Counted from the stretch's first letter, positions 1 to 58,376 are shown. The stretch is DNA of 58,376 bases from Myxococcales bacterium (GCA_963578775.1 CAUZEG010000004.1:1-58376); one strand, 5' to 3'. Notes: generated by a model from the letters alone, not told the origin. A program made the numbers and translations.

Positions 1-700
1 TAAGAGCAGTACAACTGTTTCGCGCGTCCTCTACCCAGGCCAGTGCTTCATCCATATCCGAGGTCAACCGATCGACGTACCGTGTATCAAGGCGCCGTTG
101 GGCACGGGCCGGATCCACTTCCACGGCCAGGCAGACACCCCCCTGCATGGTCACAGCCAGGGGCTGGGCTCCGCCCATTCCACCCAGTCCTGCGGTGAGT
201 ACCACCTTGCCACTCAGATCAGAGCCCGGTCCATAGTGCTTTTCAGCGGCTGCACCGAAGGTTTCGTAGGTTCCCTGTAGGATCCCCTGCGTACCGATAT
301 AGATCCAGGAACCAGCCGTCATCTGGCCATACATGATGAGGCCCTGCGCCTCGAGGCTGTTGAACACCTCGTCCGTGGCCCAGGCCGGAACCAACATTGA
401 GTTGGAGATGAGCACGCGGGGGGCATTCTCGTGGGTCTTCATTACGCCCACTGGTTTTCCCGACTGCACCAACAGGGTTTCGTCGTCCCCGAGATCTCGT
501 AGGGATTGGATGATTGTTCGGAGAGCCTTCCAGTCGCGGGCTGCTTTTCCACGCCCACCGTACACGACCAGGTCCGCCGGGCGTTCGGCTACATCCGGAT
601 CCAGATTGTTCAACAAACAACGAAGTGCAGCTTCCTGCCCCCATCCCTTGCACTGCATGTTCTGGCCCCGGAGGGCGCTCAGTTCGTCCCCATTTGTCAT
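1..700 (-). CDS. hutU: Urocanate hydratase (urocanase), N-terminal ~233 codons; the gene runs off the left edge of the window
   Basis: Absent from the ORF track because no stop codon lies inside the window. Hand translation of the reverse strand from the ATG at 700-698 reads [136 protein letters not shown]. This is colinear with the conserved urocanase N-terminus. The start overlaps the upstream stop as ATGA. Confidence 0.9.
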
Positions 701-1548
701 GCTGGAACCTCTGCCTCCGCCTCCTGAACAGCAATCCGGGCTCGCTCTCGGACACCAGCCGGCAATACGATCCAGCCCAGGAATGCATACGAGCCCATGC
801 AAAGGAACATCCAATCGCCAATGTAGAACGGAGAGAGTGTTTTCAGGCCAAGACTCAAAAACACTACCAGACCTGTGCATACGACGTAGGAACCAAAATA
901 GAACCACACCTTGGGGGGCACTCGACCACTTTCGTGGTGGTGATTCAGATACGGAAATGTCGACATATTCAACAGGCCAAATATCAGGACCATACCGATA
1001 CCAATCAGCTTCAAAGCCGGGGGCCCGTGAAAGAAATGGGAATTGGCGATGGCGGCGAAGGCAAACGCACTCGCAGGTCGGGGGAATCCAAGCCAGCAAC
1101 CGGACACATCGTATTTATAGGTATTGAATCGTGCGAATCGTACGCTGCCGCAAAACAGGGGCACCGCAGCGATCGAAAAGGAGCATGCTGTAGCCGCAAA
1201 CTTAGTCAATTCATAGTCATAACGGAACACGGGGAAGTAGGCCGCGTATAGCAGGAAAGCCGGAGCCACTGCGTACGACATATGGTCCGATACATTGTCG
1301 AACTCGGCTCCGAATTGGTTCTCTCGATGGGTCAAACGAGCCACGATACCGTCTGTAACGTCGAAGAAGAGGGAGCCAAAAAGTGCCAAGGCACCATAGA
1401 GCACCCCGTACTCCATCGATAAAACGACGGACGCCATCCCCGACAGCAGATTTCCTGCGGTGAACATATCTTTCAGGGCAAGCCGCATTCGGATCCTTCC
1501 CAGGCGTTTCAATGGAGGCCTTATAGCACCTCGATGCACTTCGGTCAT
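697..1548 (-). CDS. pssA: CDP-alcohol phosphatidyltransferase, phosphatidylserine-synthase-like
   Basis: 283-aa ORF with several hydrophobic helices. It carries the family signature D-G-x2-A-R-x8-G-x3-D-x3-D as [23 protein letters not shown]. Met21 (nt 1488) is an alternative start. Confidence 0.8.
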
Positions 1549-1633
1549 TCCTGATCTTTAACTTGCACCGGCCCCCGGCGATCTGTACCTTCGTGTTGCG
1601 TTTCCATCCAATGCGATTGCGAACGGGGTACCC

Positions 1634-2185
1634 ATGGCTCGAATTCGACAGCAGCTAATCATGTTGGGCATCTTCGTAATGGTCGCTTTGGGCCCCCACA
1701 TCGAACCAGCCCTCGCAACGGTGATCCCCTCGTTCACATTGCCGGGTCTGGTCACCCGAGCCGACATCGTCGCGGTAGCTACCGTGACCGATTTGAAGGC
1801 AAGTCGATCCGGCCCGCATCACTTTATCTACACCGATTATACGCTCCAGACCGAAGCAATCTGGCTGGCCCGGGGATCCGCTCGTAAGCTAAAGGCCGGT
1901 GAACCAATGCTGCTACGTCAGATCGGAGGGGTCCTGGCGGACGCGGAACAAACCGTCGTCGGAACCGCCGATCTGCGGCGCGGTGACCGGATTGTGATCA
2001 TAGCCCGATTCATCGATGGGCGAGCCTACCTGGTCGGAATGGGTCAGGGAGCGCGATATGTCTCCGATTCATCGGTCCGGGTTTCCAGGCCTGGTCGAGC
2101 CCATCCGACTCGCAAGGCGCCTGCACCAACCCTGGAGCAGTTCAGGCAACGTGTGCGCAGCGTGTTGGAAGAGGCGGGGCAATGA
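1634..2185 (+). CDS. Hypothetical secreted protein (183 aa)
   Basis: ORF with an N-terminal hydrophobic leader (LIMLGIFVMVALG..ALA). Its stop overlaps the next start (ATGA at 2182-2185). I recognise no motif. Confidence 0.55.
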   Translation: MARIRQQLIMLGIFVMVALGPHIEPALATVIPSFTLPGLVTRADIVAVATVTDLKASRSGPHHFIYTDYTLQTEAIWLARGSARKLKAGEPMLLRQIGGVLADAEQTVVGTADLRRGDRIVIIARFIDGRAYLVGMGQGARYVSDSSVRVSRPGRAHPTRKAPAPTLEQFRQRVRSVLEEAGQ

Positions 2186-4116
2186 AGAGGTCTATGTTTC
2201 TTCTAGGGTTCTGTCTCCTATTTCTGGGGACCACTCTTTCGGCCTCGGCCTACGTCTCGCTGAAGACCCAGGGAGGCACCGAAACAACCTGGTCGAAGAC
2301 AACAATCCCCTGGTACCTCAACCCCACGCCGGTACCGGGAATCGCCTATGATGATATGCGCAACGCCATCGACGCAGCCTTTGCTACATGGGCCAACGTA
2401 TCCTGCTCTGGCCAGGGCTTTTCCTATATGAGCCCAAGTACCAATCCCCAGAATGGAGCCATCTACATCGAATCTGCCAACGGTGAATGGGATCCGTCTG
2501 TGGGCGATGCGGCCGCATACACCGTCTCGGACAAGAAATGGAACGGTGAGATCAAATACTCGGTCATCGTCTTCAACGGTGTGGACATCTCCTGGACGAC
2601 CTCCGCATCGGCCTCCCTATATGGCTACAAAACCGATATTCAGGGGGTCGCGACCCACGAAATTGGCCATGCCCTCGGCCTGGACCATCCCCATGTGCGT
2701 GCGGCCACCATGTTCTTTTCCGGCGGTTCATCCGAGCTCCGGTCCCTGGATAACGACGACCAGAAAGGCCTCTGCTATCTGTATCCGAGTGGGTCCTTTA
2801 CCACCGGGACCGCATGCGATTCCTGTATGGGGCACAGCAACTGTCAGGACAATACATGCCTGAGTTTCCCGTGGGAAAACGCCGCCTATTGCGGACAGTC
2901 CTGCAATACAGCGGCTGACTGTGCCAAAGGGTTCAGCTGCCAAGGTGTGGCAGACGCTGGAAACCATTGCCTACCCACCCATGACTATTGCAGTCCGGAA
3001 GGCGGAAATATTGCTATGGGGGACTATTGCTGGGGTCCGGCCATGTGCAGCTCCGGAATCTGTATTCCCACTTCGGACGACGCCTACTGTTCCCAACAAT
3101 GCGATCCGAACAACCCGAACAGTTGCCCATCGAATTACGCCTGCTACGGGGGCGGTGGTAACGAAGGGATCTGCTTTAAGAAGGGTAGTAAACAATTCGG
3201 AGAAGAGTGCACAGCTCCCCTGGAATGCGCCAGTACAGACTGTTTTTCCGGCCAATGTTCCAGCCTATGTGAAACCGACGACGATTGTTCCGGCATCAAT
3301 ATCTGTGCCGTGGGTCACTGTATTCCTCCCGGTCCTTTCTTCTACGGGCAGGCCTGCGACTCGCATCTTGACTGCTCCACCGGGTATTGCGCCACCGGAT
3401 TCGAACGCTATTGCAGTGAGGAATGCACGACTACGTCTGAGTGTCCTCCCGGTGCCGCTTGTATCTTCGGAGGCTACTGCGAGAAACTGACCTTCTCCGC
3501 AGAAGGAGAGGTCTGCCAACAGGACGCGGATTGTGCTCCTGGGTTGAATTGTATCCACGATACACAGTCCGTCTTTGGCGAGTGCCGACAACTCTGCGAC
3601 CCTATCAGTGATAGCGGCTGCCAAGCTGGCAAGGTCTGTCTCTGGTTCTTCGAGCCCGTCGACCAGAAAATTGTGGGCGGCTGTATCGAAGACACCGGTG
3701 GGGCGGGAATCGGTGGTGTCTGCGGTGGCGGCGCCGGCAACTGCAAACCGCATTTGATCTGCGCAACAATTACAGGTCCAACCGGAACCTGTGTTCCCGA
3801 CTGTCGAGTAAGCGACAGTGCCGGCTGTGATCCCAGCGCCGGCTGTGTCAGTCTCAATGATTCATCCGACCCCTTTCACGGCGCTTGTATCGAGGGAATG
3901 GGAAACTCCCCACCCCCTGATACGGCTACCCATGACACGGGTTCAACAGCCGATACCACAAACGCGATTGATATGGGCGTACCGGTTGATCCGGTCAACT
4001 CTTCTAGTGGCGGAGGATGTGCGGCCGGATCATCGAACGGAGCACCGCTATATCTCTGGCTACTGCTGGCCGGCTTACTGGGACTTGCCTACCATCGGCG
4101 GCGGTCGGAAATATGA
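2182..4116 (+). CDS. Secreted matrixin-like (M10/metzincin) zinc metalloprotease with a long Cys-rich stalk and a MYXO-CTERM-like tail
   Basis: Signal peptide MKRSMFLLGFCLLFLGTTLSASA. Extended zinc motif HEIGHALGLDH followed by a Met-turn candidate (ATMFF). About 400 aa of repeated Cys-rich modules of the type C-x3-DC-x-G-x-C. The C-terminus reads GGGCAAGSS..LYLWLLLAGLLGLAYHRRRSEI. Confidence 0.85.
   Translation: MKRSMFLLGFCLLFLGTTLSASAYVSLKTQGGTETTWSKTTIPWYLNPTPVPGIAYDDMRNAIDAAFATWANVSCSGQGFSYMSPSTNPQNGAIYIESANGEWDPSVGDAAAYTVSDKKWNGEIKYSVIVFNGVDISWTTSASASLYGYKTDIQGVATHEIGHALGLDHPHVRAATMFFSGGSSELRSLDNDDQKGLCYLYPSGSFTTGTACDSCMGHSNCQDNTCLSFPWENAAYCGQSCNTAADCAKGFSCQGVADAGNHCLPTHDYCSPEGGNIAMGDYCWGPAMCSSGICIPTSDDAYCSQQCDPNNPNSCPSNYACYGGGGNEGICFKKGSKQFGEECTAPLECASTDCFSGQCSSLCETDDDCSGINICAVGHCIPPGPFFYGQACDSHLDCSTGYCATGFERYCSEECTTTSECPPGAACIFGGYCEKLTFSAEGEVCQQDADCAPGLNCIHDTQSVFGECRQLCDPISDSGCQAGKVCLWFFEPVDQKIVGGCIEDTGGAGIGGVCGGGAGNCKPHLICATITGPTGTCVPDCRVSDSAGCDPSAGCVSLNDSSDPFHGACIEGMGNSPPPDTATHDTGSTADTTNAIDMGVPVDPVNSSSGGGCAAGSSNGAPLYLWLLLAGLLGLAYHRRRSEI
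4003..4113 (+). other. MYXO-CTERM-like C-terminal sorting signal within the protease gene
   Basis: Gly/Ser-rich stretch with a Cys (SSGGGCAAGSS), then a hydrophobic helix (LYLWLLLAGLLGLAY), then a basic cluster (HRRR) at the extreme C-terminus. This is the tripartite layout described for the MYXO-CTERM sorting domain. Confidence 0.6.
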
Positions 4117-4373
4117 CGGTAGACCCGCGTATCGTTATCTACGTTACGGATCGCTGTCCATATTGTGTGATGGCCAAACGCCTTCTCGACGCTCGTTCGA
4201 TCCCCTATCGTGAAGTCGACATCCAAGATAATCAGACCCGCCAAGACATCGTTGCAAAAACCGGTTGGCAAACCGTCCCGATTATTCTTCTGGATGACGA
4301 GCTGGTGGGTGGATATATGGAGCTCGCTACACTGGACCAGAGCGGCGACCTGAAGCAACGGCTTCAGCTTTAG
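4113..4373 (+). CDS. Glutaredoxin (86 aa)
   Basis: Internal ATG at 4113 of the 4017-4373 ORF gives MTVDPRIVIYVTDRCPYCVMAKRLL..TVPIILLDDELVGGY. It has the CPYC active site and the TVP / GG glutaredoxin motifs. The start overlaps the protease stop as ATGA. Confidence 0.85.
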   Translation: MTVDPRIVIYVTDRCPYCVMAKRLLDARSIPYREVDIQDNQTRQDIVAKTGWQTVPIILLDDELVGGYMELATLDQSGDLKQRLQL

Positions 4374-4395
4374 ACCTGGAAGCTCGACGCAAGGT

Positions 4396-5169
4396 TCAAC
4401 GCCCCTTCCACTCCGGATCGCGCTTGGTCAGAAACGCCGTCAGCCCTTCGGCTGCATCTTCCAGGAAGAAATTAAGCCCGAGACCATCGGCCCCCAAAGC
4501 GGCCGCCTCGTGAAGCGAAAGATCCGCCATACGATGGAAATGCTGAACCCCCAGACGATGTACGGCCGAAGAAAAACTGCATAGCTGGCCGACATATTGG
4601 TCTACGAAAGCATCCAATTCGTCATCCGCGACCACCCGCGTTAAACAATGATTCTCCAATGCTTCGGCCGCAGTCATCCGCTCACCCCGAAGCAGGAGAT
4701 CCATGGTGGCCTTTCGCCCCATATGACGCAGGATCAACGGCATGATCATCATGGGGAATAGGCCCACCTTGATCTCCGGGGTACCCAGGGTAGCGGACTC
4801 GGCCGCGATGGCGATGTCGCAGGCAAGCGCCAGACCAAAACCGCCGCCTAATGCGTGGCCATTGATCTTCGCTACAGTCGGTTTTCCCACATGGCTGAAT
4901 GTCTCCAGGAGCTCCACAAATGCAAGACGTTGCGTCTGCTGCTTGGCGACGCCTCCCATGGCGCCTGGATTCAGATCTCCGCCAGCACAAAACGCCTTGC
5001 CGGCGCCGGTTAAGACGATCACATGGACGCCCTCATCCTGGCCGGCGGCCACCAATCGCTCCCGTAGTTCGTGTACCAGCTCTGAACTGAGGGCATTTCT
5101 ACGCTCGGGACGATTCAATATGAGGGTACGAACTCCCGCGTTGTCAGATACCGTTACGATCGACTCCAT
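4396..5169 (-). CDS. Enoyl-CoA hydratase/isomerase (crotonase) family protein
   Basis: 257 aa. It contains LNRPERRNAL, VIVLTGAGKAFCAGGDL and INGHALGGGFGLALACD, which are typical crotonase-fold oxyanion-hole segments. Confidence 0.85.
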   Translation of the reverse strand: MESIVTVSDNAGVRTLILNRPERRNALSSELVHELRERLVAAGQDEGVHVIVLTGAGKAFCAGGDLNPGAMGGVAKQQTQRLAFVELLETFSHVGKPTVAKINGHALGGGFGLALACDIAIAAESATLGTPEIKVGLFPMMIMPLILRHMGRKATMDLLLRGERMTAAEALENHCLTRVVADDELDAFVDQYVGQLCSFSSAVHRLGVQHFHRMADLSLHEAAALGADGLGLNFFLEDAAEGLTAFLTKRDPEWKGR

Positions 5170-5178
5170 GGATCCCCC

Positions 5179-6459
<1,281 letters not shown>

Positions 6460-6668
6460 TCACCTCTCCGTTGCGCCTATCCATTGCGCGTGGTGGAGAA
6501 ACTTACGCCATTTGCGACCCCACCTGTCAAACGATTTCGACTACGGGTTGCGTGATTTGCGCTCCAGTGCGAAAAACGGCATCTGAAACAGATTCTCTGG
6601 TCGTCGTCCGCCATTTTTGCAGGGATTATCCTACGGCGACGACACTGACTTTCACCCCCATTTTCGCC

Positions 6669-7649
6669 ATGAACCCAAACGATCTGGCCAGCCTGGTACA
6701 AACAAGGCTTCAAGCCTCGGAGGCGTTGCGCAAAGAGCTCATCGGCCTGGCTCTCTCCTGGATAGAGAACCAGACGGTTTCGCAACTGGCTGAACCCGAC
6801 GTCATTACGACGATTCTGAGCGATGCGCTGACTTCCGAATTCGGACAACAGCAGATCGCACTGGAAATGGAGCACCTCTTCAACACCGAGGAGTCCGAAT
6901 CGGAGTTGGGCAATATACCCCTCGGCGACGCCATTCCCGACACCGTTGTCACGGCAATAGAGGCGCGCCTGGGACGCCCCTTCTCCTACCCATCCGGCAT
7001 TCTTGATGATGTCCTTGACCCCGCCTTCGTGCGGCGGATCCTGGGGGAGGCCCTTGCCGACACTCTGGAGGACTTTGTCCAACGAAGCCCTCTTGCCGGA
7101 TCATCGGGGGTCCTTGGATCCCTGGCCCGAGGTGCTGGGCGGATGGGCCAAAAGGGGAGTAGCTTTTTGTCCGGGGTTGGCGCCGAACTACAAAAGTCAC
7201 TGTCTGTTCAAGCGAAGGACTTCGCGCATCGTTCCGCAGACACCTTCCGACAGCAACTTATGACCCGTTTACGGGCGTCAGAAAACGCCGCTGAATTTGC
7301 TGCAGCTCGCCATCAACTCCTTAAGAACATCCTGCTGCTACGCTGGGCAGATCTGCGCGACCTCGGAGCGGATCCCGGCCCAGATGAGCTCTCCGGATGG
7401 CTCCAGCAAATTATCGTCCAGAACCTCAATCGAGAGGAGGTTCTGACCGCCATCAAGCAATATATCGACAACCGAATCCATGAACATGGAGACCTCTCCG
7501 TGAGAGAGCTTCTGGAAAAGGCCAACGTCCGCACCCAGGTGGCGGAACTGTTGACCAGGCATGGGGACCGGGCCATTACAACCGTAGTGAATACATCGGA
7601 ATTCCACGCCTGGCTGGCAAAATGCTTTTCCGACCCTGATGAGTCCTAA
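6669..7649 (+). CDS. Hypothetical protein (~326 aa, predicted helical, acidic)
   Basis: The long ORF is 6471-7649. I prefer the ATG at 6669 (MNPNDLASL..) because the upstream 66 codons overlap the divergent enolase promoter region and look non-protein-like. I recognise no motif. Confidence 0.55.
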   Translation: MNPNDLASLVQTRLQASEALRKELIGLALSWIENQTVSQLAEPDVITTILSDALTSEFGQQQIALEMEHLFNTEESESELGNIPLGDAIPDTVVTAIEARLGRPFSYPSGILDDVLDPAFVRRILGEALADTLEDFVQRSPLAGSSGVLGSLARGAGRMGQKGSSFLSGVGAELQKSLSVQAKDFAHRSADTFRQQLMTRLRASENAAEFAAARHQLLKNILLLRWADLRDLGADPGPDELSGWLQQIIVQNLNREEVLTAIKQYIDNRIHEHGDLSVRELLEKANVRTQVAELLTRHGDRAITTVVNTSEFHAWLAKCFSDPDES

Positions 7650-7685
7650 CCCGTTCAATATGCACCGGGTTCAAGGAGGCCGCAC

Positions 7686-10600
7686 GTGATCCCCAGACGC
7701 CTACTCCATATTCTCCTCGCCGCCCTGCTATGGCCCTGCTGGGCACAGGCCGATCCCAACCACGGTCCCACCGCTCCCAACGAAGCCGCAGGCGAATACG
7801 AAAACGACCGGGACCGCCCCAAACCAGAGGAATGGAATGTAGAGGCCGAACACGGACCAACCCAGACCGTAACCATTCAAACCACTACCGGTACCTGGTT
7901 GAGTCTGGACGTCAGCCCTGACGGAAAGACCCTTGTTTTCGACCTGCTCGGAGACATCTACAGTCTGCCCATCGACGGAGGAGACGCGAGCTCGCTTAGC
8001 AGAGGCCCCGCCTGGGATATGCAGCCCAGATTCAGCCCCGATGGGTCGGAGATTGCGTTCACAAGCGACCGGGGAGGGGGCGACAACATCTGGGTGATGA
8101 AGCACGACGGAAAAGATCCCACGGCCATTACAAAGGAGATATATCGTCTCTTCAACAGCCCCGTCTGGTCCCCCGACGGGAAGTATATCGCGGCCCGGAA
8201 GCACTTTACCTCGCGCCGAAGTGTGGGGGCGGGCGAAATCTGGCTCATGCACCGCCGTGGAGGCAGTGGTGTCCAGATGACCAAACGACAAAACCAGCAG
8301 AAAGATCTCGGGGAACCAACCTTTTCACCCGACGGTCGCTACCTGTACTTCAGTCGCGATGCGACCCCGGGGCCCCGATTCGAATATAATAAGGACTCCA
8401 ACAAACAGATCTACGCCATCGACCGCCTGGATCGGCAAGGTGGGGATATCGAACAATTCCTGGGAGGACCCGGTGGAGCGATTCGACCGACTCCCTCCCC
8501 GGATGGGAAATGGATGGCATATATCCGGCGGATTCGTGCCCAGAGCGTTCTGGTATTACACGATATGACGTCCGGCGCGGAACGCATCCTCTACGACCAA
8601 TTGGATCGCGATCTTCAAGAGACCTGGGCCATCCATGGGGTCTACCCTGCCATGGCCTGGACCCCGGATAGCAAGAGCGTCGTATTCTGGGCGGGAGGAC
8701 ATATCCACCGGACCCATATCAAGACGAATAAAACGCGACAGATTCCCTTCCGCGTCGACTCCACACGCAAGATTACCCGGGCCTTACGAAACCCCGTATC
8801 CGTTGCTCCGAAGGACTTCGACACCCGCATGTTGCGCTGGGTTTCCGTGGCTCCGAATGGGCGTTCTGTCGTCTTTCAGGCGCTCGGACACCTCTACGTC
8901 CGCAAACTCCCTGATGGGCGTCCCAAACGACTGACTCGCGACAAGAACGTCTTTGAGTTCTATCCCTCTTTCTCACGCGATGGGAAATATATCGTGTACA
9001 CGACCTGGAGCGACGAGAAGCTGGGCAGCGTGCGAGTTGTTTCCGCCAGTGGAGGCCGAAGTCGATCTCTTGCCACCGGCCCCGGCCACTATATTGAACC
9101 CGTTTTCAGCCCCGATAGCCGGTCGGTGATCTACCGTAAGATCGCCGGTGGATACCTCGTCAGTAAGCTCTGGTCCCGCTCCCCAGACCTATATCAAATC
9201 CCCATCCGGGGAGGATCTCCGTCACAGCTGCACCTTAAGGGCTCACAACCTCATTTCGGGGCAGACCCGAATCTACTATTCTACCAATCCGCAACAGCGA
9301 AACATCAGCATCTCCTGAAGAGTCTCGACCTGAAGACTGGACGCCAGAAAACCTGGGCTACAAGCAAAGCGGCGACCGCGTTTCGGGTATCTCCCAACGG
9401 TCGATTTCTGGCATTTCAAGAGGGGTACAAAACCTATGTGGCCCCCTTCCCCAAAACCGGGCGGAAGATACGGGTCGGCCCACGTATGAAGGGTCTACCG
9501 GTCGTCCCGTTATCCACTGGTTCGGGAGACTATGTCCATTGGTCTGGTGATAGCCAACGCCTGTATTGGTCCCTCGGTCCGGATCTCTTTCATCTTTCGG
9601 TGGACGACGCCCGGGCCGAAAAACCTCCAGCACCCCAGGTGATTCGGATTGGGTTTTCGGTACCGACAGATCGGCCCAAAGGCGTAATTGCTCTGGTAGG
9701 TGGCCGCATCGTAACCATGCGAGGCCACGAGGTCATCGAACGAGGCACCGTCCTCATCATCAATAATCGGATTCAAGCGGTAGGCCCCACAGAAACGGTT
9801 CCAGTCCCTGCGGGGGCTCACGTAGTCGATATTACCGGGAAAACGGTCCTACCCGGCCTGATCGATGTACACGATCACACACCTCATACCCATCATGGCC
9901 TCACACCACAGAAGAACTGGCGCCACTATGCGTTGCTTGGTTTTGGAGTAACCACTGTTCATGACCCCTCCAACCGGAGCTCATCGGTATTCTCAACTTC
10001 GGAATTGGCGCGCGCCGGACGTATCACAGCTCCTCGAATCTTCTCTACGGGTACAATCCTCTACGGTGCGAGTGGAGAGATCCGCGCGGAGATCAACAAC
10101 CTGGATGACGCCAGGCAACATCTTCGACGAATGGCGGCCTATGGCGCTATTTCGGTAAAAAGCTACAACCAGCCACGACGAGACCAACGCCAACAGGTAC
10201 TTAAAGCAGCTCGAGACCTTGGGCTGATGGTTCTACCGGAAGGAGGAGCCCTTTTTCAGCACAATATGAATATGATCGTCGACGGGCACACCGGGATAGA
10301 ACATGCCATTCCTCTGGCGCGTGCCTACGATGACGTCGTGCAATTATGGGCCCAGAGTGAAACCGGCTATACGCCGACTCTGAACGTGGCCTATGGCGGG
10401 TTAGCGGGAGAGTTGTACTGGTACCAACATACCGAGGTCTCCGATCATCCCAGGCTTCGCAAATTCGTCCCGAGAGAGGTTCTCGACCCCCGATCGCGGC
10501 GCCGAATGCTCGTTCCCGACGGCGACTGGAACCATATCGAAGTCGCACGCTTCGCCAAGCGCCTCATCGATCGGGGCGGCCGTGTACAGATTGGGGCCCA

Positions 10601-10928
10601 TGGCCAACGGGAAGGGTTGGGAGCTCACTGGGAGATATGGACTCTCGTAGAGGGAGGGTTTACACCATTTGAAGCGCTCCGCGCCGCGACATTGCATGGA
10701 GCCTGGTATCTGGGGTTGGACGGAGATCTTGGATCCATCGAACCGGGGAAATTAGCCGACTTATTCGTCGTGGACGGAAATCCCCTGACCGATATTCGAA
10801 AATCAGAGTTCGTACACTTTACGATGGTTAACGGTCGTTTGTACGAGGCAAACTCAATGGCCCAGATCGGCAACGAAAAACGCCTCGCACCCAAGTTTTA
10901 CTGGCAGCAGAAAGGCGTTCTTCCGTAG
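7686..10928 (+). CDS. Periplasmic TolB-like beta-propeller (PD40 repeats) fused to a C-terminal amidohydrolase domain
   Basis: 1080 aa with a GTG start and a signal peptide (LLHILLAALLWPCWAQA). It has repeated (F/W)SPDG(K/R) PD40-type motifs (RFSPDGSEIAF, VWSPDGKYIAA, TFSPDGRYLYF, TPSPDGKWMAY, VFSPDSRSVIY, RVSPNGRFLAF). The C-terminal metal-dependent hydrolase signature is LPGLIDVHDH. Confidence 0.8.
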   Translation: MIPRRLLHILLAALLWPCWAQADPNHGPTAPNEAAGEYENDRDRPKPEEWNVEAEHGPTQTVTIQTTTGTWLSLDVSPDGKTLVFDLLGDIYSLPIDGGDASSLSRGPAWDMQPRFSPDGSEIAFTSDRGGGDNIWVMKHDGKDPTAITKEIYRLFNSPVWSPDGKYIAARKHFTSRRSVGAGEIWLMHRRGGSGVQMTKRQNQQKDLGEPTFSPDGRYLYFSRDATPGPRFEYNKDSNKQIYAIDRLDRQGGDIEQFLGGPGGAIRPTPSPDGKWMAYIRRIRAQSVLVLHDMTSGAERILYDQLDRDLQETWAIHGVYPAMAWTPDSKSVVFWAGGHIHRTHIKTNKTRQIPFRVDSTRKITRALRNPVSVAPKDFDTRMLRWVSVAPNGRSVVFQALGHLYVRKLPDGRPKRLTRDKNVFEFYPSFSRDGKYIVYTTWSDEKLGSVRVVSASGGRSRSLATGPGHYIEPVFSPDSRSVIYRKIAGGYLVSKLWSRSPDLYQIPIRGGSPSQLHLKGSQPHFGADPNLLFYQSATAKHQHLLKSLDLKTGRQKTWATSKAATAFRVSPNGRFLAFQEGYKTYVAPFPKTGRKIRVGPRMKGLPVVPLSTGSGDYVHWSGDSQRLYWSLGPDLFHLSVDDARAEKPPAPQVIRIGFSVPTDRPKGVIALVGGRIVTMRGHEVIERGTVLIINNRIQAVGPTETVPVPAGAHVVDITGKTVLPGLIDVHDHTPHTHHGLTPQKNWRHYALLGFGVTTVHDPSNRSSSVFSTSELARAGRITAPRIFSTGTILYGASGEIRAEINNLDDARQHLRRMAAYGAISVKSYNQPRRDQRQQVLKAARDLGLMVLPEGGALFQHNMNMIVDGHTGIEHAIPLARAYDDVVQLWAQSETGYTPTLNVAYGGLAGELYWYQHTEVSDHPRLRKFVPREVLDPRSRRRMLVPDGDWNHIEVARFAKRLIDRGGRVQIGAHGQREGLGAHWEIWTLVEGGFTPFEALRAATLHGAWYLGLDGDLGSIEPGKLADLFVVDGNPLTDIRKSEFVHFTMVNGRLYEANSMAQIGNEKRLAPKFYWQQKGVLP

Positions 10929-11196
10929 TTCAGTCCTGCATATAGGCCAGATTTCCAGATTCAAACATGGCCTCAATACCATACGTATCGCGCGAGGTTC
11001 GTGGTTTTGCGTCCGGGCGGGTTTCTTGACCGCCCCAAAACCCCGATGCTAGCATTTCATCGAAACGTGCCATGATCATTTACTAATCTGGATCACGAAT
11101 GGCGATGGAGGAACGAGGGAGCACAAAGGGGCAAAAGGTGCATGCCAAGTTGTATCTCGCCAGCAAATATTTCAACAGGGTTTGGGTGAACTGCTC

Positions 11197-14100
11197 ATGA
11201 ATAGCGACGATTTTCCGCCAAAAGACGAAAAGGGTAAGACTGACAACGCCGACACCACAGAGGAAGCACCCTCTGAAGTGGATATGTCTCTCATCGGTGT
11301 CTACAAGACGAATAAAGACGCGGACGACAATCCATGGGCAGGAGCCGGATCGGTAGACCCGGCCGATGCTGACAAGATCGCCCCGGTACCACCGCCGGTT
11401 CCCGGATCACCAATCGAGGCGGAAGGCGAAGACGAGCCGGAAGCCGAAGCCGAAGCCGAAACCGAAGCCGTAGCCGTAGCCGAGCCCGAAGCCGAGCCCG
11501 AAGCCGAGCCCGAAGCCGAGCCCGAAGCCGAGCCGGAGGACGAGACAGAAATAGCACTCGAACTCGACATCGACCCGTCAGAAGGCGGAGATGCCGGTGC
11601 TCTATTCGATGCCGTCGCCAGCGAACTCCAGGTCAATGGAGAGCCAGAGGATGAAGCTTCATCGGGCGAGACCATCGAAGAGGCCGATCTTGAAGCCTTT
11701 CTCAGTGACACCGGTGACGAAGACGAGTTCCCAACGATCGAAGGGACCATAGACGGGGATGATACCGCTGAAGTCGGAGGTGATTCCACAGGCGAGGATC
11801 CCCTTCTTGAGTCACTGAACATGGAAATAGATGGCATCGAAGGGGCCGATCTTGAGTTGGATATTCTGCCTGGGAAGGGGCCGGTTACTGGGTCCTCGCC
11901 CATAAGTAGCGACGTTCCCGTATCCATGTTGGAACCCGAGGCGACGAGGTCATCACCAAAGTCGGCTATTCTCGCGTTGGTGCTGGGAATCATCCTCGGA
12001 GCCGGCGGGCTCTTCGGGGTGGTTAGCCAGGGATTCGTAAGCCTTCCGGGTACTGAGAAAGCCCAAACAAAGAAAAAGAAGAAGACTGTAACGAAAGACA
12101 TCACAGCTGGGCTCAAATTCGATAAATTACCCAAAGGCTTTAGTCATCGTGGCCTGGTCCATAAGCATAAGTCTCTGGATTCGGATACGCCCGATGGATA
12201 CAACAAGGCCATCAAGGCTCTGGATACGAAGATCTCCAAGCTCAAGACCGAAACGGAAAACGCGGAAGACGCCCAAAAGAGCCGTCTCATGAACGAACTG
12301 GAACAAGAGCGTGTACGCGTCTGGGCCATGTATCATGAGCGGTTCCCCATTGAATTCACCAAGAAGGACCGGGCCGCGCAATGGAAGAGAATTCGTAAAA
12401 AAGCCCTTGGTTATAGTGGGAAAGAATGGACCCAGAAACGTAGTGCTGCGTTGATTCGCGCATTCGACAAGGCCGGCAAACGAGACTTTTCGCAGGCCAT
12501 GATAGAGCTTCAAAGCTATCTGACGGCCTACCCGGAGGGTGGTCAAAACGATCTATACCTGGTTGGAAAACTCTTTCTCCAACAGGGACAGGTGCAAATA
12601 GCCGCCAAAGTATTTCACGCGGCCCTGGCCTCCAATCCCAAGGACGCTCGCCTGAACTACTATCTGGGGAAAACCTATCTGCTATGGAAGATCCTGGAGG
12701 ATAACCAGAAGATTGGCCCACCAGAAGAAGCCGCTCTCGAATTAGCGGCGACGCATCTTGATAAAGCTATCAAGTCCAATCCAGACCATAATTCTGCCTC
12801 CCTGCTAAAAGCCGAGCTGGTGCTGATGCAAGGGGAAGACAATGCTCACGGTAAAGCGCTCGAAACGATCACCACGATCATGAATGACGCCGAAGGAAAG
12901 CCTCGGGAACTGGATAGCTCCACCAAATATGAAGCAAACCTCATCCTGGCGCAGATTCACCAGAACAAATCCGAGGCGGACAAGGAGCTGGCTGCTCTCC
13001 AGACGGCCATGGAGGTCAAGGAGACCGAAGACATCATCGTGCGTATCGCTCGGCTCTACTTACGTGGTCTGGTGGTCATCACGGATAGTGAAGGTAAAGA
13101 GATCAAGGAAGAAGACCGCGAGGACGAGAACAGAAGTAAGACGTCTGAGTACCTGGCTAAATGCGACGGAAAAGGTCTGAATTGCTCTAGTCCCGTGTAC
13201 TACCAGGTGAAGATCCAGCATCTCGCCAAGGTCGCCAAGGCCGCCAAGGATCACCATAACTCTACGGTGCTGGAACAGCAGATTGAAAAAGCGCTAGCCA
13301 CCTACCCTGCGGACCTGGAAATCCAGTTGTTGGCCGGAAATACGTGGATGGAGAATAAAGACAACGATCGGGCCATGTCGGTCTATCAAAAAGCCCTGAA
13401 ACAGGCACCGAATCACCCCGATCCCTACAAAGCCATCGCAGAACTCCATCTGGCAGCAAAGACGAATCAAGGAAAGATAGCCGCGGCAAAAATTCTCGAC
13501 CAGGGGATCCGGAACGTCACAAATGCAATTCCACTATGGAAAAAGAAGCTTGAGGTTGTCTCGGGCCAACCCAAACAACAAATCCAGATACTAAACACCC
13601 TCATAAAGCTTGATTCGAATCGGCCCCGGGCCGACCAGGACGCATTATTCCGTATGAAACTGGGCGCCGTGTATAGAGATCTCGACCGTACGCAGGAGGC
13701 GCTGGCGCAGTTCGATAAGGTACCCGCCAACAAGTTGAACGGCGAATACCTGAAGATCTATATCGGCCTTCTACTCGACGTGTCCGGTAAAAGTGGACTC
13801 GCCAAAGCAGAAAATCTGGCGGCAACCTTCATCACCAACAACTCTGACGAAGCTCTGGCCCACATCCTTATGGGCGAAGTTTTGATTCATAAGGGGGACC
13901 TGGCAAAAGCAGAAGCACATCTGAAACGCGCTAAACAATCCACCAAGGTTGAAGACCCGAGGATCTACGACTTGCTGGCTACAATCGCCGAAAAGAACGG
14001 TAAGCTAAACGAGGCTCAGAAACATTTGAAATCCGCCGTAGAGCTGACCGTAGAAAAGAAATGTGAAGGCGCACAATGTGCTTCGAGGGACATCTACTCG

Positions 14101-14748
14101 GTCAAACTTCAGATCAAACGAGCGGAAACTCTCATCGAACTCTTTCGCGCAGAAACGAAGACCAACCCAGGCTCTGCCAAGCAGAAAAGTACAGAGGCCC
14201 TCTCGGTACTTGAGAATGTGATTGAGAGCATCGCAGGAAAGAAAACGAATCGCATTCCTGTCACCAATGAGATAGCCGCCAGGGCTCACCTTCTGCGGGG
14301 CAACCTCTACTACGCAAAATCCGAAATGCGAATGGCACACGAGGACTTCAAAAGCGCTCTTGGCCTGGATAAATTCAATACCGACATCAAGGTGAGTTAC
14401 GCCACGTCTCTCATCCAGAGTAAACGTATTAGAGAAGCCAGGGTTCATCTCAGCGCAGTTGTAAAGCAGGACCGCTTCCATCCCCAGGCGAATTACCAGC
14501 TAGCCCGAATCGCCGAGCGGCAAAATAACCGGAAGGGGCGACAGGAACATCTGGCGCGCGCCGTAAAACATGGTGGGCAGAGAATCCCCGCAGCCCACCG
14601 AGAACTGGCCAATATCTATTGGGACAAAAACACGAACGCTAGCAAGAATATGGCCAAGAAACACTACCGGGAATACCTGAAGGTATATCAGGCCCTTCAC
14701 TCCACGCGTCCAACGGACGCCGATGAGGTGGAGCGTAGGCTGAGATAG
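11197..14748 (+). CDS. Large single-pass membrane TPR-repeat protein with an acidic repeat-containing N-terminus
   Basis: The ORF runs from TTG 11182, but the ATG at 11197 (MNSDDFPP..) is more likely. The first ~260 aa are acidic and low-complexity. There is one TM helix (AILALVLGIILGAGGLFGVV) followed by KKKKK. About 850 aa follow with many TPR-like A/L/Y/G/N-P patterns (e.g. ALASNPKDARLNYYLGKTY, ALKQAPNHPDPYKAIAELH). Confidence 0.75.
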   Translation: MNSDDFPPKDEKGKTDNADTTEEAPSEVDMSLIGVYKTNKDADDNPWAGAGSVDPADADKIAPVPPPVPGSPIEAEGEDEPEAEAEAETEAVAVAEPEAEPEAEPEAEPEAEPEDETEIALELDIDPSEGGDAGALFDAVASELQVNGEPEDEASSGETIEEADLEAFLSDTGDEDEFPTIEGTIDGDDTAEVGGDSTGEDPLLESLNMEIDGIEGADLELDILPGKGPVTGSSPISSDVPVSMLEPEATRSSPKSAILALVLGIILGAGGLFGVVSQGFVSLPGTEKAQTKKKKKTVTKDITAGLKFDKLPKGFSHRGLVHKHKSLDSDTPDGYNKAIKALDTKISKLKTETENAEDAQKSRLMNELEQERVRVWAMYHERFPIEFTKKDRAAQWKRIRKKALGYSGKEWTQKRSAALIRAFDKAGKRDFSQAMIELQSYLTAYPEGGQNDLYLVGKLFLQQGQVQIAAKVFHAALASNPKDARLNYYLGKTYLLWKILEDNQKIGPPEEAALELAATHLDKAIKSNPDHNSASLLKAELVLMQGEDNAHGKALETITTIMNDAEGKPRELDSSTKYEANLILAQIHQNKSEADKELAALQTAMEVKETEDIIVRIARLYLRGLVVITDSEGKEIKEEDREDENRSKTSEYLAKCDGKGLNCSSPVYYQVKIQHLAKVAKAAKDHHNSTVLEQQIEKALATYPADLEIQLLAGNTWMENKDNDRAMSVYQKALKQAPNHPDPYKAIAELHLAAKTNQGKIAAAKILDQGIRNVTNAIPLWKKKLEVVSGQPKQQIQILNTLIKLDSNRPRADQDALFRMKLGAVYRDLDRTQEALAQFDKVPANKLNGEYLKIYIGLLLDVSGKSGLAKAENLAATFITNNSDEALAHILMGEVLIHKGDLAKAEAHLKRAKQSTKVEDPRIYDLLATIAEKNGKLNEAQKHLKSAVELTVEKKCEGAQCASRDIYSVKLQIKRAETLIELFRAETKTNPGSAKQKSTEALSVLENVIESIAGKKTNRIPVTNEIAARAHLLRGNLYYAKSEMRMAHEDFKSALGLDKFNTDIKVSYATSLIQSKRIREARVHLSAVVKQDRFHPQANYQLARIAERQNNRKGRQEHLARAVKHGGQRIPAAHRELANIYWDKNTNASKNMAKKHYREYLKVYQALHSTRPTDADEVERRLR
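11479..11538 (+). repeat. Five tandem 12-nt units (gccgagcccgaa) encoding (AEPE)n inside the TPR-protein gene
   Basis: Read directly from the sequence: gccgagcccgaa four times, then gccgagccggag. The repeat sits in a wider E/A/P-rich tract at ~11436-11545. Confidence 0.9.
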
Positions 14749-14903
14749 GTTCAAGACCAGATACTGTAAACGAATTCAAGACCTCTCCTATGTAAGGGTT
14801 GGCATACGTACCTCGACTGAGGTAACTATCTAGGCACGACGGGTATCCGCGAAACTGGCTCGGTTTTCGGTCTATCCGTGGAATATGTAGATCCGGAGGA
14901 CAC

Positions 14904-17576
14904 ATGCACAAACTGCCACAACTGCATATGCAGGTTCCGGATGTCGATCCCCTCGAAACAGCCGAATGGCTGGAGTCGTTCGATGCGCTGGTGGAACAAG
15001 GGGGACTCGAACGCGCGTACTACGTTCTCACGACCCTGCTTAAACGTGCCCATCTCGAGCATGTGCCTCTACCGGCTCTGGTGCAAACACCGTATGTAAA
15101 CACCATCCCGCCGGGCAATGAACCTGCCTACCCGGGCGATGAAGACATTGAAAAGCGTATTCGCAGATATGTGCGCTGGAATGCCATGGCCATGGTCCAT
15201 CGACAAAATGGGAAAGTCCCTGGCATTGGTGGACATCTCTCGACCTATGCATCCGCATCGACTCTGTACGAAGTCGGCTATCACCATTTCTTTCGCGGCA
15301 AGAATAATGGGTTTGGAGACCAGGTGTTCTTCCAGGGCCATGGTGCCCCCGGCATCTACGCCCGTGCCTTTATCGAGGGTCGAATCACAGAAGACAACCT
15401 GTTGAATTTTCGCCGCGAGGTGGATGGTGGCGGGCTCTCTTCCTATCCACATCCCTGGCTAATGCCCGATTTCTGGGAATTTCCAACCGTATCCATGGGC
15501 CTGGGGCCCCTGGCGGCGATTTATCAGGCTCGCTTCAACCGATATCTCCACGCTCGAGGGATCTGCGACACGACTGATACTCGTGTATGGAGCTTCGTCG
15601 GAGACGGTGAATGCGACGAGCCCGAAACCCTCGGAGCTCTCCATGTAGCCGCCCAGGAAGGTCTCGGCAACCTCACATTTGTGGTCAACTGCAATCTACA
15701 GCGCCTCGATGGTCCCGTCCGTGGCAACGGAAAAATCATTCAGGAACTTGAGGCCACTTTCCACGGTGCCGGCTGGCGCGTCATCAAAGTTATCTGGGGA
15801 CGCGAATGGGATCCTCTGCTTCATGCGGACGACGAGGGAGTCCTTGTACAACGTATGGGCGAAGTCCCAGACGGTCAGTACCAGAAATATGTAGTCGAAG
15901 ACGGAGGATTTATCCGAAAGGACTTTTTCGGGACCGATCCACGTCTTGCCCGCCTTGTGGATAACCTTAGCGACGGAGCCCTGCAGCGCTTACGTCGCGG
16001 TGGGCATGACTGCCGAAAGGTCTACGCCGCTATGAAACAGGCGTCCGAGGCAACGGATGTCCCCACCGTCATTCTAGCCAAAACCGTAAAGGGCTGGACG
16101 CTGGGAGCGGGCGCCGAAGGACGGAACGTCTCCCATCAGGCCAAGAAGCTACGGCTGGAAGAATTAAAAGCATTTAGAGACCGTATCCATCTCGATATAC
16201 CGGACGAGGAACTCGAAGAACCGCCGTTCATCCGCTTCTCAGAGGATAGCGAGGAATATGCCTATCTTATGGAACGTCGTAACGCCCTGGGTGGTCCAGT
16301 GCCGGCTCGAGCCCAACGAAAGACCCAGCTCCAGGTCCCTGGAATGGACTGGTTTGAGCGATTCCTTGACGGTTCCGGTGACAGAGAAGTCTCAACCACG
16401 GGTGCCTTTGGTCGCATCCTCGCCCAGCTAATGAGCGACGAAAAACTTGGAAAGCGAATCGTCCCAATCATCCCGGATGAAGCTCGTACTTTCGGTCTGG
16501 ATGCTCTTTTCCATCGCTATGGTATCTACTCCTCGAAAGGCCAGCTCTACGATCCGGTCGATGCCAAACAGCTGATGTACTACCGGGAAGCCAAGGACGG
16601 ACAAGTACTTGAGGAAGGTATCTGTGAAGCGGGCTCCATGGCGAGCCTGACTGCGGCCGCTACCGCACATACGTTCTTCGGCGAACCCATGATTCCGTTC
16701 TATATCTTCTACAGTATGTTCGGGTTCCAACGAACCGGCGATCAGGCCTGGGCACTGGCGGACCAGCGGGGACGCGGCTTTATGCTGGGCGCGACTGCCG
16801 GGCGTACAACGCTCAACGGAGAAGGGCTTCAGCATCAGGACGGACATAGTCTACTGCTCGCCAGCACCAACCCCTGCTGTAAGGTCTATGACCCGGCATT
16901 CGCCCATGAAATCGCTGTTATCATCCAGCACGGGCTGAAGGAGATGTACGAGGAGGATAAGGATGTCTTCTACTATATAACCCTTCAAAATGAAGCCTAT
17001 CCAATGCCCAAAATGCCGGAAGGGGCTGCAGAGCAGATCATAACCGGGCTGTATCGATATAAAGAGCCTGATGTCGACAAAGGCCCCGAAGTAAATCTCT
17101 TTGGGAGTGGATCGATCCTTCTACAAGCACTTCGGGCGCAAGAATTGTTGGCTGCCCATAATGTCCGTGCACATGTCTGGAGCGTAACCAGCTACTGCGA
17201 ACTTCGCCGCGAGGCATTGGCCTGCGAACGATGGAATACACTCCATCCGGATAAAGAAGCGCGCGTACCAAAGGTCCAGCAGATCCTCGGTGATCTCGAT
17301 GGACCAGTCATCGCGGTGTCAGACTATATCAAAGCCGTTCCCGATCAGATTTCCCGTTGGGTCGAACAGGACTTCTACCCGCTGGGCACCGACGGCTTCG
17401 GTCGCTCCGACACCCGCCCGGCTCTGCGACGTTTCTTCGAAGTCGACGCCGAGTGTATTGCCGTAACAGCCCTGAAGAGGTTGGCCGATCACGGTGCAAT
17501 TTCTACAAAGACGGTGAAGAAAGCCATGAAGGACTACGGGATCGACCCAGAAAAAACCGATCCTGCGTATAGTTGA
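14904..17576 (+). CDS. aceE: Pyruvate dehydrogenase E1 component, homodimeric type
   Basis: 890 aa. The N-terminal DVDPLETAEWLESFDALV matches the AceE DVDPIETRDWL motif. The length, the ThDP-binding region (GDGECDEPETLGAL) and the overall colinearity fit AceE. A GGAGGA Shine-Dalgarno lies 5 nt upstream of the ATG. Confidence 0.93.
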   Translation: MHKLPQLHMQVPDVDPLETAEWLESFDALVEQGGLERAYYVLTTLLKRAHLEHVPLPALVQTPYVNTIPPGNEPAYPGDEDIEKRIRRYVRWNAMAMVHRQNGKVPGIGGHLSTYASASTLYEVGYHHFFRGKNNGFGDQVFFQGHGAPGIYARAFIEGRITEDNLLNFRREVDGGGLSSYPHPWLMPDFWEFPTVSMGLGPLAAIYQARFNRYLHARGICDTTDTRVWSFVGDGECDEPETLGALHVAAQEGLGNLTFVVNCNLQRLDGPVRGNGKIIQELEATFHGAGWRVIKVIWGREWDPLLHADDEGVLVQRMGEVPDGQYQKYVVEDGGFIRKDFFGTDPRLARLVDNLSDGALQRLRRGGHDCRKVYAAMKQASEATDVPTVILAKTVKGWTLGAGAEGRNVSHQAKKLRLEELKAFRDRIHLDIPDEELEEPPFIRFSEDSEEYAYLMERRNALGGPVPARAQRKTQLQVPGMDWFERFLDGSGDREVSTTGAFGRILAQLMSDEKLGKRIVPIIPDEARTFGLDALFHRYGIYSSKGQLYDPVDAKQLMYYREAKDGQVLEEGICEAGSMASLTAAATAHTFFGEPMIPFYIFYSMFGFQRTGDQAWALADQRGRGFMLGATAGRTTLNGEGLQHQDGHSLLLASTNPCCKVYDPAFAHEIAVIIQHGLKEMYEEDKDVFYYITLQNEAYPMPKMPEGAAEQIITGLYRYKEPDVDKGPEVNLFGSGSILLQALRAQELLAAHNVRAHVWSVTSYCELRREALACERWNTLHPDKEARVPKVQQILGDLDGPVIAVSDYIKAVPDQISRWVEQDFYPLGTDGFGRSDTRPALRRFFEVDAECIAVTALKRLADHGAISTKTVKKAMKDYGIDPEKTDPAYS

Positions 17577-17581
17577 TCCCC

Positions 17582-18337
17582 ATGAAATCTCCCCCCAGGA
17601 CCTGGAACGGGAAAATCGCCCTGGTCACCGGCGCTTCAAGTGGTATCGGCCGTGCCGTAAGCCGTGAACTTGTGGGACTCGGCATGAAAGTGGTCGGAGC
17701 CGCCCGCCGAACCGACCGCTTACGCGAGCTACAAATTGAGCTAGGTGAAGAGAACTTTAAGGGGGTTGGAGTTGATCTTCGATCGGAGACTTCGATCCTG
17801 GAACTCTTCGGCACCGTCCGACAGCGCCACGGGGGCGTTGATGTCCTCGTCAATAATGCCGGGCTTGGTCATAAAGCGACCCTGATGAACGGGGAAACCG
17901 AAGCCTGGCGTGAGATGCTGGACGTAAACGTGCTGGCCCTATGCATCTGTAGCCGCGAAGCCATCACCGATATGCGAGATCGCGGTGATAACGGACATAT
18001 CGTGCATATCTCTTCGATGTCGGGTCATCGGGTACCCGGTGGAAGCGGCGTATATTCGGCCACAAAATTCGCCGTCCGCGCCTTAACCGAGGGATTGCGG
18101 AAAGAGCTCCGAGGCGCCACAAGCAAGATTCGTGTTTCGGCCGTCAGCCCCGGCTATGTAGAGACCGAATTTGCGGAAAAATACCATCAGAGCAAAGAGG
18201 CCGCCGAGCAAACCTACAGCCAGTTTCCGGTACTCCAGTCCGAAGATATCGCGGATGCCGTACGGTTCGTATTACAGGCGCCGGATCATATGCAGGTACA
18301 CGATATGCTGATTCGTCCCACCGAACAGGTCAGCTGA
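17582..18337 (+). CDS. Short-chain dehydrogenase/reductase (SDR) family oxidoreductase
   Basis: It has TGASSGIGRA (TGxxxGxG), NNAG and the catalytic YSATK (YxxxK). The ORF opens at TTG 17573, overlapping the aceE stop. The ATG at 17582 is preferred. Confidence 0.9.
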   Translation: MKSPPRTWNGKIALVTGASSGIGRAVSRELVGLGMKVVGAARRTDRLRELQIELGEENFKGVGVDLRSETSILELFGTVRQRHGGVDVLVNNAGLGHKATLMNGETEAWREMLDVNVLALCICSREAITDMRDRGDNGHIVHISSMSGHRVPGGSGVYSATKFAVRALTEGLRKELRGATSKIRVSAVSPGYVETEFAEKYHQSKEAAEQTYSQFPVLQSEDIADAVRFVLQAPDHMQVHDMLIRPTEQVS

Positions 18338-18347
18338 ACGTAGCCGA

Positions 18348-20396
18348 TTAAGGCGTTAACTGATCTGGATAGATCAGTTTCAGGTAGGTCTTCTCGGAGA
18401 AGCTGCCTGATGCAAAGCTGATCTCGGTACCATCGGGCCAACGGACCTCTACTGTGTACGCACACGGGAAATCACCGAGTCCAAACAAAAGGGCCTTCGA
18501 GTCGATGGAATTGTGCATCCCACGGCTCAAGTGCACATGCCGGGTTATCACCTGATCGGTGAACCGAATTTGTACGCGGGTTCCAACGGCGTCCCGATGC
18601 AAGCTAACCCCATCCCCTGAGACCTGCAGCCCTATCCAACGGTTCTCAGAGCCGATGTCGTTCCTGAAGAGGAAGTTCGGGCGCCCACCGCCGGTGTCTC
18701 GACCACCCACCAGCAGATCCAGATCTCCGTCATGGTCGATGTCTGACCAGGCGTGATTCTGGGCCTTCTTCATGGTGGCCAGGTGCTTACAGAACCCTTG
18801 CGCGTGGCAATACTCATGATCGCCAGTGCAGTCTGAAGCTGTGGTGCAGGGATGACGGCAACGTTCCTTCAAACATTGTTCTCCAGCCTCCGTGCACGCC
18901 GAATCATCCACGCAGACGGTGAGGCTCGCACGCACGCCGATGTCGGGGATGTTGATCCCACTGGCGATCCCTACGCTCTGGAAGCTTCCATCTGCCTGTT
19001 GGTGCATCAAACCAAACCAACTGCGCTGCTCGATCTGGCTGACGGGATCGTAGCCGCTGTCGTATTTGCTGTCGCGAGAGAGTGAAAGATCCAGACGACC
19101 GTCGTTATCAAAATCCACCGCACCACCATCCACATCACCCTCGGCAAAAGGCAGCCCGCGAGCGTAACCTTCATTGGTGAAGGTAAATCCACCCTCCGGT
19201 CCCGAATTAATCAAGACAAGGCTTGGGTCCGACCATTTTCTGTTAGGCGTCCCATTGTCGGGATGCGAAATGGAGGTCTGAAAGATGTCCATATAACCAT
19301 CGTTGTTGATGTCCGCGCAGGCGAGACCGAAGCCATTGCCCCCCATGTAGGTGCCTGGTCCTTTCCCGGGCTCGGGGTCCAGACCATAGCCCGTGCTCGC
19401 CAGGTAGGGGTTTCCCCCCGGCTGACTGGCAAAGCCTGCGTCCACCGCCACGTTCTCAAAGCTACCGTTGTTGTTGCGCCAAAGGATGTTCCGGCCATTA
19501 CCGTTGCTGACCCCATAGACCGAGACAAAGATGTCCAGATCGCCGTCATCGTCGTAATCGCAGACGACCGTGCCGTTGCTGAGCATGGGAGGGTTGATCT
19601 GCAGGTTGGCGCTCATATCCACGAAGCTGCCAGTACCATCACCAAAGAAGAGCGAATCGAAGATCTGCTCGGCCGTCGAGATGCCTCCACCGGTGTGTCC
19701 ATTACCTATATAGAGGTCCAGAGTCGTGTCATTATTGAAGTCTGCGAAGACCGCGTTCCCCGCGTGGGTCTTGTTGGTATAGCTCTCAAACCCCGAACCG
19801 ATCACGGCTTCGAAGTGACCCTGGCCGTCGTTCAAGAAGATCTGATGGCTGAGCCCTGGAAAGGGGATGTCGATGCCCGAGAAGACGTCCTGGTCGCCAT
19901 CGTTGTCTACATCACCGAAGGCGAAGAAACCGGATTGTACATTGCGCAGGCCGCTCTCATCGGAGAAGTCGCTGAAGGTGCCGTCCCCATTGTTCATGAA
20001 GACCAGGTGCTCGAAGGGAACACCATTCTGTGGATTGGGATAGAGACTGTGCATCACAATGTCGTCAAAACCGTCGCCGTTGATGTCGGCGAAGCCTAGA
20101 CGGCTGTGGTCGTTTATGATCGTTCCGTCGGGGGGATTTTCAGAGTAATTCCCTACCCGGATGCCGCTCTGGTCTGAGATGTCTGTGAAGAAGTTCTCCG
20201 TGGGCACAGCAACAAGCACAGGCTCACAGCCTGTAATCGGACCATCGGTCTTGATCCCTTCACCCTGTGTCTCAGAGGTGGAAATGCCAGGGTCGGATTG
20301 CGCTCCATCGGCCGGGTTGGCCCCCTGGTCTGCGGTCATGGCTTCACCGCCGCCGCAAGCCCAAAGGAAAAGAATAAGGAGTGTCGCAGATCTCAT
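18348..20396 (-). CDS. CRTAC1-like lipoprotein: FG-GAP/VCBS repeats plus a C-terminal ASPIC/UnbV-like domain
   Basis: Starting at ATG 20396 gives MRSATLLILFLWACGGG (lipobox). There are repeated FG-GAP-type calcium motifs (DINGDGFDD, DVDNDGDQD, DYDDDGDLD, DINNDGYMD, DFDNDGRLD, DIDHDGDLD). The C-terminal part reads NRWIGLQV..GTRVQIRF..SRGMHNS..LLFGLG, as in ASPIC/UnbV domains. A Cys-rich insert (CVDDSACTEAGEQCLKERCRHPCTTASDCTGDHEYC) is present. Confidence 0.8.
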   Translation of the reverse strand: MRSATLLILFLWACGGGEAMTADQGANPADGAQSDPGISTSETQGEGIKTDGPITGCEPVLVAVPTENFFTDISDQSGIRVGNYSENPPDGTIINDHSRLGFADINGDGFDDIVMHSLYPNPQNGVPFEHLVFMNNGDGTFSDFSDESGLRNVQSGFFAFGDVDNDGDQDVFSGIDIPFPGLSHQIFLNDGQGHFEAVIGSGFESYTNKTHAGNAVFADFNNDTTLDLYIGNGHTGGGISTAEQIFDSLFFGDGTGSFVDMSANLQINPPMLSNGTVVCDYDDDGDLDIFVSVYGVSNGNGRNILWRNNNGSFENVAVDAGFASQPGGNPYLASTGYGLDPEPGKGPGTYMGGNGFGLACADINNDGYMDIFQTSISHPDNGTPNRKWSDPSLVLINSGPEGGFTFTNEGYARGLPFAEGDVDGGAVDFDNDGRLDLSLSRDSKYDSGYDPVSQIEQRSWFGLMHQQADGSFQSVGIASGINIPDIGVRASLTVCVDDSACTEAGEQCLKERCRHPCTTASDCTGDHEYCHAQGFCKHLATMKKAQNHAWSDIDHDGDLDLLVGGRDTGGGRPNFLFRNDIGSENRWIGLQVSGDGVSLHRDAVGTRVQIRFTDQVITRHVHLSRGMHNSIDSKALLFGLGDFPCAYTVEVRWPDGTEISFASGSFSEKTYLKLIYPDQLTP

Positions 20397-20488
20397 TCTA
20401 CAACCTCTCGACAACAAAGAGCTCCACCTTGTTGATAGGGTTTCGTCTTCACCACGCCGGTCGCTTTGCGCTGCTCGTACACCGCCAA
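20393..20488 (-). CDS. Candidate 31-codon micro-ORF (LAVYEQRKATGVVKTKPYQQGGALCCREVVE) copying the C-terminal tail of the upstream gene
   Basis: TTG at 20488 lies 1 nt after the upstream TAG stop. The TGA stop overlaps the downstream ATG as ATGA. The peptide aligns with the upstream protein's tail YVVKTDTSQGGVLCCKDEF. See the finding on this interval; expression is unproven. Confidence 0.25.
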   Translation of the reverse strand: MAVYEQRKATGVVKTKPYQQGGALCCREVVE

Positions 20489-20489
20489 T

Positions 20490-21842
20490 CTAGAACTCAT
20501 CCTTGCAGCAGAGAACGCCTCCCTGCGAGGTGTCCGTCTTGACCACGTAGTTGGCCTCCTGGGTGGTGTTGGTTCCACAATCCCATACATCGGGATGGTC
20601 CACACCGAGAAATACATTCCAGTAGTCCAGGGGGTCACACCAGCCGCAACCACCGGAGTTGGGAGTACAACTTACCTCGGTCTCCTCCGCATTCCAGGAG
20701 CAGGCACAGTTCGTGGTGGGCTTGTTCTTCAAGGACTTACACCGGTCGTGGGAACCCAGCGTCAATGGCGCGCAGGTCTCCTGGGTCGCAGGACAGCCCA
20801 GATCACCACAGCCAAAGAGGTCATTAGAGCTGGTCGGGTCTCCAATCGTGTCCGGGGCGCAGTTGAACGCGCCTGTAGATGAAATCCGGGCCAGGAAGAA
20901 GGCCGGGCTCTGTGCACCGTCCATGATTCCAGTACAGCCCCCTTCGTTTCGGATCTGGACGTCGTCCTTTCCTAGACAGACATGCCAACCCACACCACAT
21001 AGATCTTCTACATTGCAGCCCGCACCAGCGGCATTTTCACCCGTATTTCCCGCCTGTCGGTCGCAGGCTGGTTCCGGCCCGTCAGGGCCCGTATGGTGTA
21101 TTCCTGGAACATCCCAGGCCCCGCCACAAGCGGCCAGGAAGGGGAAGCCGCCCACGTCTAGAAAGCCCTCGCGAGTCCCATCGGAACAACCGGTTGCATC
21201 GGCCTGGGGCGGCGGATCCTCGCATAGGCCATCCGGCGTACAGGACTGACCATCGTCACAGCTTCCGCAAAGATTCAGGCAGCCGTCGGTGCCGCAGTCC
21301 TTGTTTTCACAATCTGGGATACAACATAGGCCCGTGACACAGACACCGCCATCACCACAGGCTGTACTGTCGAATACAGGAACCGAGATACATCCCTCGG
21401 TAGCATCACAGACCATATTGGTGCATTCCCCACCGTCACCGCAGGTATCCACAATACATACGCCCTCACAGCCATCATCGTCGCCGCAGAGTTTCCCTTC
21501 GCAATCGGGAATACAGCCTGGATCTTCGGCCGTACCTGGATCGTCCGTCTGCCCCGGATCCTCGGTCTGACCTGGATCGTCCGTCTGGCCTGGATCTTCG
21601 GTCTGGCCTGGATCTTCGGTCTGACCTGGATCTTCGGTCTGGCCCGGGTCTTCCGTCTGGCCCGGGTCTTCCGTCTGGCCCGGATCGTCCGTCTGGCCCG
21701 GATCTTCGGTCTGGCCCGGATCGTCCGTCTGGCCCGGATCGTCCGTCTGACCCGTGTCGGTACCGGTGCCGGAATCCGACGATCCGCAACCCATGCACAA
21801 GAAAATAATAGCGCAGAAAACGACTAGAACACGTCGACCCAT
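20490..21842 (-). CDS. Cys-rich lipoprotein with a (DPGQT[DE])n linker and an unknown C-terminal domain
   Basis: ATG at 21842 is preceded by GGAGGA. The leader is MGRRVLVVFCAIIFLCMGCGSS (lipobox). After it come 12-13 hexapeptide repeats, then two copies of the CxPDCxxKxCGxDGC-type 8-Cys unit, then a ~240-aa Cys-containing domain that I cannot name. Confidence 0.75.
   Translation of the reverse strand: MGRRVLVVFCAIIFLCMGCGSSDSGTGTDTGQTDDPGQTDDPGQTEDPGQTDDPGQTEDPGQTEDPGQTEDPGQTEDPGQTEDPGQTDDPGQTEDPGQTDDPGTAEDPGCIPDCEGKLCGDDDGCEGVCIVDTCGDGGECTNMVCDATEGCISVPVFDSTACGDGGVCVTGLCCIPDCENKDCGTDGCLNLCGSCDDGQSCTPDGLCEDPPPQADATGCSDGTREGFLDVGGFPFLAACGGAWDVPGIHHTGPDGPEPACDRQAGNTGENAAGAGCNVEDLCGVGWHVCLGKDDVQIRNEGGCTGIMDGAQSPAFFLARISSTGAFNCAPDTIGDPTSSNDLFGCGDLGCPATQETCAPLTLGSHDRCKSLKNKPTTNCACSWNAEETEVSCTPNSGGCGWCDPLDYWNVFLGVDHPDVWDCGTNTTQEANYVVKTDTSQGGVLCCKDEF
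21519..21752 (-). repeat. 13 tandem 18-nt in-frame units encoding G-Q-T-[DE]-D-P
   Basis: Read directly from the sequence (ggatcttcggtctggcct / ggatcgtccgtctggccc variants on the + strand). The protein reads GQTDDP GQTDDP GQTEDP .. GTAEDP. Confidence 0.95.
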
Positions 21843-21919
21843 ACCATCCTCCAGATACAACCTTATGTATCATACGAAGGGATTAGAGTTCGGGCAAACG
21901 ATTCCCCGGTCTGAAGACA

Positions 21920-23626
21920 TTATTCTTCGTCGAGCTGTGGCGCCTCGCCGGTACAATGGTCGAGAAGATCGGAACCGGGAAGCTGCTGGGTCCGAGATTC
22001 AATTTCCGCGCGAGCCGCCGTAAAGGCCTCCACAGCATCCGACGGCAGGGCCGGATCCATCGTCTCCGTAAACTGCGTAGGCGGATCATCCGACGTAAGG
22101 ATCTGAAGATTGTGCTCGACTTCGGTATCGCCCACCTTGGTGACCAATACCAGAGCACAGTCCGTCTCGCCGGTCTCGAGATCCTGGGCGAGGATTTTGA
22201 AGTTCTTCAGGCTGACACGATCTGTGAGGTTTGTACCCGGAACGAATAGGTCTTCAATATCCACGTCTTCAATCTGCTCCGCTTGCTCCAGATTGGCTTC
22301 TTCCGCCTTTTCCGCTTCGGTCTTATGCTCCTTGATTACCGCGTTGGGCAACCATGTAGACAAGGGGCGCACGTAGGTGATCGTCAAGACGGAAATCAAC
22401 ATGATGAACAGGAACGGCAGCACCGATTTGGCCACCGTCAGGATAGGACGACGGAAGTGCAAGCCGGAAATGAATAGATTCATGCCCACCGGCGGAGTGA
22501 TATAGCCAAGCTCCAGATTGGCCAGGAAAATTACCGCCAGATGGAGTGGATCGATCAGCGGATCGGCCCCCATGCTCAAAGGAACGAGCAGAGGTAGCAC
22601 GCAGGCCAGGGCCGAGAAGATATCCATCAGGCAGCCCACCAGCAGCAGGAGGAGATTGAGGCCCACCAGCAGCAGGATCTGGCTGTGCACATTCTCGCGC
22701 AACCAGCCCACCAACTTGTCCGGCACCTGATCCTGGGTCATGACCTGATTCGAGGCATTTACTGCGATCAGGATCATAACAATGGCCCCCGCCACCGCGG
22801 CGGCCTCGTAGACGATCTTCGGCAGATCACGGAAGGGGTGAATATCGCGATAGATGATGACCTCGACCACAAAGAGATACGACGCCGTGAGCAAGGCAAT
22901 ATCATTAAAGCCGAAGTTTCCACTCAGCACAGCGTAGAGGAGCCATAGGGGCAAAGTCGCCTCGAAGATGGCACCCCGGAACGCGTCGAAGACCTCTTTG
23001 AAGGTGAAGCGCGTGCGCACAATCTTATGCTTGCGACCAACCCAATAGGCATACATCGTCACCAGGCCCACCATCAGCATGCCGGGCAAGAGGGCAGCCA
23101 GGAATAACTTTTCGGGCGTTACCGCCGTCTGCTCGTTCACCAGAAAGATGGTCGAACAATAGAACACCGGCAAACTGGGAAAGAATAATAGTCCGATACT
23201 ACCGGACGCGGTGATAACCCCCAGGCTGAAGTCCTTGGGATAGCCACGGCTAAGCAATAAGGGCAACAACAGACCACCCAGAGCGATGATCGTGATACCC
23301 GAGGCCCCGGTAAAGGTAGTAAAAAAGGCCAGGGTCATAATGGTGACAATGGCCAGGCCACCATGCAACCAACCAAGAACCGCTTCCGCCAGGCGAACAA
23401 TGCGTTTCGGCGCCTTGCTCTGGGCCAGCAGGAAACCTGCCACGGTAAATAAGAGGATTGCCGCCACCGCCTCGCCATGGGCGCCGTGGGTCAACTGCCG
23501 GATACCGATAATAATATTTTCCGGTTGCAGTCCGGAGCCAGGGAAGGAAACCAGGGCATATAAGGTGATGCCAATGAAAAGCGGCCCACCCAATAAGATG
23601 AAGGCGACGACTCCGACATACGCCAT
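21920..23626 (-). CDS. TRAP transporter large permease (DctM-like) with a ~130-aa acidic C-terminal extension
   Basis: 568 aa. The first ~435 aa are polytopic with the typical DctM look (MAYVGVVAFILLGGPLFIGITLYAL.., ..LGYITPPVGMNLFISG). The tail KEHKTEAEKAEEANLEQAEQIEDVDIEDL.. is soluble and acidic. The start overlaps the dctQ-like stop (TAATG). Confidence 0.85.
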   Translation of the reverse strand: MAYVGVVAFILLGGPLFIGITLYALVSFPGSGLQPENIIIGIRQLTHGAHGEAVAAILLFTVAGFLLAQSKAPKRIVRLAEAVLGWLHGGLAIVTIMTLAFFTTFTGASGITIIALGGLLLPLLLSRGYPKDFSLGVITASGSIGLLFFPSLPVFYCSTIFLVNEQTAVTPEKLFLAALLPGMLMVGLVTMYAYWVGRKHKIVRTRFTFKEVFDAFRGAIFEATLPLWLLYAVLSGNFGFNDIALLTASYLFVVEVIIYRDIHPFRDLPKIVYEAAAVAGAIVMILIAVNASNQVMTQDQVPDKLVGWLRENVHSQILLLVGLNLLLLLVGCLMDIFSALACVLPLLVPLSMGADPLIDPLHLAVIFLANLELGYITPPVGMNLFISGLHFRRPILTVAKSVLPFLFIMLISVLTITYVRPLSTWLPNAVIKEHKTEAEKAEEANLEQAEQIEDVDIEDLFVPGTNLTDRVSLKNFKILAQDLETGETDCALVLVTKVGDTEVEHNLQILTSDDPPTQFTETMDPALPSDAVEAFTAARAEIESRTQQLPGSDLLDHCTGEAPQLDEE

Positions 23627-24183
23627 TATGCGCCCTCTTCCCTGCTAACGGGATCAGAGTCCAGAACATCCAGATCCACATCACAGAGTTCGTCCGGCAC
23701 GGCCAGGCCCAGCTCTTCCGGAGTCTTCCCTTGCAGACGAATCACCGCGTTTACAGCAAAGTGAAAGGCCATCAGAGAAAAGAAGATCAGGGTCGCCAGG
23801 GTGATGGACCCTGGGATATCCGTCTTTGAAGCACCCTTATTGTGCATTGCCATGGCGATGTACGCGATTCGAATACATACATACACCGACACCACACTCA
23901 AAATCCCTTCCAGGCGTCTACGAAGGTGCTCCTTAATGTAGGGAGTGACAGCATCTACCGCGATATGACGGAATTTCCGGGTCGCGATGACCCCACCGAG
24001 CATGCATAAGAACACGGCGCAAAGCACCATGATATGGCGAGCATACATGGTCTGTGAGTGATCCGCCTTCTGACCATAGAGGTTGAAGAGTCCGGCACCC
24101 AGGATCACCAGGAATAGAACCAGCGCCGCCGTCTGCTCCAGCCGTCTAAGGACTTTGCCATAGAGCAGTTCAAAGGTCTTCAT
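23626..24183 (-). CDS. TRAP transporter small permease (DctQ-like)
   Basis: 185 aa with four hydrophobic helices. It sits between the binding-protein and large-permease genes with 2-nt and overlapping junctions. Confidence 0.7.
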   Translation of the reverse strand: MKTFELLYGKVLRRLEQTAALVLFLVILGAGLFNLYGQKADHSQTMYARHIMVLCAVFLCMLGGVIATRKFRHIAVDAVTPYIKEHLRRRLEGILSVVSVYVCIRIAYIAMAMHNKGASKTDIPGSITLATLIFFSLMAFHFAVNAVIRLQGKTPEELGLAVPDELCDVDLDVLDSDPVSREEGA

Positions 24184-24185
24184 GC

Positions 24186-25187
24186 CTACTTCCAGCCAGA
24201 GAGCTTACGGGCACGATTCAATGTCGCTTTCGAATAGACCGAACCGGCCAACGCGTTCTGTGCGTCCTTGAAGAGCTTTTTCCACTCGGCGATTTCGGCC
24301 GCCGTCAACGGTACGGTCTCGATCTTCGTCTTGAGGAGATTTAAGGTCTTTTTGTTCAGGCGACGGACTTTACGAATCAGCTTCTTCGCGGCCTTCGAAT
24401 GCTCCTCACGCACGATAGCCTGATGCGCAGGAGACAGACTCTCAAAGACCTTTTTCTTGATCACGATGGCTCCGACTGTAGCCCCCATCGGGAGCTCAGT
24501 ACGGTATTTCATCTTGGAACACCATTGCAGAGTATGACAGGCATAGGGCGACCCCAACAATGTGTTGATCCGGCCGGTATTCAGTGCCGGCAATACATCC
24601 GGAACGCCGACAGAGACACCGGACTTCTTGAGGATCTTGGCCATCTTGGGAACGATTGGATCGGAGCTCCAAAGCCATAGCTTCACACCACTATCTCGCA
24701 GATCCTGGGGGCTGCGAATCGGTCGAGTGGAATACACATTCAAGATGCCTACATCGGCCCAACCCAGAACGATGAACCCACTCTTTTCCATGGACTCTTC
24801 AAAGGTCGATTGCATGCCCTTGCGCACCCGGTCGAGCTTCGCCGTATTGGTAAGAAGGCCCGGCGCCTGCATGACGAGTACATCCTTTGAGATTTTGGAG
24901 AGCCCAACGGCCGTAATGGCTGCCGCCTGAAGGCTGCCGCTCTTCATCTTTGCCACGGCGATGTTCTCGTCGCCCTGGACACCACCAGGATAGATCTTGA
25001 TCACAACCTCACCATTGGTGCGATCCTTGATCTTCTTGGCGGCTCTCTTGAACGATTTTACCCAGGACGAGTTGGCTGGTGCCAACGTAGCCAAGCGAAT
25101 AACAGTCTTAGCGCTGGCAATAGAACCGCTGCCAAGTAACATGGCGATCACGGCAAAGGCGGATAGAAGTCTGGGCAGTCGTTTCAT
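24186..25187 (-). CDS. TRAP transporter substrate-binding protein (DctP-like)
   Basis: The internal ATG at 25187 gives MKRLPRLLSAFAVIAMLLGSGSIASA (signal peptide). The mature ~310 aa has the DctP-like pattern (IRLATLAPANSSW.., KIYPGGVQGDE). Confidence 0.85.
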   Translation of the reverse strand: MKRLPRLLSAFAVIAMLLGSGSIASAKTVIRLATLAPANSSWVKSFKRAAKKIKDRTNGEVVIKIYPGGVQGDENIAVAKMKSGSLQAAAITAVGLSKISKDVLVMQAPGLLTNTAKLDRVRKGMQSTFEESMEKSGFIVLGWADVGILNVYSTRPIRSPQDLRDSGVKLWLWSSDPIVPKMAKILKKSGVSVGVPDVLPALNTGRINTLLGSPYACHTLQWCSKMKYRTELPMGATVGAIVIKKKVFESLSPAHQAIVREEHSKAAKKLIRKVRRLNKKTLNLLKTKIETVPLTAAEIAEWKKLFKDAQNALAGSVYSKATLNRARKLSGWK

Positions 25188-25276
25188 AATTTCTCTCCAG
25201 GGTGCATTTTCATTCGGCCAACAGGCCACAATCGAGCTAATGCGTCGAGGTGTTGGTTTATTTCAGATGCAAGCGG

Positions 25277-26236
25277 TTATTCGTCCTCGTCGATGTCAGC
25301 GGGGATATCTTCCGGCTCAAAGAACTCGTCGCCCTGCTTGATCCAGTACCGGGACCAATCCTGAGCCAGAACATTCGTGAGCTGCTTTCCGTCCGGCTCC
25401 GCTGTGCTCCCGTTGATAACGGCCTTCATATTGTCGAAATAGCACTTGGCGTCGCCGATGGCCGTGCAATACCAACGGGCATACATATAACGAACCATCA
25501 GATAGCCCGGGTTCAACTTCATGGCACGCTGGAAACGCTCATTTGCTTCTTTCAGAGCGGCTTCGCCCGCAAAGCCCTTACCTTTCTTACAAGCACTTGT
25601 CGCCAGGACAAGAATAGCACCACCGGCGTCATAATCGGGCCAGGCGGCCTCGACACGGGTCATAATCATTTCCACCTGTTGAAGACCACCGATCCACTCA
25701 ACATCGTCCGTATCAAAGCCAATGCGCTGCGCCCAGGTGTACGCCACCCAATACAACGCTTCGAGTTTCTTACGGTTTTTCACTTTCGGAAGCATCTCGG
25801 CCAGAACATTCGGCTCATCGAGGGCCGCGGCCAGTTTCCCATCTACGCGTCTCAGGTACTCCCGTGCATATTTATGGGCACGACTAAGGTAATCCTTCGC
25901 CTTTCGTTTGGTGTAGTAGACCTCGTCGGTGTCATCGAACTCGTGGCCCCATAACTCCGGGACAACAAAGCCATAGGCATAGGAGACAAAGCCCTGGGCT
26001 GCCATGAGCCGAAGCTTGGCATTCCATGGAGCCAATACCATCAACCCTTCATATTGCTTCAGGGCGTACGGCAGTGCACGCTTGGCGATATCCGGATCCG
26101 ATTCTCGCTTCGTGGCGATTCCAGCTTTCTGGGTACCGTCGATCTGCTTATTGAGCATGATCTTCGTAATGCTGCACCCAGAACCCAAAATGGCGACCAT
26201 CAAGACGAATCCAAGACACTTGCGGATGCTATTCAT
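25277..26236 (-). CDS. TatT-like TPR lipoprotein associated with TRAP transporters
   Basis: ATG at 26236 gives MNSIRKCLGFVLMVAILGSGCS (lipobox). The helical-repeat protein with ..ALPYALKQYEGLMVLAPWNAKLRLMAAQGFVSYAYGFV.. resembles the TatT family. It lies directly upstream of the dctP/Q/M-like genes. Confidence 0.65.
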   Translation of the reverse strand: MNSIRKCLGFVLMVAILGSGCSITKIMLNKQIDGTQKAGIATKRESDPDIAKRALPYALKQYEGLMVLAPWNAKLRLMAAQGFVSYAYGFVVPELWGHEFDDTDEVYYTKRKAKDYLSRAHKYAREYLRRVDGKLAAALDEPNVLAEMLPKVKNRKKLEALYWVAYTWAQRIGFDTDDVEWIGGLQQVEMIMTRVEAAWPDYDAGGAILVLATSACKKGKGFAGEAALKEANERFQRAMKLNPGYLMVRYMYARWYCTAIGDAKCYFDNMKAVINGSTAEPDGKQLTNVLAQDWSRYWIKQGDEFFEPEDIPADIDEDE

Positions 26237-26383
26237 TCCGAACTCCAACGAAAGAGGGGCGTTTCTTTTAACACGTCTGACAACAACAGCAACGGGAAAA
26301 GCCCAACGGCCTGAAATTTGGGCTTCATAGTCAACGTTGCGAAACGCGACCGAACAAGGCATCATGAATTTCGAGAGGCTGCT

Positions 26384-26833
26384 ATGAACAAGATTTTCGT
26401 GGGTCCTATACTTCTTTTAATCGCTGTACTCCTGTCCAGTTGCACGATTCCAGGCGACCCGCTTTTCGACCAGAAGGACATCCAGGAAATCAACGAGGAC
26501 GAGCCTATTGATTTCGCCACACAGGTCATGCCCATCTTCGAAAGTTCCTGCCTTAACTGTCATGGCAGCTTTGCTCTGGGCGGGCTCTCTCTCGAGTCCT
26601 TTAACGACCTGATCGTAGGAGGCGACAACGTTGCGGCCGGCACAGCAACCATGGTTGTCCCCTGTGACCCCGACTCGAGTTTCCTCTACGACAAAGTCGT
26701 TACCGACACTCCCTCGGCGGGTAGCCGTATGCCGCAGGGCGGCAAACTGGCCGACGTAGAAATAGAGATCATTCGGCTGTGGATTGAGCAGGGAGCAAGC
26801 GAAACACCCGACTCCTCCCTCTGTGGGAATTAA
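26384..26833 (+). CDS. Small lipoprotein carrying a single PSCyt1-like (planctomycete-type) c-type cytochrome domain
   Basis: ATG at 26384 gives MNKIFVGPILLLIAVLLSSC (lipobox). It has one CxxCH motif (CLNCHG) in the context VMPIFESSCLNCHGSFALGGLSLES..GG..VVP.DPDSS.L..V......MP.GG.L...E...I..WI.QGA. Confidence 0.65.
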   Translation: MNKIFVGPILLLIAVLLSSCTIPGDPLFDQKDIQEINEDEPIDFATQVMPIFESSCLNCHGSFALGGLSLESFNDLIVGGDNVAAGTATMVVPCDPDSSFLYDKVVTDTPSAGSRMPQGGKLADVEIEIIRLWIEQGASETPDSSLCGN

Positions 26834-26839
26834 CCCGGC

Positions 26840-29347
26840 GTGAAAGCCAGCGCTAATTCCATGCTCCGAGCAATTCACTCCCAACGATACCGGATCGTCG
26901 CGTTCGGGATCACAGTACTCTTTGCAGTGGCTTGCAATAAGGGAGCGGCATCCGATCCCGAGCCCGCTTCGGAGGCTCAGCCCAACCCGGTATCGCAAGC
27001 CGCCCCGAGCACGCAACCCCAGAAAGAGAAACCCAAAACCGCAACCCCGGCCAAGGCAGCCCCCCAACCAGTAGCCCAGGCCTCGCCCCAGAAAACCGCC
27101 GTACAAGCGCCCAACAACACTGCGAAGTACGCATCTATAGTACTGCCCGGGGCCGAGACTCTGTCAGGCGCGCTGGTAAAACGACTCCAGGATGGACGAA
27201 AAACTGCACCTGAGACCTCCCTACATCATACGAAGAACTTCGCCCAAGATGGGAATCCGAAATATATAAACCGACTTATCCTGGAGACCAGCCCGTACCT
27301 ACTTCAGCACTGTTACAACCCGGTTAATTGGTACCCGTTCGGACCCGAGGCCCTGGCAAAGGCGAAAGAGAAGAATCGCCTCATCTTCTTATCCGTTGGC
27401 TACACCACCTGCCATTGGTGCCATGTCATGTCTCGCGAAAGCTTTGATGACCCCATAGTTGCCAAATACCTCAATGAAAACTTCGTTTCGATCAAGGTCG
27501 ATCGTGAGGAACGACCAGATGTCGACCGGGTTTATATGAGCGTGGTCCAGATGCTTACTGGGAACGGTGGGTGGCCTATGACCGTCATCCTTACTCCCGA
27601 TCTGAAACCCCTTTTTGGCGGAACCTATTTCCCCCCCACGGATCGGGGACGTCGACGAGGATTCATGAGTATCCTGAAGGAGGTCTCCAATACCTGGTCA
27701 ACCGATCCAGATAGTGCACGGCAGAAGGCCAACCAGACGGCTCAGAAACTCTCGAATCGGGCACGAACAGGGCTCCCCTCCAACATTCCCGGTAAAGACG
27801 CCACGGCCAAGACTGCCGACTATTTCCAGCAACGGCATGACGCCCAGTTCGGTGGATTTGGTCGCGCCCCCAAATTTCCCAGGCCATCGACTCTCTTCTT
27901 TCTTTTGCGACACAGTAGTCGCCAGCCGCGCAAAGAGCTGAAGGACGCGATCGTCCGAACCCTGGATGCCATGGCGACCGGCGGCATGCACGATCATGCG
28001 GGAGGCGGTTTCCATCGATATTCGGTGGATCCCCATTGGCGTGTCCCCCACTTTGAGAAGATGCTCTACGACAACGCCCAGCTGGCCTGGCTCTATCTGG
28101 AAGCCTCGGTGGCTTTCGCTATGCCCCAATACGCAGAGATTGCCCACCGGACCTATCGCTATCTTCTCCGGGATTGCCAGGCCCCCGATGGAGGCTTTGT
28201 CTCGGGAACCGATGCGGATAGCCTTCCATTAAGCGGAAAAGGACATCCTGAAGAGGGGTTGTTCTTTACCTGGACCCCCTCCGAATTAACCACGGTTCTG
28301 GGAACGGACATTGGACCGAGATTCACAAAGACCTTTCGGGTAACACGCCGTGGAAACTTTGAGGCCGGTCGCTCTATTCTTTATCTGGACGGTCCCTGGG
28401 AATCCGATCCTCGCAAATCCCTGGCGGCCGCGCGCAGCTTTGACTCCCAACTGGAACAGCTCCGAGTTTCTCGGCAGGTACGACCACCACCCGAAACCGA
28501 TGGCAAACGGGTCACAGCCTGGAACGCTCTGGTGATTTCGGCCCTGGCTCGGGGTAGCTGGCTGGCAAATAAACCGGAGTATTTGCGGGTCGCGCAAAGG
28601 ACAGCCGACTGGCTCCTGCAGCACGTCTGGGTAGCGAACGGCTCCAAGGGGAAGCGCCTGTATCGAACCTATCACCGGAACCGAACGGGTAGCCTGGCGG
28701 TTCTATCCGATTACTCGTTCTTAATTCAGGCCATGCTCGACCTCTTCGAAGCCGATGGAAATACCCGCTGGCTTACTGCAGCCCGACTTTTACAGGAAGA
28801 ACAGGATATTCGCTTCCTCGATGAATCCTGGGGCGGCTATTTTCACATTCCAGAAGAGGCTGGTCTCCTCGTACGACGTACCCACGATTACGACGGCGCA
28901 GAACCCTCCGGCAATTCCGTAACTGCATGGAACCTGCTTCGCCTGGCCAGCTTCGTTCCCGAATCGAATTACGAGAATGCGCTGGTCCGTTTGTTCCGGG
29001 CCTTTGGTCAACGCCTCCGACGCGCGGGCCCGGGTATCCCGTATATGGTCGACGCCCTCGCCGCCTACCAGGTGGGGCTACGTCAGCTCGTAATCGTAGC
29101 ACCCGACCGAGCCCCCCAGACGGGTAACCGGCTTCTGAAAATTCTACAGTCCGAATATGTACCGGACGTCATCCATGTCAGTATCGCCGAAGGGACGCAA
29201 CAGGACGATGTCGCCCAACAGCTCGAATGGGTCAGCGGTAAGCCCGCCATCAAAGGAAAGGCCACGGCCTATTTGTGTCGGAATAATACTTGCAAACGCC
29301 CCACATCCAAGCCGGCCGTACTACGAAAGCAACTACGCCAACCATGA
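26840..29347 (+). CDS. Thioredoxin-domain protein of the DUF255/YyaL type (thioredoxin-like N-domain plus alpha/alpha-toroid), with a lipoprotein leader and a P/Q/A-rich linker
   Basis: The start is GTG 26840 or ATG 26861. The leader [17 protein letters not shown] is a lipobox. The signature block is [65 protein letters not shown]. Confidence 0.8.
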
Positions 29348-29431
29348 GGGGACAAGATCCTGATTCCCACTTTACCTGACGGTGGTTTCCGTGGTAGCAG
29401 TCGAGACCAGTAACGCGTCAACGAGGAAACC

Positions 29432-29917
29432 ATGGCTGACATACCCGAGTCCGGGAACGAAAACGGCAGCGACGAAACGACGGCCACTGAAACCGCTTCG
29501 GAAACTCCGGAAGCCCCGGTTCCAGCACCGGTAGCCGAGCCTGTTGAAGATCCAGGCCCATCGGCCGAAGAACTCGAGGCACTCTACACGGACGCCTCAG
29601 AACTCTACGGCAGCCTATGGAAAATCTCCCGTGGTAAAGCACCGGGATCGATTGAAATTGTCGACCAGACCAAGGGATTAATAATGAAAATCCAGGATGC
29701 TCTGCTCGCATCCTTGGACGATTCCGAACAATTCCGCCGCATCTGGAAATCGGAACAAGGCTGTCTCTCGGACGCCCTGAAACTCAAGGAGAATGAGGTG
29801 TTGCTGCGCAATCTGGCCGACGTGCAAGATGACCTTATTCGAACCCTTGGGTTTATGGACGAAGCCTTCCAGCAAGCCATCGACAACAATAATATCGTAG
29901 CTCTTTTGGAAACATAA
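29432..29917 (+). CDS. Hypothetical acidic cytoplasmic protein (161 aa)
   Basis: Clean ORF with an E/T/P-rich N-terminus followed by predicted helices. I recognise no motif. Confidence 0.5.
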   Translation: MADIPESGNENGSDETTATETASETPEAPVPAPVAEPVEDPGPSAEELEALYTDASELYGSLWKISRGKAPGSIEIVDQTKGLIMKIQDALLASLDDSEQFRRIWKSEQGCLSDALKLKENEVLLRNLADVQDDLIRTLGFMDEAFQQAIDNNNIVALLET

Positions 29918-29935
29918 AGACCGGCGACGGAAATC

Positions 29936-30775
29936 TCAGGCGCTGGCCGCCTGTACCTCAAATGTGTGCACGTTCATCCGGTGATCCACGCCGATCCCCT
30001 GTGATGCATCCAACGTCTGCCAGACATCTTCGTCCGAGATGATCTCGCTCGAGATGATCACATGGTTGATGGATCCATCGGTGGGATTCTCACATTCCAC
30101 GCTGAACGCCGGACAGGTATCGCGCTCCGAACAGCGTTTTTTATGAGTCGAATAGACCAACTCCTTACCCCCGTGACAGGCGATGAGCATATTCCCGTTG
30201 GTAGCCAGAAAGGTGAGCAAAGAAGGCTCTTCCGATTGGGCGTCGGCGACTTCACGGATCTGCGCTACCGTGTCCTGCAAGGCCGCCTGGGCATGCTCGA
30301 ACCGAACGGAGCGCTGCGTGATCTCGGTTCGTTGATGGAGGCAGGATAGAAAGAGATAAAAGCAGATCTCACTATCCGTCGTACCCATGATGAACCGCCG
30401 CAACCTCGGGGCAATCCGCGATCGAAGCTCGTCGGCCACCTCTTCGAACCTCGGGATCTCGCCATTATGGGCAAATACCCATGGCCCATATTGGAAGGGG
30501 TGACAATTCAGCAGATTGATATCCCCCACCGTGGCTTTGCGCAGGTGCGCAACAACCGTATTCGAGGCGACAATGCCCGACACCCGCTGAAAGAGACGGT
30601 CATCTACGGCTGTATCCGCATTTCGAATCGTATGCGGAATCCCCCCTATATAGTAGGCAACACCCCAGCCATCAGGATGCTTTTCGCTCTGCACGGCCAA
30701 GGCGTTCTCAGCCCGTAGCAATGAGCGGTGAACCTGGCTGGCGATGCTGGACTTAAATCCGAATAACCTACACAT
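29936..30775 (-). CDS. Class II (Ntn) glutamine amidotransferase, YafJ-like stand-alone
   Basis: It begins MCRLFGFKS (catalytic Cys2). It then has HPDGWGVAYY, VVAHLRKAT.G......CHPF and WVFAHNGEI, colinear with YafJ-type amidotransferases. Confidence 0.7.
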   Translation of the reverse strand: MCRLFGFKSSIASQVHRSLLRAENALAVQSEKHPDGWGVAYYIGGIPHTIRNADTAVDDRLFQRVSGIVASNTVVAHLRKATVGDINLLNCHPFQYGPWVFAHNGEIPRFEEVADELRSRIAPRLRRFIMGTTDSEICFYLFLSCLHQRTEITQRSVRFEHAQAALQDTVAQIREVADAQSEEPSLLTFLATNGNMLIACHGGKELVYSTHKKRCSERDTCPAFSVECENPTDGSINHVIISSEIISDEDVWQTLDASQGIGVDHRMNVHTFEVQAASA

Positions 30776-30844
30776 GGAGACTCCTCCGTGCCCTATGGTC
30801 TCCCATTCACCGATTCAGATCAAACGAAAGTCAATCCGACCGCC

Positions 30845-32632
30845 CTATGGATCGACGCAATCGGTGCATAGCGTACGCAAATAGGCGACAACTGCGTCCA
30901 GCTGCGTGTAGTGCAGATGATCAAAGGCCGGCATCATATTCCGCTTGCCATATAAACGATCGTGTCCGGGTTCGATCAACATCGATCGTAGGAACACATC
31001 GGAACCATAACCTGCAAGGCGCATCACCATGGGTCGAGTACCAGGAACGGCTTCAATCAAAAGAGGTCCACTCTGTAACTCGCCTGGTTCATGGCAATAG
31101 GAACATTCGCCAAAGTCCTCTTCGCCCTTCTTGGCAAGTTCTTCGTTAATCGGCGGATTGTAGCGGCGTCCTGTTCCCTGAATCAGATATTCAATCAACC
31201 CCGCCCGTACATCCGGCTCCATGAAGTTGGAGTCGTCGTCCGGATCCGCATAACTGGGCATCTCGCCCTTGAAAACAGGGTTTCCTGCGGAATCCAGAAT
31301 ATTGCCGAATCGAGTGGGGTGGTCGGGGCGTTCGATTTGATCGCGGAACCACTTTCGCGAGCCCAGATGATCCAGTACCGGTGCCCGATAACACTCCGCA
31401 TTGGTTTTACATAGGCTATGATCCGACGGGCATGTTCCATTGACGCATTGGGGGGCTCCCTTTCCCTCTGCCTCATGACAGCTGGTACACTGGCTTCGAA
31501 AGAGTTTCCGTCCTTCCAGGGCCTCGATGGTTCCATAGGCTGTAAACCCATTCCGGGCGTACTTCTTGGCAACCAGGGACTCTTCCGCCTGGACCGCTAA
31601 TTGCGCCTGAAACCCCTTATTGTTGGAATCCTGAACCATGGCGACAAGAGTGAGTAATGCCAGAACAATGATTAGCAAAGCCATGGGTGCTACCGTCTTC
31701 CAGCGGGCCTTCAAGTTGTTTTGTTCCGACCGGTCAAGCCAGGGCAAAACCACCAGATAGGCCGCCGCCAGGCCCGGAATGATGACGGTGCCCAGCAGCA
31801 TCATCGGTCCCTCGAAGTACTTCAGCAATTGAAATAGGAATAAGAAATACCATTCCGGGCGAGCCACATAGCTGCTCGCCGGGTCGGCGGGTGCATCGAG
31901 TGGAGCTCCCACGACCACCGCGAGGGTTAACAGCACTCCCATTATCACCGTGATGAACACAAGATCGTAGAACGCCTGAACGGGCCAGAACTTGATGGAC
32001 CGACCACTCATGACGTCTTTGCCCGGAGCGGTCACTCCATGGCGGAAAAAGTAGACCAGGTGGGGAACAACCAGAACCAACAACCCAAGGGGCAGAGCAA
32101 AAACATGCAAGGCGTAAAACCGCGTTAGTGTGGCCGTGCCATACTCGCTCCCTCCTTGAATCAACGTCTGCGTCGCTTCACCGACCAGGGGAACTCCACC
32201 CGCAATATTGGTCGCGACCTGGGTTGCAAAATATCCTTTCTGATCCCAGGGCAGAAGATACCCCGTAAGTGCAAAAGCCATGATAAGCCCGAGCATCAAT
32301 ACGCCCGTGATCCAACTCATCTGCCTCGGCTTCCGATAGGCCCCTGACAAAAACACCTGCAACAAATGAAGTCCGGCCAGAACCACCACAGCGCTGGCAC
32401 CAAAATGGTGCAGACCGCGGACCAACCAACCCCATGTCACGTCGTTCTGTATGGTATATACGCTGGCATAGGCTTCACGCGCGGACGGCACATAGTAGAA
32501 GGCCATAACGATGCCGGTCAGCACCTGTAAGGTCATAGCGAAGAACAGACCGGACCCAAAGACGTAACGGATCCTCGCCCGGCCGGGGATCTCGTGGTCA
32601 AAGGTGTGCTGAACAATGGCCGGTAGCTTCAT
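30845..32632 (-). CDS. Cytochrome b (b6 plus subunit-IV-like) fused to a C-terminal di-haem c-type cytochrome domain
   Basis: The bis-His haem ligand pairs are GLHHFGASAVVVLAGLHLL and ALHVFALPLGLLVLVVPHL. It has PWDQ and the Qo-site PEWY motif (ARPEWYFLFLFQ). The C-terminal periplasmic part carries two CxxCH motifs (CTSCHE, CSYCHE). Confidence 0.88.
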   Translation of the reverse strand: MKLPAIVQHTFDHEIPGRARIRYVFGSGLFFAMTLQVLTGIVMAFYYVPSAREAYASVYTIQNDVTWGWLVRGLHHFGASAVVVLAGLHLLQVFLSGAYRKPRQMSWITGVLMLGLIMAFALTGYLLPWDQKGYFATQVATNIAGGVPLVGEATQTLIQGGSEYGTATLTRFYALHVFALPLGLLVLVVPHLVYFFRHGVTAPGKDVMSGRSIKFWPVQAFYDLVFITVIMGVLLTLAVVVGAPLDAPADPASSYVARPEWYFLFLFQLLKYFEGPMMLLGTVIIPGLAAAYLVVLPWLDRSEQNNLKARWKTVAPMALLIIVLALLTLVAMVQDSNNKGFQAQLAVQAEESLVAKKYARNGFTAYGTIEALEGRKLFRSQCTSCHEAEGKGAPQCVNGTCPSDHSLCKTNAECYRAPVLDHLGSRKWFRDQIERPDHPTRFGNILDSAGNPVFKGEMPSYADPDDDSNFMEPDVRAGLIEYLIQGTGRRYNPPINEELAKKGEEDFGECSYCHEPGELQSGPLLIEAVPGTRPMVMRLAGYGSDVFLRSMLIEPGHDRLYGKRNMMPAFDHLHYTQLDAVVAYLRTLCTDCVDP

Positions 32633-33201
32633 GAGCGCGGCTCCGGCTGCGGCCGCCCGGGTCGAAAATGAACGACTTCAACAACCAGTCGACCATCCAC
32701 TACACGCGCCTCGAGGGTATCCATTCTACGCGGCGAGGGATTGGTGCCACCAGAGGTCATCCTCTGCTTGGAACCTGCCTTGGCAAAGTCAGTCGTAAAA
32801 CGACTATTATGACAGGGACAGACAAAGCCCTGGGTCTTGTCGTAATCCACATTGCAGCCAAGATGAGGACACTCGCGGCTAAGGACCTTTAGATTCGGAC
32901 TGCGCCCCTCCGAGTCGACCTCGAGGTTCTTAGCCGTATCGCGGACCACGAAAACCCCCAACTCTGGGCGCGGTGGCATCTGGATCGGTCCATCCATTTT
33001 CGACGTAACCAGCATGGTCTGCGTTACAGTACCGGGTTGAAACTGGTCTACCGGACCCACATCAACACGTGGGCGTTCCCCACTTCCTTGTTTGCGAATC
33101 AGCGGATCCAACAAGGGGCCGAGTAGAGGAACACCAACCAACAGGCCAACAATCCCTCCAAGGACTCCATTTACCCAGACAAGAAACGATCTACGGTTCA
33201 C
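32629..33201 (-). CDS. Rieske 2Fe-2S subunit with a twin-arginine leader
   Basis: MNRRSFLVWVNG (RR motif) is followed by a TM helix. The cluster ligands are CPHLGC .. CPCHNS. The stop overlaps the cytochrome b start (4 nt). Confidence 0.88.
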   Translation of the reverse strand: MNRRSFLVWVNGVLGGIVGLLVGVPLLGPLLDPLIRKQGSGERPRVDVGPVDQFQPGTVTQTMLVTSKMDGPIQMPPRPELGVFVVRDTAKNLEVDSEGRSPNLKVLSRECPHLGCNVDYDKTQGFVCPCHNSRFTTDFAKAGSKQRMTSGGTNPSPRRMDTLEARVVDGRLVVEVVHFRPGRPQPEPRS

Positions 33202-33246
33202 GTCCTATCCTCCGCGCTTCTGCCATTCCTACACTTTCTCTTCACT

Positions 33247-35313
33247 TCAGGTCGCTGCTTTTTTGGCTTTTGGTTTCGCATGCCAGATCCGGCGCGCAAG
33301 GACCATCCCAACAAATGCCACCGGGATCAATGTTATGGGCCAGATCTGCCATTCACTGGCCTGCATGGGGATCCCCTCGCTGAAGGTGCCCAGACCAAAA
33401 TCAAAGTCCTGATATTCCTTATTAGGCAGCAACCAACCATATAGCAGAGCCATGAAGCCTGTACCCAGGTAGACAAAGCCATCGATGATCCCGACTGCAA
33501 TACCGGCATTTTTTCGACCGCCAAAGTCCATGCTGGCCGTACCCGACAACATCCCGTGGACGCCGATGACACACATAGACAAGAAAATCACCATCCAACC
33601 CATGCCAGGTCCTCCCAGCAGGAAGCAGGCGATAGTCGCCCCAACCAACATGCCCCCATAGAGAACGGCCGCTACCGGTCCGCGCCGCGACTGAAAGACA
33701 CGATCGGAAACCACGCCGGCAAAGACGCCTCCGAGAATGCCCGCACAACAGAGCAGTAGCCCCCAGTTCTGGTATACATAACTGCCGGTTGTATTTGTCG
33801 CTTCGGAGAACGCCGGAAAATACTGCATGATCGCCTGGCGGAAGAAGCCGCTACAGAACTCGATACAGGCAATGGTCAAAATGACGGGGTTGGTCAACAT
33901 CTTCTTGAAGACCGGTATGGCCGCGAGCTGCGGCCCATCATCGCCAGACGATGCATCGGCGGTGTCAAAGTCCTCAAAGCCCGCTTCTCCCGGAGTGTCT
34001 CGTACTACCACGAAAACGATGAACCAGAAGACGGTGAGAATCGCGGCCGGGACCAGGAACACCCACTCCGTGTCAAAGGTGTTCACAATGATATAGCCCC
34101 AATCAAAGGCAAAGTAGATACCCAGGGAGATTAGGATGCCGAAGATGGCCCCGAATACCCCACGCTCATTTACATGGAACCAGGGGGCATTCACACGAAC
34201 AATGGCGACCGCCCCAAAGCTCTGGAAATACATATTCGCCGCGTAGAGGATCGAGAAGGTCAGTCGAATATTATCGGTATACCCATAGTAGGTCATAAGC
34301 CCCATACCGAGATTACAAAGAGCGGCTCCAGCCCCGCCGATCAGTATCGCCTTCTTTCCACCGATGCGATCCGTAACCGGACCGTTGATAAGAAACGAGA
34401 GGCCATAGGTCACCGTTCCGACAAGAAAGATAAAACTGAAGTCGGACAGGCTCATCACATCACCAAAGGCACTCTGCGCCACCTTCAGATTGTATCGCCC
34501 CATATAGAGAAAGGCATAGGTCAGGCCCATCGGTAGCCAATTCATCACCCGTCGCCTACGAAATGCCTTGGAATGCCCAAGCTCAACGGCCGGTAGACGA
34601 CCGAGAACAATAGTAATCGCAAATAACAGCAGGAGGATGGGCGAAAACTTCATGAACCAGTCCATCAATGTGACGGACCGGTGGAACGAGGGCTGCTTTT
34701 CCCAGACAAAGCGGAGATCGGCTTCGTTATACTTATCGTTCGCATATACCTTGATGGTGACCGGCGTTTTCTCCTCCTCGCCAGCCGTGGCTTCTTTCTT
34801 TTCCTCAGCCCGTTTGGCCAGGTGTTTCGCGTAGGCCGCAGGCTCATACGATTTCCACTTGCCCAGCACGGCCTTTACAGCCGGATCATCGGTGCCGCTC
34901 ATCGCAAGATAATAGTCCCGAGGATCCTGGTCTCTCGGTAAAAGACGAAGCGTGAAACGGCTTTTATCCGTCGCATTCGTCTCTATTGAATAGTGGTACG
35001 CCGTCGCCTTCTTGATCTTCGCAGCCAGTTGCTTCGCGCGGATCTTCTTGGCTGAAATCTTGATCGTGATGGGCTTTGCCTCGGCGGCCGTATCGCTACC
35101 ACCAACGGTTGGCGCTACTGGCTCAACCGCTGGAGTCGCAGGTTCCGCAGGTGCCACCGCCACGCCCGTATCCGCTGCCACGGCATCCGCCGCGCCCGTA
35201 TCCACAACATCTGGACCCTCAGCAAAGACCGGCATACAAAACCAGGCACAGATACCGAAGAAAAGCAGCGCTTTCCATCCACGATAAAGGGTATTCCTGA
35301 GGGATCTCATCAC
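33247..35313 (-). CDS. MFS transporter (organophosphate:Pi-antiporter-like core) with a ~240-aa N-terminal exported domain and an extra TM helix
   Basis: 688 aa. It has a signal-like leader (ALLFFGICAWFCMPVFAEG), an A/P/V-rich linker, a ~150-aa charged domain, TM0 (FSPILLLLFAITIVLG) and RRRR. A 12-TM MFS core follows (LYMGRYNLKVAQS.., INGPVTDRIGGKK). Confidence 0.78.
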   Translation of the reverse strand: MMRSLRNTLYRGWKALLFFGICAWFCMPVFAEGPDVVDTGAADAVAADTGVAVAPAEPATPAVEPVAPTVGGSDTAAEAKPITIKISAKKIRAKQLAAKIKKATAYHYSIETNATDKSRFTLRLLPRDQDPRDYYLAMSGTDDPAVKAVLGKWKSYEPAAYAKHLAKRAEEKKEATAGEEEKTPVTIKVYANDKYNEADLRFVWEKQPSFHRSVTLMDWFMKFSPILLLLFAITIVLGRLPAVELGHSKAFRRRRVMNWLPMGLTYAFLYMGRYNLKVAQSAFGDVMSLSDFSFIFLVGTVTYGLSFLINGPVTDRIGGKKAILIGGAGAALCNLGMGLMTYYGYTDNIRLTFSILYAANMYFQSFGAVAIVRVNAPWFHVNERGVFGAIFGILISLGIYFAFDWGYIIVNTFDTEWVFLVPAAILTVFWFIVFVVVRDTPGEAGFEDFDTADASSGDDGPQLAAIPVFKKMLTNPVILTIACIEFCSGFFRQAIMQYFPAFSEATNTTGSYVYQNWGLLLCCAGILGGVFAGVVSDRVFQSRRGPVAAVLYGGMLVGATIACFLLGGPGMGWMVIFLSMCVIGVHGMLSGTASMDFGGRKNAGIAVGIIDGFVYLGTGFMALLYGWLLPNKEYQDFDFGLGTFSEGIPMQASEWQIWPITLIPVAFVGMVLARRIWHAKPKAKKAAT

Positions 35314-35550
35314 GACTCCTTCGAACTTATTCGTTCACCCGACTCGGGGTGGCGCAGTCCTAACCCAGCCATGGTCTTCGGGTCAATAGCCAGAGCGTAG
35401 ATTCCCGTGTGGTAACGATATGGCTTGCGGAGGCAAGGACATCTATCACCAGTAGTGCCAGGCAAAAAACCGCTTTGGAGTTGACAGAGAGCATCGGAAT
35501 TGGGACAAAGCGCCGCTTCTATACGAGTTTGAACCGCAGGAGATGAACAA

Positions 35551-36294
35551 ATGACCAGAAAGATGACACTTGGATTTGGACTGATTGCCTTTTTCATCAG
35601 CGGTATGCTGGCCTGTGGCTCCGGTGACGCCGACCCTGCCCAGAACACGGGCTCGGACACCGTAAACTCAACGGACACGACCTCCGGGACAGACGAGGGT
35701 AATACCGATGAAGATGTGAATCTCAGCCTTCCGGACGAGGGGAACACCCAAACCGATCCCGGTACTGTGGGCCCAGACCCTGAAGAAGCCAAAGCACAAT
35801 GTCAGGACTATGCTCTTTGCGCTTTTGGCTGCGGCCAGAACCAGAGTTGCTTTGCACAATGTACCCAGAGCTTCCCCCTGGGCGAGCCCCTCTTCAGCGC
35901 GATTAACAACTGCATCCTTGCACAATGTGGCCAACCCCCAGGCGGAAATCAGCAGGATCCCATCTGGGCGGCATGCCTCTCTGACGTGGCGGCCGAAGGC
36001 GGTGCTTGTTTCCAGAGCCGGGTAGACTGCGGCCTTATCGGGACCGGCAGCTGTAGTGGAGTCGTTACATGTTCACAGGGCTGTACCAATCCACAAACAC
36101 AGAACGATTGCATCAATAAATGTCTCTGGGGCTCTGACGCCAATGGACAAGACCTCTACATGGCCTTCAACAACTGTGTCGCGAGTTCATGCAACGCCGA
36201 GTGCGTCGCAGCTGGAGCTTCACAGGCGGCTTGCCAGACCTGCCAGCAGGAAAAGTGTATAAATGAGATTCAAGCCTGTCAGGCTGATATGTGA
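35551..36294 (+). CDS. Lipoprotein, member 1 of the tandem family with a shared 22-Cys C-terminal module
   Basis: An AGGAG Shine-Dalgarno precedes the ATG. The leader is MTRKMTLGFGLIAFFISGMLACGSG (lipobox). An acidic T/D/G linker follows, then the Cys module at 35800-36291. A strong terminator lies downstream. Confidence 0.75.
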   Translation: MTRKMTLGFGLIAFFISGMLACGSGDADPAQNTGSDTVNSTDTTSGTDEGNTDEDVNLSLPDEGNTQTDPGTVGPDPEEAKAQCQDYALCAFGCGQNQSCFAQCTQSFPLGEPLFSAINNCILAQCGQPPGGNQQDPIWAACLSDVAAEGGACFQSRVDCGLIGTGSCSGVVTCSQGCTNPQTQNDCINKCLWGSDANGQDLYMAFNNCVASSCNAECVAAGASQAACQTCQQEKCINEIQACQADM

Positions 36295-36315
36295 TTTGTA
36301 CCATTCCGCTAGAAT

Positions 36316-36351
36316 GAAAAAAGCCGGGCGAATTCGCCCGGCTTTTTTTTG
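36316..36351 (+). terminator. Rho-independent terminator
   Basis: aaaaaagccgggcg-aatt-cgcccggctttttttt: a perfect 9-bp GC stem with a 4-nt loop and T8. The A-tract upstream makes it potentially bidirectional. Confidence 0.9.
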
Positions 36352-36422
36352 TCCCGGTGAATCGAGACAATGACTTCCATTCTAGGCTATGCTCGATACG
36401 GGCATATAAATCTGGTGGTCTT

Positions 36423-37238
36423 GTGAACTTCAATCCACGGTCCCTATTACTCCTCCTCGGGATTACAGTCCTGGGCTGTGGAGCATCGGCCGGGGCCAGC
36501 ACAGACACGGTCACGGACGCAGCTGGCGATACCTACGTTTCTAAGGACGCAGACACCACGAGCGTTCCGCCGACGGATACCAACGACTGCAATAACGGGG
36601 ATACTACCAATTGCGTAGATGCGTCCGACGCCGGGCCCGACATGGACTCGTCCGGTGGCATCGATTCGAATGTGCCGGATACAACGACCGTCGATCCGGG
36701 TAGCGACACCTCGTCTCCACCGGATACCACAGATCCTGAACTGCTCGAACGACTCTCCTGCCAACAGGCCTTTCTATGTGTCAAGGCTTGTGGCGGGGGA
36801 GAGAGCTGCCAGATCGAATGCTCTGAACAATATCCCGAAGGCGCCGCTCGACTCGATACAATGCTCCTATGCGTCATTGCGGTTTGCGGTGACACACCGG
36901 GTGAATCCGACCCTGGCTGGGCGGCCTGGATCTTTTGTACCCAGGATGCCCAGGCCCCGGGAGCCAGCTGCGCCGCCGAGACCGAACAATGTCTAGCCGG
37001 CCCAGAAGACTGTGCAAATATCGTCCATTGCTCCAATCAATGTGGCTCAAGCCAGAGCTGCCATGACCTATGCCATTGGACAGGAACCCTGTTGGCGCAA
37101 TCACTGTATCAGGCCTTTCGAGGCTGTGTGTATGCAAACTGCAGCAGCATCTGTGGGGAAGAGTTTGAGATCGATGCCTGTACCGCTTGCCAAACAGATT
37201 ATTGCGGTCCAAAGATGCAAGCCTGTCAGGACAATTGA
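36423..37238 (+). CDS. Lipoprotein, member 2 of the tandem family with a shared 22-Cys C-terminal module
   Basis: The ORF opens at GTG 36357, inside or next to the terminator. GTG 36423 gives (M)NFNPRSLLLLLGITVLGCGAS (lipobox) and is preferred. A T/D-rich linker follows, then the Cys module at 36759-37235. Confidence 0.7.
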   Translation: MNFNPRSLLLLLGITVLGCGASAGASTDTVTDAAGDTYVSKDADTTSVPPTDTNDCNNGDTTNCVDASDAGPDMDSSGGIDSNVPDTTTVDPGSDTSSPPDTTDPELLERLSCQQAFLCVKACGGGESCQIECSEQYPEGAARLDTMLLCVIAVCGDTPGESDPGWAAWIFCTQDAQAPGASCAAETEQCLAGPEDCANIVHCSNQCGSSQSCHDLCHWTGTLLAQSLYQAFRGCVYANCSSICGEEFEIDACTACQTDYCGPKMQACQDN

Positions 37239-37329
37239 ATTCTGGTCATATCTTTTTTGACAAAGTAATCCCAGAACTGAGACAATCCCCTCCTTACATT
37301 GGGTGTCGCAATTTTTAGGGAGTACAAGA

Positions 37330-40083
37330 ATGCAAAAGCTGTTCACGTCGAATATCGTTCTCGCGCTATTCGCAAGCTGTATGTTTACCTTCGCCGCGTG
37401 CGGTGGAGGTGGTGAAGAAATCGTTACGGATACAGGAACTGATGCCTGTACACCGAGTTGTGATGACAAGGACTGCGGTGACGACGGTTGCGGCAATCTT
37501 TGTGGTGAATGTGAAGATGGGCTTAGTTGCCTCGATGATTTCACCTGCGGCACAGAATGTACTCCCGACTGCACCGACAAGGAATGTGGTGATGACGGCT
37601 GTGGCGGCGATTGCGGCGCATGCCCGTCGGTCGCACCGGCTTGCGGTGAAGACTTCACCTGCCAGGTCGAATGCTCACCGAGTTGCGATGGCCGAGAATG
37701 CGGCGATGATGGCTGTGGCGGCGACTGTGGTACATGCCCGTCGGCCGCTCCCGAGTGCAGCGACGAAGGCACCTGCCAAGTTGCCTGTGCTCCGGCCTGT
37801 GAGGGCAAGGAATGCGGCGACGATGGCTGTGGTAGTACCTGCGGTGGTTGCCCGGAAGAGATTCCCATTTGTAACGAAGATGGCCTATGCATCATTGGCT
37901 GTACACCAAGTTGCGAATTAGGCGACGGTACACCCAAAGAGTGTGGCGACGATGGCTGTGAAGGCTCCTGTGGAGCGTGTCCCAATGCTGCACCCATCTG
38001 CGACGGTGGAGTCTGTATCGCGGCCTGTTCTCCTGATTGCGATGGCAAAGAATGTGGCGCTGACGGCTGCGGTGGTGACTGTGGTGACTGCCCGGGTGCG
38101 GCTCCTATCTGCGATGCGGGCGTCTGCACCGTGGACTGTACTCCCAACTGCGCTGGCATAGACTGCGGTGCAGACGGTTGTGGTGGTTCCTGTGGATCCT
38201 GTTCTGGTGAGCTGACCTGTATTGCCGGCACATGTTCGAGTGGTTCCTGTACTTCCGATTGCTCCGGTAAGGAATGCGGTTCCGATGGCTGTGATGGTTC
38301 CTGTGGTACCTGTGCTGCTGGGGAACAATGTCTGGCTGATGGCAGTTGCCTCTGCATCCCGAGCTGTACCGGCAAGGAATGTGGTGGTGATGGCTGTGGT
38401 GGTACCTGCGGCGCCTTCAACGGCAACTGCGGGGCTGGCGAAACCTGTAGTGGTGGAACTTGCGTTGCCGAATGCTCACCCAGCTGTGCTGGTAAAGAGT
38501 GCGGTAGTGACGGCTGTGGTGGTACATGTGCCCCAGGCTGTAGCGCAGGCTACAACTGCGACGCTGGTGGCCAATGTGTCATGGAATGTACGCCGGATTG
38601 TACCGGTAAGGTATGTGGTTCCGATGGCTGCAGTGGTAGCTGTGGTACGTGCGCGGCTGGCGAAAGCTGCAGTGCGGGTGCCTGCCAGTCCAGTTGTACA
38701 CCGGTATGCGATCTGGCCAATGCCCAGGACTGTGGTCAGGGTCTAATCGTACCCTGCGGAGACGAAACCGAATGTGGTACCTGTGAAGAGGGCTTCGAAT
38801 GTGACCTTGGCTTCGGCCAATGTGCAGAAGCTGCACCATGTGAGTCTCAGGAAGGAGATCTCTTCTGTATGGACCGAGACACCGGAGTCGAGCTTCAATG
38901 TGGCTGGGATCCAGTATGCGGTAATGTCTCCCCGGCATGTGGAGGTAACGAGGGTGCCTGCGAACTCGCAACTCTCGATTGTACCCCGGATGGTTGGTGC
39001 ATCGATCCCTGTCAATGCGGTGGCTTCGAAGATGGAACCCTGGACAAATGCGGTTCGATCGACGGCTGTGAAAACGACTGTGGTGGTTGCTTCACAGAGG
39101 GTCAGGGCGTGACCGGTCCAGGAACCTGGGTCTGTAACGTAAACAACCAATGTGAAGAACAATGCATCCCGGGTTGTGGGACTGTGGAACTTCCATTGAT
39201 TTGTGGTAGCGATGGCTGTGGCGGTAGCTGTGGCGACTGTGCCGGGTCAGACCTGTGCAGTGGCGATCAGACGACCTGCGAGAGCTGTGAGGATACCGTA
39301 ACACCGGCCGAAAGCTGCGAAGGAAAAGTCTGCGGCTGGGATCCCTGTGGTACGGCCTGTGGCGATAACGGCGGTCTTTGTGGTGGAACCGAAATCTGCG
39401 ACGAGAACGGTCAATGCGTACCCGGCTGTGATCCACTTGATGTCTGTCAGGAACCCCTGGCCTTCAAGTTCTGCGGAGCCGACGATTGTGGTGGGACATG
39501 TGGTACATGCGGCCCGGGCGAAGTCTGCGCTGACGATGCCCAGTCCTGTGACGATCCCACCGGTACCAAGGACGCCTGCAAAGTGGCCTATCTCTGTGTA
39601 GCCGGTTGCACGACCTTTGCCTGTATCCTGGGCTGTGCACCACCCGATGGCACACCGGGTGCCGTCGAGTACGGAGATCTTCGTACCTGTGTCGCAGCTG
39701 AGTGCGGTAATCCGCCTCCGCCAGCTTGTACCGCAGCAGCGCTCGCGCTGGATGGTGCCTGCGAAGCAGAGTCGGACGCATGCATCTCCGGTGCACAGGC
39801 CTGTGCGCCGCTTAAGACCTGCGTAGACACAAACTGTACAGCAAGTCCCAATGTAGACGTCTGTACGTCAGCGTGCCTATATAACGGTACTCTGGCGGGC
39901 CAGGCCAACTATACGCTGTACAATGAATGTTCGCAGAATCAATGCTCGGCAGACTGTCAATCCGGAAACTGCGACGCAGAATGTGCAGCAGGCTCCGAGA
40001 CTCCAGAGTGCCAGGCTTGCATTAACAACAAGTGTAAAGATTGTCTGGCAGTGCAATGTCCGGGAGCGGATAGCTGCCTATAA
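37330..40083 (+). CDS. Large lipoprotein, member 3: ~16 tandem 8-Cys repeats plus the shared C-terminal Cys module
   Basis: ATG 37330 is preceded by GGGAG. The leader is MQKLFTSNIVLALFASCMFTFAACGGG (lipobox). The repeats span 37447-39549 and the C-terminal module spans 39577-40080. A terminator follows. Confidence 0.8.
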   Translation: MQKLFTSNIVLALFASCMFTFAACGGGGEEIVTDTGTDACTPSCDDKDCGDDGCGNLCGECEDGLSCLDDFTCGTECTPDCTDKECGDDGCGGDCGACPSVAPACGEDFTCQVECSPSCDGRECGDDGCGGDCGTCPSAAPECSDEGTCQVACAPACEGKECGDDGCGSTCGGCPEEIPICNEDGLCIIGCTPSCELGDGTPKECGDDGCEGSCGACPNAAPICDGGVCIAACSPDCDGKECGADGCGGDCGDCPGAAPICDAGVCTVDCTPNCAGIDCGADGCGGSCGSCSGELTCIAGTCSSGSCTSDCSGKECGSDGCDGSCGTCAAGEQCLADGSCLCIPSCTGKECGGDGCGGTCGAFNGNCGAGETCSGGTCVAECSPSCAGKECGSDGCGGTCAPGCSAGYNCDAGGQCVMECTPDCTGKVCGSDGCSGSCGTCAAGESCSAGACQSSCTPVCDLANAQDCGQGLIVPCGDETECGTCEEGFECDLGFGQCAEAAPCESQEGDLFCMDRDTGVELQCGWDPVCGNVSPACGGNEGACELATLDCTPDGWCIDPCQCGGFEDGTLDKCGSIDGCENDCGGCFTEGQGVTGPGTWVCNVNNQCEEQCIPGCGTVELPLICGSDGCGGSCGDCAGSDLCSGDQTTCESCEDTVTPAESCEGKVCGWDPCGTACGDNGGLCGGTEICDENGQCVPGCDPLDVCQEPLAFKFCGADDCGGTCGTCGPGEVCADDAQSCDDPTGTKDACKVAYLCVAGCTTFACILGCAPPDGTPGAVEYGDLRTCVAAECGNPPPPACTAAALALDGACEAESDACISGAQACAPLKTCVDTNCTASPNVDVCTSACLYNGTLAGQANYTLYNECSQNQCSADCQSGNCDAECAAGSETPECQACINNKCKDCLAVQCPGADSCL
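37447..39549 (+). repeat. Tandem array of 36-40-codon 8-Cys units (C-x-P-x-C-x-G-K-E-C-G-x-D-G-C-G-G-x-C-G-x-C-...)
   Basis: About 11 well-conserved and about 5 degenerate units, counted by eye in the translation. The periodicity is also visible in the nucleotides. Confidence 0.85.
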
Positions 40084-40106
40084 TAATCCTGCACTGATCT
40101 TGAGTG

Positions 40107-40148
40107 AAAGAGGCCGGGCCATTACGCCCGGCCTCTTTTCATTTTGTT
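40107..40148 (+). terminator. Rho-independent terminator
   Basis: gaggccgggc-cattac-gcccggcctc followed by ttttcatttt. Confidence 0.85.
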
Positions 40149-40188
40149 GCGTCTATATTTCGTACGCCTGCACACCATAGAGATCTCC

Positions 40189-40950
40189 TTGACCGACATC
40201 ATCAAAGACCCTGTTCCCCTGGGCATCGACGGTGATGCATCTGTCGTTGTGCTGACGGGCGCAGGGATTTCGGCGGAGTCCGGGCTATCGACGTTTCGAG
40301 ACTCCGATGGGCTCTGGGAGAAACACCGGATCGAGGATGTGGCAACTCCCGAGGGCTTTCGCCATGATCCAGAAATGGTGTGGCGCTTCTATTCCTCCCG
40401 TCGCGAAAATGCCCGAACCTGCCAACCAAATGCGGGGCACCAGGCTCTGGTGGATCTGGAACAACGCCTCAAGGCCAACAACGGTAACTTCTTGTTGGTG
40501 ACACAGAATATTGATGGTCTTCATCAACGGGCCGGATCGGAAAACGTTATTCCAATTCATGGCGGTTTGATGCAGACGCGCTGCTCCAATATACGATGTG
40601 ACCAATCCAGAAATCCGGTATTCGACGACCAGATTTACGAAAATGAGCTACCGGAATGCGACGAGTGTGGACATCTGCTTCGACCCAATGTGGTCTGGTT
40701 TGGCGAGATGCTCGATGTAGCCCAGCAACGAGAAGCGATCTGGGCCGTGCGAAAATGTGATTGGTTCTTGGCTGTGGGTACCTCAGGAACCGTATATCCA
40801 GTCGCTGGCTATGTGCAGGAAGCGCGCGCAGTCGGAGCTCGTACGGTACTGGCCAATCTGAAGGCGGCCGATAATCTCCACGCCTTTCATAGCTTTGTGC
40901 CAGGTCGAGCTACAGACGTACTTCCCAGAATTGTCGCTCCGGCTCCGTAA
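40189..40950 (+). CDS. cobB: NAD-dependent protein deacylase, Sir2 family (CobB-like)
   Basis: It has VVVLTGAGISAESGLSTFRDSDGLWE, QNIDGLHQRAG and the zinc-ribbon Cys pairs (CSNIRC .. CDECG). The start is uncertain. The ORF opens at TTG 40144, inside the terminator. The in-frame TTG at 40189 is my guess, and there is no ATG nearby. Confidence 0.82.
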   Translation: MTDIIKDPVPLGIDGDASVVVLTGAGISAESGLSTFRDSDGLWEKHRIEDVATPEGFRHDPEMVWRFYSSRRENARTCQPNAGHQALVDLEQRLKANNGNFLLVTQNIDGLHQRAGSENVIPIHGGLMQTRCSNIRCDQSRNPVFDDQIYENELPECDECGHLLRPNVVWFGEMLDVAQQREAIWAVRKCDWFLAVGTSGTVYPVAGYVQEARAVGARTVLANLKAADNLHAFHSFVPGRATDVLPRIVAPAP

Positions 40951-41093
40951 CAGCGGTAACAAGTCATCGACATAAACGAGCAAGTGTGCTTGAATGGCCC
41001 GCGTTTCTGGGAGCCTTCGAGCACGGCGCATTCGTCGCGTTCCGATAGGGCTCACTAGAAGCCAATCAATCCGAATGCCGCTGGAGGCCACCG

Positions 41094-43793
41094 ATGAACT
41101 CGAACGAGTTTGGCGCCTACGATAGTTTTGAGCTTTCCAATGGAGCATCTGCTCAAATCTATCGATTACAGGTCCTGGAGGACGCAGGTCATACGCAACT
41201 AGATCGGTTGCCCTACTCCATCCGAGTACTTCTTGAAACTGCTCTTCGGAATTGCGACGACTTCCTCGTACGCCGCGAAGACGTCCTCAGCCTGGCCGGT
41301 TGGCAGCCCAATGGTGAACGAACCGAGGTGCCCTTCATACCAAGCCGGGTCATCTTGCAAGATTTCACTGGCGTTCCGGCCGTCGTCGATATCGCGGCCC
41401 TTCGAAACGCCATCGTCGATCTGGGAGGCGATCCTAAGAAAGTGAATCCGGCCGTACCGGTCGATCTTGTCATCGATCACTCGGTGCAGGTTGATTTCTC
41501 GGGCCGCTTCGCAGACGCCCGAGAACGAAATATGGAGATTGAGTACGAACGAAACGCTGAACGCTATGCATTCCTCAAATGGGGGCAGTCCAATCTGGAC
41601 CAATTTACAGCCGTTCCGCCCGGTCGTGGCATCGTGCACCAGGTGAATCTGGAATGGATCGCAACGGTAGCCGGGCAAAAACAAGAAGACGGGCAACAAG
41701 TATATTTCCCCGATACCCTGGTGGGCACCGATAGCCATACTACCATGGTCAATGGCCTGGGTGTGCTGGGATGGGGTGTTGGGGGAATCGAAGCAGAAGC
41801 CGTCATGTTGGGCCAGCCCATCTATATGCTAGCCCCCGACGTCGTCGGAGTGAAACTCACGGGAACTCTTCGAGCCGGTGTGACCGCCACCGACATGACA
41901 CTTCGGATCGTCGAAATGCTGCGCACACATGGTGTGGTCGGAAAGTTCGTAGAGTTCTTTGGTCCGGGAATGGAACAACTCCAACTGGCCGATCGTGCGA
42001 CCATCGCGAATATGGCACCCGAATACGGAGCGACCTGTGGTTTCTTCCCCGTCGACGAGATCACCATCCGATACCTTACCCTCACCGGTCGTGACGCCTC
42101 CCATATCGAAAATGTGAAACGCTATTATAAAGAACAGGGACTATTTCATACCGCGGACAGCCCCGACCCGGACTTCACCACGTCATTGGTCCTTGATCTG
42201 GGGGATATTGAACCGGCCATGGCAGGCCCTAAACGGCCCCAGGATCGGGTCAATCTGAACGATATGAAATCCCATTTCCAGACCTCATTACAGGCTCCAG
42301 TGGGTCATAGTGGACATGGTATCGAGGCCACAGCGGTCGAAAGAGCGGTCGCGATTGAAGGAAAAGACTACGACCTATCGCATGGTGACGTGGTGATCGC
42401 TGCGATTACCTCATGTACCAATACGTCCAATCCCAGCGTGATGCTGGCCGCTGGTCTTCTGGCCCGAAACGCCAGGCGACGCGGGCTCAATACAAAACCC
42501 TGGGTCAAGACCTCCCTGGCCCCCGGTTCCAGGGTCGTGACAGAATATTATAAGGCGGCCGGCCTTCTCGAAGATCTGGCCGCGCTTGGCTTTAATGTAG
42601 TCGGCTACGGCTGTACTACCTGTATTGGAAACTCCGGCCCTCTGGACGCAGATCTGGAAAATGCCATCAAGTCCGGCAATCTGATTGTCTCCGGTGTCCT
42701 GTCAGGCAATCGGAACTTCGAAGGGCGAATCCATAACTGGGTCAAAGCAAACTACCTGGCCAGCCCCCCTCTGGTCGTGGCCTACGCCATTGCCGGAACC
42801 ATTGATATCGACCTGCAAAATGAGCCGATTGGACACGACAATACCGGGCAACCGGTCTATCTGGCGGATGTCTGGCCCAGCAACGAAGAGATCGCTGCGA
42901 CCATCGAGAGTAGCATTCAGCCCGAGATGTTCCGCTCTCGTTATGCCGACGCGACTCGAGAACCCCGCTGGGACGCCATCAAGGTGGCGGATGAGGACCT
43001 CTACCCATGGGATTCCCGGTCAACCTACATCCAGTTGCCGTCCTTCTTCCAGGGGATCAGCCCGGACATCGACGATATTGAATCCATCAAAGGAGCGCGC
43101 GTATTGTTGAAGCTGGGCGACTCGGTCACAACGGACCATATCAGTCCCGCTGGTGCCATCCCGGAAGATGGCCCCGCCGGTCAATATCTGCGAAGCCACG
43201 GTATCGAAAAGAAGAACTTCAACAGCTTTGGCTCGCGCCGGGGTAACCACGAAGTCATGGTGCGCGGTACCTTTGCCAATGTGCGCATCCGAAACCAGGT
43301 GGCACCGGGTACCGAGGGTGGGTACACCACCCATTTCCCCACCGATAGCGTAGATTTCATCTTTGATGCGGCTATGAAATATCAAAAGGCCGACACGCCT
43401 CTTGTGGTCCTGGCCGGCACCCAATACGGAACCGGCTCCTCGCGTGACTGGGCCGCCAAAGGTACATTACTACTCGGTGTAAAGGCGGTCGTCGCCAAGA
43501 GCTATGAACGTATCCATCGCTCCAATCTGGTGGGTATGGGCGTACTTCCACTTTGCTTCAAGGACGGCCAGGGGGCCGACGAACTGGAGTTGGATGGTTC
43601 CGAGTCCTTCGACATCATTGGCTTGCATAATAACATCGAGCCTCTATCGGACATAGAAGTCGTCGCTCACCGCAATGACGGGTCCGACGTGCGCTTCATG
43701 GCTACTGTTCGTTTGGATACCCCCGTGGAGGTAGAGTACTACCGCAATGGTGGTATCCTTCAGACCGTAGTCCGCAAATTGGCCCGAAACTGA
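41094..43793 (+). CDS. acnA: Aconitate hydratase A
   Basis: 899 aa. It has [29 protein letters not shown], the 4Fe-4S ligand regions ([19 protein letters not shown]) and [19 protein letters not shown]. Confidence 0.97.
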
Positions 43794-43801
43794 GGCTGCA
43801 C

Positions 43802-44803
43802 TCAGTCGATAATCTCGCCGATCTCCGCAAGAACGTCTTTTACAATCTCATCCACATTTCCACTTACCGTGGCTCCAGCCGCATGGGCATGGCCACCGCC
43901 ACCTCTACACTTGGCGATAGAAAAGATGTTGAGGTGGTCCTTGGAACGTACGCTCACCTTATAACGCTGGGCCCCGACCTGCTTGAGTACAAAAGCAGCC
44001 TCCACGCCCCGTAGGCTGATCAACATGCTCACGACTTCACGTAGATCATCATTGTCTACAACAAGGCCTTCCAGATCGGAGGCATCCACGATGGTCCATA
44101 CAACCCGGTTGCCATGGGCGAACTCAGCACGCTTGAATGCGCGAGCAAGGAGCCTCGGCATGTCCACGGGCTTGTTCATATAGATTTGTTCCTGGAGCCA
44201 GGTCGCATCGACACCCAGGTCGATGAGTTTGGCAGCCAGACGTAGGGTTTCCGACCGGTTCCGTAGGAAGCGGAAAGACACGGTGTCGTATACCATCGAT
44301 GCGTAGATCGGCTCGCCAATCTCTGGGGTAATTTCCACACCAGCCTGCACAAGAATACGATACACAATTTCACCGGTAGAGGAGCTATCACTGTCACAGA
44401 TCATGATAACGTGGTCAGGAACATCACCAAGATGATGATCAATCGCACATACAGGGGCATCGCCACGCATGGTATACGGGCGCCCCGTGCGCTCCAGATC
44501 ATTGGTATCCATGGCTACAAAAAGATCGGCATCCCGAATGGAGTCGGCCGCGATAGCATCGGCCACCATAATATCCGAATCCCGATCCAGATATTCGTAC
44601 CGTTCGGGGACTGGAGCGTCGAGATAGATTCGGACGTCCTTACCAAGAGACCGCAGTCCGCGCATTAGAGCAAGACTCGCTCCCAGGCCATCGCCATCGG
44701 GATTGACATGGGTACTTAAGACAATTGTATGCGCGGCCAGAAGCGGCTCAATCGACAATGTTCGTTCACTATACGGTTCCATCGCTTCATATTGTATCTG
44801 CAT
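43802..44803 (-). CDS. DHH/DHHA1 family phosphoesterase (NrnA-like)
   Basis: It has the motifs HVNPDGDGLGA, DTND, AIDHH and GGGGHAHAAG (DHHA1). Confidence 0.85.
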   Translation of the reverse strand: MQIQYEAMEPYSERTLSIEPLLAAHTIVLSTHVNPDGDGLGASLALMRGLRSLGKDVRIYLDAPVPERYEYLDRDSDIMVADAIAADSIRDADLFVAMDTNDLERTGRPYTMRGDAPVCAIDHHLGDVPDHVIMICDSDSSSTGEIVYRILVQAGVEITPEIGEPIYASMVYDTVSFRFLRNRSETLRLAAKLIDLGVDATWLQEQIYMNKPVDMPRLLARAFKRAEFAHGNRVVWTIVDASDLEGLVVDNDDLREVVSMLISLRGVEAAFVLKQVGAQRYKVSVRSKDHLNIFSIAKCRGGGGHAHAAGATVSGNVDEIVKDVLAEIGEIID

Positions 44804-44817
44804 TCAAACCAACTTTT

Positions 44818-45552
44818 TCATAGAATCTCGGTACGACCGAGTAGAGACAAAAAACTCTTCAACATTTCCGCTGTGGCTCCCCAGATCACCTGTTCGCCAT
44901 ATCGAAAGACCTGAAAGCGGACTCCGGGAATATGCGGCCAGGTATGAGTGTCGAGCCTCATAGTGAACAACTCGTCGAGGGGCACCCGGAAGACATCCGC
45001 CACCTCTGTCGGATCAGGAATGACCTCAAAGTCACCATGAACCAACCCGACAAATGGAGAGACATGAAAGTCCGTGATGGTCTTGTAGTCATCCAAACGA
45101 CCGATGCGCTCCACGCGTTCGGGCGGTAGACCTACTTCTTCTGATGCCTCGCGAATAGCCGTCTGCCATCCATCCTCATCAGAGGGCTCACAGGATCCGC
45201 CTGGGAACGCCACCTGACCGGCGTGCATACCGATGCCATCGGAACGGCGAATAAAAAGAACATCGAGCGACCCGCCAGGAGTCCGCTCGATTAGCGGAAC
45301 AAGGACGGCGGCAGGTTTTAAATTGGTATCTACCCGTTCGTTCGGCGCATGCTCTGCTAAGCAAGATTGCACAAATGCCAGGGACACGGGTTGGGGCTGC
45401 GCCTGTATGGATTGGGAGGTATTCAGCGTGAGCCTCCACCAATCAATGTCATGAATTCTTCTCGGGTCTTGGGGTCCGCCTGAAATGCGCCCCGCATGGA
45501 TGAGGTAATAGTGAGCGAATTGAGCTTCTGCACACCGCGCATCACCATGCAT
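44818..45552 (-). CDS. Nudix hydrolase, CoA-pyrophosphatase-like
   Basis: The Nudix box is [25 protein letters not shown], preceded by AAVLVPL..LLFIRR-type context. The start is uncertain: ATG 45552 would overlap folE by 130 nt. The true start is probably a non-ATG codon near 45430. Confidence 0.75.
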
Positions 45553-46037
45553 AGATGAGCGCCCTCAAGAACCACTGCAACGCCCTGGGGATTAAGGAGG
45601 TCGTCCATAGCTTCCGCTATCTGGGCAGTAAGTCGCTCCTGCACCTGAAGTCGTCGAGCGAAAACCTCCACTATACGCGCCATCTTGGACAAGCCCAGGA
45701 CCTTCCCGTTTGGAATATAGGCGACATGGGCCTTACCGAAGAAGGGCAACATATGGTGTTCGCATAAGGAGAAGTAATCAATGTCCCGGCAGATAACCAT
45801 CTCGTTATAGGTCACATCGAATAGAGCCCCGTTCACCACCTCGGCCACATCGGTATCATAGCCACTCAGCAGAAACTCATAGGATTTGGCCACCCGCGCC
45901 GGCGTACGTACCAATCCATCACGTTCCGGATCTTCTCCGACCTCAACGATCAGCTCGTGAATGAGTTCCTCAAGCCGATTTCCACCCGTCAGGGCTTTAT
46001 TGCCCTTCAATTCCGTGATGTTGTTTTTTTCCTGCAA
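45423..46037 (-). CDS. folE: GTP cyclohydrolase I
   Basis: 204 aa. It has [41 protein letters not shown] and [12 protein letters not shown]. Confidence 0.95.
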
Positions 46038-46303
46038 CCCATACTCCTAAGGTGAAGTCGCGGAAATAGAACACAAGTCAGTCCGCTATACAAGGGATAG
46101 CCGAGAATTTCCCTACAATACAGGCCGATAACCAGTCAGACCATCCAACGGCCCGACTCCACATCCAAAAAAAACCCTGCTATGGTAGACCGACCGTCTA
46201 TTCTGTAAGTCATGATTCCAGCACCATTTCCACACCTGCGCAAAGACTGATGTTGCAACCCTGTCTCCACCCACCTCTCCGCAGAAAACGACACGGACTG
46301 AGC

Positions 46304-46804
46304 ATGACCGCCCTTCTGCTGGTTCTAGGCTTGATGACCGCCTGTGGACCAAGCGACGAATTTACCGGTCGTTGGGAGAGTGCCGACAATGCCCAGGCCT
46401 CGGGCGCTGTACTCGAAGGGTATCTGGAAATTGTCGTGGGCCAATATGGCAACGATGCCAGCGGCGTATTGCGTGTCTACGAAGACCCATTTCTGAAGTT
46501 TCCCTCGCCGTTATGCCCCTGTCTGTATCTCGTAGACGGAAAGATCCGTGATACGACCGTAACCTTCGTTCTCAACTTCAACCATTGTCCAGCCATGGTA
46601 GGTGAGCATTCCTCGGAGGGAGGAACAACCGAGTATGTACTCTCCCTGGAAAGCAAATCTGATTTTTCGGCGGTTGGGCGGGTCCTCGACTCCAGTGCCA
46701 ATGAACTGCAGGCCTTCGATTTGGACCGGATCGAGTACCAGGACGAGCTCATTGATGAGCTGGAGCGGACCTGCACGGCGGACTCCCAACAGGACAGTCC
46801 ATGA
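46304..46804 (+). CDS. Hypothetical small lipoprotein
   Basis: The internal ATG at 46304 gives MTALLLVLGLMTACGPS (lipobox). The stop overlaps the next start as ATGA. Confidence 0.6.
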   Translation: MTALLLVLGLMTACGPSDEFTGRWESADNAQASGAVLEGYLEIVVGQYGNDASGVLRVYEDPFLKFPSPLCPCLYLVDGKIRDTTVTFVLNFNHCPAMVGEHSSEGGTTEYVLSLESKSDFSAVGRVLDSSANELQAFDLDRIEYQDELIDELERTCTADSQQDSP

Positions 46805-48243
46805 TTCCCCGACGGCCATATCTTTATCTGGCGGCCCTGCTGCTCCTGGGTACTGTAGGGCCGACCCGCGGAGCCGAGGTGGGTAATGTGATCTCCAAAC
46901 GGGTAACGATCCTTCCAGTCCGGATCCTCCCCAACGCCAACCGTCCCCTTTTCGTGGCTGAGCCTGTAAAAACAACGGTCGCGCCAGGTCCGAGTACCAA
47001 ACCTCTGGAACAGGAATTAGCACGGCAACCCGAGCTCGAAGTCGTGCCGTGGGCACGGGTATTGGTCACCCTTCGGAACAGCGCCAATGTGGCCGAAACG
47101 GACTCCTTGACTCGCTCGTCGGTGGAACTCGGCATTGGAGAGTACAAAGCACTCAAGCTCGATAGGGCACAAAAGTCCCTGGAACGGGCGCTAGAATTGA
47201 TGCACTCGGTGCTCCTTGGGATCCGCGATCCGGGACTTGCCTCCAGGTTATATCTCCACCTCGGGCTGGTACATCTGGAGCAGGGCGACCGGGACCGGGC
47301 ACGCGTCGCTCTGGGCAATATGTTCTTCTATAACCCCAACCGGACATTTTCCATTGGCTACTATTCACCCGCCATAGAGACCGCCCTGACGAGCGCCTAC
47401 TCCGATTTTATCCGATTGGCTCCATTGGATCGTCCGGTGGTGAACCCGAAGATCTTACATACCCTCGCCACCCACGCCGGAATCGCCCAACTGTTCACAA
47501 TCGTGATCCGTCGGGACCAGCCCAGCCAGACGCAAGTACATGTATTTGATCTGAAACGCATGGTTCCCGTTCACAACGTGCAACTTCGCGCCGATGCCAC
47601 GGGTATACCTCACCCGGATCCCTTCGAGCGTTTCGTCAGTCGGTATGTGGCCTGCGAAATCTTCGAACGTTTTCCGGCCAATCCATGGGATCTACGCTTT
47701 CGCCGGGTGTGGTTGGAGCTTAACGGTGGCTATCATACCTACGGACGCTTTCCCACACGCACCTTCCTGCATAACACCTCCATTGCTCTACTTATGGGCA
47801 AAGGGATCTCACCACATGTGGCCATGTATGGTGGCTTGAATCTGCTCACGTCCGTCGAAGACCGGTATAAAGATCTCAGCGATCGGTTGGTTTCCATGCG
47901 CTTCATCGGTGGAGTCGAGTTTCGGATACGTGCCCGCCGCTTTACCTTCTTTTTCGCACCCGGTGTCGAAACCAACATTATGTCGGGCTTTCAGGTGTTA
48001 ACCAGTCCCGAGTGTAAGTTTTTCGGCATCGATCATCCCCTATGCGACCAGGCCAGCGATGTACGCAATAGCGATTTGCAGCTACTTATGGGCATCAACG
48101 CCAGCGTAGGACTGCGCTACCATATAACAAGTAGCGTCTATCTGGGTCTTCGGGGCATTGCCGGCATGTATCTGGTTCCGCTCAGCGGAAAGAAGGTGGA
48201 TTATCCGCTCGGTGGCTGGGCCGCTCTCGGTTTCGAGTTTTGA
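46801..48243 (+). CDS. Hypothetical exported protein, probably an outer-membrane beta-barrel with an N-terminal TPR-like segment
   Basis: The signal peptide is YLYLAALLLLGTVGPTRGAE. A single TPR-like stretch is present (RLYLHLGLVHLEQGDRDRARVALGNMFFYNP). The C-terminal ~200 aa has alternating hydrophobic patterns and ends in ..GGWAALGFEF (terminal Phe, OMP-like). Confidence 0.55.
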   Translation: MIPRRPYLYLAALLLLGTVGPTRGAEVGNVISKRVTILPVRILPNANRPLFVAEPVKTTVAPGPSTKPLEQELARQPELEVVPWARVLVTLRNSANVAETDSLTRSSVELGIGEYKALKLDRAQKSLERALELMHSVLLGIRDPGLASRLYLHLGLVHLEQGDRDRARVALGNMFFYNPNRTFSIGYYSPAIETALTSAYSDFIRLAPLDRPVVNPKILHTLATHAGIAQLFTIVIRRDQPSQTQVHVFDLKRMVPVHNVQLRADATGIPHPDPFERFVSRYVACEIFERFPANPWDLRFRRVWLELNGGYHTYGRFPTRTFLHNTSIALLMGKGISPHVAMYGGLNLLTSVEDRYKDLSDRLVSMRFIGGVEFRIRARRFTFFFAPGVETNIMSGFQVLTSPECKFFGIDHPLCDQASDVRNSDLQLLMGINASVGLRYHITSSVYLGLRGIAGMYLVPLSGKKVDYPLGGWAALGFEF

Positions 48244-48593
48244 CGTCCTCAACCAGAGCCGCTCTTGTTCTGCTCAAGGGTAACGACTGCCCGCTCTGTA
48301 GCGAAATGCTACAAGAGCTGAAATCTCTACAAGCCAGCCTGGGTTTCGAACTCTGCGAACTGAATGTCGGCGATCATCCGGATCTCCAGGAGCCCTATCG
48401 CATTCGCATTCCCTATCTCTTCGTTGGAGGCCGCCCTTTTGCCAAGGGGCATCTGGACGCCCGCAAGTTGAAACGACGGCTCTTCTGGAATCGACTCGGC
48501 TTTAAGATCGGCCCTCTTCCGGATGCCGTCCGAGCCGCCATAAGCCGTGACATCACCGCGGTGTCGACAGATGACTCGACCAAAGCCGATTGA
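48240..48593 (+). CDS. Glutaredoxin-like thioredoxin-fold protein (DUF836-like)
   Basis: TTG 48240 overlaps the upstream TGA. The sequence reads LVLLKGNDCPLCSEMLQELK..ELNV.DHPDLQEPYRIRIPYLFVGG (CPLC motif plus cis-Pro IP). Confidence 0.6.
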   Translation: MTSSTRAALVLLKGNDCPLCSEMLQELKSLQASLGFELCELNVGDHPDLQEPYRIRIPYLFVGGRPFAKGHLDARKLKRRLFWNRLGFKIGPLPDAVRAAISRDITAVSTDDSTKAD

Positions 48594-48600
48594 CGCGGCT

Positions 48601-49809
48601 ATGATGGGGACGATGTTCGGTGGCTTCACGAAAAAACGATGGTTATTGCTCGGCGCCTTCGCGTTTTGGGCCGTGGGTTGTGTAAGTGGGTCGGACGGTA
48701 ACGATGAAAACTGCGTAGGCAAATGTGACGACCCGTCCCAGGAATCGGATGTGCCCTTCCTGGGCGACGATGTGAACGCTCCCGATCCCGGTGAATGGGA
48801 TTGCCAGACGACACTTCTCGCATATCATCCCGACGCCATGGCCGTAGGAGATTGCGCTCTGATTCCCGGCCTGGGGATTAGCGACCTGGTGTTTCTCGGT
48901 TCAAACTACGCCCAGGTCAAAGCCAGCCTGGGAAGTCCTGGTGAGCCGAGTGAAATCGAACACCATCGGTCCTATATGGGAGGTATGCTGCAGATCACCT
49001 TTGGCGATCTGAACCTCAACGGCACCGTCGATCACGAGGATCCTGTCGTCGCAATTTCGGTCTCGGGTGACTTCGGCGGTACCACCGATAACGGCATCGG
49101 CCTGGATATCCCTCGTAACGATCTTGAGGAGCTCTACACCCCGGACACGATTATCGATCTGCCACCACTGCCCCCGTTCCACGGCGGCGTCGGCCACGTC
49201 TCCTACACCGGTGGAATGTCTCTTTCCTTCGACGAGGCCGATGTAGTCAACGGTATCATTTTACACCGGGCCTATAATGTGGTGTCCGATGGTACCTTCG
49301 ATCCAACCGAGGCAACGGTCCAGCTGGCATCCACGGAGATCCGCTGCGGTGACGGTCGTGAGGGTGGAGAGGACGGCTCTCCGCCGAGCGCCTATGAAGA
49401 CATCCTCGATGCCCCCGATTTTCGCGGCCATATGACCGTCGAGGTTTCCATCGCCGATGTCGACCTCAGCCTCGATATGTATCCCATGCTGGGCATCAAC
49501 TTCGTGCGGGTGGTGGAGATCCGCAAGGGATTTCTGGGCACCGAGACCCCGAACGAGCTGGCGTTGGTGATCCTATCACCACCTTATGGTGGCGAGACGG
49601 CGGAGGGCATCCGAATCGGCAGCAAAAAAGCGTTGGTTGAAACCGAATTGAGGCTGACGTTTGAGAAGACCGATGAGCTGGTCGGCTTTACAATCCACAT
49701 CTATAAGACCAACTCTGATAAACGTCTGGGGGTCGTCTACACAAATGGGGGAGCGAGCCCTGACGACGAAGCCGTGCTCCTGTTATTGAATATGACGAAA
49801 GAGCTATAA
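48601..49809 (+). CDS. Hypothetical lipoprotein (~402 aa)
   Basis: ATG 48601 gives MMGTMFGGFTKKRWLLLGAFAFWAVGCVSG (lipobox). I recognise no motif. Confidence 0.6.
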   Translation: MMGTMFGGFTKKRWLLLGAFAFWAVGCVSGSDGNDENCVGKCDDPSQESDVPFLGDDVNAPDPGEWDCQTTLLAYHPDAMAVGDCALIPGLGISDLVFLGSNYAQVKASLGSPGEPSEIEHHRSYMGGMLQITFGDLNLNGTVDHEDPVVAISVSGDFGGTTDNGIGLDIPRNDLEELYTPDTIIDLPPLPPFHGGVGHVSYTGGMSLSFDEADVVNGIILHRAYNVVSDGTFDPTEATVQLASTEIRCGDGREGGEDGSPPSAYEDILDAPDFRGHMTVEVSIADVDLSLDMYPMLGINFVRVVEIRKGFLGTETPNELALVILSPPYGGETAEGIRIGSKKALVETELRLTFEKTDELVGFTIHIYKTNSDKRLGVVYTNGGASPDDEAVLLLLNMTKEL

Positions 49810-49844
49810 GACCAATCTAGCACAGCGAATTGTGGCCTTCCCTC

Positions 49845-49873
49845 TTGACAATTCGGCCCCTCGGAACTTAAAA
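49845..49873 (+). promoter_or_regulatory. Sigma70-type promoter candidate for the tRNA gene
   Basis: TTGACA (49845-49850), a 17-nt spacer, then TTAAAA (49868-49873). The tRNA 5' end lies 11 nt downstream. Confidence 0.5.
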
Positions 49874-49884
49874 CGCGAGCCCAC

Positions 49885-49957
<73 letters not shown>

Positions 49958-49963
49958 CCCCTT

Positions 49964-49996
49964 AAAGCCCCGTGACTGCGGGGCTTTCTGGTTTTT
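49964..49996 (+). terminator. Rho-independent terminator after the tRNA
   Basis: aaagccccg-tgactg-cggggcttt followed by ctggttttt. Confidence 0.75.
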
Positions 49997-50034
49997 GGGT
50001 TCCAAAGATCGGTTTCGACCGCCGACCGGCCGGC

Positions 50035-50898
50035 TTAGCGGATCGTAAACTCGGTCTGGGCCAAGGCAGGCATATCGTTGGTATCACCCGACGCGACATC
50101 GCCTTTGCCGGCCCGGGTTTCTTCCAGGCGTGTATCCAGAACTGTCATCAGTTGGCCGATATTGGCGGGCGCAGAAAAGAGCTCTCCGAACTGTTCGGCG
50201 GAGGCGCTTCGGCACCACACCGCATAACAAAATCGATTCAGATCGTTGTCGAGGAAATAGGTCAGCGTCAGCGGAGCGGGACCACCTTCGGCCCACTCCG
50301 AGGCCCGCTCTGGTATCGATCCGTAGATATGTTCACGAATGGCCGCAATCGAACTTCGAGGGATCAAATGGTAGTTGAGGGCATGCACCGATAGATCGTG
50401 TCCCGTCGATATCAGATGAAACTGGAGAAGGTTGACTGCGCCGGATTTAAGCGCCTGGGCGACCTTCTTCTTATAAAAGGCTTCCGATGCCATATGAATG
50501 GGGATGGTCCCGCCCAGATACATGGCCAACCAGGGGCCGGTAGGTAATGTCTCCGAATCCGATTGCATATAGGCCAGTTCGTAGCCAAAGGAATCCTCAT
50601 TCGTGGCCCGGAGCATCGCGTTGAATGACTCTGGAGTCGGCACGATGTGAATGAACCGGCCGTCGGGCCAATCAAATCCCATCGCTCGGACCACGGGCAC
50701 CATGGTCGGCATATGTTTGAAGTGGCCGGTATGGCCTGCCAGCTCCGGCGGATCAAAAACCGTCGGAAGATGCAGTTGATACAGGCTGCCGTCATCACAT
50801 TGTGGATGTGTCCAGGGAAGGACTTTCGGAGCCTCTCCGAAGAGCTTCTCGAACGCCCATAACCAGGGGCCGAGTATACTTTCTTCGTCCCGCCGCAT
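50035..50898 (-). CDS. Hypothetical cytoplasmic protein (287 aa)
   Basis: Clean ORF with no leader and no motif I recognise. It starts 3 nt after the stop of the upstream MopE-repeat gene. Confidence 0.6.
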   Translation of the reverse strand: MRRDEESILGPWLWAFEKLFGEAPKVLPWTHPQCDDGSLYQLHLPTVFDPPELAGHTGHFKHMPTMVPVVRAMGFDWPDGRFIHIVPTPESFNAMLRATNEDSFGYELAYMQSDSETLPTGPWLAMYLGGTIPIHMASEAFYKKKVAQALKSGAVNLLQFHLISTGHDLSVHALNYHLIPRSSIAAIREHIYGSIPERASEWAEGGPAPLTLTYFLDNDLNRFCYAVWCRSASAEQFGELFSAPANIGQLMTVLDTRLEETRAGKGDVASGDTNDMPALAQTEFTIR

Positions 50899-50900
50899 CC

Positions 50901-52907
50901 CTAATTCCGTGATAGATGGTAGGCGGATTGCCCCTCACAGGAGGGAACCGCTGTGGGATATACAGTGTCACAACCGGTTCCCTGGCACGTCGCCACATCG
51001 TTCTTCACAAAGAAGAGCGTATTCGAATCCGAGACGTTCCAATACCCCGTTCGCCGCTGCTCCGTGGATAAAACAGTACTGCCCCCGATCTCCGTAGTCG
51101 TAACAACCTCACAGACAAAATCCGTAAAGTTGGGGTTGACCCCGGCCACAAAACAACAGCTTCGTGAAATCCCATCTTCGGTCAAAGTAAAGGTTCCATT
51201 CGTATTGGTATCGACTGTCACCGAGGACAGATCCGCTCCAAAAAAGCCGCATTCGTCGTAATGGAGTTCCGCATAGGTCGTGGAATAGTCGCCCGCTGCC
51301 GGGTCGTAATTGATCGCACCGGGATAGACATTTTCATTGCTGTCGTCGCAATCGGTGTTGTCTAAGGCGAATGTAGTTCCTGCATCGCATAATTCGATAC
51401 CGATCGATTGTGAATCCCCGAAGGTGTCACCATCTGCATCGGAATAGTAGGTGGTGGTACCGGATATTGTTCCCTCGTCGTCATCATCCGCCACGCCATT
51501 GCAATTCTCGTCGATATCGCCCGCATCACAGATCTCTGCCGCCCCCGGGTTTATTTCCGGCAAAGCATCGTTGCAGTCCGTGTTGTTTCCCACCAGTCCC
51601 TCCGGTTGAAGGCAAGCTTCAACGCCGGGATCGTTCTGGTCTCCGAAGGTGTCTTCATCGTTATCCACAAAATAGGTGGTCTTACCCTCGGCCCCATCGA
51701 CGTCCAGATCATTGGCCGCCCCATCGCAGTCTTCATCGACGTCAAAAAAATCACAGACCTCAACGGCTGCCGGGTTGATATCCCCTAAGATATCGTTGCA
51801 GTCGGCATTGTTTCCCGACAGACCCGCCGGTGGATCGCAGAAATCCGAGCCTGTATCGTTGGCGTCCCCGAAGGTGTCACCATCACTATCGACATAGTAG
51901 GTGGTCTTGCCGTCGGCGCCATTCGCATCCGCGTCATCCGCCGCACCATCGCAATCCTCGTCAATATCGTCCACATCGCAGACTTCGACACCATCGGGAT
52001 TCACCGCCACTAACACATCGTCGCAGTCAGTATTATTGCTTACCAGGTCGACCGGTGGTTCACAGAGATCCACTCCGGCATCGTTGGCGTCCCCGAAGGT
52101 GTCACCGTCACCATCTACATAATAGGTGATCTTTCCATCCGCCCCATCCGTGTCGAGATCGTCTGCCGCGCCATCACAATCCTCGTCGATATCGTCCACA
52201 TCACAGGTCTCTGCACTGTCGGGATTCACTCCTGGCAATATATCGTCGCAATCGGAATTATTGGATGCTACGCCCTCCGGGGGATCGCAGAAGTCAGCGC
52301 CTACGGCCGTATCATCCCCGAAGTTGTCACCATCGCTATCGGTATAATAGGTGGCCTTACCCTCGGCTCCATCTTCGTCCAGATCATCCGCCGCACCATC
52401 ACAATCCTCGTCGATGTCATCGGCATCACAGACTTCAGTGGCCCCTGGATTCACATTCGCCAGGACATCGTCACAGTCCGTATTGTCGGTCACATAGCCT
52501 TCTGGTTGCGCACAGGCTTCTTCGGTTGTATCGGCATCGCCGTAGGTGTCGTCGTCTGCATCGGCATAATAGACGACCGCATCGTTCGCATCCTGATCCG
52601 TCGTTCCATCGCAATCGTTGTCTTTGCCGTCGCAGATCTCGTCCGCGGCCGGATGGATCGTATCGTCGCTATCATCACAGTCCACATCATCGGCATAGCC
52701 ATCATTATCGCCATCAATGGGACCGTCCGCATCCGCCGGAGCGGCATCCGTACCGATGTCATCACCACTACTGTCCGGACCGTTATTCTCACTGTCCAGA
52801 TTATGGGAACCGCAACCAACCGCCAGCGCCAGAAGAAGCACAAGACCACTCGACCCGATGCTTCGAAGGAAAGATGTACTCACCATATGCCTAATCCCTT
52901 TTTCCAT
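50901..52907 (-). CDS. Lipoprotein with six MopE-type putative metal-binding repeats and an unknown 137-aa C-terminal domain
   Basis: The leader is ..SSGLVLLLALAVGCGSH (lipobox). The repeats are of the form DCDD-x6-PGA-x-E-x-CD-x-xD-x-DCDG-x2-D plus YY.D.DGD.FGD, e.g. DCDDSDDTIHPAADEICDGKDNDCDGTTD. Confidence 0.8.
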   Translation of the reverse strand: MEKGIRHMVSTSFLRSIGSSGLVLLLALAVGCGSHNLDSENNGPDSSGDDIGTDAAPADADGPIDGDNDGYADDVDCDDSDDTIHPAADEICDGKDNDCDGTTDQDANDAVVYYADADDDTYGDADTTEEACAQPEGYVTDNTDCDDVLANVNPGATEVCDADDIDEDCDGAADDLDEDGAEGKATYYTDSDGDNFGDDTAVGADFCDPPEGVASNNSDCDDILPGVNPDSAETCDVDDIDEDCDGAADDLDTDGADGKITYYVDGDGDTFGDANDAGVDLCEPPVDLVSNNTDCDDVLVAVNPDGVEVCDVDDIDEDCDGAADDADANGADGKTTYYVDSDGDTFGDANDTGSDFCDPPAGLSGNNADCNDILGDINPAAVEVCDFFDVDEDCDGAANDLDVDGAEGKTTYFVDNDEDTFGDQNDPGVEACLQPEGLVGNNTDCNDALPEINPGAAEICDAGDIDENCNGVADDDDEGTISGTTTYYSDADGDTFGDSQSIGIELCDAGTTFALDNTDCDDSNENVYPGAINYDPAAGDYSTTYAELHYDECGFFGADLSSVTVDTNTNGTFTLTEDGISRSCCFVAGVNPNFTDFVCEVVTTTEIGGSTVLSTEQRRTGYWNVSDSNTLFFVKNDVATCQGTGCDTVYPTAVPSCEGQSAYHLSRN
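51315..52715 (-). repeat. Six tandem ~75-codon MopE-like repeat units
   Basis: Units were aligned by eye in the translation (..EVCDVDDIDEDCDGAADD.D.DGA.GK.TYYVD.DGDTFGD......C.PP......NN.DC.D.L...NP..). Confidence 0.85.
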
Positions 52908-53044
52908 TCCGAGAAGGTAGCATAACTAGAAACGAATGGAATCGCTCGGAAAGAATGGTTTTTTCCAGCGGGCTGGCTAACTGCACATAACGAGGCTCAC
53001 ACCGCCCCCAACATAGACCCTCCCACATATTTATTCTCTCTTCC

Positions 53045-55381
53045 TTATGGATCACATTTGGGATCGAAGGACGGCCTACAGAGCTTTATACCCGCTCCAC
53101 CCATGGCACAACACCCCCAGACCTCACCACCGGGAAAGAGGTCGTGGCAATCAAACATGCTCTCGCATTCGTGGGTGCAGTAGGAGATATCTGCAATCGT
53201 ACTCGACCCACACCATTGGGCATCGGGCATATGGTCATCACATAAGTCGGGCTCAATCGAACCGCTTGCGTCGGTGCACTCACTCAAGCTGATCTGAGCG
53301 ACTGCAGGGCGGCAATAGCCAAAGCCCGCCGCTGGAATCATACTACATTGCCCATTGGTAAAGAGATCATCGCAATCGGCGTCAACAGAACAACTCCGAG
53401 TACAATAATCAAAATCATCGCTCGTGGGGCTCAGACATGTCGGCGCCACATCTTCGTCCGGGCAATCGACCGACGGATCGACTCCATCGTAGCATGACAC
53501 TCCCGTTGGCGGAGCCTCCCAGATGAGCTTCTCCACGCCATCACAATTCCAGGTTACCGGATAGCCGTCTCCAGGGAGCGTGATGGGATATTTCTGCCAA
53601 TACTTGGCCCGATATTCGTCCTTCCACTGGGCAAGTTGATCGTCTTCGTCAAGATGACCAATGAAATCATGAAGACGCATAACTACGATCTCCCGGCACC
53701 AGTTGCAGAAGTTGGTTTGCCGAAGATTCGTGCCCGGATTACCCGTACATGGATGGGGGTTTTCATGGGTACCGTTCATCAAACATTGGTGTTCGGGGCG
53801 GAATGCGCCCTCCCAACAGGTATAGGCCCCCTCGAAAGAGCCGATAACCTGCGAATGGGGGTTGATCCCCGCTCCGTAGAGCAGATGCTTCCACGGTACC
53901 TCGTCCGCCTCACTCGCATAACTGTAGTTATTGATTGTACGAAGGTCCCAGATGGTATTGTTGAACCCATTGAACTTACTGGCCGCGGTGCAATCCTTAT
54001 AGTCGTCTCCACGATACTCATCACGTAAATGCGCGAAGGCATGCCCAAACTCATGTATATGGCCATTGGCAATAGCGACACGCATCTTCCTTTCACCATC
54101 CGCCGAGGTAACCCCGCGAGCCCAACCCGAATAACCATCACAACTCTCACTGGGATCATCCCCGTCGGTGCAATTGGCAGCTCTCACAAGAATTACCCCC
54201 ACCACCTGCTTCATGAGTTTCGGATATTTCGACGACGAGGCCGGATATTTATGCGTGTCGTTATAGGAAATGTTCTCAATTGCCTCCATTACACCTCCCT
54301 CGAAGAAGCTCTCCTGGAGACTGCCACTGCTCAGCATTGAGATAGACCCACCACTAAGGTTCAGGCCGAAATAGGTCTGGAAATTTACATCCGAAGAGAT
54401 GTGACTCTCCGACGCCAGAGGTACAATCCAGATATTGAAAGCGTTCTGGAATGTTGCAAAGGGCTCTCGATTCAGAAACCGCTCCTTCCATAACTCCGCG
54501 TCATCGGCGAACTCATCGAGCTCGGAAGCCAGATATCCCTCGGACATCACCACCACATCGATCTTGCCACTATCGCAGCTATTACCTTTCTTCACGTTGG
54601 TCGTTGGCCCCATCAGGCCTCCGACTGGAGGCACCATGCCGTTGGGAACAAAGGGAATCGTGTACTTCACATTGGTGATCACACCACTGCCCTCAAATAT
54701 AAGCTTCGCATTCCCCGGATCTCCTGGGTGGGTTTTACAGTCATCCAACAGCTCGCAACCTTCGTATGGATCCCCACCGTAACCGGCATCACAAATACAA
54801 ACGGACGAAAAGAAATCGCAGTGGCTGTGATCACCACAGGGGCTCTCAGGAACCGGTTGGCCCGGAGCAAGGAGCGAAACACAACTTTCGAGACAACCTG
54901 TGTCCGGATCTCCGACATATCCCGGAGCACAGACACAGCCATCCGGTGTACATAACGCGTTTTCCCCACACGCCAGCAAAGAACATAGCTCCGGATCAAT
55001 CGTATCGGCATCCTGCGACACATCTTCCGTCGGGGCCACATCTTCGACCGGGGCCACATCTTCGACCGGGGCCACATCTTCGACCGGGGCCACATCTTCG
55101 ACCGGGGCCACATCTTCAACCGGGGCCACATCTTCGCCCGGGGCCACATCTTCGCCCGGGGCCACATCTTCGCCCGGGGCCACATCGTCGCCCGGGGCCA
55201 CATCTTCGCCCGGGGCCACATCGTCGCCCGGGGCCACATCGTCGCCCGGCTGTACATCGGCCGGAGTCATATCACTGGCAGCATCCGCTACACTTCCATC
55301 ATCACCACCAGTAACGCTCCCTCCACTACAACTCGTACTCAATAATGTTGTGCAAAGGAAAACTGGCACTAACCAACGCAT
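53045..55381 (-). CDS. M64-like (IgA-peptidase family) zinc metallopeptidase lipoprotein with a (DVAP[GV][DE])n linker and Cys-rich flanks
   Basis: ATG 55381 gives MRWLVPVFLCTTLLSTSCSGGS (lipobox). After it come 13-14 hexapeptide repeats and EGF-like Cys modules. The catalytic core reads KIDVVVMSEGY..EPF..FNIWIV...SES.. and HEFGHAFAHLRDEY (HExxH plus DEY). The two C-terminal modules are of the type YC-x2-C-x4-DC. Confidence 0.78.
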   Translation of the reverse strand: MRWLVPVFLCTTLLSTSCSGGSVTGGDDGSVADAASDMTPADVQPGDDVAPGDDVAPGEDVAPGDDVAPGEDVAPGEDVAPGEDVAPVEDVAPVEDVAPVEDVAPVEDVAPVEDVAPTEDVSQDADTIDPELCSLLACGENALCTPDGCVCAPGYVGDPDTGCLESCVSLLAPGQPVPESPCGDHSHCDFFSSVCICDAGYGGDPYEGCELLDDCKTHPGDPGNAKLIFEGSGVITNVKYTIPFVPNGMVPPVGGLMGPTTNVKKGNSCDSGKIDVVVMSEGYLASELDEFADDAELWKERFLNREPFATFQNAFNIWIVPLASESHISSDVNFQTYFGLNLSGGSISMLSSGSLQESFFEGGVMEAIENISYNDTHKYPASSSKYPKLMKQVVGVILVRAANCTDGDDPSESCDGYSGWARGVTSADGERKMRVAIANGHIHEFGHAFAHLRDEYRGDDYKDCTAASKFNGFNNTIWDLRTINNYSYASEADEVPWKHLLYGAGINPHSQVIGSFEGAYTCWEGAFRPEHQCLMNGTHENPHPCTGNPGTNLRQTNFCNWCREIVVMRLHDFIGHLDEDDQLAQWKDEYRAKYWQKYPITLPGDGYPVTWNCDGVEKLIWEAPPTGVSCYDGVDPSVDCPDEDVAPTCLSPTSDDFDYCTRSCSVDADCDDLFTNGQCSMIPAAGFGYCRPAVAQISLSECTDASGSIEPDLCDDHMPDAQWCGSSTIADISYCTHECESMFDCHDLFPGGEVWGCCAMGGAGIKLCRPSFDPKCDP
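55025..55258 (-). repeat. 13 tandem 18-nt in-frame units encoding D-V-A-P-[GVT]-[DE]
   Basis: Read directly from the sequence (ggggccacatcttcgacc / ggggccacatcttcgccc / ggggccacatcgtcgccc on the + strand). Confidence 0.95.
55314..55363 (-). repeat. Copy 1 of a 50-nt shared lipoprotein-leader segment
   Basis: acgctccctccactacaactcgtactcaataatgttgtgcaaaggaaaac is identical at 48/50 positions to 56042-56091. Confidence 0.95.
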
Positions 55382-55386
55382 TTGTT

Positions 55387-55428
55387 TTCTCACTTCTCTA
55401 TGAATCACATTTTGGGATCCGAGACCGA
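55387..55428 (-). pseudogene. Relic of a gene 3' end (..SDPKM* from ..FDPKCDP*) plus downstream flank, homologous to 53034-53074
   Basis: ttctcacttctctatgaatcacattttgggatccgagaccga aligns with ttctctcttccttatggatcacatttgggatcgaaggacgg at about 33 of 41 positions, with one 1-nt indel. Confidence 0.6.
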
Positions 55429-55452
55429 CAAACGAACGGTCCGTTATTCGGT

Positions 55453-56124
55453 TCAATTAGGAACGGGGAAAATTTGGTCGATCTGTATAACTTCACACAT
55501 TCCGTGCTGGCAGCGGAGCGCAGCGGCCACCCAGATACTGTTCTCCTCCAACGTTTCCTTGGTAATAATCCAATTTAGTAATACAGGGCCCAGAAAAATC
55601 TCCATATCGGGTAAAACCTCTATCGCACCGGCTTCGTCCTTATAGTAATGAACCAATAGCAAGTACTGACCATCAATCCCATAAAGAGTGCCACTCTCCG
55701 TGCCGGCGTTCTCTCCTTCCTGCAATACCGGGTTGTCCGTCTCGTCTCCGACGACTCCCCAGTCCAGATCGCTAGTGCCCGAGTCATTGGCCATCTTACA
55801 ATTGTCATAAAAGCAGTCTTCGGTCGGATTACCAAACAGGTCTAAGCCCATTTCAACCGAAGTACTGGGATCTGGCAGCCGAATAATATGAATATCCAGA
55901 TCCGCATCGGGTTCATCCCAACCTAATTGAATAACTATTTTGGGGAATGGCGGTTCCGATCCGGAATCTACACTAATTTCCGTCAGGTCTTCCGCCTGCA
56001 GCACATCAGCCGCAGGGGTCGTATCGTCTGCGCTGTCGGGCACGCTCCCGCCACTACAACTCGCACTCAATAATGTTGTGCAAAGGAAAACGGTATAAAC
56101 GATTACTTGTAACAGCCGACGCAT
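55453..56124 (-). CDS. Hypothetical lipoprotein (223 aa), possibly a YfaP/DUF2135-like beta domain
   Basis: The leader is MRRLLQVIVYTVFLCTTLLSASCSGGS (lipobox). The block IQLGWDEPDADLDIHII ... DLDWG ... GQYLLLVHYY recalls the W..DLDLH signature of DUF2135. That recognition comes from memory only. Confidence 0.6.
   Translation of the reverse strand: MRRLLQVIVYTVFLCTTLLSASCSGGSVPDSADDTTPAADVLQAEDLTEISVDSGSEPPFPKIVIQLGWDEPDADLDIHIIRLPDPSTSVEMGLDLFGNPTEDCFYDNCKMANDSGTSDLDWGVVGDETDNPVLQEGENAGTESGTLYGIDGQYLLLVHYYKDEAGAIEVLPDMEIFLGPVLLNWIITKETLEENSIWVAAALRCQHGMCEVIQIDQIFPVPN
56042..56091 (-). repeat. Copy 2 of a 50-nt shared lipoprotein-leader segment
   Basis: acgctcccgccactacaactcgcactcaataatgttgtgcaaaggaaaac, compared by eye base by base with 55314-55363. 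Confidence 0.95.
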
Positions 56125-56202
56125 CCGGTCCTCAGATCAGGAAAGTAAATCTAACCAAATATCCCGGTGCTCGCACCTTTAATTCGAACTGCCCCTACTC
56201 GA

Positions 56203-58376
56203 TCACCAGGGCTCACATCGGGACGGCTGTGCAAAGACGCCGAAGTCCGTGCAGTAGCCCAGGCTGGTATCGCTATAGCCATCGTAGGGATCGCAAGGTT
56301 CACCTTCCTCGGCCTGGCCTGGGAGGCCATCGACAGAACAGGCCTTTATGCTCGGAAGAAGACAGGCTCCTTCACGACAGGCCGCCATACCGTAGGGTTC
56401 ACAGTCCGCGTCGATCGTGCAATTCGCAGTTCGACAAGCCGCCGGATCCTCGGGGCTCGGTGCGGCAGCAGAGCCATTGGGTAGGCCATCGTCCAGAAGA
56501 TCATTAAGTAGCCCCAACCCGCGCAGTTCTAGCCCCTGGCAAACGCTGGAGCCGATAGTACAGGTATCGGCTGGTACAGCGGTCGATGAATCATCGATCG
56601 AATACACATAGTCCAGTGCACCCCCAGCATTGCTGTTGAATTCGGCCAGATCATCCACAACAGCGATCTCTGTAATCGCGTAGAAGTCCGCTAAAGCCAT
56701 ATCCGCATTGATGAAGGCCACGGCAACATGCCGGCCTCCTGTCAGGTCCGTTGCATCAAAGAGAAAACTGTCGAAATTTGTCCCGCCGCCAACCGTCGTG
56801 TTGAGAAGAAGGAAAGCATTTGCATACGCATTTCCAGGGCCCGGATTGTAGAAGGCGAGCCCAAAGTCCGCGATGAGGAGGTACTCACGGCTGTCGTATA
56901 TCGAGCCATCGATCGAAGCGGCCTGAATCGTCGTAGTACCAGCAAGATCGAAGGACCCATTAAAGTCGATCAGCCCAACGTTATCGAGAATTTCTGCTTT
57001 TTTCGCCACGCTGATGCCATTGACGTCCACTATGTACACATAGTTCCCGACCGGAGGTGGAGGCGGACCCCCCTGGTAGTAGACAAGCGCATTGGCTCCA
57101 GAGGCATCGTGGCAGGATTCGAAGCAGGCCGTCACCCACTCGGGTAAGCCCGGCAAAAGGTACGCTTTCACATCGGCACAATATCCCGCTTCTCCGGTTG
57201 GGCCCGTACATGCATCTCCCGGCCCCCCATAACCGCCCGCAGCCGGGTTATAACAGAGATCGCCGAATTCACATTCGCCGCTGGCGAGGTTGCATTGCCA
57301 TGTATCTCCGGAACAATCCGCGTTTGCCGTACATTTCTGGTCGCAAACAGCGGCCGGTGCATATACCCCGACGTAGCCAGGAGAGAGAGCCTGGCATGCG
57401 CTGAGATCACCCTGTGGACAGCTGGACGCGTCCGGATGGGTACAGCCAGGTAAACAAACGGAGACCGTGCTATCGGCAGCAGCCAACACGCAATATCCGG
57501 CCAGGTCGTTCGCCGTACAGGTGGTTCCTTCCGGATAGAAGGCCGTCGGTTCCCCGGTCGCGGGATCGACCGCCATAACACAGGCCGCGGAGTCGGGAAT
57601 CGTACAAACTCCCGTATCACAGCCCAGACTTGAGACGTCCACGCAATCTGCGTCCACATCACAGCCGGAAGAGCCGCTCACACAGGCCGCCGCATCATCC
57701 GACCAGGCCCCAGCCGCACAATCTTTCATCAATACACCCGCATCCTCGAACCCACATGCGGTGCTACTGGGCTCGCGGCTTCCATTCACGCATATATCCG
57801 TACCCGTGCAGGTTTCGTTGTCGACCCAGGCTCCACCAGTGCAGTCCTGTATAAGGACGCCTTCGTCATTCAGACCACAGACAGTGGCCCCTTCCTGCGC
57901 TTCACCGTTCACGCACACATCGATGCCCGTGCAATTGGGCGCTGCTGGGGGGTTTCCACCACCACAGGTACAACAAACCATGGTGGCATCTACGCCATCC
58001 ACTGCGTAAGTAGAAGCGGTGGCGCAATTGTCTGGATCTGCGTACCACGAACCACTGCAATCATCTCCAAAGGAATCTTCCCAGACATCATCGTCAACGC
58101 ATTCGATCACGTCATCAACCCAGCCGCCGTCTTCGCAGTTCTGCATCACAGTGCCCTCATCGTTGAGACCACAGATCGTCGGGCCCACCTGCGTGGTTTC
58201 GTTTACGCAAATATCCGTACCCGTACAATTGGGTTGTGGATCGCCCAGAGTCCCCCCTCCGCAGACGCAACAAACGTCGGTCGCAGCCACACCACTCTCG
58301 TCGGCCCATATATCGGCGCTGGAACACCAGGACGGAGTCGCAGTGTACTCGTCGCAACCATCTCCATATAAGTCGA
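56203..58376 (-). CDS. Very large secreted Cys-rich modular protein, C-terminal >=724 codons; the gene continues beyond the right edge of the window
   Basis: The track starts this ORF at GTG 58290. The same frame stays open to 58376 (..DLYGDGCDEYTATPSWCSSADIWADESGVAATDVCCVCGGG) and repeats the downstream module (DSFGDDCSGSWYADPDNC..ATMVCCTCGGG), so the true start lies outside the window. Confidence 0.75.
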   Translation of the reverse strand, partial: DLYGDGCDEYTATPSWCSSADIWADESGVAATDVCCVCGGGTLGDPQPNCTGTDICVNETTQVGPTICGLNDEGTVMQNCEDGGWVDDVIECVDDDVWEDSFGDDCSGSWYADPDNCATASTYAVDGVDATMVCCTCGGGNPPAAPNCTGIDVCVNGEAQEGATVCGLNDEGVLIQDCTGGAWVDNETCTGTDICVNGSREPSSTACGFEDAGVLMKDCAAGAWSDDAAACVSGSSGCDVDADCVDVSSLGCDTGVCTIPDSAACVMAVDPATGEPTAFYPEGTTCTANDLAGYCVLAAADSTVSVCLPGCTHPDASSCPQGDLSACQALSPGYVGVYAPAAVCDQKCTANADCSGDTWQCNLASGECEFGDLCYNPAAGGYGGPGDACTGPTGEAGYCADVKAYLLPGLPEWVTACFESCHDASGANALVYYQGGPPPPPVGNYVYIVDVNGISVAKKAEILDNVGLIDFNGSFDLAGTTTIQAASIDGSIYDSREYLLIADFGLAFYNPGPGNAYANAFLLLNTTVGGGTNFDSFLFDATDLTGGRHVAVAFINADMALADFYAITEIAVVDDLAEFNSNAGGALDYVYSIDDSSTAVPADTCTIGSSVCQGLELRGLGLLNDLLDDGLPNGSAAAPSPEDPAACRTANCTIDADCEPYGMAACREGACLLPSIKACSVDGLPGQAEEGEPCDPYDGYSDTSLGYCTDFGVFAQPSRCEPW

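What the first reader, a model, noticed from the sequence alone, without database searches (positions are those of the whole stretch)
35551..40083. Tandem trio of lipoprotein genes sharing an unrecognised ~160-aa, 22-cysteine, internally duplicated C-terminal module
Three consecutive same-strand genes (35551-36294, 36423-37238, 37330-40083) each begin with a lipobox leader (..MLAC/GSG, ..VLGC/GAS, ..FAAC/GGG). Each then has a different N-terminal part. The first two carry acidic T/D/G-rich linkers and the third carries ~16 Cys repeats.

All three end in the same ~160-aa module (nt 35800-36291, 36759-37235, 39577-40080). Aligning the three by eye gives 22 shared Cys columns. The module shows an internal duplication:
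- The pattern is C-x5-C-x3/4-C-x4-8-C-x3-C, then ~15-20 residues, then C-x4-C, and it occurs twice. In gene 1 this reads CQDYALCAFGCGQNQSCFAQC...NNCILAQC and CSGVVTCSQGCTNPQTQNDCINKC...NNCVASSC.
- It is closed by a C-x2-C-x4-C-x6-C tail (CQTCQQEKCINEIQAC, CTACQTDYCGPKMQAC).

Non-Cys positions are poorly conserved. The copies therefore look like old paralogues held together by a disulfide scaffold. I cannot assign the module to any named family. Strong terminators after genes 1 and 3 suggest independent expression. A conserved display domain on variable tethers looks like a surface-exposed family (adhesion, prey or matrix contact, or metal binding), but the function is open.
Basis: partly seen in the sequence, partly recalled or inferred. 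Interest (0 to 1): 0.72.

Follow-up and report, generated by a model that had tools for sequence, protein, structure and literature searches.

The report
Disulfide-stapled helical domain on tethered lipoproteins
Three neighbouring lipoprotein genes each end in two copies of a previously undescribed ~79-residue, cysteine-stapled helical unit; the unit defines a large, unannotated protein family centred on Myxococcota, its predicted fold matches no solved structure, and its function is still unknown.

Summary
Three + strand genes (35551-36294, 36423-37238, 37330-40083) encode lipobox proteins. Their C-terminal 159-168 aa modules carry 22, 22 and 26 Cys in matching columns (BLASTP g1-g2 E=5e-24, g1-g3 E=3e-7).

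Each module is two tandem copies of a ~79-aa unit with 10 or 12 Cys. An exhaustive profile search found 144 clusters with 1-8 units each. They are mostly lipoproteins built as an acidic disordered tether followed by a unit array that ends the protein. A DNA pattern scan found at least 116 HMM-verified loci, nearly all in Myxococcota or "Deltaproteobacteria" MAGs.

No Pfam, NCBIfam or PDB sequence match covers the unit. AlphaFold2 gives an all-helical model (pLDDT 96.3) with no Foldseek neighbour in PDB or BFVD. Even Cys counts (309 of 345 units) and pairwise co-loss or co-gain of Cys point to nested-hairpin disulfides, not metal thiolates.

A Red Sea MAG keeps the same trio in synteny with every Cys conserved and dN/dS of 0.08-0.24. 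No gene neighbour is conserved across the family. A few members attach the unit to secreted hydrolases.

Most likely this is a rigid, acidic, non-catalytic binding head on a membrane tether. Function is inferred, not shown.

The parts
35551..36294 (+). g1: 247-aa lipoprotein. Leader with lipobox GMLAC (aa 1-22), acidic T/D/G-rich tether (aa 23-83; 15 D+E, 1 K+R), then two Cys units.
   Evidence: Orthologue P0003 is 62% identical with 23 of 23 Cys conserved and dN/dS 0.08.
35788..36033 (+). g1 unit A (aa 80-161), 10 Cys
   Evidence: unit HMM E=1.9e-9
36037..36288 (+). g1 unit B (aa 163-246), 12 Cys
   Evidence: unit HMM E=6.4e-17
36316..36351 (+). Intrinsic terminator after g1: GC-rich hairpin followed by T8.
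   Evidence: read directly; -25.3 kcal/mol, z = -6.5
36423..37238 (+). g2: 271-aa lipoprotein. Leader with lipobox VLGC (aa 1-19), acidic tether (aa 20-112) containing one extra Cys pair, then two Cys units.
   Evidence: The orthologue in L002 is 63% identical with 25 of 25 Cys conserved.
36750..36998 (+). g2 unit A (aa 110-192)
   Evidence: unit HMM E=7e-9
36996..37235 (+). g2 unit B (aa 192-271)
   Evidence: unit HMM E=4.2e-15
37257..37286 (+). Promoter-like site TTGACA-18-GACAAT upstream of g3. No terminator lies between g2 and g3.
   Evidence: This is a consensus match only.
37330..40083 (+). g3: 917-aa lipoprotein. Leader with lipobox FAAC (aa 1-24), Cys-repeat region, then two Cys units. 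The mature protein has 162 Cys.
   Evidence: The orthologue in L002 is 85% identical with 164 of 164 Cys conserved and dN/dS 0.08.
37447..39564 (+). g3 repeat region: 12 canonical ~37-aa repeats (C-x3-C-x4-CGxDGCGxxCGxC...) plus degenerate copies. Proposed to act as a stalk.
   Evidence: No Pfam or NCBIfam hit. The AlphaFold2 model is poor (pLDDT 50), so the stalk role is an inference.
39559..39792 (+). g3 unit A (aa 744-821)
   Evidence: unit HMM E=3.9e-8
39787..40062 (+). g3 unit B (aa 820-911), with 4 extra Cys
   Evidence: unit HMM E=3.6e-5; Cys count
40102..40150 (+). Intrinsic terminator after g3: 14-bp stem followed by a T-rich tail.
   Evidence: -30.1 kcal/mol, z = -7.9

Best explanation
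**What it is.** g1, g2 and g3 are three old paralogues of a large, unannotated lipoprotein family centred on Myxococcota. Each protein has three parts:
- a Sec/lipoprotein leader ending in a lipobox Cys;
- a spacer, which is a 60-90-aa acidic low-complexity tether in g1 and g2, and a ~700-aa array of CGxDGC Cys repeats in g3;
- a head that ends the protein, made of two tandem ~79-aa all-helical units.

**How the unit is held together.** Each unit carries 10 or 12 Cys that are oxidised after export into 5 or 6 intra-unit disulfides. Two nested helical-hairpin staples are inferred: unit columns 12-27 with 16-23, and 50-64 with the optional 54-61.

**Inferred mechanism.**
1. The protein is exported, lipidated and oxidatively folded.
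2. The result is a rigid, protease-resistant, strongly acidic head (median net charge about -8 per unit) held away from the membrane.
3. The head acts as a non-catalytic binding or recognition module. The disulfide scaffold stays fixed while the surface diverges.

**Shown here:** the genes, the leaders, the unit and family, the helical prediction, the Cys parity and co-variation, purifying selection, and synteny.

**Inferred only:** lipidation, which membrane and which face, the disulfide map, and the binding function.
For: **Genes and leaders:**

**Real genes under purifying selection.**
- The syntenic trio in Red Sea MAG PBVT01000081 keeps all 23, 25 and 164 Cys.
- dN/dS is 0.08-0.24, though dS is saturated.

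**Family size and architecture.**
- The exhaustive profile search found 144 representative clusters at E<=1e-3.
- The unit HMM finds 386 units in 146 proteins, 1-8 per protein, and hits each window module twice.
- 116 of 120 pattern-selected loci in GTDB genomes are HMM-positive. Titles are mostly Myxococcales, Myxococcota, Bradymonadia or 'Deltaproteobacteria' MAGs, with several loci per genome.
- Lipoboxes occur in 95 of 145 representatives and at least 84 of 124 ORFs; many of the rest are truncated or missed by the regex.
- 122 of 146 proteins end within 10 aa of the last unit.
- The tether has a median length of 69 aa and is rich in G, D, A, P, T and S. 93% of units have a net negative charge.

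**Fold.** AlphaFold2 on a 34-sequence alignment gives pLDDT 96.3, pTM 0.83 and 11 helices.

**Disulfides.**
- 84 of 96 mature lipoproteins (p=2e-14) and 309 of 345 units (p=3e-55) have even Cys counts.
- Columns 54 and 61 are gained together (121 both, 119 neither).
- Columns 16+23, 12+27 and 50+64 are lost together.

**Accessory, non-catalytic role.**
- The unit is appended C-terminally to a penicillin amidase (P0006, from the same MAG as the g1 orthologue) and to a matrixin-like protease (P0106).
- It also occurs with EF-hands, Lcl_C and MopE.
- No neighbour is conserved: 128 flanking ORFs gave 103 Pfam families, none seen more than twice.

**Fast surface divergence.** g1 and g2 are 62-63% identical to their orthologues, while eight of nine flanking genes are 75-92% identical and the MFS transporter 65%.
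Against: - There is no direct evidence for any ligand, for surface exposure or for expression.
- The binding role rests on architecture and analogy only.
- I could not inspect the AlphaFold2 coordinates, so the disulfide map rests on a few co-loss events (2-13 per pair) and on parity.
- dS is saturated, so the dN/dS values are rough.
- Strong acidity and occasional EF-hand or MopE partners would also fit cation binding.
- Fast divergence of g1 and g2 could reflect relaxed constraint rather than selection on a binding surface.
- The g3 repeat region could not be modelled (pLDDT 50), so 'stalk' is an analogy.
Confidence: 0.55

Rival explanations
1. **Metal-thiolate binding or storage domain.** The Cys would stay reduced and line the helices, sequestering Cu(I), Zn or Cd as in metallothioneins or Csp copper-storage proteins.
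For: - Cys make up about 13% of the module, with C-x3-C motifs on helices.
- One family member also has MopE Cu-binding motifs, and a MopE-repeat protein lies in the same window.
Against: - Even Cys counts in 309 of 345 units, and paired loss or gain of Cys, are expected for disulfides and not for thiolate clusters.
- The leaders are Sec/lipoprotein type, which deliver unfolded chains to an oxidising compartment.
- No His or Met is conserved: 0.39 His per unit, and none in the g1 or g3 modules.
- There is no Pfam hit to Csp/DUF326 or MopE.
- Foldseek found no Csp-like four-helix bundle.
Confidence: 0.1
2. **Polyanionic surface coat or cation buffer.** The units would have no specific ligand. 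Acidic tethers plus acidic, rigid heads would form a charged, protease-resistant brush on the envelope, or bind Ca2+/Mg2+ non-specifically.
For: - Median net charge is -8 per unit, and 93% of units are negative.
- Tethers are 14% Asp.
- EF-hand fusions occur in 2 representatives.
- Units occur in arrays of 1-8 and several genes per genome.
- No partner gene is conserved.
Against: - A conserved, precisely folded scaffold with conserved G-x3-A-Q and aromatic positions is more than a charge carrier needs.
- Attachment to hydrolases fits a targeting role better.
Confidence: 0.15
3. **Membrane-tethered inhibitor.** The disulfide-rich heads would bind and block hydrolases (the organism's own or foreign proteases or lysozyme-like enzymes) to protect the envelope of a predatory bacterium. 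Lipoprotein lysozyme inhibitors and small disulfide-rich protease inhibitors work this way.
For: - The domains are compact, disulfide-rich and protease-resistant.
- The unit co-occurs in one polypeptide with a matrixin-like protease and with an amidase.
- The window's genome encodes several Cys-rich secreted peptidases.
- g1 and g2 diverge fast.
Against: - There is no similarity to any known inhibitor family by sequence or fold.
- The family genes have no conserved protease neighbour.
- This reading is entirely by analogy.
Confidence: 0.1
4. **Artefact.** The ORFs would be chance reading frames, or the similarity would be a by-product of Cys-rich composition.
For: None beyond the low-complexity look of the linkers.
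Against: - The trio is syntenic and orthologous, with every Cys conserved and dN/dS well below 1.
- Composition-adjusted BLASTP gives E=5e-24.
- The HMM ignores other Cys-rich ORFs and all 120 Cys-only pattern matches.
- The AlphaFold2 model has pLDDT 96.
Confidence: 0.01

Closest known systems
TraA-type myxobacterial surface receptors (PA14 head, TIGR04201 Cys-rich repeat stalk, MYXO-CTERM anchor; PMC3325183)
   Same: - Same phylum.
- Same design logic: a membrane anchor, then a Cys-rich tandem-repeat region proposed to be a rigid stalk, then a distal head.
- Secreted Cys are presumed to be oxidised.
   Different: - The polarity is reversed: here the lipid anchor is N-terminal and the head C-terminal.
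- The head is the new helical unit, not PA14.
- The g3 repeats do not match TIGR04201 or any NCBIfam or Pfam model.
- g1 and g2 use a disordered tether instead of a stalk.
Twin CX3C / CX9C helical-hairpin proteins (small Tim proteins, CHCH/Cox17 family)
   Same: Two antiparallel helices are stapled by nested disulfides from C-x3-C ... C-x3-C motifs. The unit's columns 12/16 and 23/27 have this spacing and are lost in the nested pairs 16+23 and 12+27.
   Different: - Those are eukaryotic proteins of the mitochondrial intermembrane space with only 2 disulfides.
- There is no sequence or Foldseek match.
- Here there are 5-6 disulfides in about 5 helices, and the units are tandem on bacterial lipoproteins.
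Helicobacter cysteine-rich proteins (Hcp; Sel1-like repeats)
   Same: They are secreted bacterial proteins built from tandem helical repeats, each stapled by a disulfide.
   Different: - Hcp repeats are ~36 aa with one disulfide.
- They match Pfam Sel1, and no such hit is found here.
- The fold and Cys density differ.
Csp copper-storage proteins (Cys-lined four-helix bundles)
   Same: They are helical, with more than 10% Cys and C-x3-C periodicity.
   Different: - In Csp the Cys are free thiolates binding Cu(I).
- Here parity and co-variation indicate disulfides.
- There is no Pfam or fold match.
Fungal CFEM domains (8-Cys helical domain on GPI-anchored, Ser/Thr-rich tethered wall proteins)
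   Same: A small helical, disulfide-rich head sits on a low-complexity tether attached to a lipid anchor, and can occur in tandem. This comparison is recalled from my own knowledge of the family.
   Different: - CFEM is eukaryotic and has a different Cys pattern.
- There is no Pfam CFEM hit and no Foldseek match to CFEM structures.

Membership tests
Bacterial lipoproteins (Lgt/Lsp/Lnt substrates) | N-terminal leader with a basic n-region, a hydrophobic h-region and a lipobox [LVIMF..][..][AGS]C | tested here: met
   The three leaders end in GMLAC, VLGC and FAAC. The same feature is found in 95 of 145 family representatives and at least 84 of 124 GTDB ORFs.
Bacterial lipoproteins (Lgt/Lsp/Lnt substrates) | Actual acylation of the Cys, and localisation (inner or outer membrane, surface) | not testable with these tools
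   This needs globomycin sensitivity, palmitate labelling, fractionation or protease shaving.
TIGR04201 / TIGR02232 myxobacterial Cys-rich repeats (TraA stalk type) | Match to the NCBIfam/TIGRFAM repeat HMM | tested here: not met
   The NCBIfam scan of g1-g3 at E<=1 returned no such family. The same was true for 57 homologues.
Any Pfam-A / NCBIfam domain covering the Cys unit | HMM match over the unit | tested here: not met
   g1-g3 gave 0 Pfam families at E<=1. In 142 homologues only accessory domains outside the unit were hit.
Csp / DUF326 copper-storage bundle or MopE Cu-binding motif | Pfam match, a four-helix bundle fold, and free Cys thiolates | tested here: not met
   There is no Pfam hit and no Foldseek hit. 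Cys parity and paired loss favour disulfides. Thiol state itself was not measured.
Twin CX3C / CHCH helical hairpin | C-x3-C on each of two antiparallel helices forming nested disulfides | tested here: inconclusive
   The motif spacing is present and the nested pairs 12+27 and 16+23 are co-lost. However, I could not inspect model coordinates, and there is no sequence or fold match to Tim or Cox17 entries. It works alike at motif level but is not a member.
Sel1-like Hcp repeats, CFEM, saposin-like and other known Cys-rich helical domains | Pfam match or structural similarity to solved members | tested here: not met
   There are no Pfam hits. PDB profile searches found nothing significant: the best was E=0.27 with the 3-sequence profile, and nothing at E<=10 with the 34-sequence profile. 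The best Foldseek PDB hit has E=6.2 and TM<=0.26.
New '79-aa 10/12-Cys helical unit' family defined here | Cys at unit columns 6, 12, 16, 23, 27, 45, 69 and 76 (98-100%), usually also 50 and 64, optionally 54 and 61; a G-x3-A-Q motif between columns 27 and 45 | tested here: met
   All six units of g1-g3 match the unit HMM with E between 4e-5 and 6e-17.

The most novel reading that the evidence does not exclude
The unit is a new protein fold specific to Myxococcota and their predatory relatives. It forms the recognition head of a multigene family of surface-tethered lipoproteins. The disulfide scaffold is frozen while the exposed surface diversifies quickly: g1 and g2 are 62-63% identical to their orthologues against 75-92% for eight of nine flanking genes. 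On this reading the family acts in cell-cell, prey or matrix recognition and could be swapped between kin by outer-membrane exchange.
Probability: 0.2. Interest if true: 0.75.

Novelty: new variant of a known kind. Interest (0 to 1): 0.5.

Why it matters
- **Unusual disulfide density.** Five to six disulfides per 79 residues is rare in bacteria. This unit appears in hundreds of predicted envelope proteins of Myxococcota and related predatory bacteria, often several per genome, yet it has no entry in Pfam-A or NCBIfam and no relative in the PDB.
- **A family to annotate.** Defining it gives a usable HMM and consensus for many 'hypothetical lipoproteins'. It also gives structural biologists a confidently predicted all-helical fold with no solved neighbour.
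- **A candidate recognition module.** It points experimenters to a recurrent 'anchor, tether, head' design that may underlie adhesion or recognition in social and predatory bacteria.
- **A possible scaffold.** If the head is a binding module, it would also be a compact, hyper-stable scaffold of possible use in biotechnology.
- **Limits.** The finding does not by itself resolve a long-standing question, and the function remains open.

Tried and rejected
- **Word-indexed homology search.** The search with the 3-sequence and the 34-sequence profiles returned only 3 proteins each, so the index does not reach this divergent family. The exhaustive representative search was needed.
- **The search for related loci with the 34-sequence alignment.** It failed because no stretch was conserved enough. 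With the 4-sequence alignment it found only the Red Sea MAG and one other MAG.
- **Cys-only DNA pattern scan.** Adding the G and A-Q codons fixed this, giving 116 of 120.
- **hhalign of the two halves with only 4 sequences.** It was only marginal (E=1e-4, 56% probability), so the duplication rests mainly on the family-wide HMM.
- **AlphaFold2 of three g3 stalk repeats.** With a 10-row pseudo-alignment it gave pLDDT 50. It is unusable and I did not fold-search it.
- **Foldseek against PDB and BFVD.** Nothing with E better than 4.7.
- **Gene-neighbourhood analysis of 128 flanking ORFs.** No recurrent partner was found.
- **Literature searches.** Searches for Cys-rich or disulfide-rich Myxococcota lipoproteins found nothing on this module.
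- **Weak NCBIfam 'invert_tail' hit in g1.** The hit (E=0.34) lies on the signal peptide and I dismissed it.
- **Not run.** I did not use the third homologous-protein search, and I did not run PADLOC or PHROGs scans, because nothing pointed to defence or phage functions.

Full report
**1. Observation**

The three + strand ORFs are present as described. g1 is 35551-36294 (247 aa), g2 is 36423-37238 (271 aa, GTG start) and g3 is 37330-40083 (917 aa). Each begins with a basic n-region, a hydrophobic core and a lipobox..GMLAC|GSG..VLGC|GAS and ..FAAC|GGG. Each is preceded by a Shine-Dalgarno-like motif.

The C-terminal modules are 164, 159 and 168 aa and hold 22, 22 and 26 Cys with nearly identical spacing. 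MAFFT gives 21 invariant Cys columns, and the last Cys is mis-gapped in g3. The similarity is well beyond composition: composition-adjusted BLASTP gives g1-g2 E=5e-24 over the whole module and g1-g3 E=3e-7.

Strong intrinsic terminators follow g1 (-25.3 kcal/mol, z = -6.5, then U8) and g3 (-30.1 kcal/mol, z = -7.9). None follows g2; the g2-g3 spacer has only a promoter-like TTGACA-18-GACAAT. So g1 is its own transcription unit, and g2 and g3 may be co-transcribed.

**2. Real, conserved genes**

A marine MAG ('Myxococcales bacterium RS415', Tara Red Sea, PBVT01000081) carries the same trio. It lies between the same MFS-transporter gene, which adjoins Rieske and cytochrome b genes, and the same SIR2 and aconitase genes.
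- Orthologue identities are 62% for g1, 63% for g2 and 85% for g3.
- All 23, 25 and 164 Cys are conserved.
- dN/dS is 0.08-0.24, but dS is saturated, so this is only a qualitative sign of purifying selection.
- Eight of nine flanking genes are 75-92% identical and the MFS transporter is 65%. g1 and g2 therefore evolve markedly faster than most neighbours while keeping every Cys.

**3. The module is two copies of a ~79-aa unit from a large family**

No Pfam-A or NCBIfam model hits g1-g3 even at E<=1. The one weak NCBIfam hit lies on the signal peptide. PDB sequence searches with a 3-sequence and a 34-sequence profile found nothing significant. The word-indexed protein search found only the window's own proteins and the g1 orthologue.

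The exhaustive profile search of 1.84 billion representatives found 144 clusters at E<=1e-3 and 22 at E<=1e-10. Many matched only profile positions ~75-160 and had 2-7 matched stretches.

I seeded an HMM from the second half of the module and iterated it on these proteins. It converged on a 79-position unit with 386 instances in 146 proteins, 1-8 per protein. It hits each window module twice, with E between 4e-5 and 6e-17. With only four sequences, hhalign of half A against half B was marginal (E=1e-4). The duplication therefore rests mainly on the family-wide model.

The HMM is specific. It ignores the g3 stalk, which is far richer in Cys, and the other Cys-rich ORFs of the window. It also ignores all 120 chance matches of a Cys-only DNA pattern.

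Unit Cys occupancy:
- Columns 6, 12, 16, 23, 27, 45, 69 and 76 are Cys in 98-100% of units.
- Column 50 is Cys in 86%, column 64 in 79%, column 61 in 59% and column 54 in 42%.
- The main non-Cys conservation is a G-x3-A-Q motif and hydrophobic or aromatic positions.

**4. Distribution and architecture**

Of these, 116 are HMM-positive. Of the 80 titles shown:
- about 49 name Myxococcota lineages (Myxococcales, Myxococcota, Nannocystaceae, Anaeromyxobacteraceae, Archangiaceae, Bradymonadia, Lujinxingia);
- 13 say 'Deltaproteobacteria';
- the rest are generic, plus two binned MAGs labelled 'Enterobacteriaceae' whose labels I did not verify.

Nearly all are MAGs. Several genomes contribute 3-5 loci even though the pattern catches only about a quarter of family proteins. 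Eight loci carry two adjacent family genes, so tandem paralogues like this trio recur.

Lipoboxes are found by a crude regex in 95 of 145 representatives and 84 of 124 GTDB ORFs. Most of the others are truncated or have visible lipoboxes that the regex missed.

The typical architecture is the one seen in g1 and g2: a lipobox, an acidic low-complexity tether, and a unit array that ends the protein.
- The tether has a median length of 69 aa and is rich in G, D, A, P, T and S.
- 122 of 146 proteins stop within 10 aa of the last unit.
- Units have a median net charge of -8.

In 142 homologues the only Pfam domains lie outside the unit: EF-hands (2), penicillin amidase (P0006, from the same Red Sea MAG), a matrixin/astacin-like protease (P0106), Lcl_C, MopE and a PT disordered repeat (one each). 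Sources call these proteins 'hypothetical'. Flanking genes are unrelated housekeeping genes: 128 neighbours gave 103 Pfam families, none seen more than twice.

**5. Structure and Cys chemistry**

AlphaFold2 on a 34-sequence alignment gives a very confident all-helical model of the g1 module: mean pLDDT 96.3, pTM 0.83, 11 helices, and all five models at 95.9 or above. Foldseek finds no neighbour in the PDB (best E=6.2, TM<=0.26) or in BFVD (best E=4.7).

Parity argues that all Cys are paired. Counts are even in 84 of 96 mature lipoproteins (p=2e-14); several 'odd' cases, including g3, are regex mis-cuts. Counts are even in 309 of 345 units, which have 10 or 12 Cys (p=3e-55).

Co-variation suggests part of the disulfide map:
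- columns 54 and 61 appear together (121 both, 119 neither);
- columns 16+23 are lost together 4 times;
- columns 12+27 are lost together twice;
- columns 50+64 are lost together 13 times.

This implies two nested hairpin staples, 12-27 with 16-23 and 50-64 with 54-61. The pairing of columns 6, 45, 69 and 76 is unresolved. I could not read the model coordinates, so this map is an inference.

**6. g3 N-terminal region**

This region holds twelve canonical repeats of ~37 aa (C-x3-C-x4-CGxDGCGxxCGxC...) plus degenerate copies. The same repeat occurs next to the unit in 10 of the 145 family proteins from the protein searches, for example P0006, P0008 and P0115. It matches no Pfam or NCBIfam model, including the TraA-type repeat models. 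A three-repeat AlphaFold2 model was poor (pLDDT 50). Its role as a stalk is an analogy with TraA, whose Cys-rich repeats were proposed to be a rigid stalk presenting a binding head (PMC3325183).

**7. Interpretation**

The best-supported reading is a family of exported, lipid-anchored proteins. Their only folded part in g1 and g2 is a rigid, acidic, disulfide-stapled helical head at the far end of a tether. The head is sometimes borrowed as a C-terminal accessory by secreted hydrolases. That pattern is typical of non-catalytic binding or targeting modules. The frozen scaffold with a fast-diverging surface in g1 and g2 fits an exposed interaction surface. This functional step is inference, and I put it at roughly 0.45-0.55.

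Rivals:
- Metal-thiolate binding is disfavoured by parity, paired Cys loss, the Sec-type leaders and the lack of conserved His or Met.
- A non-specific polyanionic coat or cation buffer.
- A tethered hydrolase inhibitor.
- An artefact, which is excluded.

**8. Novelty and score**

The kind of thing (Cys-rich repeat domains on bacterial envelope proteins) is known. This unit, its fold prediction and its family are not described in the libraries or papers I could search. I rate it a new variant of a known kind, with interest 0.5. It is a solid, sizeable new domain family with an apparently new fold, but it has no demonstrated function and no direct bearing on a long-standing question.

Noticed in passing
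window 2182-4116 (+): A 644-aa matrixin-like (Peptidase_M10) protein with 58 Cys. It has a weak NCBIfam hit to the myxosortase-dependent metalloprotease family MXAN_2677/2678. Its C-terminal tail (GGC...LLLAGLLGLAYHRRRSEI) scores just under the MYXO-CTERM cut-off (18.7 against 20 bits). This supports a Myxococcota origin for the window.
   Followed up: partly
window 20490-21860 (-): Another lipoprotein (..FLCMGC|GSS). It has about 14 tandem GQTEDP/GQTDDP repeats, two CGxDGC-like Cys repeats (one fits the strict motif) resembling those of g3, and an unassigned Cys-rich C-terminal domain. No Pfam or NCBIfam hit.
   Followed up: partly
window 50901-52907 (-), 53045-55456 (-), 56203-58290 (-): A run of further Cys-rich predicted secreted proteins: one with several MopE Cu-binding motifs, an M64 peptidase with 43 Cys, and a 694-aa protein with 56 Cys and no family match.
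   Followed up: partly
window 35551-37238 compared with L002 10001-11688: g1 and g2 are only 62-63% identical to their orthologues in the Red Sea MAG. g3 is 85% identical, eight of nine flanking genes are 75-92% and the MFS transporter is 65%. Every Cys is nevertheless retained. This could be diversifying selection or relaxed constraint; I did not resolve which.
   Followed up: partly
L001 11892-13897 and L003 7534-9539: In two other assemblies that encode the identical g1 orthologue, the g3 orthologue is split into four or five short gene calls. It is intact (917 aa) in L002. This probably reflects assembly or frameshift errors in the repeat region.
   Followed up: no
P0006 (1438 aa, same Red Sea MAG as the g1 orthologue): A lipoprotein penicillin amidase (PvdQ-like acylase) carries one CGxDGC repeat plus the two-unit module at its C-terminus. 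The related genome therefore has at least four module-bearing genes.
   Followed up: partly
P0004, P0007, P0009, P0011, P0013: A subgroup of family members has a further C-terminal extension without Cys (about 10-40 aa) after the last unit; in several of them it ends in Phe or Asn. It may be a separate sorting or anchoring signal.
   Followed up: no
L149, L150 (GTDB MAGs titled 'uncultured Enterobacteriaceae bacterium'): Two HMM-positive family loci sit in binned MAGs labelled Enterobacteriaceae. This is most likely a binning or labelling error, but I did not check it.
   Followed up: no
L006 5017-7371: Next to a single-unit family member in MAG RA.bin151 lies a trypsin-like protease. It carries many CGNG..E.CDDGN..GDGC repeats, which I recognised by eye as the classical myxobacterial Cys-rich repeat, and it ends in GGCSLILL. 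This shows that different Cys-rich repeat types coexist in these genomes.
   Followed up: no
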